A stretch of DNA of 64,000 bases from Raillietiella orientalis (GCA_036172245.1 JAYWIR010000003.1:62001-126000), one strand, 5' to 3'; numbered from the stretch's first letter, positions 1-64,000 are shown. Notes: generated from the sequence alone by a model not told the origin. A program made the numbers and translations.

Positions 1-899
1 CACTTAAGCAAAAAAAAAGAAAGAGCAAGAAGAAGATGGAGGCGATAATGCTATCTCTTGATGGGAACATCAGTGATTGTGCGTCGTAAATTCTTGTGGA
101 TGAGCAAGGCTTGGAAAGAAAGGAAAAAAAATAAAAACGAGCGAAGAAGAAAACATTAATAAACATGTCAAGCGCGGAACTTTTCTGCTCTGGGCAAATC
201 TATTAAACTTCGTCCGCATTACGCGTGCATCGGTAGGGGCTGGTGGAACGGTAAGAGAGGAAGAAAAGGAAAAAAAAAAAAAAAATGAAATCATTAATTC
301 CCGAGGATCAACACGGTCTGCGATGGTATAGAAGTCGGCCCACGGGTGCCATGTGAATTAGCATGATCTTGGGAGATGCATGACTTGTCAGGTGTGTCTC
401 CACCGGCGGGCCAGCGTTTCCTCGTGTTTGCTCTTTCGTAGTAGGGCAGTCATCTATCAGAATGCGGAATGGGGAACCCCGTAAACTTTGCGAGAGAGCC
501 GGAGTCGCTCTTCCTTTCTTTCCTCCCGTTCCTTCTTGTTCCCAGGGTGCCGTTCCTCGTCTCGTGAGTCTCGCTCGCTGTTACCAACCGTGAAATCCGC
601 GTGCAGCGCAGCGGGCGCGCGATCCGCGTCGAACGGGCAACGCAGAACGGAACCGCGGAGGGGAGTTCGTCACGGGTGGGAACGCGGAATCGACGCTTAC
701 AGAGCGAGCAGACGCCGCGCACCTCGAATTTGCTGCTGCTGACCTCATTCGGTGCGGCGTCGGATGCGCTTATCGGGGGGCGGGGGGGTTCCGTAGCGAA
801 CCCTTCCAACGCCCACCCACCCTTTGGACTCCCCCCCCCCCTGTACCCGGTTTCTGGACCAGGGCCTCGCGAGTCGGCCGTTCTCCAGCGCCTCCCATA

Positions 900-1450
900 G
901 CCAGGGGTGATGGTGGTGCGTGACCGCCGTCTTCGCCTTTCGCCTCATCGCGGCGGTGCTTTCCCCCCGCGCCCATTCGCTCGGACTGCGGGTGCAATCG
1001 CGAGAGCACTTTGCAGCCTGGGAGTCGAACGCAGGAGGCTCACTTGAAGTCCCACTCCCGGAGGGACGCCGAAACGTCCGCCGTCAGCTTGTGTGCGCTT
1101 CACCTCGGGGGCAGGTCCACCGCCTCGTCGTTGGCCGACTCGACGGTGGCGCAGGTTAAGCCTGCAGTGCCGCAGGCCCGTAAAGCCCTCGCGTGAGCCG
1201 AGCCGCCCAGTCTCGGCCAGATAGGGATGCAGTCTGTCGGATGTCCCGCAGGCTCGGAGCAGATGCCGGAAGAGGACGAAACCCGCGGGACCGTGCAGGA
1301 GAGGAAGGGTACGCCGAGGTCCCAAGAGAAGCATCCCGATGGCTCCTGCCAGGATGCGCGTAACGATCCATGTTGTGGTCAAGAGTGGACTCGAGATGGG
1401 AAGAGTGTTTGCAGGGGCAGCGTTCGTCTCTTTGGCGGGGACTTGTGACG
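900..1450 (-). mobile_element. Possible decayed LINE RT fragment
   Basis: 'IVTRILAG...AGFVLFR...EGFTGLRH' resembles RT domains 1-3 (KILAxRL, QxGFVPGR, KAFDxVxH). Confidence 0.3.
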
Positions 1451-1599
1451 AGTGCAGCTGCGGAGGAGGAGTTGTTGGCTTCAGCTGACGGCGGAGAAGC
1501 AGGGAAAGATAATTAAGGGACGATGGAAAGGGCTGAAACCTGATGCGGTGGGGTCCTCCAGGATAAGAAGAAGAGAAAGAACAGAAAGAAGCCAGAAGC

Positions 1600-2090
1600 C
1601 AAAATCATATAGAAAGATAGATGCATAGGTATGCATACATATATGCGTATCTATTTATATGCACATATGTGTGTACATATATGTGCATATATCTATATCT
1701 ATATATGTATGTGTGTATATCTATCTGCATGTATATTATGCATATCTACCTATCTGTACTTACCGATCTATCTATCTATATCCATCTACATGTAGGTATA
1801 TGTCTATATTTACATCTATCTACATCTATCTGTCTACATAGTTGTATAGATATGTGTAATATCTATGCGGATAGATATACATACATACATGTATAAATAT
1901 ATGCATGTATATATATGTATGCAAATGTGAATGTATAGAAACACAGGTTAGGTACATAGAGATAGCAATACATACGTATATCTATCCATATCTCTGTATA
2001 TGCATACATACATACGTATGTGTGGCTATATCTATATGTGTGTATGGTGTGTGCGTATTATGCATGTCTATACGTCTGCATCCATGGTTA
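1600..2090. repeat. AT-rich degenerate (TA/CA/TATC) simple-repeat island
   Basis: Alternating purine-pyrimidine low-complexity sequence with abrupt edges inside GC-rich DNA. Confidence 0.9.
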
Positions 2091-2610
2091 CGGATTATGG
2101 TGCAAATGCAGTTGACTGAGTGACGGATCGTTTATCGAATCGAATCGTTTAGCGTGGCGCGCGGCATTTCGTTCGGCATTTTTTGATGACGTCATCGATT
2201 GGGAAATCGGAGGATGCTTTGGTTTGATTTGTGGGCACCACTTAGGAACGAGCGGACCTGCAGCGTTCGGGAAGGGAACGGAAGCTATTTGTTTCATCTC
2301 TTCAACGGTTGCCTGCCCCCTTTTGGTGGCGCTGTGGCCTCCTCGGAGGGAGGGCCGTGTCTGCGGCCCCTGGTGCGAGCTGAATCGTCTTTCGGGGCGC
2401 ACATCGGTCCCCGGCGGGCATGGCTGGGGACGGACGGCATTCTGGCCGGGAGCGCGCGCGCGACGGCCGCGGGGGACGGGGTGGGGGGGATGTTCGAGGT
2501 GGAGCCCATCCTAGGGATCCTCCCCCTCCCTCCCTCGTCAGGCTGCTGGGGTCACGTCTGGCTCCGGACGGGGGAAGCTGCTGGCTCGCGCCTCCCACGC
2601 TGTACGAGCC

Positions 2611-5600
2611 ATGCCAGTCGGGAGGCGGCTCCCGTCGCGCAGTTCCCGCCTTCCCCGTGCCAACCGCGCAATGCGAGCGGCGAGACCTGGACTCGCTGCA
2701 CTTGGGACGCTTTCCAAATTCCAGCTCCCGTCGGAGTACTCGCCATCCCGGTTCCTCGGGAATTACGGTGGCGGCGGCAGCAGCAGGAGCACCTGCAGCA
2801 GCCCGCACCTCTCTGGCAGCAGCTCCCGGCTCTCCAAGAACTCCAGCCCGGACTACTTCTTCCACGGCGATGACAATATGATCGGCTTCTCCAACGGGCC
2901 GGAGATGTTCTCCCGGTTCGACCTCCACGAGAAGTTCCCCCGGGTAAGCCTTCCTGCCCTTTCGCGTCCCGGGGCGGGTCGCGCGGCCGCCGCCGCCGCT
3001 GCAAGACCCACGCTCGAGGGAAGCCCGCGCTGGCGGCGCCTGGTGGTGCGGGCTCGATTCCTCCTCCTGGAGAAGCATCGACACCCCAAGAAGTGGAGGG
3101 GGGAGGGTCGACGGTTTCATTCCCCCCCTGCAGGATGGCTCTAGTTGGCTTGCTTGGGTGCGGTGGCACCGGTGGAAGCAGCCGGTTGCCCCCGTTGACG
3201 GACCGGGGCTGGAAGCTGACTTTCTGGAGTCATTCCAGGAGTCAAGAGCCCTGCGGGGTTTCCCTCCGGTTGCTCAAAGGGAGCCGACCCCTTCTCGGGG
3301 TCGATCCCCCACCACGGACCGTGGAGCTGGTCTACACCCCCTTCGGGGGGACTCGCCTCTTCAGAGTATCAAGAAGCGAGCAGCTCTCTTCGGGGAGGCG
3401 CCCTCCAGAGAAATTCGGGAGCGCTCCTTCGGGATTCTCTTCGGAGGAGGGAATAGGGAGCGGGTTATTTTGGGGTGGGTCCCTGCGGAGAAGAAATTCC
3501 AGGATCGGGTTCCTTCCGGGTTCCCTCCGGGGAAAAAGCGAGGAGTGATGCCCTCTGGGGGTTCCTCCGGAGAGAATAAGCGGGGAGATTCCCTTCGGGG
3601 TTCCCCCTACCAAGTGCGATAAGGACGGAGCCTCCCTGGATTCCTAGCGTGGTCCCTACGAGGTCACTTCAACCCCCTCCTCTAACTTGAAGAGCCGCAC
3701 GCACTCTCTGGTGGCGTGGATGGTGGTGTCGAGAAGCTGCGTGGACGCCCCCCGAGGGGATGGGCTGTTCTTGCGCACTGCTCAAAAACCAAAGGAAAGG
3801 CCGAGAGGAAGACAGAGGAAGGAACCGAGGAAAGAATCCGAAGAGAGTTTTGGGTTCTTCCCCTCCCCCACATCCCTGTGCTCCGTTCGGACTAGGGTCG
3901 CTCCGCAGGGCGTGTGCGCCTCCCGAAGCAGGTCCGTTGCGAGGCCTCCTTTGAGGGCGACGTCCCCTTTTTCTTCCCGTCCCGCAGCGAATGGAAGGCA
4001 GGTCGCGGGGCGTCCCTTCCTCTCCCTCCGGGTGCCCCAGGGCCGGAACTTGAGAACCTCTCGCTGCCTCTTCCAGATCACCCACAAGAGGAGTTCCCTG
4101 TTGCTGGGCACGCCGAACAGGCACGCCAAGAACTCGAGCAAATGCACCTCTTCGGCGAACGAGATCCGCAACTTCAGCAGCAGCATCTCCCACTCGTCGC
4201 ACTCCTCGAGCGAGAACTGCAACTACAATCGCAGCGTTTCCATGTACAACCAGCATGTGCTGTCTCCGACCGAGGAGACCAGCCCGAGCGAGCTCAAGAT
4301 CGAGCAGAAGCGCGTCAGCTCGTCCTCCAAGACGAAGATCACCACGGACCGCTTTAGCTCCGAGGAGCAGACCGCCTCCGATGCCAGGCTCAACAAGGTG
4401 GAGGCTGGCAGCGTCAAGTTCGAGGAGAAATCGGCGTCCTCCGCTCGCAAGTCCAAGCTGGAGGTCGGCAGCGTGTCCTCCGAGGAGGCCAACAACAAGA
4501 TCGAGGTAAGGGACGGATCCACCCCGCACCCGCCCTCGGGCGCGCAGGCGGAGACGGTGCTGCTGCCCCTCCTTTTGGGGGAGGGGGAGAAGCGCGGGAG
4601 ATTTACCCCCACCCCGCAGGCGCCGGACGCGGCGGCATGCTGGCCTTCTTCCTCCCTGGGTTGGCGGACTCTTACCTGTCTCGGCTGCCCGGTGCGCCTC
4701 AGGACGAGTTCGGGATTCCTAGACCCGTTGCGGGAGCAGCACATCTCACGCGGGCAGTCGGAAACGCCCCCTCGTTGCTGACGACGTCCAGACAAGGGGG
4801 AAAAATGTGCTGTAGAGGGAGGGAGGGGTCGCGAAGCGGACGTAGTGGGGAGACTGCGCTCAGCGCGTCCACCGCCGCCACGCGAGTCGAAGACGAGAAG
4901 CCGCGGGCAGGACACTTTCAGCCGTTCTTCTTTTCTCCTCCTCCTCCCCTTCTCTTCTTCGTAGCTCCGGAGCCGCCATGGGAGGTCGCCCGCCTGCCCT
5001 CGTTCCTGCTGTCGCGGCCGCTGCCCCAGCGCGTCACGCCAGCTGAGGGCAGCGCCTGGGGGTGCTGCGGGGCGCGCCCTGTACCTGCCCGGTCTCCGCA
5101 GCCGTCGCTGGCTTCGTACGGTGTGGGCTATGAACTCTCGGAGCATCCGCCGCCAGCGCCCCCTCCTCGTGATAGAAGCTCCCGCCGCCGCAGCGCCGTC
5201 AGCCACCCGCGCTTTGGTGCTCTTCCGGCACGCCTATGACCTGCCGGATGGCGCGGCTCGCTCGCTGGCAGTCATCCCCGTCTCCTGCTGGCGGACGTGG
5301 CCAAGAAGACCGATGGGTCGGACGGCTCCAGGGAGCGAAGTTCGCGGGCGAGTGCGCCCTCAGAAGATGGCTTTTGCGGGAACACGGGGGTGGCCACTCC
5401 AGGAGCAGACTGAGAGCCGTTTAAGGCCCGGCCGCGAAAGCGGGAGGTGAGGCGGGACCTCGCCGAGCGTGCGGTCGTCATCTTCCCCGGGAGGGATGGT
5501 GGAGGGCGGAGACGTCTCCTGCTTTTCCGGACCTCTGAAAGGGCGTCCCCTCGAGCGCTCTATTAGAATGCCCCTCCCTCGCATCCGGGAAGACGGCATC

Positions 5601-8600
5601 GCTCCGCAAGCCTCTGCCGATTCCCGGAAGGGAGGAGACGCGGCGATCCGCGCCGTCCGTAAAGAGGGCGTTCCTGCCGGGGTTGCGCTGAGGGCGGCCC
5701 ACCTTCTGGGAAAGGGTGCGGCTGCCGGAGCACCGGAACGCAGCTCGGCGGATTTTCAGCTCCGGTCAGGTGACGGGTCGAGGAGCCCGGCGGCACGAAG
5801 CGGTGTGGTCCCACTCTGCTTCTCCTCCCCCCCCTCCCTCGGCCGATGTCGGGATGAGGGAGGAACCCCTATTTCCCGGGGAGATCCTGGGACGCAAAGG
5901 AGGAGGGGATCGCCTCGCAGCGGGAAGTGGGACATACCGGTCGGGGCCCGCGAGCGCGTCCTGTCAAGTCGCCCTCTGGGGCCGTCAGGTGTCTGCGGTG
6001 GAGAGCGCCTCGGGTGCTCCTTGGGCCATTCTCCGAGGAGCGCGTCTGCATCCAAACGCGCGCGATCTCCCCCGCAGGGACGAGCTGCTGCCAGGGAGAT
6101 GGAAGTACCCTGCGGCCACCTCCCCCACCGCCTTCCCGCTGTCTCCTGCCGCCCTCGCCTGTGCGGCCAGCCTGGACAGCCGGGTGCTTGCCAGAGGGGA
6201 CGACGACGACCTTGGTGAACGCAGGGCAGGCCGACCCCCTGGGAGGAGTGGGAGTCGGTCGCCAGCGGCGACCTTTGCCGGGAGGTAGGGAGGGGGGAAG
6301 GAGGGTCGCAAGGAACCGAAAGGGCGGGAGCCCTTTTCCTCCTCCTCCTCCGCGGTCCCTCGAGCGACTAGGGGTTCGCACGAGGGGTTCTTCCGGGTTC
6401 GCCTTCTCCCTATAGGCAACTCCCCACTCTGAGACGACCACGGGATCGCACCGCCTATCCATCTTACCTCGGGGGCAGGCGAGCATGATCCCAGGGAGAG
6501 AGGAAGCCTCGCTTTCCCCTCCACCTCGAGAAGGCTCGCTATACTCGGAAGCGGCCTCTCCCCCTCCCCTGGTCGGACGAAGGGGTCCACAGGGCTTCCG
6601 CTGCCTCCACAGGGCTGGAAGGGGTCAACGCGACGGTCCTACGCTGGGGACGGGTCGAGACGCCCTCCTCGACCGGACTGTGGCACGCTCGGGCCGACGG
6701 GGCAACTTCTGGTTGCGTCGCCCCCGGTGGGTGGGTGGGCGGGACTTTGCGGGATCGTTTCCTCCTCCTCCCCCGTTGCGGCGCCTCCCCTCCCTGCAGT
6801 CCGTCGGCCTCACGGCCCGGACGCGCTCGAGGTCATTTCCCAGGAGGCAGGGAGATCTACTTGCCCGCAGGGTCCTTCACTGACCCCCGAGGAACCGCTG
6901 CGGCTGAAGCCGGGCAGAGCCCCGGGGATCTCCTCCTCCCTCTCAGCTCGTCAGCAACTTCCAGGTGGTTTCCTCAGCCTCGGCGGCGCCTTCTGATCGG
7001 GATGGATGGGGAAGATGAGGCTCCCTCGTAGTCCGCTGATCCAGGGATCAGGCGAAATGTTGCCGCGGAGTCCTTGGGACCCTGGGCAGGATCGCAGGAG
7101 ACCCCCTCCCCTCTCGGTTCAGCAACGAGAGACCCGACTCCCCCCGCGGAGTCGGAGTCTCCGCTGCACGGACCGACAGATCCTCTACTTGCATGCTTCG
7201 TAGGACCGTGGGGCATCCGCCGCTCTTCGGGCACTCCAGCAAACAGGCCGTCGCTGAAGTTGTGACCGCGCAGCCCTGCTGCCCTCCGTTCCGGAGCTCG
7301 TGACCTCCCCTTTGGCGCCGTCTGCTGCTCGCTCCCCGCTCGCGATCCTTCCTGGTTCCGGGCCGTGGGCTTCGCCTGCTCATTCCCCATTCCGCAAGGG
7401 GGACGGGTGGGTCGAGATGGAGATTTCCGAGGGGAGCGCCATTCTCGTCCTCGACGGGAGGAAGGATCCAGGGATCGCCGGGGCGCACTCAATGCGCTGC
7501 CTTTCGCCTCCTCGCACCTCGCACTGCGCCCCCTCCCTTGCCAGGGGCAGCTCAATGGTGCCGGGGTTAGACCGATGGTTCGAGTGTTGCGCGCCCTCCC
7601 CCATCCCGGATTCCTCCCCTCGGGAGTTCAATGCGGGATGGACGCCTGCCACGGGAGCGTCGAACGCGTGCGCGCGCGCTGTCCTTGCCAGGCTCAGCGC
7701 GGTCGCTTCCTTCCGCGAGGTCGAGTAGTCGGACTCGAGGGGGATGCGCCCCTCAACCATCCAGTGCCACGTGTTTTCCGCCCTTGTTCCCCCGCATCCA
7801 GGAGGAGGCGGAGTCCCTCTGCCCGGGAGTTGTCTCAGCGTTTCCGCGCCTCTCGCGTGAAAGGGGGGGGGGCGTCCGTGCCTGCCCTGCCTCTCTCTCC
7901 CTTCCTGCCTCTCTCCTCCCTCCTCTTCTGTCTCTTCCTCCAGGAGGAGCGCTCCCTGCACGCCGGCGACACTATCACCCATGACAAGAAGACGTCCTAC
8001 CTGAATGCCTCCAAGCTGAAGACCGACAGCTTCTCCTCCGAAGAAGTGTCCGCGCAGGCACAGCGCGAGAAGCAGGTCATCAACCAGTCGTCGGGCACCG
8101 TGAACGAGTCTCAGTCACAAGCCTTGGTCAAGGAGAAGACGCTAACCGACCTGTCGACGGGAATTAGCACGAAGACTTCCGAGGTCTCGAGTCAGGTCCG
8201 TCCAGCCGCGCCCCCCTCCCCGGGTAGCACGACTTTCCAGCTCTGCTTCAGAATCGGACCCTGCTTAACAATGAAGTGACTTCCAGCAGAAGCCACTCGC
8301 AGAAGGTAACTTCCATCATCGAAGGCGCTTGGGAAGATATACTCAATCTTGAAGGTTCCCGCGACCCAGCGGGCGTCCTGTCGGACTGCTCCGAGCGGTT
8401 TGCGAGCGTCGTCGACTGGCTGAAGTCGGGAACCCCCGGCGCCGAGGGCGACGGAGCGTTCCAGGTCGTGGATCAGCTGAGCAGCATGATGGGCAGGGCT
8501 TGGAAGGTCCCCGAGCACGGGTTCGAGCTCGGGAGCAGCCTCTCGGACGTCTTGCGGGACGCCGGCGCGCTGGACCTGCTGCTGAGCAGCTGCGCATCCG

Positions 8601-11600
8601 AGGACGCCGGCGCGCAGCTCTCGTGTGCCCGCCTCCTGGAGCACTGCCTGACCCCGGCCAACCTCCACTACGTCGCCGAAAAGGGTCTGGACAAGGTGGT
8701 GCGGGTGGCGCGCCACTGTACGCGAGGCGGGCCCGAGAGCGCCCGCGTGGGCGTCGGCATCATCAAGAACCTCTTCCGAGGAAGCGAGGACGCCTGCGGT
8801 CACGCAATCCGCATGGGCGCCCTGGACGCCGTGCTGCAGGAGTGCAAGACGAACGACGTGGAGACGCTCCGGAACTGCGCCAGCGCCCTCGCGAATCTGG
8901 CGCTGCACGGAGGCAGCGAGAACCAGAGGACTATGATCAGCCACAACGTGCCCACTTGGCTCTTCCCGCTCGCTTTCCACGACGACGACAGCGTCAAGTA
9001 CTACGCGTGCCTGGCCGTCGCCTCGCTGGTGGCCAACAAGGAGATCGAGGCTGACGTCATCCGGTCCGGCTCCCTGGACCTCGTCGAGCCCTTCGTCCTC
9101 ACCCACAAGCCGTCGGAGCTGCTCGGAAACATCGTCCGCGACCCGCAGTGCCAGAGCAAGAGCTGGCTCCAGAAGCTGGTGCCCGTGCTACTGTCCGAGC
9201 GGAAGGAGGCGCGCAAGCTGGCCGCCTTCCACTTCGCCATGGAAGCAGACGTCAACAAGCGCAGGGGCCTCTCGCAGAGCATGAAGTCCATCCTCGAGGA
9301 TATCGGCGCCATCGAACCGCTCAAGGAGGTCGCCAGCTCGCCCAACGCCGCGGCGTCCAACTACGCCGCGGAGGCCCTGCGCCTCATCGACGAGGAAGTG
9401 CCGCACAAACTCAGCCAGCAGGTAGTGCTGTGGTCCGTCGAGGACGTCAAGGAGTGGATTAAGCAGGTAGGCAGGCGGGGGGCGGCGCCAGCGGGGAAGG
9501 AGGGAGGGAGGAGCAAGAGGAGGAGGAGGAACGAGGGGAAAAGGGCACGGGCTCCCAACGGATGCTTGGCGTTTCCAGATCGGTTTCAGTGATTTCTGCG
9601 AGGCCTTCGTCAGCAGCCGCGTAGACGGCGATATCCTGATGCAGCTGGACGAGGACATGCTGAAGAACGACATCAACATGAACAACGGGATCCTGCGCAA
9701 GAGGTGCGTGCCGACTCGACGACCTCTCTCGAAAGGGAGGAAGGGGGAGGGGGTCGGCGTCTTGCGGTGCGAGCTCAGGGGAGGAGGGGAGAGAAGCGCG
9801 AGAACCGTCGGCAGGAGTCCCTGCGCTCCCTCGGGCGTCCTCCTCCCAACGAACGACGGGAACCCAAGTGAATCGGGGTCCGCGGAGCATCCTCTGGGGG
9901 GCCTCCTGCGCTTTTCCCTTCTTGTTCTTGTTCTTCTTCTTCGTCATCTTGTTCCTCTTCCTCCTCTTCTTCTCCTTCCTCATGTTCTTATGCCTCTTGT
10001 TCTTGTTTCTCTTCTCCGCGCCTCCATCGCAGCGCCGCACTCTGCCGCCGCGTGCCCCGAAGGCGGGATCTTCTGCTAAGGGGATGCTGCCCCCCAGGCC
10101 GCTGCGTCTGCTCGCCGCTGTCAGGCGCCTTCCATCCGAGACCGGAACCACCTGGAGGTTCGTCCAGAACCTTCTATTTGTCCGGAAATTCGTATGGATT
10201 CTTCCCGCCGTCGTCGGGAACCCGGGATTTCGATTCCGGGCCCCGTTGGTGGCGCGCTGTTGTTACCTGGAGCTTGACTTGGAGCCCCACCCACCCGTTC
10301 GGTTTTCCCCCTCCTCAACCCCGAGTGCGTTCCCCCCCCCCCCCCTTCCCAACGTGTGACTGCTCCATGCGATCTGTCTGCCACCTTCGCGGCGGAGGAG
10401 GAGCAGTAGGAGGTGCTGCCTTTCGCGTGACCTTGCGGTGACTCGCGCGGCGGTCCGACCGGCGAGGGTCGCATGCCGAAGGAGACGAATTCGCATGGCA
10501 ACACTGACGCGAGCTCCTCTTCGCTGCGAACGGGTCGATCTCGCCGCCCGTGGTCCCCGCAGAGGATGCGCTGCCCATTTCTCGTCAGTCGTGAAGATCG
10601 GCTTCCCTTTCCTTCCCCTTGTCCTTTTTCCCGCTTCCCGGATGGATATCCTCCTCCTGGGGACACCTGACTATCCTGCCCCGTGTTTTCGGCGTTCAGT
10701 GCTTTCGGAGTTGGCGCAGGAGCCACCGAGCTCCCAACCCTTTCGCGATGCAGAAGGTCACCGCCGACCTCCCTCTCTGTTCTGGATCAGCACGGAGTCC
10801 CGCTCCCTCCGGCGTGGCGGCGACTAGGAGGGTCTCCTCACGCCTCTGCTGGCGCGGGGCCCCCGATCCGCGCGATTCCGGCGGCAAGGAAGGGGCGACG
10901 ACCACTGCGGCCGAACAAAGTCGATTCGCCCCAGAAGGCGGAGCTGTAAGCGGGTTCTTCAGATCTCCGGTCTCTTCTTCTTCCTCCTCCTCCTTCTTTT
11001 TCGTCTTTTTGTTCTTGTTCTTCCTCTTCTCCTTGGCGCGCTCCTCATGCGCGGTCCTCCGCCTCCGTTTTCCGATGAATTCGGCCTGAGGCAAAGGGTG
11101 CAAGGCTTCCGGCATCCGGAAAGCGTTCGTCCCCTCTTCCCGGACGGTAAGTGGGCGCGAGTGCAGAAAGTGGGGAGGCACCTGTTCCTTCAGGCACGGG
11201 ACAGGGCTAGGAGGCAAAGTCCCCCTGGACCTACCGCGTGGCAGGGACCTCGGTTCACCTGGACGCCCCGGAAATCTTCCTTGCTCTTGGGCAGTGATGC
11301 CCTCTCTCCGTTGTTTCAGTCCTCCCTCGTCTCCGCGCGCGCGCCGACCTCTTGACCGCGTGCCGTGGTCATCACGCCCCCGCCTCCTCCCGAGAGCTGC
11401 TTTCTTGTCTTTTCAGGAGGCTCCCTTCGGCGCACTCGGTGTTCCTTTGCTTCCCTGGCTGGGAAACACCGCAGTGGTCTCTTCCTGCTCGGGGTGAGGC
11501 TTAGATTCCCGTGGCTCCGCGGTCGACGCCGCTGCGGTTGCCGGCCGCGGTCTTGCGACGAGGAGCCTCGGAAGGTTTCTGCCATGGTTGTCGCTTGCGC

Positions 11601-14600
11601 GAGCACCGGAAGTCGAGGTGTCAGAGACGACCTGTGCCTACGCTCACCCGCTCCGACGCCCAGGGGCCTCCCCCCATACGGGCAGATGGCGAGCGGAAGA
11701 GAGGCACAGTAAAAGGGTGGGGGGTTGCCTGCTGTAGCTCCCTTGGGCCACGAGCCTCCCCCGCAAGAGTCAGCGGAGTAGGGGAGGTGACGTGGCTTTG
11801 TCGCATCATCCCGGGTTTGGTGGTCGGTCCGTTTTCCCGTTGTTTTTTTCCCCCGGTCGGATCGGCCCTCGGCGTTTCCCGCAATGGAAGAGGCGCAGCC
11901 AGCGGGCGACGGCGCCGCACAGGGAGCGATCAGGTGCCTTGCCTTCGTCTGCCGGTTGGGTGGCGCGCGCCACGTCGCCTTTCATCTCCCCCTTCCTCTT
12001 CCTCCCCCCCCCCCTTCTGTGGAGACGATGGCGTTTGCGCCAAAGCGCGCGGTGGAGTGCGCGGGTCAGGCACCACGCCGCCCCCGGAAGAAGAGAAGTG
12101 GAAAGCTTGCGCACCGGGCATCCCTTTGGCACGCAGGGAGGGTCACGTCAGCTTTCTCGGCCTGGAGGAGGGGGAAGGAAGCGGATCTCTCCGCATCCTC
12201 CGCCTGTGCGCGGAATACCTTAGCTGCCACGATCGGTCGGGTCACAGAAGCCCTCTGGCTGCTCCTCATGATGCCTGCGCCGGTGGGTACTTCGGGAACG
12301 AAAGTGCCGTAGTGATGGAAACAAGTGCCGAGGTCCATTGCTCTCTTCCACCAGCGTCGAGAGCATGTGGCACGTGGCGGAGCTCCACGCAGGCGCGTAC
12401 CGCCGGCGACTGCGCTCGGGGGAGGAGGAGGGCGCAGCTGGCAAGGGAAACTTCGCTCCAGGCGAGCTCTGAACGCGAATCTTCAGCTCTCGAGCGTCTC
12501 CAGATAGAAAGAGGGAGGAGTGGATGATGGTGCGCGGGACAGGAAGACGTTCTCTGGAGCGGATGATGGCGCGCCTCCCCGAGGGATCGTCCTCCTTCCC
12601 GCTCACCGGCCCTCTCGCAGCAACCCCACGGATCAGCCAGACGACTGTGGAGGCAGCCGGGGAAGGAGAGCGGTGGCGCGAGACCACCGATGGCCGCAAC
12701 CGGTTGGCTCTGTCCCAGAATCACACGGTGCGCACCCCGCTTCCGCACGCTCGGAGCCCCCATTGGAGTCACTGGGTCTGGCAACTCGGTGGGATCATGT
12801 CGGCCGCCCCAGCCCTGGTCTTCTCATCCCACTGTGGGAAAGGAAGTCGCTGGAAGTGGAGGAGTTCCGCTAAATGTCGGGCCCGGGAACTGGGGGGGAA
12901 GGAGCTCGCTCGCTGCGCTCTCTGGACTGGGACAGGGTTGGGGCGCCCGGCGCAAAGCTCAGGACACTTGTGGGAGGGGGGGCTGAGTGAAGAGTTGGCA
13001 GAGTCTCCGCCTCCACCGAAGCCTCGAGAGCGACCGTAGATCGGGGGACTGCTATGGAACGAAAGAGGGAAGGGGAGGAGGCTCCTCCGCTCCCGGGGGA
13101 AGACACAGACGGTGGAACTATAGCTCCAGCCGCTTCTGCTTCCGGAGCTGAGGATCCTGCAGATCGATCCGTTCTCCTGGATACGCGAGCGGGAAAGGAC
13201 GGGATGGGCGGAGGGAGCCGTGCAGACAAGGGAGAGGCTGGGAACTTCCCGTTGCCTCTGAGTCCCCCGTGGACGCTCGACGATCTTCAAATGACCGCCA
13301 CACGCTCTGCGCCACAATTGACACATGGAAGGGGTGGAGACGGAGGAACTGGTTCAGCGGATGATGATGCCTAGCGAGGTAGAAGAGAGCACCCTTCTTC
13401 TCCGCCTGCTCCCCCTCCTTCTCCTCCCTTTCCTCTCGTCCCTCTCTCCCGCCCTTTTTTTTCGCAGGGCCCTGCATTGAGGGAGATGCAAAGGGAGGGA
13501 GAACAGACCGGCCGAGGTCCGGTCCTCTGGTCGGCTATTTTTGGCTTCCCGGGACTCCGGACCGACGATGAGACGAACCCCTGGGGAGGGAGGAAGATAG
13601 GGACGGGTCCGTCGAGTAGTTAGGCGCCGAAAGCGTGGCCTCGTTCCCCCCTTTTTTCGCAGGAAGGGTCGCCTGTCCTCCGCGATGTCCCGCCCTGCAG
13701 TTCCACGTGACCTCTTTCCTTTCGTCCCTCCACCGGGGAAAATTCGGAAGCGCCCCTTCAGAGTTCTCTTCAGAGGAGCAAACGGAGAGCGGTTCCCTTC
13801 CGGGTTCCCTTTGGAGAAGAAACGAAGAATGTTGCCCCTCTGGGAGTGCTCTCTGGAGAGAGAACGAGCTATAGTGGTTCCCTCCGGGGTTCCCCTCCCA
13901 AGCGTGAGAGGAACGGACTCCTTCCTCTTGAACCCTTCCTGGATTCATAGGGTGGTTTCCTCCCGGGGTACCCCCATCTTGAGGAGTCACTGCACGCACC
14001 CTCGGGCGGCATGAAACCGTGCCACGGAGCTACGTGGGCCGCCGCCAGGCGCACGACGGTCCTTGATGTACTCGGTGAAGGAGGAGGCAGTGAGGAATGC
14101 TGCGGCCGGATGCTCGCGCGCGCCGCCGCAGGAGAGGGGAAGCTGGCCAATGCGGGTGGATCCCTGCTGCGACTCGCTCACGCGGCGGCCGCAGAGGCCT
14201 CGGGAGACGGGGTCAAGCGATGAAGACGACGACGTGCAAGGCGTCAGGCGCAGAGAGAACGTGCCCGTTGCCTCCTGGGGGGAAAATCCAAAAGAAAAAA
14301 GGGGCGGCCCGTGCTTGGTCTTCTTCGCTTGTGGCCGTTCGCGAAGGGCAGGCGGAGAAGGAGGGTTGAGTTGGTGCTCCCCAGTGCTCTCGCTGCATTC
14401 CTCGCTATTCCGCTCCTTACCGCGCTGCCCTCTTTGCCTCATCCCTCGACGGCATCCCGCGGCGTGGACTTCTCCCCTTCGGCAGAGCGAGAGAGTGCGA
14501 GGGAAGAGGGACCACGGATCTTCACAAATCTTCCCCTCTCCCGAGGTCAAGACCGGCTCTCCAATCCTTCTCTGCCTCTTCCCAGATTCATGAGGGAGCT

Positions 14601-17600
14601 GAACAACCTGAAGAAGATGGCCGACTACTCCAGCTGCGACGCCACCAACCTCAACCACTTTCTCCGGCAGCTGGGCGTCGAGTTCTCCGTGTACACCTAC
14701 CAGCTCCTGAAAGCGGGCATCCACAAGGATGCCCTCCAGTTCATGAGGGAGGAGGCCTTTCTCGTCCAGTGCGGCGTCAGCAACACCATCCACCGCGCGC
14801 AACTTCTGGACGCCATCCGAAGTAAGGAGGGGACGGGAAGGGGTCTAGGAAAAAAAGGGACGGGGGAAGGGAGGATCCGGAGAGAACAGGCGTCCTCGAG
14901 CTCTTCGTCTGTTCCCAGATGAGGTCTCCTGCAAGATGTTGTCGGAGGGGACGCCGAACAAGACGCTGGACGTCTTCATCAGCTACCGCCGCTCGAACGG
15001 GTCTCAGCTCGCCAGGTGGGTCGTCTCCTGGGTGCGGTCCTCCCTCTCTCTTTGAGCGCGCACTGGAAGAGCGAGGGGGAGGGGTGGTGGTGGAGAAAGG
15101 CGCTTTCCCAGTGCTTGCTGACGCGTCTTTGGGCACTTCGACGGGAGCACGGGTTCCGCTGGACTCCGTCTTCACTCCGCCACCATCTTTTTGCGCCGGA
15201 GCCCCCGTTCTCCCGTCGGACCGGCTGGGGTGAGGGAGTGGGGGGATGAAGCCATGAACTCTTCGGCGGCGGCTTCCGATGAGCCACGCGTTGAGCAGCC
15301 TTCGTTCTTCGTGGAGTCCAACAAGAGAACTCCCCCGGACCCTTGCCCCGATCGCATCTCCCCCTCCCCCCCCGAAGAAGGTCTCTGCCGTCGCCTGCTC
15401 TCCTTCAGCGACGAGGCGACCAATCAGAGGGCCGAACGAGACCAGACGGATTTTCTCCGGCCCTCTTCAGGGAAGACGGTGATGGGACTGGACCTCGTCG
15501 CAGATCTCAGCTCCGCACCGGAAGCAGATCAGATCGTCCTTCGCTTCTCCCTCCCCTCTCTTTGCTCTCCTGTTGCTCTCCTTGTTCCCTGGACTCCATC
15601 TCCGTCCTCAGGGCCGCTCTGAGGCCTTAAGACACAATGCTGCCGTCACGCAGTTTTTTTCCTTATCCTCGCAAAGAACCAGCAAGCCGTGGTGCCCGAG
15701 GAAATATCGAGAAACATTAGACAAAGAGTCAGAAGGCTAAGAGAGGACGTGCTGATGGCCGACCCACCCTCCCCCTTGAAAAAAAAAAGAAACTCATCAG
15801 GATGTGGTTACGGGGATGTCGGGAATGCAATCTTCGTGCTGTGCGCGCTTGCACTCTGAAGAAGTTTCTCTTGACCGTCTCCGACCGCGCGAGCGCTCAA
15901 CGCTCCTGCTGTGACTCAGACGGATCTCTCTCGATTTGCCACTCAAACGGTCGCATCCGCTAATCCTGGAGACCGAGAATCCCAGTGTCCTGCGTGTCGC
16001 GCTGATGCGGATCCTTCTAACGGCCGTTGCCTTGCATTTCCGACGGGAAGCCCTGCGTACCTCCGTCCGGAACCCGCCTGCCACCTCGAATCCGACCTCG
16101 ATCGCCCGCTGCGCTACACTCTTAGACGCGCTCTTTGTGCGGAGCTCCGAGTCCTCGTTCCCATCAACTCCTCGACGTATCCTGTTTCTCGGGATTGCTG
16201 CAACCAACGAACCAAGGTGGAACCAAGGAACGGTGGCTACCGCTCCTCATGAAGCTACCGCTCAGCCTTAAGACACGATGCTTCCTAAACAAGATGTGGG
16301 CTGTTCAGGAAGTGCCATCACCTCACGCGCTTCCTGCTTCCCCTGTTTTTTCCCGCAAGGCTCCTTCGGGGTTTTCTGAAATTCTCTCCCACTATCGATG
16401 CTGCTGAATACTGTCAAATCCCCCCCCCCCTTCCTCCTCCTCCTCTTTTTTTTCTTTCTCTGCGCAGCATCTCCATTCCGGTCTCACCAAGTCACCGAGG
16501 GACCGAGACGAATCCGTATCAGCAGTGAGCTCCTCAGTTCCCCCTTAACGGGAACATTACTTTTCACTTTTTCTTGCAAACATTCCATCAGTTTCGCCAA
16601 GCACCGAATACCTTCCTTTGTGCAGTCGGGAGAAGTTTTCCTTCGCTTCTTTTCCTTCTTTCTTTTTTTGTCCGAGATAATTAGGGATTGCATAAATCGC
16701 AGATGAGTTGGGGGGGGCGGGGGGGAGGGATCGTAAAACCGAATTGCCTTCCCTCCCCCCCCCCCCTGCCTTCCCTTTCCGAAATCAACGAGCAGCAGCA
16801 TTTTCGAGGACGGAATCTTTGGATTTTTTTCCCGTTTTGTACGTGCTATCGTTAGCAGCATTCACTCGAAGTGACGACCCACGAGCTCGCGCCATTCTTA
16901 ATCCCCTCCTATTCGTGTCCCTATTAATAGACCGCGCCCCCACCATTGTCAATCGCAATCTGTTTATATTATAGGTAGTCTTAATACGCCGCAGCCGCCG
17001 TTGTCGAATTCTTCCGGGCGATCCTTCGCATCGGCTTGCTGACGAGGAAACTCCGTCCAGGGAGAGCGCGAGCGTCGCGTGCAACCGTTGTGCCATCCGT
17101 GGCGGTTCGGGCGGAGGCCACCCGCGGACTCGCGGTGAGGCGCAGTGAGCCTCGGCAGGGAGACGTTCCGTCTCGAGCCCTCGGAGGTGCCTTCTGCCCT
17201 CCCACGGCACGGCGAACGGAACGCTCCTTCGGATTTTCTTTTCTTCTTTTTTTTGCGCCCCGCAGGCTGCTGGGCAGAAGCGACGACTACGCGCAGTTGG
17301 GAGTTTGATAACCTCAGGAGCATTGGGAGCGCTCTCCTCCCTCCTCCCTTTCCTACGTACTCTCCGAGGTGCCCTGATTTCCAGTTCGGCTTCGGGGCCG
17401 TGCTTTCGTTCGAGAGTGCTCCTGTTCTCCAGCCGCTTCCCTCGGCTCCCTTCAAGGTGTGCGCATCGTCGTGACGGGCCCGTGGAGCTCTTCCACCACA
17501 AGAGAGGGAGAGAAGGGAGTGCTCTCCTCCTCTCTTTCTCGCGTTTAAAGCGCTCTTGCCGAGATTTTCTTTTTTGCTCCTTCTCACGTGTGCTCCTGTC

Positions 17601-18914
17601 ATTACTCTTTGTCGTATTAACTGACGCTTGCGTATTTCGGCCCCGTCTCTGTGGCCGTCCAATCAAATGGATTTGCGAAATTCGGTGCTTCGATTCCGAC
17701 GGCGGTGCGGAAGCGCGAATGCGACGGAGCGGTGGGCGTTGGGATGCGATATAGCGTTTCAGAGAATAAGACGAAACATCCATCAGGGGAAACGTCCTGC
17801 CAACCGGTCACATGGGATGATGCGTGCTATCAATGACTTTGGGGTCCGCAGCCACGGAAGAAACAAATAGAATAGAATTGCGTGTGAGGCAGCACGCGAC
17901 AGCAGCGCAACTCGTGATGACATGTCCGCTGCGTCCGTCGCAGCTGCTTCTCAGTGTGCGCGTCTTCGAACTCCAGGAAGAACGTCTGACGTTCGGCGAT
18001 CAGCTGGGAGTCTGGACAAGCGATGAAGTTGTGGGAATCATCTGACGGATGTGGAAAGTGATCACATATCTTCATATGTGGGAATGAAGATCGGATTGTA
18101 GCAAGGCCTCTCCATGGCAACTTCCGTATTTCCTGCGCCCAAGCAGAAGCGCCTGCTGGCAGAAGCTCGCATCTGCTTTCGTTTCCTTTTTCTGATTTGT
18201 TTTCGAACCAGGGATGAAAGTTTCTCGGAGTTGCATGTCAGTGCAAGGATCGGAACTTTGAGGATATTCTGGGACGACTTCCAAACACGAGATCCGAACC
18301 GACTTTCATCTCGCCACGTGTGCTGCTGCTCCTTTCTCGTGGCTGACGTCACCGATTACCGCCGAGGTCTAGGGAAGATTCGAGAGTCCCTACGCGTCTT
18401 CGACGGAGAGAGAACGCACGTAGGTCGGCATGCACAACGCCGCGTCCGGGAGCAGGGTGGTCGCGTCCGCGCGCAGCCGAGGAATGAGAGATGGTTAATC
18501 CGCCGCCAACCCCGGGACGCGGTTTTCCGATCAAACACCGCAGAGCACGATGCGCACAGAGGCATCTGGGTGTGTTCGTCACTAGAGAGCTCGGGGGGGC
18601 TCCGTAGACCGGAGCCGTGGGTTAGTCTGAAGCAGCTGGTGTCGGCCGTGCCGATGTACGGTGGGGGCACACCCTTCCGTATTTCATCCTCCAAAGCGCT
18701 GACTGCGCTTAAGCGTCACTGTAATGCTGCAGTCCGAAGATGCGTGGGGATTTCTTCAAGTCCTACTCGAAGGACGTGGGAGTACAGTTTGGGTCCTCCA
18801 GGATGCCCGGGGGACACGCGAACGATAGAGCAACAGTGCAGGGCTCGACTTCGGGCATTTCCTTTTGCATCCATCCATCCTTTTGCATTCGATCACTACG
18901 TCACGCTCCATTCC

Positions 18915-18980
<66 letters not shown>

Positions 18981-19851
18981 TTTTTAACGGCAACAATTGG
19001 ATGGGCCCCTCCATCCAATTGTTTCCGATTGGATTGTTGTCCAATTGTTGCTCGGTGAAATGGCAGCTCGAATTTCGGATCAGAGGAACTCTTTGCCTCG
19101 AGGGCGGGAGGGCAAACAGAGACTGAGATCTTTCCGGGGCTCCGCCCCTGGGCGACGTGAGGGAACGCCCCCCTCGCGCGCGCGCCCGCCCAGTTTCTGA
19201 CGGCTAGTTCTCCCCACGTAGCCTCCTCAAAGTGCACATGCATCTCCGAGGATTCAGCGCCTTCATCGACGTCGAGAGGCTGGAAGCGGGCAAGTTCGAC
19301 AACAACCTCCTGAACAGCATCCGCCAGGCGAAGAACTTCCTGCTGGTGCTCACGCAGAATGCCCTGGCGCGGTGCGTCGGAGACGTGGAGTGCAAGGACT
19401 GGGTCCACAAGGTGAGGGAGGAGTTTCCGTCGCCCCCGCCCGATGCCGCCGCTCTCATCCCTCAGGAGATCGTGACAGCCTTGCAGACGGGGTGCAACAT
19501 CATCCCGATCCTGGACAACTTCCAATGGCCCGACCCGAAGGAGCTCCCGGAGGACATGCAGGCGGTGTGCTTCTTCAACGGGGTGAGGTGAGGAACGATC
19601 ACCCGCGTTCCCGGTTTTTCCTCCAGGACCCCCACCACCTTCCTCCTCCCAGGTGGATCCACGATTATCAAGATGCCTGTGTGGACAAGATCGAGCGGTT
19701 CCTGTCCGGGGAGACGAGCAGCAGGCCCCTGGGCCGGATTTCCGGGTGCTCCGCCAAGGAGGAAGGAGACTGCGCATTCAGCCCCGGGCAGCCTGGAGCC
19801 GCCTCCTACAGCAGGACGCACAGCCACGAGTCCAGGGACTCCAGGGAGTGA
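2611..19851 (+). CDS. SARM1: SARM1/Ect4-like NAD+ hydrolase (N-terminal extension, ARM, SAM, SAM, TIR), spliced, about 1065 aa
   Basis: Hand-built exons with GT-AG introns and consistent phases: 2611-2943, 4077-4505, 7944-8195, 8252-9466, 9579-9703, 14586-14821, 14919-15015, 19222-19411, 19466-19587, 19653-19851 (TGA). SARM motifs: ARM 'ANLALHGG', 'WLFPLAF', '[15 protein letters not shown]'; SAM '[15 protein letters not shown]', 'GILRKRFMREL'; TIR '[21 protein letters not shown]', '[13 protein letters not shown]', 'KDWVHKEIVTAL', 'LPEDMQAV', 'WIHDYQ'. The 5' end is uncertain: ATG 2611 follows an in-frame TAG at 2512, but an in-frame acceptor at 2541 or later ATGs (2671, 2878) are possible. 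Confidence 0.95.
2990..3800 (+). mobile_element. tRNA-derived SINE, near full-length copy 1 (SARM1 intron 1)
   Basis: B-box-like GGCTCGATTCC at 3051-3061. Body aligns by eye with copies at 13.7, 32.2, 32.8 and 55.1 kb. Contains about 40-bp internal subrepeats. Confidence 0.7.
13690..14045 (+). mobile_element. Same SINE family, 5'-truncated copy (SARM1 intron 5)
   Basis: 'aaattcggaagcgccccttcagagttctcttcagagg...cctggattc...cttgaggagtcactgcacgcac' matches 3411-3720. Confidence 0.65.
17750..18850 (+). mobile_element. Highly decayed I/Jockey-type LINE RT in SARM1 intron 7
   Basis: 'TSCQPVT' (SYRPISL-like), 'LVADV' (FADD-like), and 'LVSAVPMYG...[17 protein letters not shown]' (post-RT helix pattern). 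Confidence 0.45.
18916..18985. repeat. (TG)n microsatellite followed by poly-T
   Basis: Read directly from the sequence. Confidence 0.95.
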
Positions 19852-20251
19852 AGCCTTCGATCCGGGAGGGTGCACGTGCACGCGTCCTCGCCGGAGGTCG
19901 CTGAGAGCATCGTGGCGGCGGACCGAATGGGGACGACCCACCCCCCTCCCCCACTTCCCGGCGGGACGGATGACCTTTGACCTGGAGCGTGCGGGCGCGC
20001 GTTTCCTGCGGGCCCACCGAGGCCCTGCGGCGCGCGCCTCTGGCCCCCGATCGAACTCCCTGGTTCCGCAGCGACCCGCCGCCTCCCCTCCCTGCTGCGG
20101 GTAGAACGGGCGGGGAACACTCCCGAGCAGGTGGAAGGAGGAAGAAAACAAAAAAAAAAAAAAAGGAGCAGCGTGCGCGTCCCCGAGAGGTCGCGTAGCA
20201 ACTGCTGAGGGGAGAATCCCGCCTCGTGTGTCGCAGAGTATATTTATGTAC

Positions 20252-20257
20252 AATAAA
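20252..20257 (+). terminator. Probable SARM1 polyadenylation signal
   Basis: AATAAA preceded by TGTA, in a small AT-rich island about 400 nt after the SARM1 stop within otherwise GC-rich DNA. Confidence 0.6.
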
Positions 20258-22074
20258 ATACGAACGGGAAGGCGTGAGATTCCAGGATGCACTCCCGAAT
20301 GGAGGCGCCGCCCCCGCAAAGCGGCCTGAAAAGCGCCGGGAAACGGCGGGGGAGAGGGAAGAGGACAAGGCCGGGATGCCGGTGCTGGCGAGAAGGCGCG
20401 CATGTTTCTCGGCTCCCTCGGACACTTTCTCCACGCCCTCAAGGGGGGAGCGAGGGTCCCCGCTAAGTACCTCAAAGCCGGTCGCGTGCCTCGCGGCACA
20501 CGTAGCTCTTTAAACACACTGTTTTGTTTCCACGCCTCTCCCGTTTGACAACCCCGCAGGGGTGCGTGTAATTCTTTGCCCTTCAGGGCGAGGGTCCGAC
20601 GGAGTTGATTGTGGCGTATCCCGAGAAAGCTCCAGAGCAGCGCGGCTGCTTCCCGGCTCTTCTGAAGATCGGGCAGCATCGCTTCGGCCCGCAGAAGGTC
20701 CCGGAACGGCAAGAGGGTGGGGAGAGACCGGCCCTACGAAGCCGGAGGAAACGCACGCGGCCACGTCGCCTTGGTTACCAGGAGGCGGGGCAGGGGGGTG
20801 ATGGACTGAGAGGAAGGTCCGAGCCAGCCACCGCCGGTCAGCGAAACGCAGGCTGCCGTGGGGCTCTCTCGCCTGCATGGGCCGGCGGAGGCGGCCCGCC
20901 CGAGGTGCAAGGAGGAGCGACGAGGGCCCTCTCGCCGTCGTCCTCCGCGTGTGGAGCGCCCCGCGTTCCCCGCGCAGAAGCCGGCGGCTGCATCGCTTTG
21001 CGTCAGCTCTCGGACTTCCCTCGGCTCTCTGCCAAGTCTCTGCGCGCCAGCCCTTCCCCCTTTTCCCTCCTCTCCCTTCCCCCTTCAGCTCCCGAGCGAC
21101 CTCCGGAGGTCCACGGCTTCTCTCCTACCCTCACAGTTGTCCGGTTCTGTTGCGAGTCGACCTTTCCGGATCGCCACAGCCATCGGCTCTGGCCTCCTGG
21201 TTGACCTCATCCCGAACCCCGAGAGCAGGGCGCTGGACGAAAATTCCAGACGTGGCCCACAGTTGGGCGACGATTTCCCAGCTGTGGGCGATTCCTGGTC
21301 CGAGGCCGACCCATCGCTCGTCGTCCCCTGCCTCCAGGCTCCCTCTGGCTGCCGGACGCCTTCCTGCAGCTCCTCCCTCTACCTACCCGCGAATCGGTTC
21401 AGCTGACCCGGAAACACCGGACGCCCTTGCCCCGGGGGGGCACGGGTCGGATGGACTAGCGACCAGGACAGCCTCGGGGTCGCGCGCTCGGCCGCTCCGA
21501 GAACCTCCACGCTTCCAAGAAGCGGCCGGAACCGCCGGCCTTCCTTGGCGCGACGCGCACGGAGCACTTTGCATCCCGCTGACGACAGGCGGTGGTGGTG
21601 ACCTTCGGTCCTGGATCGCCGTCGGCGTTGTCTCCGCTTGCGGTGCGAGCCGTACGCTTGAAGCGGCCGGCCAGCCGCGTCCCTCGGCAAGGCTTCCTGC
21701 ATGCCTGGCACCGGGGTTTCCCCGGGGGACGGGGGTTCTTGGGACTCGTGCGGCCCCGCTGGAAACACCACCAACACCCCTCTGCTTGGCGTTTCCGTGG
21801 CTACGGTCCCTTCTGTTCGTTCTTCCGGTTCTCGTCCAGCGCCGTCCTTCCGCCGCTTCGGACATCCGCTGCCATCTCGGGGTCCGCTGCGGAGAAGGCG
21901 CTTCCACCCGTCCCGGCCGCTGCTGCACGAGCCGACCACCCCGGTGGTCGCTTCCCACGCCCTGCGCCGGACCGCCGCTTCGTCCTTCAATCTGCCCGGC
22001 TCAACAGGATTGGGTTCGAAACCCGGCGCGGCGGAACCCCGGACGATCATGAAAAACCGCACGTTTCTTACGTC

Positions 22075-22800
22075 ACTACTAACATATAGGTTAATGCACG
22101 CCTTCATTTCCACATACACATTCATTAATAATATATGTTAATGAAATACACAATATATAATAAACTGTATTACATGTATAAAATACATTTGATGTGTGTA
22201 AAATACAAAAAAAATTAAATGCATACAAAATAAAAAATATATGTAGAATAAAATATATATACAATATAATAAATATCATATAAAACATATACAAGATATA
22301 AAATGTACACAAGATATATATAAAATATATGATCTACACATTATTAAATATATATAAAATATATCATGCCATCTAAAATATATGCAAAATGTATGACACA
22401 TATAATATTAAACATATATAAAATGCATGAAATATGAAACATATTGTGCTATAAAATACATATACTATGATACATATAATACTAAATATATCTGTGAAAT
22501 ATGTAAAATGCAAAATATAAAATATATACAAAATGTAAATATGTGCAAAATATAAAATACATGCAAGCTATATATATATTATACAAAATACATAATATAT
22601 GTATACTTCGACATATATAATATTGAATATACATAAAAGTTATGATACAAAATATATAAAATATGTGCAATGTATATAATATATGTGTAAAATATATGTA
22701 ATATATAGAAAATATACATAATATATGTATGTTTATTGAGGATTATAAGATATACTGGCATATCTTTTTGTATGTAGTAAATATGTATTAAATGAAGGTG
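22075..22800. repeat. AT-rich degenerate (ATAT/AAAATAT) simple-repeat island
   Basis: About 700 bp of near-pure A/T low-complexity sequence inside GC-rich DNA. Confidence 0.9.
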
Positions 22801-24059
22801 TGAACGTTGAACTGGGAACACGTATTCGTCCAACCATCAAAATGCCCAACGATAAAAATCCCAGAATTTATCTTTCACTGAGGAAGTCCCATCCCTCGAT
22901 TGCCGGAAGTGACAGGGAAACCGCACGCAAAATTTCCTCTCGCGGCTTCTTTAATTGCTTTTCGTTTCACCCTGCTGTTGCCGACTCTCACCATAAGCTT
23001 TTCTATTTTCTTACAATCCGATATTTATACATTCATTTGATATATATGTATTGTACACATAAATATATGCACAAACGTATGTTCAGATATACATAACAAA
23101 CATATATATATATATAGAATGATCCTTTGATCGGCGGCCTGGTCAAATCTTCCCGGGAGATGGGCTGCAAGAAGGGAAGCCCATCGCGCGTGCCGACGGT
23201 GAGTCACTTGGGATTCATCACTCGCACTTTGCCGGAACACTTACTATGAGAATAACAGAAGCACAGTATCCGTGTTTTGTCCTGTGGTGAACCGATCGGT
23301 TCACCAAGTTAGTCCAACTTGTCTGCCACCGGTCTGGAGAACGGAGAGGTCCATTTCCGCGGCAAAGGGAAGGGGAAGGCAAGAAACAAATAAAAGTGAA
23401 AAGAGGGGAGGAAGATCTTTCTTGGGGGTGGGGGAAGGGGGATCACCGATCGCCTGGCTACGTTGTCTGCTTCCTTTCCAGGACTCCACAAGTTGCGTTC
23501 TCTCATTGACCAGGTGGAGCTATCTGGATGAGGTCCTTAGATCCGTGTCCGGTGGATGGAGTCCCTGCCATTCTGGCCTCTCCTTGTCACGTTCTCCTTG
23601 ACAGCCACGATTCCGCGAATGCAGCAGAGAACTGCCAGTGTGGCTGCTGGCTGCAGAGTGGCACGCATGAAAAGGCGCCTAAAAATGTCCCTGAGGCTGC
23701 CTTAGGGAATATCTAGGATCGTCGACCGACGTTCCCGGAGGGGTCGAAGGGCGGCACAGGTGCTGAAAGGTCTCTTTGTCGCTGCGCCTTTCGCAACGGT
23801 CACCCACACTCCCCGTGTCCGGTGAAGGAGGCTTGCTTTTCATGGGATTCCCCCATGCAACACCGGCAACGCCGACTCCTCCCACTCGAGGGGGAGTGTC
23901 GCTGTTCCAGCACTCTGGGGGCCATTTCACCCCCTCCGGAGGCATGTCGAGCAGCTCTTCCGCAGAGTTGGAATCCTTGGGGGTGGGACACTCTGGATCG
24001 CAGATTCCGTGATCTCCCGAGTTGTCCACGCGCTTAAGCGTTTTTTTCTACCTTGAATG

Positions 24060-24560
24060 AGGCAGGTTACTTCCCATGTTGCCGGGAGGTCGCTGTCCCT
24101 AGCTCGCTTGGGGCGTGGCACTGCCTCGCATCCTAAACCGCTGCATGAGGCACTTACCCCTATTCATGGCTAGTCAGGATGCCGCCGCAGCTGGAAGGCT
24201 CCAGAAAGCTGCGACCACGGCCGCCGGATAGGCTGCGGAATTGCAACCGGCGTCAGCGAACCAAGGTGTCCCTAACGCGGATCCCACCTGCTCGAAGTCC
24301 TGCTGCTGAGGAAGGGCGATCGATTGGTGGTGCTCGACGCTGCCTTGACACTGGAAAATAGGGAGGAGGGATTGATCACCGCCAGGAAGATAGAGGGGAA
24401 AAAAATGGAGCACCAGGACGTTGCTCTGCAAATTCCCCGGAGGGGGGCATGCAGGCAGCCCCAGTCCATGCATGCATCTCTGGAGAGCCCCCAGGTTCCC
24501 AGTGGTCAGCTGTGGGTGACAGTGGATCGCAGGGACTGAGCGTCCCGCGACTGCATGCGG
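24060..24560 (+). mobile_element. Degenerate NeSL/Utopia-like RLE retrotransposon C-terminus
   Basis: 'LPRILNRC' (ETLPHILNHC-like knuckle) followed by 'LVVLDAALTLENREEGLITARKIEGKK' (D..FEN...AR..K..KY RLE motif). Confidence 0.55.
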
Positions 24561-24832
24561 GGGGAGAAGATGGGGGGCAGCTCGTGGTTGCCTCGAGTAT
24601 TCCGCTGCTGCCTCCATGTTTGCAGGACGCATAGCCTGGGGTATCCACCCGATGACATCTCCAGCCTCAGGGCAACTTGCAGGAAGATGTTGAGGATGGG
24701 CAGCATTCGGAAGACGACGGTGTGACCCGGGACGGGAAGACCCAGAAAGGCGAAAGCATTGTCATTGAGGAATCTGCTCCAAGCAATTTCGTGAAGGCAG
24801 GGCGAAGGACAGGAAGATGACAGGAAGATCAT
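24506..24832 (-). mobile_element. Possible L1/Tx1 ORF2 3'-end fragment
   Basis: 'NIFLQVALRL' resembles 'IRFLQIALRW' at the end of the 59-61.6 kb element. Short match only. Confidence 0.3.
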
Positions 24833-25469
24833 TTATGCACCCCGTTTAAGCGGAAATAAAATCCGTTCCTGTCAGCTCAGCACCCGATACGCCACCCATC
24901 TGGCAGCCAGAGTACCGAACTACTTTGCGGAAGTGGACGGGATGCTTGGAGTCCGCTCCTCTTCTGTCGCGGGTTGACCTGATGGTGTCGCAGTGTCTCC
25001 TGGGTCACCACTACTCCCAGCTTCATGAGAGGACCGCTGCACAAATGCGAGGCAAAGTGGCATTCTGATGCACTATAGGCGGCCCGCGGTTTTCTCCGGT
25101 CCCTCCTCCAACGTCTGCATCACCCAAGCGATCCCGCTAGACCGTAGTGACCACCGCGCACCCACATCGACGGATGGTGCGTTGGTTCACCACGCTAGGA
25201 CTCTCCGACTCTCCTCTGCAACGCCACCCACCTGCTCCTTGACAAGCTGCAAGGCGTCCTCGAGGCGCGAAGAGCAAGCCGACTCTGGCGGCATAGCAAA
25301 AGAGCCTGCACTTTCCTTCTTTTTCTATTCTTCCCTCCCCTCGTCCCCCCCTCCCTCAAAGACGCATCAGAGCCAGAAGAAAGTGGGCTAGGGAAGGGAG
25401 ACAGGGTGGAAGAAGTTGTTTGCTGGACAGCTCTACCATTTTGACTCCGGCATCTTGGACTCCCCCCAC

Positions 25470-26600
25470 CCGCCTTTCTCTCCTCAGTGAGGGAGGGCTA
25501 CTTTCTGATGCCAATTGTCTGCTGGTGGCGCTCATCACCTTTTTCGATTCTGTTCACTGCAGCACGCGTTTTTTCACTCCCCGCGAAATGTCAGAGCAGT
25601 CCGGAAGAGACGCGTCGCGAGAATGCGCGCAACAATCGGAACCGAAACAATGCTGATCCTTAGCGACGGCGCCTCCCGACGCCATGGCGACTTTTGTTTT
25701 GGCTCCACCCCTTCCTCTTTGCCATTTTTTTCTTTCTTTTTCCGCTTGGCAGGGACCTCTTGCATCGAGCTTGAATTCAAAACGCGTGTCCCGCAGACAG
25801 CCTCTGAGACTCCGCCGGCCATGAAACCCTGAGTGAGGCGCGCGAAGAAATGGTGCGTGAAGACTCGCGATTCCGAATGCGGGCACTCGTCGTCGAGCGC
25901 CTCGTCACGAACGACTCCGCCGCTCGGCGTCGCTGCCTGAGTGAAACGAATCGGCAAGAACGGGTGTGTACCATTCCACGCGCAGACGAAAAAAAAAACT
26001 GGCGGCACGCGACGCGGCCGGGGTTCCTTCGGGAGCGCTTCGCAGCGACGAGGCGGGAGGCAGTGCTGGTGGCGATAACGGTCGAGAGGGTGCAGCGAAA
26101 CAGGAGAAGAGGGTGTCCCCTCGCCTTTCGCATGACCTCGCTACCAGATCTCGAAATGGCATCCTGCTGCACCCCGAAGGGTGCCGAAGCCGTCGCCGCC
26201 ACCGTCGCTTCTGACCCCCGCCCTGCCTCTGCTTCCCCTCCTCCTCCAGTAAGAGGAGGGTTTCGCTCTGATTCCAACCGTCCGTTGGTGGATTCACCAC
26301 CTCCCTCGATTCTGTTCACTGCAGCATGCGTTTTCACTCCCGGCGAAACGTCAGAGGTGAACCGCGCCAGTCTGTGGACCGGCAACCCAGCAGGTCTATA
26401 GACAAATGGAGGGTGGTAGGACCACGTGTCCTACCACAATTTGTGAGTCTATTTTGAATTTTAATGAGCTCCCCGGCGTGTCCGGGTAGAAGAAGAAACG
26501 GATGAGTGGTCCGGAAGAGGCGCGCCGCGAGATTGCGCGCAACAATCGGAACCGAAACAATGCTGATCCTTAGCGACAGTGCCTCTCGACGCCACGGCGA
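25470..26600 (+). repeat. Two copies of an approximately 220-bp unit (about 25470-25695 and 26230-26600), the second carrying a 150-bp insert
   Basis: Shared 'tcgattctgttcactgcagca' and 'gcgcgcaacaatcggaaccgaaacaatgctgatccttagcgac'. Confidence 0.85.
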
Positions 26601-29600
26601 CGGAAAACGGTAGACAGACAGACAGCAGCGAAACAGAGGAGAGCATGCAGTCATCTCGCCAAGACTACCGGGCCTCGAAGAGTGTCGAAGTCGTCGCTGC
26701 CACGGCGGGCTTAGCAGTTTCTGGATCTTCGCTGGAGCTCGAGAGGGTCAGCGGCGGGTTTTGCGATTCTCCGGTCGCTGAAAGAGCGTCTCCTTTTCCT
26801 GCATCGACGGAGATGCAGCTCGCCTTCGCATTGGGTCGCTTCCGAGGGCGATTGGAGAGGAGGAGATCTCGCCGTCCGCGATTTCGTCTTCCGCCTTCCC
26901 GTTTGCAGATCCCATGAACGGACGGCTGCGTTTCATCCAGTCCCCGCAAGGAGGGAGAAAGAAGGATCGCTGCAGCCCTCTCGCCGAGTTTGATTTCTTC
27001 CTCCCTTTTTCATCTTGCGAGTCTCCGAGCTCCTCCTCTCCATCTCCTCGCTGCCAGGAGTTTTTTGCTGCTCTCCAGGTGCCTTCCTGGAAAGCTCCGT
27101 TTCATCCCGCTTGAGATGCTTCTGTACATTCCGCGCCGTAGTAGAGGACCCGTCCGTGCCGCAGGAGGGCTGCCGCCAACGTCGCCGGAAAGACGACGCC
27201 TCCAAGCGCGTTCGGACTCTACCAGAGAGTTTTCTTTCCTGCTGGCTTTCCTTGAACGCATGCGCGGCCAACCTCTTCAACCGGTGGCCACTCCGACCTT
27301 GACTTTCCAGGTCCTTCGTTCCGAGCCCTCCGCGATGGTGCTCCGGGGTCTCCCTTGGCGCCTCTCCGAGTCGCGTCCGAGGTCTCGTGGTCTGCCGCTG
27401 CGTCGACGGCGAGCTCTTCCAGCGCGGAGCTTTCGCCTAGCCAGTGTGGAACCGAGCCCTAGGCCGGGCCGGGGGAGGACCCCGTGGTCCGCCGGAGTCG
27501 CAGCGCAAGGAGTTCTTGGCCTCGGGCAGGTTTCGCCGCCCCCGGGAGGGGACTGTGGCGTCAGTCCACTCGGAGCAACGCAGTTGCCTCTTCGCGCTTT
27601 CGCGGTCCCCCGGTCCCAAGGAGGAGGGTCGGAATCGGGTCGCCTCTCCGCCTCACGCGATCGCCGGCTCGGAGCGCTGCTGCCGGGAGCGGCTGCGGGA
27701 GGACCGCACTCGACCTCTGATAAGGAAATATGACCTCACGAGAGACCCCTGGAAAGGCGGCGCGCGCAAGCCCCCCTCGGCGGGAAGATGGCGATCAGAG
27801 TCGGCCGGGGCGAGCGCTTCCAGGGGAAAAGGGCGAAGTCAGAACCCCTCGGAGGAGGAAGTGGAAGGTGTCGTCTTCTTGCCGGGAGGGAGGATCCCGG
27901 CTCTACGACCTTGAACCTGACCTGCCGATGTTCTCCTTCTCTTCCCTCGAGGGAAGCGGACGGCAGGCGGTCTCTTTCGCTCTCTCGTCTCAGTCCGGCC
28001 ATCGGAAGTGGTGAGTGGTCTCTCCGGAAACCGGACTCAGAGCGCAGAGCCACCCGCTCTCGAGATGGAGCAGGAAGGACGGGAGTGAAACCTCCCCGTT
28101 TCCGGGTGGTGGGGAGCCGCGTCCTCGACGGGCGAGGCAGCGGAGAAGAAATTCGCCCGCCGCTTCCCCGAGTCCGGCCTTGGCGGACACCCGCCGGAGG
28201 AAACGAAGCGGCTCGAAGCCGCTGGAGGGCGCTTCCGCTCCGGGCGGACCTGCTGCCGTCTCTGTCGCCTGCCGCAGCTCGCGCGACGGCGGCAGCGGCT
28301 CCTCCCTCCACAGCGGACACCATGGCAACGGCGAAGAGCGCGGAGGGAGTAGGCGATCCCCCAAGGTGGGCGGCGGTCGCGACGGAGACGACGGAGGCGG
28401 GCGCGGGGAGAGCTCGACAGCGACGGGAGAGAGCGGAAAGAAAGGAGGCGGCAACCTCCTCCCTCCTGCTCCTCCCCCCGAGGGCGCGCGTGACCTCTGG
28501 CCAATGAGGGGAGGGGAGGATGCTTCCAGCCGGTCCCTGAGGCTCTCTCCCTCTTTCGTTCGAATGTCGAGCTGCGCGTCAGGAGAGCGGTAGTCAGGGG
28601 CAACGTTGGTGTCTATCCGGCGGGGAAGGGGAGAGAGGGGACCGAAACGGCACCTCCCCTTTCCTTTCCCCCCCTCGGGGAACCGTAATGGAGAGGAGGG
28701 GTCAGAGGCGCTCGAAGACTCCGGAGACAGCTCTTGTCCGGAGATGACAAGGCCGATTGGGGAGGGCCGTGAGCGACCCCCCCCCCGCATGCTGCTGCAT
28801 CCTCGGACACGCCGCGCTCTTGGATGGACCGCTGCTGGGGGATCTCCCGCATCGGACTGCCCTTCGGGGCGCCAGTCCCTTGGGCGACATGTCGGCGTGC
28901 CAAGGCGCGAGGCGTCCCCCAAGGGCCACTGCCCCTTCCCTGCCTCCTACGTCACGTCGAGGACAGGCACGGGAGGCGCCTACCGAGCGGTGGTGGTGGT
29001 GGGTCAGCGGTTTGCTCCGGGGGTGACCTCTGGAAGAACCTCCTCGGAGCGAGCCGCCTCCGGGGCTCCCGGGGTGTGGACTCCGGAAGGCGGCAGACCT
29101 CCTCGCCCTTTTAGCACCTCCTCTCGCGTGGGTCTTCCAGCCGTGGCTGCTGGGGTGGGCGGAAGCGTTTTCGGAAGCAGCTGCTCCCTCGCCGCCGCGC
29201 GGGAGCGCACCTTCCTGCTGCACTGGCCGACGAGGGGAGGAAGCGGCGCCTCCGGGTGGTCTTTCTCTCCCCGTGCCAGGACTCGGCTCCTCAGGGGCAC
29301 CTTGACCCCGCGACCCTCGGGGCTGTTCCCTCCCGAGGGTCCTCCCGGAATCCTCTCGTGCGGCCGCCCAGCGCTCGCGGTGTGGTGGTGGTCGCTTTGG
29401 GGAGGAGGAGGGGCATGAGGGTCTGCCCCCCGAAACGCTCACGGGAGAGAGGAGCGGAAGTGTTTCCGGTAACGTCCACCCGTCGCGTCGTCGTCATGAC
29501 GTCTCACTCGCCCGCTTCGGGATGATTCAGCACGAAGGGAAAGGAAGCAAGGCCACCGGAGTGGATGCGCGTGCGTTCCGGTCACGCGGAACGCCTCGAG

Positions 29601-32189
29601 GGTGCGCCTGAAACAGAAAGTGTGCCGTCGAAAGGGAGACACACTGGGGGAGCAGCGACCCGCGAGGTTATTTTTAGAACACGCCGAGAGGGAAGCTCTG
29701 CCGAGCGGCGGAGTTGCGCAGGGGGAGAGAGAGAAGGGGAGGAGGGGAGGGTAGCCACGTGCGATGGAAGAGGATGAGGGGGTGCAGAGAGGATTCCCCG
29801 TCCACTGGGGTGGGCCGTGGGGATGGGGCACCCAGATCTCGGGTAATGAATGGATCGAGCTAGTTCAAGTCACGTGGCTGAGAACCGACGAGGAGGTGGG
29901 CCGCCGAATGCAATTGCCTCTTCGATTTCACGGTCGCCACCGGCAAGCGCGGGTGAGCGCTACGAAACGGCACCCGCGCGTCTTCGTCGTCGTGCCTTCT
30001 CCACAAATGGCGCGGGTCGACTGCGGAGAAGCGACGGAAGTGGAGACAGAGGGCGAAGGGGCAAGCAGCCCCCTCTCACCCTCTTGAGCGACCGGAGCAA
30101 CCCGGAACACGGACCGTCAACAACGGAAAAGCCTTAGGGGATCCCCGCCATCATCACACCCGAACGCTGGAGGCTTCCGTTCTCGAATGTCAGAACTTCC
30201 TTCCGCTCTCCACTCGAATCTCGCATCCCTGCCCGCCCCTACTGCTCCCCCTTGGGCTTCGGCAAACGGCCTTACACTCGGCAAGGGCACTGCGCAGATT
30301 CCACGAGGATCCGCGATCGGCTCGACTCCGGATCTTGGGACAAGGGGCCTCCCTTCGCGCTCCTCTCATGAGATCACGCGGCTCTTTAAGATAGAGTGGC
30401 TCCTGCTTAGGAGAGTACCCCATCCCAAACGCATCCCTCCCCTAACCTGTGAAACGGGGAGCACAGGCAGCGCCCTATTCCCACATCCTGCCTGCGTCTC
30501 ACAAAACTTCCCTGCCCTGCTAATCGCCACGCATGATTTACCAGGTTGTAAAACAATCCGTCAACGTACCGCCATTTTGAGAATAAAAGCACCTCCCACG
30601 AACGCGTTGCTACGTGGAACACCTCCCACGGACCTGCTTGCGCGATGAAACACCCTTTACGAACGCGTTCGTACGTGGAAACAGCACCCACTATGGTGCT
30701 CCCACATGAGTACGAAATGATTAGCAGCTCGTGTGCAGTTGATGATATGCATGAAGGTCACATGACTGCGGTGTCGTGCAATTAAATTTTAATCCAGGGT
30801 GAATGCTTGTGTACCGTATCGTACGAAATGACTAGCTGCCCATAGCAGAACGTGTCTTCCGGAAGGCGTGTCGCCTGCGTCGTGCGCGCGCGGGTGTTCA
30901 CGTGGGGGCGACTCAGCACGGGTCGATGTGACCCCCTCGTGCGCGCAGAAAGGTAGGTCGGCCCCTCGACCCTTCTCCTTTGTGTTCCGGGTCGTCGTCA
31001 TTCCGCTCCCAGCAGTCCTCCTCCTCTCCTCGTGCGCCACCCGTGCTCCCTCCTCTGCAGTTCCGCCTCCCCTGCAAGCGCGATGCTGCGGCGAGGACCC
31101 GTCTTCGTCCCGGCTCCCACAAGGTCCTGAGGCGGTCCAGACGGGGGGGGAGGAGAAGGAAGAGCGAGAGGCGTCGCTCTCACGTGACACAGGGCCGGTG
31201 GCGCCGGGTGCTCCTCGAACGGCGGGCAGGGACTCTCCCTCTGGCGAGGGGGAGGGACGCCGGCCCTTCTGCTAGTGGGTGCGGGCGCGAAGGGGTCCGA
31301 CCGCTGGCCCTCACAGCGGTCGCATCCCTTCGGGTCCCCCTCGTTAATGGTTCGTCGGCAACGAGATCCCGCCCCTACCCTCTTTCGGACTCCAGCCCCT
31401 GCTGCATCCGTGACCGGCCTGCTGCAGCCTCAGGGAGTCTCATCCGTCTTCCTGGATGCCCTCCTTCGGGTCGCCCCTGGGGGAAACTCCCAAACCGGAA
31501 ACAGCGCGCTTTCCGCGGCTTCCGCGCCGTGAGAAGGGGAGGGGGCGGGAAAAGAGGGCCGTCATCCTGTGTCCTTGGCGGCTAGCGGGAGAAGGGATGC
31601 GGATCCTGCATCCTGCATCCCCCCGACTCCTCGGAGGCGGAGACCGCAGTCGGCGACCTGTCTTGCCCCCAGGGCAGGAAGCTCTCGCTCGAAAGGGCGA
31701 CCTCAACCTCCTGGAGCGGGGAGGCTGGCAGGCTTTTTCAGGCAGGGGAGGGGCGCCGACAGGAAGGGCAAAGCAGACAACACGGGAGTCAACCGTCGCG
31801 GTTCCCATGGAAACGGGCGTTCACGTGTCCTCCGAACTGGGCAGAGGAGGGCAGCGAAGGCGGTGGCAGCATGCCGAGGTGGAAGAAACGCCCCCGCCTC
31901 AGGGCGTTGCTCAGGTAACCCGCCGATGGGCGGCGACCAGGCAAGGTTCAGATCCGGATCAATCGCCGGCGGATTCGCCCCCAGGAAGGAGTTTCGCTGT
32001 CTCCTTGGAGGGAGGGCAGGCGAGCCTCCGGTCGAACCAAGCGCAACCCGGGGTCTTCGACGATTGAGGGAGCTCCGTCTGTCACCTCACGCCCTATGGT
32101 CTCCATTAGCCAGGGCGCTTCCCAAGCGCGGAGCCTCACGCATCACAGCCAAGCCGCCACTCGCGCCCAGACGTCCCTCTCGCCCGCAG

Positions 32190-32640
32190 CCCGCCGCCAG
32201 TGTGCGCCACGACTGCGTTGGCTGCCGTGAAGCGCCGGGCGTCGCGGGTTCGAATCCTCCGCCCGGCGAAGCATCGACCCCCCGAGAAGTGGAGGGGGGA
32301 TCGTTGGCTTTCATTTTCCCCTCGTAGGATGGCTCTGGTCGACCTGCTTGGGTGCGGCGGCACCGGTGGAAGCAGCTGGATGCCCCTTTGACGGACTGGG
32401 ACTGGAAGTTGACCTTCTGAGGTCATTCCAGGACTCAAAAAGCCCTGCGGGGTTCCCCTCCGGTTTATCAAAGGGAGCTGACCCCCCATCGGGGTCACAT
32501 CGTCCCCCTCCCCTAACTTGAAGAGCCCCATGTATCCTCTGGTAGCGTGGATGGTGGTGTCGAGGAGCTGCGTGGATGCCCCCCGAGGGAGTGGGCTGTT
32601 CTTGCGCATTGCTCGAGAACCGAAAGAAAGGAAAAGGAAA
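32190..32640 (+). mobile_element. Same SINE family, internally deleted copy
   Basis: B-box GGTTCGAATCC at 32247-32257. Colinear with 3040-3300, then jumps directly to 3665-3800. Confidence 0.7.
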
Positions 32641-32834
32641 GGCCAGGAGGGAGGAAGGGGAAGCAGCGGCACACGAAAGGGCTTCAGTCATCCTCGAGTG
32701 CCCCGTACTCCTGCTCCTTCTGGTGACTGGCTCCTCCCATGGCTCGTCGCCATGGCGAATGTCCCGTTCGGATCGGATGCCGCTGTGTGACCGGGGAGAC
32801 GGAAGCGAACTCCATCGAAAGGGGAGATGGGGAG

Positions 32835-33420
32835 GCTAGGTGGCTGTGGTATTCGCCCGTGGAACCACCAAGCGTCGCAGGTTCGAACACTCGGAAAGCA
32901 CCGACGCCGAGAGATGCGGAGTGCGTCGCTGGTTCGAGTTCCTCCCGCGAGATGACGCTGGTTGGCTGGCCTCTGTTCGGGTGCGACTCTGGTAGTGAAT
33001 GAAACCGGATGCCCTGATGAGTGGCGGGATCGAGAGTCGACCTTACGGTGTCCTTCCAGAAAACAGAATCAAGGAGTTATCCCCCTCCCCACCTCGTAGG
33101 GGACCCCCTATCTCATGTAGCTGATGGATCGATGCCTCTCCCGAGTGTCCAAGAAGCGCGCTGCTGCTCCCTTCGGGGAGCGTCCCTTTAGAAGAAATTC
33201 GGAAGCGTCCCTTTGGGGTTCTCTTCAGAGAAGGAGGAAACAAGGAGAGGTTTCCTTCCGGGGGGTCCCTCTGGAGAAGAAACGAGGCTCGTTTGCCCTC
33301 CCCCTTCTGGGGTCTTTCCGGAGAGAATAAGGAAGGAGATTCCCCTTGCACTTTGGCCGAAGGGAAGTTTCATGGAGCCTCCAATCGGGGGCACCCCTGA
33401 CAGGGGGTGGCACTCCTGCA
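32835..33420 (+). mobile_element. Same SINE family, diverged copy with head
   Basis: GGTTCGAACAC at 32880-32890, followed by sequence alignable to 3070-3600. Confidence 0.6.
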
Positions 33421-35618
33421 GATGGGACCCTTCGCCCCCCTCCAGAGCGTCCGCTCCAGATGCTTCCGACCTTCCTGTTACCTCGCGGAGCGACCCAGAA
33501 TCCTTCGCCCTCCCTCGGGTCTGAGATCGTCCCTCCCCCCTCCCGATCCCATCTGCCCCCCTTCTCCCCCTCCCCCCGAGAGAGCTTGCTGCCAGAGCGC
33601 AGCCCGCATGAATCGAGGCTCCCGTTCCGAGTGTGCCGCCATGACGATTCCACTCCACACCCCCAGCCCCACTCGGTTCGGCCCCGCCGTGGAGCAGCAG
33701 GCTGCGCGCTGCTTGTCGGCCTGCGTTCTAGTTTTAGACTTCAGTGCGGGGAGATCTTCCGGAAGCGTCCCCCTTCGCTTTCGTCTCCTCTTTGCAGAAG
33801 AGCCATCAAAGGGGGAGAGGGAAGAGAAGAGGGCGAGGAGGGAGGAGGGGGGGGGAAGAGAGAGAACCGTTCACGCTCTCTCCCTCGCCCCAGCACTGAA
33901 AAAGTTATGAAATCGGAAACGAACCTTGCTTAGTCTGAGGGTTCTCGTGTGAAGTTTCTCCCCTCTCCGGCATTCTGGGGGGGAAGGGAGATCGCCCCGT
34001 CTCTCCGTTCCTCTGAGGGAAAAGGCAGGCAAGAGGACGGGCAGCTCCTGGAGACCGAGGTCTGCGTCTCCTCCTCGGGCGGGTTCCCCGCTCGCCTTTC
34101 CGCGGGACCCCCAATCGCAGTGGTCCCGGAGGAAGCATCTGAGCCCCAATCCTTTTGCCAGGAGCGCGTGCAGCCGATCGCCGTACCCCGCAGGCGGAAT
34201 CCTCGTTCAGCGATTGCCCGCTGCAGTTGAGTAATCCTGGTTACGAGCCTGTGAGGGGACGAGCGAATGGCAGACTCTTGCGATAAGCGTGGGAACTCTT
34301 GTCCGCGTTGCCCCTTCCCTCCTTTTCTTTGGCTATTCGTTGACCAGATAAAATGCTTGCGAACGTAGCATTGGAAGGGCTGCTAAGCAACCTCGTTCCA
34401 AGGGACCTAAAAAGCTTTAAAAAAAAAAGTCAGCACCTCGCCGTGCTTCCCACACAGTTGGGAAGGGTTCCAGTGTTTCGTTGCTTGATCTGTTTACTCT
34501 TGAAGAAGGCTGACAGTCCTATCCTGTACGAAAACGAGGGAGCCATCTTTTTGGCGAGATTGAAAAGGAAATCAGATTTCTTGTTTGTTTGTTTTTTTCC
34601 TGCTTCTGTTTTTACTTTACATCTCGTTATGTAGAGAAGAAGGTTTTTGTAAGCATGTGAGCTGTCTCAGTGCTCTTCATCTCCGCCTGTTCAGTCATGT
34701 AGCTGATTGAGGATTCTATCGTTAGTATGACAGTTTAATAACTAATAAACTCTGTGCGCTCAATCTACGTGAGCTCACTCTTGTGTCAAACAGGACTGCA
34801 ACTGTTTAAAAAAATTGTTTTCAGCGTCTGTTCAAGGAGGTAGTTATCAATGGATTTAGTAGCGGTAGGGTAAAGTATTGACAAAATAGAAGATAAACAG
34901 AGTTGAACACGCTAAATGTAGCTATCGTGTGCATTAGAGTGGAATTAAATGGAAACGGTTATTTAAAACTTGGGGTTAACGAGTCGAATGAGATTGACGC
35001 TATGTGCAGCATGAAATAATTAAATCTAATTTGAGGGCGATATGCTGAAACATTTCCAGCTATGAATGAAATGAAACGCCCGTGTTCCTCGTGAACACGT
35101 GGTAATTAACATAATAAATACGAGCATAGAAGCAGCTATTCAAGGTTTGTGATATTATTTGTGTCCCCCTTTCCCTCTCCCAAGATTTTGTTCCTTTTTT
35201 TCCCAAGAATGAATTTATCCAAGAACCTAATTGAATAATTATTCAGTAAGTGTTTTGGAAAGAAAGCATGATTTGAAGTGCTTTTATTTCACATCTCAGA
35301 ATCAACTACAAAAAATTTCGTGTCTGATACTCCCATCATATGAAAAGTTCCTATAAAAATTTACAAACATTTATGGGAATTCAGCCGAATGATAAAATCC
35401 ACGGGCGTACTGGACGTCTACAACCTTTCTCCATTTTCTCCATTACAGTAGATCAAGATAGATCATTTTTGGTATACAAAAACATAAATAGAAAAAAAAA
35501 ATGCACTGTCTGATATGAAAGTTAACTAAGAAGCTTTAAGGGATCGGAAGGTTTTTTTTTTTCGTGTGTTGTGTTCGGAGGAAAAAAAAATTACCTTTTC
35601 TGAAATATATCATGTTGT

Positions 35619-35660
35619 CATATATATATATATATATATATGACAACATATATATATATG

Positions 35661-35741
<81 letters not shown>

Positions 35742-35772
35742 TGTATGTATGTATATGTGTGTGTGTGTGTAT
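35619..35772. repeat. Compound microsatellite (TA)n/(CA)n/(TATG)n/(TG)n
   Basis: Read directly from the sequence. Confidence 0.95.
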
Positions 35773-36214
35773 GCGCACATATTACACTGAGCTCAGCCTA
35801 CCATTATTATTACTCGGCACGTATTGCTACCGGAAAAAAAAAAAGAGGAAAAAAGAAAAATCTGAGTGAGACTGTCGAATGATAGAAAATGAAATGCAGT
35901 ACAACTGGCAATTCTCTTGTATTTCGTGATTTCATGAGCGCTGGGCTAAGCATCAATTTATGTACAGATGGAAGGGAAAGCGTGAGCGTACGTGCGGAGT
36001 GCTGTGGCTGCGGGGTGCTAAGGCTGGAAGCAATTTTGTCTTTTTGTGTTATGTGTCAAACATGTTCTCAGGGTTATCTTTGAACTATGGTTTAAAAGCC
36101 CTAAGTTGCCCTTACAGTCTTCTTTTTTTTTTTGCTAAATATTTTTTTTAAAAAAAAAATAATTTCAAACAAACATCAAATCTCATCTGCGAAAGCTGCT
36201 TTCTGCGAAAAGCC

Positions 36215-39200
36215 ATGGATTCGAAAGATATGCAGTTATATACGGGTGCGCGACTGGAAGCAAAAGATTTTACCGAAAAATGGTAGGAATTTTTTTTCAT
36301 ATTCTCGTGATCCAGTTGTAACTTTGTTAATTATGACCCTTGTTCCAACCAAGGGAACGCCTTGGTGTTTTTAGAACGTAAAAAGTGCTTGCCCAACTGG
36401 GAGTTTTATTTGTGGCCATGTGTCTTGCATAATACCAGTTTTTAATTTGTTGAATGAAAAATATAACTGTACTTGAATTGAAATTCACGAATGAAGCGTA
36501 CCTTTCCTGTAGGTATCCAGTAAGAGTGGTTGAGGTTGACTTCGAAGAAAGGGAAGTCTTAGTTCATTTTGAGAAGTGGTCTTCGAGGTTTGATGAATGG
36601 ATAAAAATAGATAGTGATAGGCTGCGACCGAGTAAACACCCAGTGAAGTTGTGAGTTCATATTTTGAACTTTTCTGAAAAAGCACATGCAATGCCAAGTG
36701 TTCCAAGTCCTTTATAAATAACGCCTTGAATATGTTTTTCATTTTGTGCGCTCTTTCATTTCTTTTGTTTACATCTGTTGTTTTTTTAGCAAAGTGAAAA
36801 AAAAGACATTCAATATTGGGGATAAAGTACTTGCCCCATGGAGTGATAATAGACGTTATCCTGCTAAATTAATCAGTAAACATGCAGATGGTAAGTAAAC
36901 TATAATCTGTATTATAGTAGCATGTTTTTGATAGGCATGTGTGAGATCATTTTTTTTGATGGCTTCAAAAAGGTTATTAAGGAAAGTAGCTTATATGAGC
37001 TATCTGCTGAGCAGCTTAAGAATGTGGTCAGTAAATAATGCTCTATTCTTCCGTAACACCAGTTTCAAGGGGGTTTTATTTTCTAGGAGTTTCATTCCAC
37101 CCCGGTGTTTGCTCCAATTAAAAAAACTTTTCCAGAACCGGTAATTAGTGGTTCGAAAATTGTAAATAACCAAAAGTCAGAAAATAATGCATCCAAAGTA
37201 ATCACTCAAGAATTACAAAATTACTATGACCTTATTGGTACCAAAGAAGAAAGGCGAAAGAAGAGCAGAAAACTTATTTTAACTGAATTGCTATCTCACC
37301 AGAGGAGGAAGAGAAGTCAAACTTCAAGACCACCTTCTGGTGAGTGCATTGTATTGAGGGAAGCATTTGTCATGGTCCAGCATAGACTGAACCAGAATAC
37401 ACAAAAGATTGAGTTGTCAAAATCACTATTTGCATTTATTTATCTTCAGTAAGACACATCACAGGTTCTCCTATCTCAGCTAGCAGTTTTAAAGCCACAA
37501 TCCAGACAGGGATGGAAATACTGTGTACTAATCTCAAAGTATTTTCAGATGCAAAGTTGCAGTCTAGAATCAGTATACTTTACTCTCATGCTAGGATTTG
37601 TTTCCTATTTAGAGATATACTTTTATCATTTGGTATTTAGATATATTTGTAATGCTTACATGCAGTGTTCCTTAATTTTGGTTGATAAACTACAGTTCTT
37701 CATAGTTTTAAATCAGTTTCCAAAGATTCTTTGAGGTAGTCTTTTTGTTTGGGATATTTTCTTATTTCTACCTCCATGTGTTCTCCCATCTGATTTTGTC
37801 GCAGGTTGTCTGTGTTCACTCTGATATTTGGAAAAACTAGAAAACTGCACATTTGTTGATTGACATAATTACTCATGAGCACCAAGGCTAACATCAGTAT
37901 TACTGGGATTTACTAATTTGTATCTTAATTATTAATGAATGCACTCATTAAAATGATCACCCTGAAAAATCACACAGAAAGCCTTCATATATTAATATTC
38001 TGAAGTAAGCTGCCTGATATTTTAATCCCATCAAAACTGTTTGGAAACTGGGAGAAGTATCTGACACAAGGTGAAAGATTGTCTTAGGGGATTGTACTAT
38101 CATGTTTCAAATATGCTTTATGTGTTTGTGCCAAAAATTTTCTTTTTTTTTCCAGTTCATTTCATATTTGCATTCTGTGAATGTTATTAATGGTTGTTTG
38201 TGCTCATGTTTTTTGCAATCAGTGTGGTTGTTAGAATTAGTTGTTAGAATGGTATCTTTAAGTATCTGACAAACTGCTTCATTTGAAGTGAAACTTTTGT
38301 TTTCTCCCCAGTTGCCTGCTTTTGCATGTGTATTTATCATTTTTAATGGAATATTGTTTTACTCATGCATGGCCTTTTTTTTTTTTCTTTTCTTTTACAC
38401 ATTTCTATGTATTCAAAATTTAGGGTTGTTGGTATATTTTCACAGTATGTGCTCTTGGAGAGAACTGACATTTAATGTCTAGATCAATTTTGAGTGGCTT
38501 AATGAAATGTTATTAGGACACTGAAGAACCCCATGATTGAGGTAGTCTGTATCGTACTTGAAAGATGCGGATTTTATTTTAATTTTTATAACTTGAGAGC
38601 AGTATTTGATATTTGAGTTGTGGAGACTAGAAAGTTACCTCTGCATCAGTATGCTTGAGAAGATAGTGGGTATTTAGCACTTTCATAAAATAACCAATTC
38701 ATGAAAACATATTTTTCATAAGATTTTTCTGACTAAGAGAAATGTCAAAACCTACTGATCTATAAAATAATAGCATTCTGATGCAATTTTGTTTGATGGT
38801 TTTGAGGTATGAGATTCTTGTTTTGTTTTATACATATATATATTGACAAGTAGGATAGTAATGGAAAATTTTAGCAAGCTAAGGCATAGTAAAGAATCCA
38901 GAATGTTTTTTTGAAAAAATCATTTTTGTGTGCACTTAGATTTAGTCCCGGAAACAGTTACACAGAATATATTCACAGCTAGCACTCCCCGCTCTTCTGC
39001 TTCCAGTCCATCTTCTGCAAGATCCTTTTCAGGAAGTGAATGTGATTTGTTAGCAGCAGATTCATGTTCTTCTCCAGGTAGGAATTTCAGTGGAATGTTT
39101 CTGTTTTCATGAATACTCAAAAATTTATTTGACAGATACTAGCTGAACAGCTAGTTACTATTTTGGCTTATTTTGGTTATTTGGCTATTTCTGGGGGCTT

Positions 39201-40885
39201 ATTTTGGTTATTTGGCTATTTTGTCTTTTTGCTTCACCATTATGGAGTTGAATGATTGGACCTCAAAATTCAGTCATTCTTTTCTAGATTTTACAGCAAC
39301 AAGGTTGAGTCCTCTTATAAGAACAGGAGAATTTACATGCAAGGCTACTTCACAAGTATGTAACTGCACTCTTAATGAATGTTGGCAACCATGTAGCTTT
39401 ACTATAGACATATCCTAAGTGTCAGTATAGTGAGGACAATCCAGGATCAGTGACTGTCATTCGCATGAGACATGATAATCTTGAATTAGCTGTTCAGACA
39501 AGCCCCAAAGTGCAAAAGAAAGAAATGAAGAGCAAAACCAACAAGAACTTTGCAAAATTTTGTGTGGATGAACCACAAAAGCCTTCTTTCTTGCAACAAC
39601 ACAATAGTTCTTCCAAATTCACTTCATCCATAGACTCAGTTCAGGTTCCAAAGGCATCTTTCCCTCTAATGGAAGATGGAGTCAGGGCTGCAGACAGTGA
39701 TCATGCAGATGAAGGGATCTTGTGTGAAAATCCAATGCTAACATTTGAATTGGATAATGAGAACAACTGTTTGAAACCCTCCAGTCCCAAACACATTCTT
39801 TGGAAAAACAGGAAAAGGAAGCCATCTAGAATGTTGAGCAGCAGGCACAAGATCAGACGTCATGCCAGTCAGAAATTAAATACAAACAGTTCTGTTCATT
39901 CAAATGATGGGGATACAGAAGATCTTAAACCAATGTTAAACGCTCAGCACTCTTCAGATAGGTTGCTTCCTTCAGCTACCTTTCATGCAGCTGATGGTAT
40001 GCCCAGGTGTTTAGAGGCTGGCTCTCCTGATGTTGCTGCATCTCCATGTCGACCAGCAGAGGAGGCTCACCATTCTGGTGGTAAATGACATAAGTGTCAT
40101 CATTAAAGACTTGGGTTCCCAGTCAGTTTACAGATGAGGCATATGGCAAATGGTGACTCTACTGCCATTTGCACTTATTGCAATGCTGATGCTAGCAACT
40201 CCTTGACTCCATGCAAATTCTGTCAGCATTGGCAACATAACCACCATCAGTCAGCACCTGTATCTCATGTTTACTCTTCTTGTGAATCCCTTCCTGAGGC
40301 AGATGCTACTGAAATCCAGAACAAGAATTTGTTGCCTTGGTAAGAAGAGCATTCTCGCTGGTATGCATCCTGTTATATTCCAAGAGCAGTTTCCCATCCA
40401 TGGATGTACTTGATGACCATTTGAAATTCATGAAGGAAGCAGATATGCTCACCAATTCTGTTTTGCAACTGCAAGAAGATTTGCATAATTTACAACGTCA
40501 GCTTGTTTTAGCAAGGTATGTAACTGAACATCTTGACATGCGAGTTTCCATTTTGTTAGCCAGGAGATACCCCAAGAATCTGATAATCCAACATGTTCAG
40601 AAACAAAAACACAGATTCCAGTTGCACTGGAAAACCATTTAAAGGAAATGTTGAAGCTACAAACATCTTTAGAAAACAAGCTGCTTCTGTTAGAACATGC
40701 TGTTCAAGGTGGGTTTGTGATGTGTACTTTCCCTTATCTTTGGTGCAGAATTGCAGAAATCAACTGAGGACAACTGGGGCTGTAAAGATATTTCTGAAAG
40801 CAAGAACCAAATAAAGAACTCTCTACACTTGTTAGAAAGAGGCTTAATGACTGTTCAACAGGCTGCTAATAAAGATGGGATTTGA
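36215..40885 (+). CDS. PHF20/PHF20L1/MBD-R2-like tandem-Tudor chromatin protein (NSL complex subunit-like), about 719 aa
   Basis: Exons 36215-36282, 36513-36650, 36790-36890, 36935-37026, 37087-37339, 38940-39077, 39288-39355, 39408-40080, 40123-40339, 40390-40515, 40560-40708, 40749-40885 (total 2160 nt, in frame). Tudor1 '[43 protein letters not shown]', Tudor2 'IGDKVLAPWSDNRRYPAK...FFDG', PHD-like 'CTYC...CKFCQHWQH', and C-terminal helices like PHF20. Middle exons are less certain. Confidence 0.8.
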
Positions 40886-40892
40886 GTGCAAT

Positions 40893-40898
40893 TTTATT
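40893..40898 (-). terminator. Probable RpL18 polyadenylation signal
   Basis: AATAAA on the minus strand (TTTATT on plus), 10 nt after the RpL18 stop. Confidence 0.65.
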
Positions 40899-40908
40899 TG
40901 CGACAATG

Positions 40909-41988
40909 TTACTTTTTGTAACCCTTGTTACGTCTGCGTCCTCTGGCCCTTTCAAATTTTCTACCCTTCGAGCGTACATATGGTTTGGTGTGGCTATGAG
41001 GGGCTCCTGGTGCAGGACCAAAGTGTCTCACAGCTTCACGAGCTTTCCTTGGACCTACAAAGGGGATACGCATATTTGCACCAATTCACCAGTGAATGTA
41101 CCTTGCATAAGTACTGTGTTTTTTCCCAAAGGGCTTTTAAGAGCCAACTGATCAAATGTCAATATTTGGCCTCCAGCTTTAAGAATTCTAGCTCTGGCTC
41201 TTTCTGTAACTCTCAAGGCACAAACCTAAAAAGCCAACCATCAATGAAAGTACAAATGATCAGACAACGTGACATACACGGAGCAAAATTCTAGAACTTT
41301 ACGATAAACAAGCATCCAAAGAACTTTTCTCAGTTAACTACCAAATTTACCTTTAACTTGGGCACTCTCAACATTCTAATGTCATCTGTGATGACTCCAA
41401 CAACCACAGCAATCTTATTAGGTCCAGCATGCTTCACAAATTTTGCTACTCTAGATAACGCTATGGGAGGTCTGTGTATTCTTGACATAAACAAGCGTTT
41501 CAAAATAATTTTGTTGAACTTCTTTCCCGTTCTTCTGGCCAAGTAACGGTACAACTAAACACCAGATGTATGTATTCAAAATCAAGAACACATAAGCAAA
41601 CGCAGTTCAAGTTCACAATTACCTCTTAATGACACTTACCTTTACTAGCAACCTAAGATAAATATCCTCAGATTTCGGTTCTCTACGTACAACCTTACGG
41701 TCATTCTTGTGGCATATATCAATACCCTAAAAAATAGGAGAACAAATGTTGGTTTGAAAAAATCAACACCGATGAGCTACGATACATAGGTATCTGTGTG
41801 CAAAATTCAAAGATAAGAATTTATTTTGATATCATTCGCTTAATAAGAAGTCTTGATGATGTAATCAAACGTTGGCTTACAATTTGCCCTTTAAGAGTTA
41901 CATAATCTTTAACATGTACTGTGCTTTAAACTTTAAATGCCCGAAAATACAAAAAAATTAAATAACAAAGGAGAATTCGAATTACCAT
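40909..41988 (-). CDS. RpL18: 60S ribosomal protein L18 (eL18), 187 aa
   Basis: Exons (plus-strand coordinates) 41986-41988 (ATG), 41640-41726, 41351-41554, 41102-41225, 40909-41054. Translation [39 protein letters not shown]...[12 protein letters not shown]...[10 protein letters not shown]...[29 protein letters not shown]. All introns GT-AG. Confidence 0.97.
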
Positions 41989-43199
41989 TTTTACATCGAC
42001 TGCAGCACACGACACAGGAACCTCTCACATCCGTAAAACAGAAATACCAAAAGGGATTTAGAATGATTACCCTCGCACATACAAATCTAAAATATCTTTG
42101 AACAGATGCAGCTACTCAAAAAAAAATACAAACCAGAATACTGTGTGAAACACTTTAACTGGAACAAGAATCATCTTTGAATACCGAATTTTATTCAAAT
42201 GTAGCTAATTTCAATCATGGATACTGTTAATTAATCTTGGAAACAATACTGCGACTCTTACTCATAATGTAGTACACTTTTGACACTCTTGTTATCCATA
42301 CGAAAAAAAAGGGAAACATATTATACTTTTTCTGATTGTTGTCGATTATTATGTGTATTTTCATTTTTGTTCTATTTTCAAATTATCCTTGTTCACCCAA
42401 TACTTTTCTACCAAATACTTTTAAACCAACAATAAATGTTTTCCGAAGGCTATTTCTTCAAGGGCAATTCGTGTAATAAAATGGACTATAGTAGAACAGT
42501 TTCAGTAGGCAAATAAAAAATATAATTGCAATTACTCAGTGAACAATTGTATGGTTTCTCTCATATTATATAGTAATTGAGAGAAAGGGAAAAAAAAACA
42601 AATGCGTATGCACTATTATTGTATTGAAGAACTAACATAAACAGAAAAATAAACATAAAAACAACAACAGAACTAGAAAAATAAAATTCTAAGAAGTTAC
42701 TTTAACGCTGGAACAGTAGACCAACCACTCAAGCATTCTTTGACTTGGAAACCAATTATGAGCAGTGCTATTCCGGGGAACGCACCCTGAAATTAGTGGC
42801 AGTGTACTTTTTTCCAATTCAAATCATTTGGGTCTTACTTCGTCAAGAATATCTCCGCCAGTTATATAATAGGGATGTACATGGTCATGAAAAATACTTT
42901 TGTACACGTGTATACTTCCTGTATTAAATATAATCTCTATAAGTAGCTTACAAGCAAATTTCTGAAGAATTTTAAATTTGTATCGTATCAAAAAGTTTGT
43001 ACCCAAGAAATTTCATGAACCAGTACTTCATAAAGTAGATTCCATGATAATTTTTCAGGTTTACTGCCACTTGGAAAAATCGGTCACAGAGTTTGAGGAT
43101 GCATGACAGAGGAAGGAGGACAAATATCGTGAACTGGTTGTTTATCCATTTCTCTTTCAGAGTTGCACAGATATCTGTGTGTGTGTTAGATCCGATGAT

Positions 43200-46010
43200 T
43201 ACCAGAGAGCAGGTTCTCTGGAATCATTAGATCTTCAAGACAGAATTCTACGACGAGTTAAGATCCTCCGAACAAGGAGCAGATCAGATGTGAAATGGTG
43301 TTATTTACTGTACAAGATAGCAGGAATATATATTAGGCACATCGTCTGGGTCTCAGAGTCATCAGACTTTCGCTATGAATTGGGCATATCACGAAAGAGC
43401 TGAAGCAACTCTGTAACACCGACGTGGGCCTCAGCAAACAGTTCGCAGTAAACGCAATTCAAACACAATCGATAACACCACCTGAGCAAGCAAAATGCAA
43501 AGGGAAGGAACTGGGGAACCTTACAGAAACCGCAGATCACAGATCGTGTGACTTGGTCTGTGGTGTGATTCGTCGTCACAACATGGAGACTAGTCAGCAC
43601 GAATCTCTCTGAATGGAAGAAGTAAAAGGGGAGGCAGGATTTAATCCCAAATTATTCCTTCATTGTGTACACCAAACCTTTCAAAGTAAAACACGGAGAT
43701 GACAGCGCTGCGTCTAAGATGTGACAGATGCACAGGTTCTTTCTTTTTGGTTTTGAATTATCTCTGAGAAGGATATTCCCAGATGCACCGATGCATGTGC
43801 ACTCAGGTGACTACCACCTCCTTCCACTAAACTCCGAACTTAGCGGGGAGGAAGGACATCACTCATTGTCTTTCAGGAGGGCGACTATCTGCTTCAGAGG
43901 AAGGCCGAAGAGTTTTATCCTGCAGCCACTCTGTGGAAATTAGGCTTACCGACATCACTCCTGAGGATCTTGCATGCCAGAAGACTCCGGCGTTCATTCC
44001 CTTAGTCTGAATACCAGGACAAGTCTTTGGAGCCTCCCTCTCCCCTACAGCCCCTCTACAGCTCAGTTGCCTCAGCGTCTGGTTTTGGAGTCCATCATCC
44101 TTAGGCAGAGACACAATGTTCTTTGATCGAACCTTTGACCCTCCTAGGGAAGTCATTTGTCCAGCTTTTCCTAACGTAGAGCGGGAGGCAAGCAAATAGT
44201 AAGGATCAGAGGAGGAGGCAACTAGTAAGTTCGAAACTACAGTCCCTTCCAGCAACTTACCACCGACGAACGGGCACAGCATCTTCCAGTCTGTCTAAGA
44301 CAGCCGTTCCGTATTTCCGCGAGACAGAATTGTTCTACGGACTTCCCAAGGTACTTGATGGCATCATTCAAGGGGATCTCCAAACGATCCAAGACGGCTG
44401 TCTTTTCCACAACTTTCCGATGGGCGTGACCATGCATTCTTTCCTGTTTACTACCTTTTGGTTACGCTCGGATCTGTTCCTCGGTCAGTCAACTCGAGCT
44501 TCGCCACAGGGAACATGATGGTTAGCAGGAGGAACATGTCGTTCGTGCAGGCGGCTATCCCGTCGTACGTGGACAGGATCGTGACAGAGTCGCCCGCATG
44601 CGTTCAGTGCTGTTCTAGGCTGCTGGATAGGTTACTGCTGCCCCGCTCTTCTTCCACATTTTTTTACAGGAACACTCCACATGTGGGGACTTTTGCAAGA
44701 GGTATTTACGAACTTGTTGCTCCACTTGGCATGCAGATACGAGAACCAGTTGGGCGAAAGGTCTGGACGTTCCTTGAGTCCCTGTTCCTACCACCTTGGA
44801 CCTTCTTGATCTGGAAACTCTCCCGTACACTCTCGTTTTGCAAACAGAATGAGTCTGTGCGGAGAACAGGATGGTATCCGTGCTCCATTCGGGAGCTGCA
44901 CATGTCTGCTCCGGCCTCACCAAGTATGAACCTTTACTCATGCGAGGAGCGCTTCTTATAGCTTGCAGAGGGACTTGGTGTCCATGGTCACGAGGAAAAT
45001 TGGCTACTAGCTGCTCGGATTGCGTTGATGTCCTCCCGGAGAGCATGTCACTTGTCTCTCGGATGAGATCTCCATACCTCTTGCACTAGGGAGCCTAGCT
45101 CGGCCTTCAGACACCAGAAAGACTGACGGCACATCATCCTCTCCCGATGCACTAGCTCTGTCCGGCTCTCCGCAGGTCGCGACGATCTCTAGTCATACTT
45201 AAGTGCATGCCTACCTTGATGGGACTGGAGCTCATCTCCAGAAGCTTCTAAGAGAGGATGTGCTTTACCAGCACTTCCGTGTGGATGGGAAAATAGAGTT
45301 TCCGCAATAAGTGCAGCGCTCCAGTTCAAGCCGAACCTTCCTGGCTGCTTACTCGCTGAAAACCTGCTGAACCCTGAGCGTCGACGGTCTCGCAAGCAGC
45401 CAAGTAATGCATCTCCCCGATTCTGGATTGGGTGGCACCTGCAAACGACAAGGTGTTTCAGTCCGAAGTTTGGAGCTGTGGCACAGAGGATACTAGATGA
45501 ACAAACGACAGGTCACATTCTAAAATGGTCAATGAAACCCTCGAGGTAGTTCCGAGTAAAGTGGATTGATTTTACTCTAGGCTTAACAGCCGCGTAGGCG
45601 AACGGACTTGTTCTGCAGATCTAGGAGGGAGTGTACAGGTATTTCTTAATATTATTTTGCAACTATGTTTCCTGTGGTTTCCATACCAAGTGCGATAAAG
45701 GTAGAACATCAATGAGAATATTCTCCTCTTTCGAGTCTAAGGTTAGATGATGAGCCTACAAGACGTCGCAGTAGCAACTGCTTTATCTGGACCCACATCA
45801 CTGGATATCTTAAAGATATCAAATGAGAAAAAGTTTTGACTCATTCTCTTCACATCTGAGACCAACAATAAATGCTGATGTGGTCCACTGCATCATGAAT
45901 CCTAGATCCTCAGGTCAGCTTCATTTACCTACGAGACTGTTACGACTCAAGTAAAATACATCGATTTTGAGATAGATCTACTTCACACGAAACTATCAGA
46001 TCTACCAAAG
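43200..46010 (-). mobile_element. Degenerate L1/Tx1-like LINE ORF2 between RpL18 and CDC45
   Basis: Ordered decayed motifs: APE-like 'VDLIVSCE' and 'SKIN...FIDH'; RT 'DQE', 'AACTND', 'KYLG'; post-RT 'LGGSKVRSKNIVSLPKDDGL'; terminal 'CGFC' knuckle. Many stops and frameshifts. Confidence 0.6.
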
Positions 46011-47279
46011 CAAAATAAAATTTGGAGTTACATTCAGTTCAGTGTTCTGATTTCCTAGAAAATTATGCTTTTTAAAATTTACTTTCAATTTGTGTAGTTA
46101 ACTCTTGAAATTGCTACAGAATTGTCAAAGCAACTATGTTGAGCGCTAATGAAACAGAAGAGCAGATTTAAAATTGGGGTTTAAGGAAAAATCACACTTC
46201 ATTGCTATAACTCCTTATGAGTCCTATAAACAAAGGTTTTATCTGTTACATCTAAAAAGACTACGTTATTTGTTCATCCTGAGAGAATGTAAAATACTGT
46301 GCTGCTTCAGAAACTCAACCACAGAATCATTTAAATACGTCATGAGTCAAGTTATATTAGCCAGCTGTTCTCTTGATTTTGGGTCTTCTTATTATGTTCT
46401 TCTGCGTTTGTTTTCTTGTCATGTATAAGCATGACACGATCACTACTGTTATATTTCAAATGAAAGGGTGCTAAAATTGATTTGCAACTCACTGTCTTTA
46501 TGTTTTCCAAGTTCATTCATTTTTAAATAGCATTCTGTATAATGCAGGAAACTATCATTTTCAAAATTTAATTGTTGATAAATTTGTGAGTATGAACTCC
46601 ACTAGACATGTGGGATACATGGTGAATTGGCAGCGATTTTCTCTCCCTATCATGTGGATCATGGATTCTTCCAACTAGGTGATCCTAAAACGCTTTGCAT
46701 GGGCTTCGGGAATTCACTCACAATCTTTTTTATTTGCTTTTGTCCCAATTTTGATTTTTAACTCATAAAGTTAAATATTTTATGGGATTTCATTTTCCAG
46801 CTGAATTGCGTAAAAGAGTATACTCCGAAGTGTGCTTCTTTGCCTCATTTTGTTTTAAGTGTTTTCGTTTCATGGGAAATGTTAGTAGTGGGTATGAATG
46901 ATGTAATTTGATTTGGAGGATTTAAAAAATATTAAAAAAGTAAGCTCATATTCTGCTGACGCAGAATAACTAGATTCAGAAGCTCAAATTTCTAGAAATT
47001 TCTTTACACATTTTCATGTTTGCATTTTCGTGATAATTCATCTAGAATATCATGGATTAGATTAGATTTCTTACGACACGAAGGATAAAACAGACACCAT
47101 CGGAGTTAATGTTTTGTTGTATTTTATCAATATCAGTATCATCTGAATGGTTTATATAATGTAATTAAGTATATGTAATTAAACTCACAGTTAAATCTTT
47201 CTTGCTCACGGTTTGTGAGGAAATGACAACAGTTCTGACAACTTCGGAAAATTAAGAATCTGATGACTCTGCACGTAAC

Positions 47280-47290
47280 TTGGCGGGAAA
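47280..47290 (-). promoter_or_regulatory. E2F binding site in the CDC45 promoter
   Basis: TTGGCGGGAAA (reverse complement TTTCCCGCCAA, matching the TTTSSCGC consensus) about 330 bp upstream of the CDC45 ATG. Replication genes are typical E2F targets. Confidence 0.6.
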
Positions 47291-47618
47291 CCTGCCTAAG
47301 TAACTACGTGATATTCAGTCGTTGCTGCCTTGGAGTTTTCGTTTAGTGGGGCAGAAAGTTAACCGAATTCAGTCTGGTGATTTCTGTGTAATTGAAGCTA
47401 CGCCAATAGGGATCCGTAAATTAAGCCAAAGAATCTTATGTAAGTAACATTACAACTTTTAAGTGTAATGCCCAGGTTATTGATTGATGTTAATCATAAG
47501 CATTTCTTTTAAGAAGTTTCACAAGCCTGCATAGAAGCCATATATGTGAACCCTCAGGTTGAATGTAATGTAATGCTATCAATGATACTTGCTGAAATGC
47601 ACTCACAAGTGAGAAGAG

Positions 47619-49271
47619 ATGTTTATTGCAAATTTGAAAAAGGACTTTTACTTCAATATAGTTACAAAGGTATGTGGACATTGCTTAAGTTCTTTGTTAT
47701 GCAGAAATTTCTAAAGAGACTCTAGTGATTTAAAGAAAAATCGTAAAATTCATTATCATGTACACTATAAAGTGATGAGTTAAAATTGTAATAAACAAAT
47801 CAGTATTATCCATAAATTTTTGTGTAACGTTACTTTACATTCGGGAGTGAATTTTTTTTTCTGATTTAAAAGTTTTAGACGTGTTCTTTCAGAAAATGAA
47901 AGTTTTAAAAGATAAATTCAAGTAATTGTACTTTTTTAGAAAATTCTGATTGTGGTTCATGTGGATGTGGATGGCATTTGTGCATGCACAATTCTTCAGC
48001 ATTTGCTGCACAATGATAACGTACTTTACACTTTAGTCCCCGTAGGTAATCAAGAAGAACTCGTTAAGACATTTGAAAATCACAAGGAACAGGTCTGAAT
48101 TTAAGTTAGCAATTTATAGATGAAAATGCATTATTTGCTTATTCATCAATGTAAACTGATATATGTAAATTAGAAATAATTCTCATAAATGTCAAGTCTT
48201 CAAATCAATGAAAGCCTACATGTTTTCTTTCTGTGATTTTCATGTTGGCTGTAGTTTTTGAAATTATTCAGTAGTTGTAAAAAATTACACAAGTTTAAAA
48301 GTTTAAGTCAGTGTTTCTTTTACTGGTGCCCTTTTCAGTGACAAACTAAGGAGGGGCCTTTTCGCCTTTAACGTTAATTATAGGAGAAATCTGTAGTACA
48401 GTAAAGGTCTAATTAGAGGGTATGATGATAATGATTTATTATGCAAAGAAAATCTAGTACATTGGATAGTTTGCTCTGTACACTGTAAATAGCTCCAAAA
48501 CTTGATTTTAAACAACACAGTTTATGAGTTGTAGAGAGATGAAAAGGAGTTTCTTTTATGTTTATAAACGAAAAACATGAATGCTGGTATGCACAAACGT
48601 GCATAAGGATAAGAATCATGCATGTTTTCATGTATGAAAGTCAGAAGTCATTAGATTCAGATTGAAAGAGTTTTCTGAAGTACTTTTGGGATACTTGAGA
48701 ATTCGTTCATAATTTTCTTAAAAAAATGCCTCTTAAAAATTGCACATGAAGTTCATAAGTGTTCAGAATTGATCAGTGGAGTCTAGATGAGAGTTTGTTT
48801 TGGATGATCAAAGTGAAATGAAGGAGAGGTGTGGAAAACATAGGTGAAGATTTGAAGGAAAATTAACAGCAGCGTAGGTATAGAGCGACCTGTGGGAAAC
48901 CTGTAGCCTGAGGTTGTCAGAAAGGAATGAGAACAGAAAATTCAAAAGAATAAGTGAATGCATGCCAAGCAGAGAAGTAATTGTTGTCATTGAAAATAAT
49001 AATTCACTAATGAAACAGTAAACTGAAAAGACCCAAGTTGAGATTCCTAAAGAAGCTCTTAAATAAGACTCTGCTTCAAGTACTAAAAGCAAAATTCTTA
49101 AAAGGTTTGGAAATAATGGAATGGGATCAACAATCATCGTTTGGCATGTTTGATTAATCATCTTTTTGATCTTTGATGGCAAAACTGTGTTCCATTAAAA
49201 GAAAGGAAGGATCTCTTGTGTGTTCATAGCCATCACTTGTCAGAAAGTAATTGTTGAGAAAGTTTTTTCTC

Positions 49272-49312
<41 letters not shown>

Positions 49313-52300
49313 GGTTTTTCATTGGTTTAAAATGTCTTCTAGAAATTTCAAAACAGAAACAAAATGCCATATTAGATCAAATATAACTTGTCCAGTAGAT
49401 ATCCACTAGACAGTGATGCACTTAAGCTGAGATTATATATGCATGTAAACAGAATTGGAAGAGATATCTCAGGTTAGCTTTTGACACTGGCTTATCATAA
49501 AAGTGGTAATCTTTTGTGGTGTCATGAGTTGTGATGTAGTTTACAGGTTTTTCACAGTGCTCTTATAGTTGATGTGCTGCTGCTTGTGATAACCTTAATG
49601 TGTTTCATTAAAGCAGATAAAGCATGGATGGATTGTCTAATGAGGCCTCAACTTGACATACTGAAATAAATATTCCTAATGACAGTTGTTTTATGAATTT
49701 CTGAAGACTGTATTACGTATTAAATTATTACAAAGGTAGCATTTGATTTGATATTTGAATGTAATTTGAAATGAAATATGTAAACATGGAACACCATTTT
49801 CGATATTTATTTCCTATCAGTAGAACTCTAAATGTTTCTGAAAAACATCTATGAGAAACTGTCAGTTTAAAATCAGACTGGTGCCAACAAACTGAAATTT
49901 CGGGGGAAATATTAGTTAATAATTCATTATTAATTGAAACCAATTATTCAATCTTTACATCAGATCTCGTGAAAAGAAATTAAGCACATGTAATTGAAAA
50001 GTAAAAAAATACAGGGAGAGAAAGAAAGGCACATGAATAAGAAGTTCTGAAATACAAGCGAACTACTGAAGAAATTACGCATAGGCACTCAAAATTTGCA
50101 AGTTCTACTCTTATGGGAATGTGATAATGAGATGCAGCCATAGCACACACGCATCGATTTCTGAATTTCTAACTTCACTGCAAGAACTATGTTGATAAAG
50201 CTTCATTATTAGGCAAGCCTTTTAGATGTCCACGCCTTCCCCTATTTATTTGTATTATCAGAAGTTACAGGATATGAAAATTCATTTGCAATGAAGTTGT
50301 AGTTTCAGAGAAGGAAAAAAGAACAGAGTCATTTCGAGGATAGAAAAAAGAAACACAAATCTTTCGTTGTTATTTGTGTTCATATATGAATTTTGCAGTT
50401 TCAGTGCTGGTGTGCCAAAGCCCCCCTGTTATCTAACTGTGAACTTTCACTTTTTATGTTTCATTTATAAGTTTTAACTATTAGTTCAGCTCATCACATA
50501 AATGTTATAAGGAAGCAAATATGTTTTATGTATATTCATAGCATTATGTCAAGTACAAAATCAAAAATTCCTCTAATTATATGAGCTTGAATTAAAAGTT
50601 TTTTCAAATCAGGAGCATCACAGAAAATGTCTTAATCACCACATGATATTGGAATTCAAGGGTTTCCTGGAAAACATGCGTAGTTTTGATTTTGCTATAG
50701 GAGCAGAATTAAAACTAAAGGCAGTTAAAGGCGAGTTACAGTAATAATCGATTATACTTTAGTTTCCAGTTTGAAGAATATTTACCAATTTTGCAGCTAA
50801 TTTCTTTTTCTGTTTTTAAAGAATGTGAAATTGCACCATTAATTCGAATGATTTGTGTTCTGTTACTTCCTGCAATTCTTTCGCAGATTTTGATCAAAAT
50901 CATGTTGGAATTGATTTTCGTATCGTTTGTATCGTATTGTAATGTGATACTTTGTTTTTAGTCAGAATGTGCCATTTTGATCAACTGTGGAGCTACTGTT
51001 GATTTAATAGAGCTTTTACAGCCACCAGAAGATTTGATCTTTTATGTAGTGGACTCCCACCGTCCCTTGGATGTTTATAATGTTTATAATAGTAAACAAG
51101 TATGTTTTCTGATGAAACCTACTGAAGAAGATGGCATTCCACATTATGAAGACATCTTCTTTGATGAGGTATGTTATGCATTGTGCTCGTAAAAAGCATT
51201 GTTCATTGCTCAGGACACGCAATCTGACGGAAATGCTGATGATGCTGACATTGTTGATGGAAGCAGCAGTAGGGCGCAATTAAAGAAGGAGGAAAATCGA
51301 GAGAAAGTTCTGTTTGAATATAAGCAGTTCAGTTTCTATGGGCTTTCAGTAAGGTCAGTTAGTTGTATGCTAGATTCATTATTATTCTCAGAGTGCTGTG
51401 CTGCTCTTTGATTTGGCATGGATGCTAAGTAAGGATAGTAATCACCTTCTTTGGAGCGCCATTGTAGGTCTCACAGAGCAATTCATGTTTGGAAAGATGG
51501 ATAAAGCATTGTTTATTAATGAATGTATCAAACTGCAAGGCCACATGTCTCGTCTGAGTCACCTAATGCACAGCACTACTCCTGATTGCATGCACATCAC
51601 GTATAGAACAGAGTAAAATCCTTAGATAAATATAAAAAATAAGTTAATTTGAATTTTTTAGATTGCAACTTCCTTTGTATCGTCATTGGAGCCTCATTGA
51701 GAGCATCAAACATGCTGAAGTTATGGCCTGTAAATTTCATTTGTGGACAGTAAAGGGACAAAAAAAACTATCAGAGTTTTTGGCAGAGGCTGGGTAAGAA
51801 GGACTAGTTATTGCAGTTTTCTAAGAGTGTTGATGCAGCTTACCATTAGCCCAATGCCATCAAAAGTATTTTGCAATGGATGTGCAATTGCGCTCTGAGT
51901 TGCTTAGCTTAATGACTAGTAAGGCAGAGAAATATAACTTGGATGGGCTATTGTGGGGATGCTTTCTACTCCAGTATGGCTACAGACACAAATTTCTGGC
52001 CTCAGATGTGGTGCTGGCGTGTAATGCAATGTTGCAGAATATAGTATGTGCCAATTCTGACTCACCAGCCTTTGCATGTTATGCATTTTAGGAATGTAAA
52101 TCTCTGAGTGATAGGTTTCAGGAAGCATGCGAGTGCCTGTCAAGGTAAGTCCATAATGAATATTATGTTTTTATAGCTTCACTAGATCTTATTGTCAGTT
52201 GTATCGAGGCATCGAAAAAGCCAGGTTACAACTCTGTGCTATTTATCGAGAGGTGCACACACTTCTCAACACACATCAAGTAATTTCTGCTGGACCCTGT

Positions 52301-52792
52301 CTCTATGCTATTATACAAGAGGTATCAGCTATCAGAGCAGATTCAGTTTTAACTTTCTACAGAGTAATCCTGATACCATGCACTTTGGTTCACCACAAAC
52401 ATTGATAAATTTAGCCAGAGTGTTGTTACATGCGTATGTTAGCTCTGCAAAAAATAGGAAATGCCGGAACCTGCCTTTGATTCTTAGTGCATCTGTATGG
52501 GGTAATCCTGGAGATGCATTGCTTGTTGGTCTTCCACCTCTTGCTGAGAACTCTTTCAAAAAGTATGTGTTTTGTATCATTAAAAGTCTCCTGCTAATGG
52601 TAAGGTAGTCTTTTAGGAAAAGCTTTTGAACAGGCAGCTCTCAGTTGTGATGTACAAATGAGTTACCAATTCTTTGATACCTCAGGTAGAGTTATGCATT
52701 GCACGTTGTTATAACGTATGTATTCAGTGATACAGATAAAGATGGATGAGCGAACAAAATTCGTGGATTCCTTAATAAGCTTACTGAGTTAA
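47619..52792 (+). CDS. CDC45: Cell division control protein 45 (CMG helicase subunit), about 544 aa
   Basis: Exons 47619-47669, 47940-48092, 50962-51168, 51214-51348, 51392-51612, 51662-51793, 51839-52043, 52092-52144, 52186-52321, 52363-52562, 52609-52685, 52728-52792 (1635 nt, in frame). Motifs 'DVDGICACTILQHL', 'YTLVPV', 'LINCGATVDL', 'VVDSHRPLDVYNVY', 'LWSAIVGLTEQ', 'LYRHWSL', 'GKAFEQAA'. ATTAAA follows at about 52807. Confidence 0.95.
49274..49309. repeat. (GT)n microsatellite in CDC45 intron 2
   Basis: Read directly from the sequence. Confidence 0.95.
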
Positions 52793-54651
52793 CATTGTCG
52801 GCCTTTATTAAAGTACCTTTTAATTGCCAACAATGGAAACGTCAGAGCCATTTGAACTAATGAAGATGTGGATTTTTTTTTCCCAATCTGCTGAAGAATA
52901 TGCATCAGTGAAAATTGCCCTGCACCAAATGTTGAAAGTTAACTCCGAGATCAGTTTTCGGGGCGCATAAACTTGTAGGAGAATTTAAAAAAAATTCAAA
53001 ACTAAGTTGGCCCAGTGAAATTTTTCAACTTTTTTTTTTTTGACCGACCTTTCGAGAGTGCCTTTGATATTTAAAGATGTGTGAAATGATATATGGAATG
53101 AAATATGAAATAATTCCACATTGAGAACCAATATCTGTGCTTCATTAGAAATTATTTGTTTGCCACATCAGATCCACTGCTTGTAATAATCGTAAAGTAT
53201 GTTGTGCTCTAACACATTTCAAACAATTTCACGTTTTAAAACTTTTTTGGTATTTGCATGTGATAGTACATTGTGTACTTTGCTTACAGTGGATGCCTTT
53301 TAATCCATGCTCGGAGTTACTAATCGAGGTTTTTGGACGAGATGAAGCCTTTCCAAATCGCTTCTGTTAATGCTTCAAAAGAACATGGAAGCCTTTGGCT
53401 GTGTGGCTCGTCTTTTCCGTTGATTCTTGGTGGCGATCCCGTGCGTGCTGTGCCACAATCTGACAACTCACGTGTGTTGGTGGTCAACGTCTGCAGTGGT
53501 GAAGAGTTGATTTTCGGCCGAAGGTTCTCGTAGTCGGTGCAGCTCGTACGTACCTTTTACGGAAAACAAATTCGCCGTAATGGGGTCGTCAGGTTTGAAA
53601 GTGGCAGGTCATCACTTCAACGGCCATTTCAGCTCCGTTCCTCGATTTGGCGGACCTTCCTTTCCTAAGGTAATTACAAATCAGTCGGATCTACAAACGG
53701 ACTTTGCTTTCTCGGGCTACGAAAGTTCCAGTTAATTTGCATTTTGCCTTCGGTGTTTTCGGAATTCGACTTCAGCTTCACTAAGAATATTAAGTTACAT
53801 TCTAACGCGAGCTGCTTTGGGTTTCGAACCACTAGGGCTGGACAGCTAATTCTTTACCGGCTGCGAAAGTTTTTTTTTTTTTTCTTTCCTTGTTAAAATG
53901 AATTTCAGTGTTCGAAAAGGGTTTTGGGGCAGCGGGAACCCACGGCCAGATCGCAGTGGGCACCAAAAAAGGCTCGAGGGTGTGAATTGCGTGATCTGTT
54001 TCATGCAGAGGTGCTGTCCGAGCTGCAATGCAGTTCAGTAATCAAAACTCATCGTGAGCAACTTCCGCCCACTGAGGGACACGCTATCACAACGGATGTT
54101 AGTGCGGGGAGAAGCATAAAGATCTGTGTATAAGCGCGAGTAAATTTGCTTACTTGTTTGGCAAGCCTGTTCTAACTCGAAGTCGAAAAAGTTCCATCCT
54201 AGATATTGGTCCAAACGCTCAACGAGACCTCGAAATTTCAAGAAGATTTAAAAAAAAATAAAATGTTGCAGCGGATGCCAGGTCATTTACAAAAGCCTGG
54301 CAAAAGATGGGTTGCTGAAGAATTCATCCGGAAACACAGACATTCACGGTGCAGGCGAAGAAACTGAATTATGGTACGGATTCCGACACCGAATGGAACT
54401 CTTTTCGGTTTCCTCAAATATCATCATTATGTTTTTTTTTCTTTGTTGCTGTTGTTAACCCATACGGAATAAATATTTTCATAACTTACACCAGTTTTTT
54501 CTTATCAGTATTTCATTTATTTTGATTTTTATTTTTTTTCGTACCAGCAGACCCGATTTACGCGATTTTCATCCGCGTAAAAAAAAAGAAAAAAAAATCG
54601 ACGTGGAACGGACGATCCGCGTAAATGGAGGGATGGGAGTATACATAAATA

Positions 54652-56349
54652 CAGGTGACCTCGTATAACGCGGCACCTATACAACGCGGTGTACAAATTC
54701 CAACATTCAAAGCGTATTGTATTCGTCGAACATTCGAATTAATTTTTGAAAAACACACACAAAAAAAATGGAATCCAATCAAAAAATGACACTTCTGGAA
54801 GTGTGGAAAGAGTTTTCAATAGTCAACTGTGCAAAAATTATTTCTCCATGTGTAAAGGAGCCAAAACCCTATGCACCGAAAAGGTTGCTGGGGGGGGAGG
54901 AAGTGGACTGGTGTCTTCAATCAAAATTTCGTGCCTCCTGTGGATGATGAACCGAATCGTACGACAAACCCGGCACACATTTGTGGTGGTTTCCCGATGT
55001 GGTTGAAAACGAAATCCGTGAACTAATTGACGAAGAAGCAGGTTAGAACGAGGACGGATTGGTTCAACCAATAGAAGACGGCAAACCCCCGTCGGAGGCC
55101 ATGTGGTTGATGGAAATGCTTCTTTTCTTTTCCATCTTCGCAGTTCTTCGACACGGCTCCACGCCACCCGAGGGTGGGTAATTCTTCAAGATAGGGGGTA
55201 CCCCGGGAGGGGTCCTCCCTATGAATCCAGGAAGGACTCGGAGTGGTTTTTCTCACGCCTGGGGAGGAATCCCCGGAAATGGAGATCACCTCCACCCTGG
55301 TTGTCTCCGAAGGGGAACCCCGAAGGGAATCTCCTTTTACCTATTCTTTCCGGAGGGACCCCTCCGGTCCGCTCCATTTTGTTCTTCTCCGAAGAGAACC
55401 CGGAAAGGATCTGCTCCTGGAACTTCTCCGGAGGGGTGCCCGCAAGGGACTCGCTCCTGTTTTTACTCCTCTGAAGAGAACCCAGAAGGACGCTTCCGAA
55501 ATACAGAAGGACACTGCTTTCCCCGAAGGGATCGGCTCGCTTCTCTGCACTCTCTGGAGAGGTGGTGAAGACACACCTACTCCATCAGTACGACGCGGAA
55601 GGTTCCCCGGAATGAGGGGTCCACTCCTTCACAACCGGGGGAAGGCTCCCACTCCGGAGAGGAAACGGTGAGGAAAAGTTCCACTGAAGATTCTGGTTGT
55701 GCTGAAGTCCGCTAAAGGGTTCAGTTTAAAGAAACCAGCAGAAGGACTGAATTTGGCACAAAAGCTGGAAGGTTCTTTTCCCGTTGATGGTGAATGATCC
55801 CTCAACAGGGAGCTCGGGAAAATCCAAAAGACAAGCGGATGATGGTTTGACTCCACATCACGAGCTGGATAGAAAAATTGCAGCATCGTGGTAAGCGAGG
55901 AGGTCCTGCCACTGAGTTTTCGATAAGAAGACCGGCTGAATCGTCCAGCGAGAATTGTAAAAGTGGTGCCGAAGAGATTTCAGGTGATGACGTCATCCGG
56001 CGACCCGTAAATAAAGAGAAATCCACAAAATATTTGTTTCAGAAGACAGTGATGATGATTAAAAAATTCATTTCTTTAATTTTGCGATGTATGCATTATG
56101 TACAATGAAATTTATATACAATTCCTAATTTTTATAATCTCATGCTATGTATTTGTTAATTACATAGTTCATGTTCTTTTAATTATATGAATTCTTGAAC
56201 GAATAATATATATATTTTTTAATGTCATTGCTGCTTTTATAATTTAAGAAAAAACCCACGGAACATGACTCTACATTCCGTACGAAACCTGAACTTCATA
56301 TAACGCGATTTCTATAACGCGTGACATTTCTGGAACCTGACCTCCGCGT
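54652..56349 (+). mobile_element. Tigger/pogo-family DNA transposon remnant (internally deleted)
   Basis: TA|CAGGTGACCTCGTATAACGCGG left end. TATAACGCG subterminal motifs recur at about 56300-56320, with a partial right TIR CCGCGT at 56344-56349. Degenerate transposase C-terminal peptides: 'TLLEVWKEFSIVNCAKII', 'GFPDVVENEIRELID', 'FSLKKPAEGL...NDPS'. Confidence 0.65.
55085..55665 (-). mobile_element. Same SINE family, 5'-truncated copy inserted in the Tigger remnant
   Basis: The reverse complement matches 3255-3750 and 13740-14030. It interrupts the Tigger transposase remnant. Confidence 0.7.
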
Positions 56350-57500
56350 GGGCCTAGCTGAAGGAGGCGACAGGTCTGGAGGGGATGGACAAGATGGCGA
56401 TCCTGGCAGGGATGTTTGAAGGGAACGGCAAGGTTCCTGGATACAACCTAATGGTCCATATCACCATCGCCCTCTTTATCACGAGCATCGTGGTGAGAAG
56501 GGCAAAAATGCGGACCGCGATAAATAGTACGCCTGCTGTGGAAATCCTGAAAGGTTTAGTGAAAAAGGAAATCGAGATTAGAAGCTGTGGACGTATTCCC
56601 ACTTAAACGTACTGTTACATCTTGCGAAGGATTCAGGAGCATTATCAAGTGAGTGAATCCCCCACACAAACTCTGACTGGATGCCCGAAGACCAACCCCG
56701 AAAGTGAGAAAAAGTGAAAACCAGTGGCACTGACCAACGCATGTTTGTATGAATGAAAGTAGAAATAAATTCGCCCCACCGCAAGTTGGACTGTGAAAAA
56801 CCTGACCTCCGCATTCTACAAGCTTTAACTGTGTTTATCGAAAGAGACGTGCAGAATGGTGTCTTAATAAGTGAGGGTAGGGGTAGTGGAGGAGTGGCAT
56901 CGGAGGGAATAGGGTGAAACATTTCGCGAAGGTTAACCTGAAGTGCTTTTCAAGTACACGTCCTTATGTATGCCGCCGTCAAGGAGGGTCCGATCGGCGC
57001 TGTGATAGACAGCTGCAGTGTTTGAGTGTCCGACTGTGCACGAGAGCAGGGGATGGGTACTACGCAAGATTTTTCCCTTCGCGCTCCCAAGCTCCTCACT
57101 CGCGCGTCTTTCGACACCACTCAGCACCGTGGTGCGTTGGCGCAAACAAGGCCGGGAGGACGGCGGCAGAACGCCGAGGGCAGCTGCTCGCTTGCAGCCA
57201 GTCGATTCCGGGCTCCCGACAAGATCCACCGTGCAAGGCGACAAGAGGTCATCGTGCTCGACGCAGCCTGCCCGCTTGGGAGCTGTAATCCAGAGGACCC
57301 GGGAGACTCTGGGAAGAGGAAAAGGGGTCAGCAATGGGGTTTGGCTCCCTGTTTCGTCCTGGGGGTAGTCTCCGCCTCAGCACGAGCAATCTCCGTGGGT
57401 TCCTCTGGAGCTAAAGACAACGCACCAAAGGGAATGGACGTCACACGGGGAACTGGAGGAGGGAGGTGGTGGCATCCGCTGCTGCTCCCAGAAAATGTAT
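56350..57500 (+). mobile_element. Degenerate R2-like (RLE) non-LTR retrotransposon, 3' half
   Basis: Frameshifted motifs in the expected order: 'LLHLAKDSGALS' (H...GGLG-like), Cys cluster plus 'CPTVHESR' (CPxTHGxR-like), 'APDKIH...VIVLDAACP' (RLE PD..D), 'VSSWG'. Confidence 0.5.
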
Positions 57501-59049
57501 CGGAACTGTCGGATGACCACCTCATGTGAGTGACCCGTTAAGGAACTGAAGTGAGGGAAATAAGACGAGCGTGGAGATTGCGGAAAATTCCAATAGTCAC
57601 GCTACCACCTCCGGCACTGTTTCGAAAAAGAAACCTTCTTCACGTCGGCCGTTGACCATTACTGCTCCCCCTTGAAGAAGACAGCGTTGAGGTCAAGCAG
57701 TGACGAATGCACAGGTTCATTCCTTTCTCTTCTTGCATCATCTCTGGAAGGCAGTTTCCCGGATAAAAGAGGAGCAGGAAAGGAGGAGGGAGAAAGGAAG
57801 AGAAAGGAGGGAAGGAGGAAGAGGAGAAGAAGGAGGAGAGAGGAAGGAAGGAGGAGGAGGAATGGGAAGCAGGCGTTCTTTTGGAGGCGACTTGGGATGG
57901 CGATGGACGTCTCCCCGTCAGGGATCAGAAGGGATGGAGACGCCGGAAGGCATGATGGTGGATGTGCAGTGGGAGCTCCCTGATCCTCGGTTCGAGAGAC
58001 CTGCCACTCAGGGCAGCTTGAGGCTAGGAGACGGAGAAGACAACGGTTAGTCTGAGAGAGGATGTGGCCCTCAGGCCCTGCTGCGAGCGCACACGTACCC
58101 CTGACTCGGCAGCAGTCCGAAGTCGAGTGTCCTGATGTCCTACCCTCCGAAGGACAGGATGAACGACTCTGGTGCAACGGCGCGCGTTTCCCGCTGCTTT
58201 CCCATGGCCGACAACAAACTCAGCCCTTCTTCCTCGGAAAAGAAATCCGATAGCGCCGGTACGTATGACGGCAGGAATGACGTCACAGGAACCCGAAGAA
58301 CGCCGTAGGCGTAGGTCACGCGCGAGGAGCAGGAGAAGCCTCGACTCATTTCTGGTAAGCCCTCCCCACCCTCTCTTGTTTGGACAAACGCAGGTCAAAT
58401 AGGATTGGCGGGAACGCCTCCGCCGAGCAGAGTCACCCTGCTGACCATGGCGTGCCTGGAGCCGCGCCGCAGGGACGCGGGAAACCGGGAGATCGCAACA
58501 CAGGCGTAGGAGGAGGGGATGGAAAAAAGTATCCCCGTTGGTCGGCGTAGTCAGCGACGGGGCACGGCAATGGTCCTCCGGCCATATTCCCAGCCCCCCA
58601 GGCCACCGGTCCGGAATCTGCCGCTCGTCCCAGTCTGTCCAGCTGGATCCGGCCTGCGGTCCTAGAGAGGTCAACCGGGAGTCTCTGGAAGCGGGCGCCG
58701 GTGAGAGAGGGATGCTCCCTCAGGTCTCTCGCCTCTAGCCGCTCCCGAGACATCCAGAAACTGGGCCGTTGTCTAAGGGTGTCCTCTGCTCCCGAGAGGC
58801 GGTGCGACCTGAGTGATGCGAGGCCGCTGGGCACGAGCAGCGTCCCCAGTGGCGCGCTGGGAAGGGAGTAAGGCGGGACGAAACCAGCTTTCCCTGCGTT
58901 CTGGGAGCGACGGAGGGGGGGAGGACGCTGTTTTTTTTTCTTCGTCTTGTCCACTGGCTACTCCCGCGAGACGGTTCCGGGAAGGCCTCGCTTTTTCCTG
59001 GGAGGCTCCCCTTTGCCCTCGAGACCCCCAAGAAATCGCTGCCCGGGTG

Positions 59050-61570
59050 GAATGAGAGAAAATGCGCGTCATTGTGCGGAGGTGCTGCGCCCCCAGCTGA
59101 AGGGGGGAGGCAAGGAAGAGGAAGAGAAAAGGAGTGGGGAGGTCACGAAGACCCGCTTCCTCGGATCACCCCGTCAGGGTGGGAGATCGTGTCCCCCTGC
59201 CTGGAAGAGCGCTGGACCTTTCCTTCCAGCGGAAAGAGCCGCCGTCGTCGAGGCAACCCTCTTCGTAATTCGATCTCCCGCTCCCTCGCTGCCTCCGAAG
59301 CTCCCAGGGTGCCCGCACGCTCTTCCTTGTTTCGTGGGGAAGGGATCGAGGAAGGGAGGGAAGGACCTTCTCGCTGAGGCGCGCGCTGATATCCCGCTGC
59401 TCCCCGGCGGCGTCGGGCGGAAAAGGGGAGGCGGACGGGAGGCCCTGCATCCCCGCGGGCGCAGCCCGCCTGGCGGTGCCCCTCGATTCCCTTCCTTCCT
59501 TTCCAAGGGCCGCGTCGTTCCCGGCGACTGGTTCGTCGCAGCTCCTTCCCGCGAGGACGGGGGGGGGAGCAGCGCGTCCGCTGGGTCTCCTCGGGCACCC
59601 CGGATGCGATCTGCATCACGCCGGGAGCTCTGGTGCCCTCGCTCACTCCATGATCCCCTCCTCCCCTGTCGTCCTGCTTTCTCAAGAGGATGGCCTCCGG
59701 GGGTCCCCGCAGGAGCTTCGGCCCCCCAGGGCCCTTTCGGGCAGCTGGAGGAGGATGACCTCTCGGGATTTTCCGGGTACCGTTGAGGGCGCATTCGGCA
59801 GCGCATTCGGCAGATAACATGCTGGTTCCCAACCGCCGACTGCAGGAAACACAGAGGAGGGTCCACCGGCACGCATGCCAGGACAACAGAGAGTCCGGAA
59901 CGGGAGAGAGACAAGGGAATAACACAAAAACAAAACAAAACAAAACAAAAAAACAAAACAAAATGGGTGGGAAAAACAGGAATCTTTGGCACCGTTCCTC
60001 GTGCACCGGAATCAAAACGAAAAGCACCAAGAGAGTTACGGTGCGAAATGGGAGTAAGGAATATGAGAAAAGAAAAAATAAATCAATAAGGGGAGGAGGA
60101 CGACGAGGATCACCGAGTCCGTCGTTCCAAACCGTCCATCAACCGGCGTTGGATGCCGGTGATCTCCTTGGCTTCCTCTTCCTCCAGGTGAGGCCACCTC
60201 GCAGCCGTCCTGATGTAGGTGGCTGCCATCCTGGTGACGTCCCATCGCTGCGTGTGGTCTCGAGCACCAGTCGGGCCGTGACGAAGCTACGGATGCAACC
60301 CACGGTTGAGATCACAGCACCGCTCCCCCCGATGTGGTAAAACAGATGGAGGACGTCCTTCGAAAAGCCCTCTGGGGCATTGGGAGGTCTCGAGTCCGAT
60401 TAAAAGACTTGTGTGCTCCTGGTCGCTACGGAGGACTTGGACTCCTGATGTTGGAGCGCATGGAAGTTCAGTTGAACTTTCGAAGACTGGCTGGCCTTCG
60501 TGGCACAGAACTGGGCCACCCATTGGTGAGCCCTGCACGTTTGCTCTCCCGGATGGCTGTTGGTGGCGAAGGACTCGCAACCCTGTTTGCGCGCCACCAC
60601 CGCCGGCTCCCATATTGAGGTTTTCCCCACCGGTTCGTCACTGCTCTGGTGAGAGCGAACACGAGGATTTGCTACCACCCTGCAAATACTCTGGCCTGGA
60701 GGCAGGAGGAAATGAGGACGTGCGCCCAGCTCACTCGGGCCCCGCCGGAATTTACCCGCTGCCGAGAATTTCAGAACAGCGGAAAAACACTGGAGGCGGT
60801 GGGAAGTGAGCTGACCATGTTGGCCTACCCACCAGCCACTCCTTTTGCTGCAGCGGTGTCCTCCGCTATCGAGATACATGGCACCTGCCTACCGGCGAAA
60901 TGGGAGATTTCCTGCGAGATCTCGGTCCTCAGGAAGCCTATCGGTGGCTGGACATTGCGTGAGCTGTCTGACGCGGCAACAACAAGAACCGCCTCCAAAG
61001 GACTGGAACGTTGGAGCGAACTCTTCTCCATTCGGCCCGAAGAGTTGGAGGTGCCCCTCGTGTTTATAGATAGAAAGTTGCTTCCCCTCAAGTGGCAGCA
61101 ATCGGCGCTGCTGACACTGCACTGCGGTCTCCCGTGCATTGCAAGGGAGACCACCACTGGACGAGCGGAAGCGCATCGCCGAAGTGTGTGCCAGCTGTGG
61201 AGAGGAGACATTTCCCCACCACATAGTGCAGTGTGTCGCCCTCCAGAACTTGTGAGAACGTTTCTCTGCGTCGCTTTCCTACCCCGTGGGCGATCCCAGA
61301 GACTCTTTGAGGCTCCTCTTCGTGAGGGACGGCATAACGACCGCACCCGCAATCGCAGCGCTGTGCTGCGTGCGCGATGGCGTCGCGGCGAAGTGCGACG
61401 CCGAGAGAGGCCGGGGAGACGGGGTGGCTGCCCTGCACGCCATCCGCTTCCTGCAGATAGCTTTGAGGTGGTCCCTCCTGGAAAGGGAGAAGGAGGATCT
61501 CGCCGGCATCCTTCAACGGATGCAGAGGTCTCATCCACCACGAAATGTGATCCCTTTCCTTCCCCTCAAC
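59050..61570 (+). mobile_element. Degenerate L1/Tx1-like LINE ORF2
   Basis: 'ALWGIGRSRVRLKDLCAPGRYGGLGL' (ORF 60334-60618) and CCHC knuckle 'CASCGEETFPHHIVQC' at about 61186-61235. Weaker RT traces at 59.2-59.8 kb. Interrupted by A-rich low-complexity DNA at about 59.9-60.1 kb. Confidence 0.65.
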
Positions 61571-64000
61571 TAAATGGCTACTGTTGCTTCTTGCCCTGAG
61601 AAAAGGCAGCGCTGCGGCGAGGGGTGTGGAGGCAAGGATCGAAGACTTCACCATGTCCTGCATCACGACTTCCAGAGGACGTGGCAAAGGAAGGAAGGGA
61701 GGTTGCGGTGTCCAGCAGGGGTTTTCTGGAAGAATCCCAACCTCGTCGCCATGGAGACCTTCCCCAGAAGTCCCAGAAATTACCCCTTCCCTCTCGGAGG
61801 ACTCGGATGGGCCTGAAGGAAGAGATAGAGGGCACGAGACCTGCGAACTTTCCAGGGAAGTCGGCGCCTCCTCCCCTCGAGGGGAGAGAGCATCTCCCTC
61901 CCTCCCCCGCAGCAGCGCCCCTTCCAAGAGAGACTGCTGCTCGTTCCGCTCCGGGGTGCCACACTGGGTGCCATGGAGAGGTCTCCTCGTCCCTTTCTTC
62001 TCCCTTATCCTTTCCTGTTTCCAAGGCAGCACTCTGTATCTCCCCTCCCTTCCTTTCAGCAGCTCTCCGTGCAGCCTTTTCCTGATCATCCCTGCGATGG
62101 GAAGTTGGAAATCTTCCCAGAGGAGGAAAGGGGTCCTCTCCCTCCTCCTCGCCTCCATTCCTTCCCTCTGTGTTCTCGGGGGATAGGGTGGGGGAAGTAC
62201 CTAGGGAGCCTCGTGTCATCGTTGGCCGCTACACAAAGACGCAGTCCACTCGCACCACCATTCAACTTTCTGCCCAGCGGGAGCCCGGGACGTGGCGACG
62301 CTCCTCACCGCATACCCAGAGCGACCGTGTCCATGGCACCGAGTGCAGCCCCCAGAGGACTCTGCTGCTGCAGTATCTTCCCGGGGAGGGGCACGGCAGC
62401 TCAGTTTCCCGCCCGTTACGAGAGCTCGCAACGCGCCGCGGAAAAAGATAGAGCGCTGCCGGAGAGAGAGAAACCCAGAGGTCGCTTTCCCGAGCTCCAG
62501 ATGATTGGATCGGCTGCTGGGATTGCGGAGGGATGAAGGAAAGAGGAGAAGGAGGAAGGGAGGAGCCCGGGAGCTCATGAGCCCTCAGAGCGGAAACGTC
62601 CGCCGTTGTCACAGCGGCGTAGCTTCCGTGGCGATGGGCTGGTGGGAGCGCCGCCCCCGGGTGAGCTTGACCTATCCCTCGCGGCGGGTGCGGCTGCGGT
62701 GAAGCGCGTATTCCTGCCCTCAGGGGGAGGAGGGGAAGGAAACGGGTGTTCTTCCTGAGGGTTGGTGCGATCTCGCCACTCCCCGGGCGGCGCGGCACAG
62801 GAGGGAAAGTGAGCGTCCCTGGCTTCGATGCGGGGAACGTGACTTCGGGTCGGAGGGGTTTCCCAGAGAGTCCCGATCTGTGCGTCTTCCCAGGAGCCCG
62901 TCTGTCTCATCGGGCTCGCTTCCTCCTGCGAATCCCCTGCCATCCTTCCCTGCTGCGGGCTGCTCCTGTCCGGCGCAGCGCACGCCGCTCTAGGATTTGC
63001 AGCACTCCATGCGCCAGCGACCCGGAGCTCGGCTTTGTGAACGCCGGCGCGGATGCTGCGGGAACTCTCCCAACTCGCAACTGGGTGGATGGAAGACGGG
63101 TGGAGGAGCAGGAGGTAAACGAGAGGTCGCCTCCGGGTCGGAAGCATCCAAAGGAAGAGGGAGAGAGGGAACCCTGCTGGCAAGCCTTCCAGCCTCCTCC
63201 GATCCTCTGAGGTTGCGCCTGTCGCTCTGAAGGAAAGTGCCAGGAGGGGTGCGTTTCCAGGCCTGGATCTGGCGTCCCCCTTTCCCTTCCCACGCAGACG
63301 CTGGCTGAGCACGGAGCTCTCTGCCTCTCCTTCAGGGAGGGGCAGAAGCAAGGCCCCCTCTGCGGACGAAGGAGAGGACGGTCTTGGGTCCATCTCCCCC
63401 GGGGGGGATGCACCTACTCTCCACGAGGGTCCCGATGGCAGTCTGACGCCAACGGCTGCACCGCGGGATGCAGTTTCCAGGTTCCCGGAGGGCGACTCCG
63501 GGCAGCGAGAGAACGTCTTCCTCCTGGATTCCCTCCGCGACCCGAAAGGGAAGCGGGAACGAAGATTCCGTGAGTCTGAAGGGGGCGCCCCGCGATGAAG
63601 AGGAGGGAGATGAGGAACACTCTTTATTCCTGCTGTCACTTTCCCCTGGCACTGGAAGCTGAAATTTCTCCTAGGGGGAGGAGCGGAGGAGGGGAGGAAG
63701 GGGAATGGGGGGAGATGTGCTTTTTCTGGGATCTTTCTTCCTGGTACCCCTCCTCCTCTCTCTGGCGCAGCAGGAGGAAGGGCGTGTGCTGACCTCCGTG
63801 GTGCAACTTTCCGGGCGCGACCGGTCACCAGCGTGCAGGCGCCGGAATGGGAGAGGGGAAGTCAACGAAGAAGTGGGATTGCTAGGGACGGAGATCCTTG
63901 ACCTTTCCGTGCGGCGCGTCGCCGTGTCGAACGCAGGGGTCCACGGGGCCTGAGAAGGCGATCGCCGGTCTCTGCAGTCTCGGTTCATCAAGTTCGCTCC

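Follow-up and report, generated by a model that had tools for sequence, protein, structure and literature searches.

The analysed window, i.e., the whole DNA stretch of 64,000 nucleotides, carries on its plus strand a SARM1-family gene with ARM-SAM-SAM-TIR architecture. From its ARM exon through to the stop codon the gene is intact, and its source is an arthropod-like invertebrate. The ARM exon (8252..9466) encodes the entire ARM domain and the first part of SAM1. It matches the PDB chains of the fly enzyme (dSarm ARM) with E = 6e-108 and those of human SARM1 with E = 3e-62. Its donor is the GT at 9467-9468, while the best in-frame choice of acceptor is the AG at 8250-8251, which leaves a 56-nt intron to a low-complexity N-terminal exon directly upstream (7944..8195; tblastn matches, AG 7942-7943, GT 8196-8197). 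Further upstream, tblastn with the N-terminal regions of Limulus, Strigamia and barnacle SARM1 finds another coding segment of the gene's N-terminal part at 4272..4490 (33-48% identity); these coordinates give the extent of the match rather than exon limits.

Downstream, the remainder of SAM1 is encoded at 9579..9703 (tblastn 54-63% identity), SAM2 at 14586..14821 (Pfam SAM_2, E = 3e-7), and the SAM-TIR linker together with the beginning of TIR (16-residue stretch) at 14919..15015. The TIR domain continues at 19222..19411 (alpha-A helix, BB loop, WVHK), where Pfam TIR_2 is matched with E = 5e-4; this match, to one TIR exon alone, scores 20.9 bits, under the Pfam cut-off of 28. The next exon (19466..19587) lies behind an in-frame intron of 54 nt that is bounded by GT and AG (19412-19465), and it opens with the codon of the catalytic Glu (19466-19468). 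The final exon (19653..19851) holds the WIHDY motif (19654-19668) and the C-terminal tail and closes with the TGA stop (19849-19851). All seven modelled exons, ARM through C-terminus, have AG/GT ends and form a single open frame, which bears out the intact gene claimed by the initial annotation.

The order of domains (ARM repeats, two SAM, C-terminal TIR) is that of SARM1, and the tblastn matches are collinear with full-length arthropod SARM1s. PDB sequence matches span ARM and SAM1, and both Pfam Arm and SAM_2 are found. The TIR exons are 78-87% identical to arthropod SARM1s; for ARM and SAM, identities to canonical relatives are 57-62% (SAM alone 58-62%).

Regarding catalysis and autoinhibition, the WLFPLAF motif, i.e., the ARM side of the ARM-TIR lock (human F255/P256), is retained at 8957..8977 on the plus strand. 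The respective human double mutant FP255-6RR is activating, as PMC10675840 reports. The spliced TIR translation contains the 14-residue BB-loop stretch (19268-19309) and, given removal of the predicted 54-nt intron, DWVHKEIV with the catalytic Glu. With SLLKVH of the TIR alpha-A helix also present next to WLFPLAF, both lock motifs are found, as judged by motif presence alone. W103, WLFPLAF, the BB loop, E642 (WVHKE) and H685 (WIHDY) had been proposed to be kept, and all of them are found in exon or spliced translations. The predicted protein thus contains the machinery of an autoinhibited NADase (SAM pair of the kind that drives octamer formation in SARM1, catalytic TIR, ARM-side lock motif).

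The AlphaFold model of the ARM domain is confident (pLDDT 95.7, pTM 0.94). In Foldseek, it superposes on the NMN- and VMN-bound dSarm ARM structures (7m6k/7lcz) with a TM-score of 0.91-0.95 and 1.6 A rmsd, and the non-SARM1 armadillo proteins that come next have TM of about 0.5. The compact eight-repeat SARM1 ARM fold is thus intact in the predicted model. Its lowest pLDDT (81-82) is found in the ARM6-7 loop.

Equivalents of the ligand-site residues were read from a HMMER alignment to the human SARM1 and dSarm ARM PDB chains, which is gapless at the ligand sites and whose index was checked against fly numbering. Ligand contacts are those given in two papers, i.e., W385, H392, Y396, R437, H473, K476, H599 and G600 in the fly (PMC8758145) and W103, R110, E149, Q150, R157, H190, K193, S316 and G321 in human, where R110, R157 and K193 bind the phosphate (PMC9780360).

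The Trp equivalent to human W103 and fly W385, the platform on which the pyridine ring stacks (PMC8758145, PMC9780360), is retained (TGG, 8501..8503, plus strand). Within the following plus-strand segment 8522..8536, R110/H392 is replaced by Phe (8522-8524) and fly Y396 by Ser (8534-8536); both positions are phosphate or ligand contacts (PMC9780360, PMC8758145). In an 11-residue stretch around 8639..8665 (plus strand), E149 is kept (8639-8641), Q150 is changed to His (8642-8644) and R157/R437 to Leu (8663-8665). The columns of Q150 and R157 are 100% conserved across 54 canonical representatives. Another three replacements fall into 8768..8782 on the same strand, i.e., H190/H473 to Asn (8768-8770), K193/K476 to Arg (8777-8779) and H194 to Gly (8780-8782). 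In the ARM6-7 loop (9146..9151, plus strand, HMMER alignment), the H599/Q320 position is Gln, and G600/G321, again 100% conserved in the 54 representatives, is Cys.

As a result, the phosphate clamp reads S/L/R in place of fly Y396/R437/K476 and F/L/R in place of human R110/R157/K193, such that, of the three basic residues that bind the phosphate, two are now Phe and Leu and the third is changed from Lys to Arg. Ribose and amide contacts are altered as well: one His is now Asn, another (fly numbering) is Gln, and a Gly is Cys. Only the stacking Trp and Glu149 are retained in the allosteric pocket. The HMMER alignment returned exactly the equivalents that the initial annotation had listed from a manual alignment (Q150H, E155A, R157L, E189K, H190N, K193R, H194G, G321C) and adds two changes to them, namely R110/H392 to Phe and Y396 to Ser. 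The three peptides from which that list was drawn are all encoded in frame +2; the 14-residue (8756-8797) and 11-residue (9137-9169) peptides lie where they had been placed, and the 13-residue one is present but spans 8627-8665, i.e., it does not start at 8630.

We assessed the pocket changes against background divergence using columns conserved in 80% or more of the 54 canonical representatives, among which nine literature-defined NMN-contact columns qualify. Seven of these nine are changed, compared to 52/204 of the other conserved columns (Fisher one-sided p = 0.0021). For columns conserved to at least 99%, 8/75 are changed, and three of those eight are among the four pocket columns of this set (p = 0.003). 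Counting ten pocket columns, 8/10 are changed, compared to a rate of 0.25 in the background (binomial p = 4.8e-4). These statistics rest on 9-10 columns, and the p-values describe this gene alone, since the finding was picked on account of these very changes. The suggested clustering in the ligand pocket above the ARM background is thereby borne out.

Among the five core residues (W103, Q150, R157, K193, G321), four are changed, i.e., the pocket differs from the canonical NMN/NAD+-gated type of the human and fly enzymes, in which R110/H392, E149, H190 and the 320/599 position complete the conserved set. All five are intact in 63/88 non-redundant relatives, and two or more are changed in 13/88. 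The substitutions are absent from canonical arthropod SARM1s, which answers the concern that they might be common there. Furthermore, the complete core is often preserved in relatives whose background divergence matches or exceeds that of the gene (e.g., P0131, P0128, P0130, P0139, P0195, P0175).

The whole protein evolves fast. Its terminal branch is 0.8 for ARM (median 0.16) and 0.61 for SAM+TIR (median 0.14), such that calling the gene otherwise conserved, as had been done, is too strong given the ARM and SAM identities above. In the SAM+TIR tree, the gene is nested in the clade of all named arthropods (SH-aLRT 96). Its composition is skewed as well, with a GC3 of 0.88 and a GARP residue fraction of 0.277 compared to 0.212-0.261 in canonical relatives. 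The divergence is thus only partly specific to the pocket. At least four pocket changes oppose the GC pressure (R to L, G to C, H to N, H to F), and composition drift alone is thus an insufficient explanation for them.

Published human and fly SARM1 mutants provide a functional precedent. Human SARM1 with W103A, R157A or K193R does not mediate the toxicity of vacor, and neither NMN nor VMN activates the recombinant K193R protein (PMC8758145). W103A, R110A, K193M and D317A/R are NMN-unresponsive (PMC9780360). The fly K450R mutant, equivalent to K193R, has normal basal activity but lacks NMN induction and fails to rescue axon death (PMC9788811).

We consider it fairly probable that the gene encodes an intact NAD+ hydrolase of the SARM1 family whose ARM pocket no longer senses NMN/NAD+. 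Since the pocket has lost most of its binding residues, NMN probably no longer activates the enzyme; judging from the human and fly mutants (PMC8758145, PMC9780360, PMC9788811), it is probably NMN-blind. Productive NMN binding would be lost, and NAD+ binding at the ARM site probably too, such that the enzyme would be neither induced by NMN nor gated by the NMN/NAD+ ratio. The enzyme would then stay at its basal level or be opened by another cue, much like TIR-1 of C. elegans (ceTIR-1). That it would be basal or locked is not certain, because human pocket mutations go either way: W103D causes a strong gain of function (PMC10675840). The pocket would have been released from constraint in the lineage of the gene, which could have followed a duplication that left a canonical copy at another locus or have happened in a fast-evolving lineage with this copy only. 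A changed NMN binding mode could also be considered, as Arg at K193 keeps the positive charge and His at Q150 could provide a new contact.

An ordinary NMN/NAD+ sensor whose pocket changes are compensated (Arg for Lys, His for Gln) within a fast-evolving, GC-rich lineage would fit the long branch and the skewed composition across the whole gene, as well as the retained Trp and E149 and the one basic residue left. We regard it as unlikely, given that the K-to-R change by itself kills NMN induction in human and fly (PMC8758145, PMC9788811), that the response is lost in R157A as well as in R110A (PMC8758145, PMC9780360), two positions that are hydrophobic here, and that equally or more divergent relatives preserve the complete core. 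Alternatively, the pocket may have been re-tuned such that the ARM domain senses another small molecule, e.g., a pyridine compound that has less charge or is not phosphorylated, whose binding would still open the ARM-TIR lock. Compatible with this are the retained stacking Trp, the confidently modelled ARM fold, a less basic, more hydrophobic site (F, L, C for R/H, R, G) and the four changes against the GC pressure; in addition, keeping WLFPLAF and the TIR alpha-A helix implies that some opening signal would still be needed. We nevertheless take re-tuning to be rather improbable, since similar scatter in 13/88 relatives shows no common new pattern and looks more like release from constraint.

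A natural dominant-negative paralog, which would co-assemble via SAM with canonical SARM1 and damp ring activation, appears quite improbable. K193R does act as a dominant negative in mouse neurons (cited in PMC9788811), and altered copies coexist with canonical ones in named species, i.e., in a fused Strigamia model with two units and at two loci in each of two barnacles. On the other hand, no second SARM1 copy is found within the 64-kb window, SAM identities of 58-62% to canonical proteins make co-assembly uncertain, and the retained catalytic residues would be superfluous for a pure inhibitor. Finally, the long branch and the lack of relatives above 61% identity in large protein database searches could hint at a decaying copy or at a sequencing or assembly artefact. 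This is very hard to reconcile with seven exons that are open in frame and all GT-AG bounded, the highly similar TIR and the confident ARM model; moreover, the ARM divergence of 42% is made up of in-frame substitutions, unlike read errors.

Compared to known systems, the gene shares with dSarm (7LCZ, 7M6K, 7LCY, 7RTC), which is activated by NMN and whose ARM domain binds it with micromolar affinity (ITC), the domain order, a 56-58% identical ARM, TIR, BB loop, catalytic Glu and WLFPLAF. It differs in seven of the eight fly ligand contacts (H392F, Y396S, R437L, H473N, K476R, H599Q, G600C), with W385 alone kept, while the NMN-uninducible K450R fly mutant has just one of these pocket changes (PMC9788811). 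Human SARM1 has the same ARM-SAM-SAM-TIR layout with about 39-40% ARM identity and shares W103, E149, the FP lock motif and the catalytic Glu; here, the differences are the R110F, Q150H, R157L, H190N, K193R, H194G and G321C equivalents. The engineered dominant-negative SARM1 is reportedly K193R/H194A/H685A. It resembles the gene in the K-to-R change at K193 and the loss of the H194 His (Gly in the gene), whereas the gene keeps the His of WIHDY (H685 equivalent) and has many more pocket residues changed.

Altered pockets are also found in database proteins, among them the 'sarm1-like' proteins of Amphibalanus (P0059) and Planococcus citri (P0151), the second unit of Strigamia P0001, the unnamed clusters P0137, P0159 and P0179, and others; our literature search found no studies of them. 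They are arthropod or invertebrate ARM-SAM-TIR proteins with one to four of the five core residues changed, and P0059 and P0159 share the K-to-R change with the gene. Their ARM identity to the gene (45-59%) is no higher than that of canonical SARM1s. As none of them is close to the gene, its pocket change looks independent.

The natural counterpart is ceTIR-1, which according to PMC10675840 is regulated by neither NMN nor NAD+, i.e., it represents the functional state that we infer for the gene. The two proteins are 35% identical (Foldseek, 8p2m), and the ARM match has E = 5.5e-65 compared to 6e-108 for the fly. A close kinship with nematode TIR-1 is ruled out by the far better fly ARM match and the placement in the arthropod clade. 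For ceTIR-1, PMC10675840 emphasises that autoinhibition is weak, that the ring is a 9-mer and that one residue of the TIR alpha-A helix is divergent, while the lock motifs of the gene are canonical. A natural SARM1 that responds to neither metabolite has thus already been published, and pocket loss is recurrent among the database relatives of the gene (13/88 with two or more core changes).

We read the exon junctions of the SARM1-family gene in the sequence and spliced the exon model by script. On the + strand, the model comprises exons at 7944-8195, 8252-9466 (ARM and start of SAM1; an open exon of about 1.2 kb), 9579-9703, 14586-14821 (SAM2; Pfam SAM_2), 14919-15015, 19222-19411, 19466-19587 and 19653-19851, the last of which contains the stop codon. 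All junctions are of the AG...GT type, and no internal stop interrupts the frame. A putative further N-terminal segment (4272-4490, +) shows similarity to the N-terminal regions of SARM1 from Limulus, Strigamia and barnacle. With regard to homology, the translated ARM exon matches the Drosophila SARM1 (dSarm) ARM crystal chains with E = 6e-108 as well as human SARM1 and C. elegans TIR-1 with E of about 1e-62 to 1e-65. A tblastn search with four full-length arthropod SARM1 proteins yields a single collinear SARM1 locus within the 64-kb window, i.e., no second copy is found therein.

The predicted spliced protein shows the BB-loop stretch, the catalytic Glu and WIHDY, while its ARM domain carries WLFPLAF, the ARM-side motif of the ARM-TIR lock. 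The predicted protein contains the components of an autoinhibited SARM1, namely a SAM pair for the ring, an ARM domain with the lock motif, and a TIR domain with BB loop and catalytic Glu. The gene belongs to the SARM1 family, judged by its architecture, fold and catalytic motifs. The codon for the catalytic Glu directly follows a 54-nt intron, such that the WVHKE reading assumes the removal of this intron. The intron (19412-19465) has GT-AG ends, falls precisely at the boundary of WVHK and the catalytic Glu, and is itself in frame and stop-free; its retention would add 18 residues ahead of the catalytic Glu. The gene contains a second mini-intron of 56 nt at 8196-8251. Opposite the ARM exon, we observe an antisense frame of 331 codons (8192-9187, -). 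Long frames without stops are numerous in the GC-rich half of the window, and this one most likely reflects base composition and not a gene.

The three peptides on which the initial annotation based its claim of a remodelled NMN/NAD+ pocket all lie within the window and share a single + strand frame. The 14-residue and 11-residue peptides are located at 8756-8797 and 9137-9169, respectively, and the 13-residue peptide occupies 8627-8665, i.e., it starts 3 bases before the position assigned to it. To relate the protein to known ligand contacts, we used the fly contact list as given in PMC8758145. Therein, dSarm W385 provides the stacking surface for the pyridine, the phosphate is held by Y396, R437 and K476, H473 touches the ribose, and H599 and G600 contact NMN; fly W385, R437 and K476 are matched with human W103, R157 and K193. 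The affinity of the dSarm ARM for NMN is given there as about 6 uM. For the human enzyme, PMC9780360 gives W103, R110, E149, Q150, R157, H190, K193, S316 and G321 as NMN contacts, with R110, R157 and K193 forming salt bridges to the NMN phosphate. Our alignment to the fly chains is gap-free at the ligand sites, and counting along it recovers the published W385, H392, Y396, R437, H473, K476, H599 and G600.

Both the tryptophan at human W103 (fly W385) and the glutamate at human E149 are kept in the window protein. At the other positions, we find F at human R110 (fly H392), S at fly Y396, H at human Q150, L at human R157 (fly R437), N at human H190 (fly H473), R at human K193 (fly K476), G at human H194, Q at human Q320 (fly H599) and C at human G321 (fly G600). 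Counted from 8228, the new residues include F99, L146, N181, R184 and C308. On this alignment, the allosteric site of the predicted protein carries other residues in place of the phosphate clamp and of most contacts to ribose and amide. The residue equivalents proposed earlier are all correct, but the changes of R110/H392 to F and of Y396 to S had been overlooked.

As a background, ARM homologs from protein searches were aligned to the window ARM, for which 281 rows cover the domain and 88 are left at 90% identity. We consider 54/88 as canonical, i.e., sharing 65% identity or more with the Anabrus protein. The window ARM is 52-61% identical to these canonical sequences (mean 58%), which average 76% among themselves. 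Within the columns that are at least 80% conserved in the canonical set, 7/9 pocket columns are changed vs. 52/204 of the others (Fisher, one-sided, p = 0.0021). Restricting to columns at least 99% conserved, 8/75 are changed, and 3 of those 8 are among the 4 pocket columns of this set (p = 0.003). Given the window protein's own background rate of 0.25, binomial p-values of 4.8e-4 for all pocket columns (8/10 changed) and 0.017 for the core columns W103, Q150, R157, K193 and G321 (human numbering; 4/5 changed) are obtained, where all these statistics are based on few pocket columns and on a finding selected because of its changes. All five core residues are kept by the database homologs P0131, P0128, P0130 and P0139 (background divergence 0.24-0.28) as well as by P0195 and P0175 (0.43-0.44). 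The initial annotation had allowed that its substitutions might be common in arthropod SARM1s or no denser than background ARM divergence. Since the core is kept in equally or more diverged relatives, neither is the case: the changes are uncommon in canonical arthropod SARM1s and denser than the background. At the level of sequence, the pocket alteration is real and statistically supported.

The ARM fold was modelled with AlphaFold2 for the residues encoded by 8450-9400 (input alignment of 52 rows), resulting in a pLDDT of 95.7 and a pTM of 0.94. Foldseek relates this model to the dSarm ARM bound to NMN or vacor mononucleotide (VMN) with TM 0.91-0.95, rmsd 1.6 Å and 56-57% identity, followed by human SARM1 and TIR-1, while unrelated armadillo proteins show a TM of only about 0.5. 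The lowest confidence is observed for the ARM6-7 loop closing over the ligand (pLDDT 81-82).

Judged from the aligned relatives, pocket loss is not unique to the window protein. No core residue is changed in 63 of the 88 non-redundant relatives, one in 9, two in 5, three in 6 and four in 2, while 3 have gaps in a core column. That is, the core is changed at two or more residues in 13/88, and the window protein with its 4 core changes is level with the most extreme relatives. Examples of altered pockets are the 'sarm1-like' proteins of Amphibalanus (also K to R) and Planococcus citri (W to R) as well as the second unit of a fused Strigamia model. Strigamia and both barnacles have a canonical copy in the same species as the altered one. 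The altered proteins are 45-59% identical to the window ARM vs. 52-61% for canonical SARM1s; none is closer, so the pocket change of the window protein looks independent of theirs. We also considered orthology to the barnacle 'sarm1-like' paralog, which has the pocket residues N, R and Q in common with the window protein. We rejected this since the ARM tree unites the barnacle copies in a separate clade (SH-aLRT 100) that excludes the window sequence.

Among the database homologs, the Strigamia maritima model P0001 (1682 aa) comprises two consecutive SARM units (about residues 401-1068 and 1131-1644) and is probably the product of two tandem genes merged by the gene predictor; its second unit is very divergent with an altered pocket. 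Each barnacle has two SARM1 loci on different contigs (P0008/P0059 in Amphibalanus, P0014/P0089 in Pollicipes) that form two sister groups, and the pocket of the second copy has partly drifted, with K to R in Amphibalanus. The homolog P0192 is nearer to human SARM1 than to TIR-1. Invertebrate SARM1 relatives fall into those with a complete five-residue core, even at high divergence, and those that have lost several core residues together, a pattern that may merit its own study.

The whole window SARM1 gene is fast-evolving. Its end branch is 0.8 in the ARM tree (61 rows; median 0.16) and 0.61 in the SAM+TIR tree (46 rows; median 0.14). Compared to deep arthropod pairs, the TIR domain is comparably conserved (78-87% vs. 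78-95% identity), while lower values are observed for ARM (57-60% vs. 63-94%) and SAM (54-63% vs. 59-92%). The coding sequence has a GC3 of 0.88, and within the window ARM the GARP residues are raised (0.277 vs. 0.212-0.261) and the FYMINK residues lowered (0.177 vs. 0.192-0.274). GC-biased drift is therefore a probable contributor to the divergence of the ARM domain in general. As a full explanation of the pocket, we rejected it because four changes run against GC pressure (R to L, G to C, H to N, H to F), i.e., from GC-rich to GC-poorer codon classes. In the SAM+TIR tree, the window gene is within the clade of all named arthropods (SH-aLRT 96). Neither this nor the ARM tree provides a supported sister, and the sequence is placed among arthropod sequences. 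A weak ARM-tree grouping with other long branches was flagged as possible long-branch attraction and disregarded. The closest TIR match is from a decapod (87%), and no ortholog above 61% identity was found by word-indexed protein search (longer and near lengths) or by a full HMMER scan of representatives.

The GC content of the window is sharply split and ranges from 32% to 67% (2-kb windows). Between 2 and 34 kb, where the SARM1 gene is located, it is about 55-67%, with an exception of about 40% near 22-24 kb; between 34 and 56 kb, it is 32-49%. The AT-rich half contains two exons of a CDC45 gene (51834-52608, +) on the same strand as SARM1 (Pfam CDC45, E = 4e-16 and 7e-7). The first of them is about equally distant from the fly and vertebrate CDC45 chains of the PDB, while the second is nearer to the vertebrate chains (E = 2e-13 vs. 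2e-5 for fly); no match of a CDC45 exon at E <= 0.001 is found in the longer-length protein class. As to the source, CDC45 indicates no more than an invertebrate outside both fly-like animals and vertebrates. A dispersed repeat in two pieces (3036-3125/32232-32321 and 3654-3800/32485-32631) occurs about 29 kb apart with 77-85% identity. One piece has a GGTTCGAATCC-like stretch that, we presume, resembles a tRNA T-arm; ARAGORN reports no tRNA in the 64-kb window, and an Rfam scan of the window gives no match. A long TA/TG-type microsatellite run covers 35540-35880.

With regard to function, the window protein lacks most of the pocket residues by which the NMN-gated class is defined. According to PMC8758145, recombinant human K193R is not activated by NMN or VMN, and W103A, R157A and K193R fail to support vacor toxicity. 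Likewise, human W103A, R110A, K193M and D317A/R are described as not responding to NMN while still being acid-activatable (PMC9780360), and fly K450R as having normal basal activity without NMN induction or rescue of axon death (PMC9788811). The presumed NMN-independence has published functional precedent, and the pocket change has database parallels. By analogy, the window protein has probably lost NMN/NAD+ sensing. The NMN/NAD+ ratio would then not switch the protein, which would run at basal level or open by another cue. Because human W103D is a gain of function (PMC10675840), the direction of the pocket effect is uncertain.

Other readings of the same residues are less probable. The pocket may be re-tuned and not decayed, i.e., rebuilt around the kept Trp as a less basic and more hydrophobic site (Phe, Leu, Cys, Asn, Arg) that binds another endogenous or xenobiotic pyridine-type ligand. 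We regard this as unlikely. If true, the protein would be a natural SARM1 switch orthogonal to NMN/NAD+ and, together with the core-changed relatives (13/88), SARM1 ARMs would form an evolvable small-molecule sensor family and not a single NMN sensor. It is just as unlikely that the protein is still an NMN sensor in which the changes are compensated; W103 and E149 are kept, and K193R on its own blocks NMN activation of the human enzyme. A dominant-negative paralog is distinctly improbable. Altered copies do accompany canonical ones in Strigamia and the barnacles, but the window holds one locus. Despite the long branch, it is hardly credible that the gene is a decaying copy or an artefact, given its open frame and the conservation of its TIR domain.

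Loss of NMN/NAD+ sensing remains our preferred reading. Programmed axon degeneration is executed by SARM1, which is also a drug target; NMN, NAD+ and neurotoxin metabolites act at its ARM pocket. In the window enzyme, catalytic engine and lock appear intact and the phosphate clamp dismantled. It could be used to probe lock opening without NMN as well as the residues sufficient to restore NMN sensing. A full-text search, judged by its listed entries and the openings of abstracts, found no publication on arthropod SARM1 copies with altered pockets, where supplementary alignments of papers may show such residues. Among known systems, C. elegans TIR-1 (ceTIR-1) is reported to be without regulation by NAD+ and NMN (PMC10675840). 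If sensing is indeed lost, the window protein would work like ceTIR-1, although it is not kin of it.
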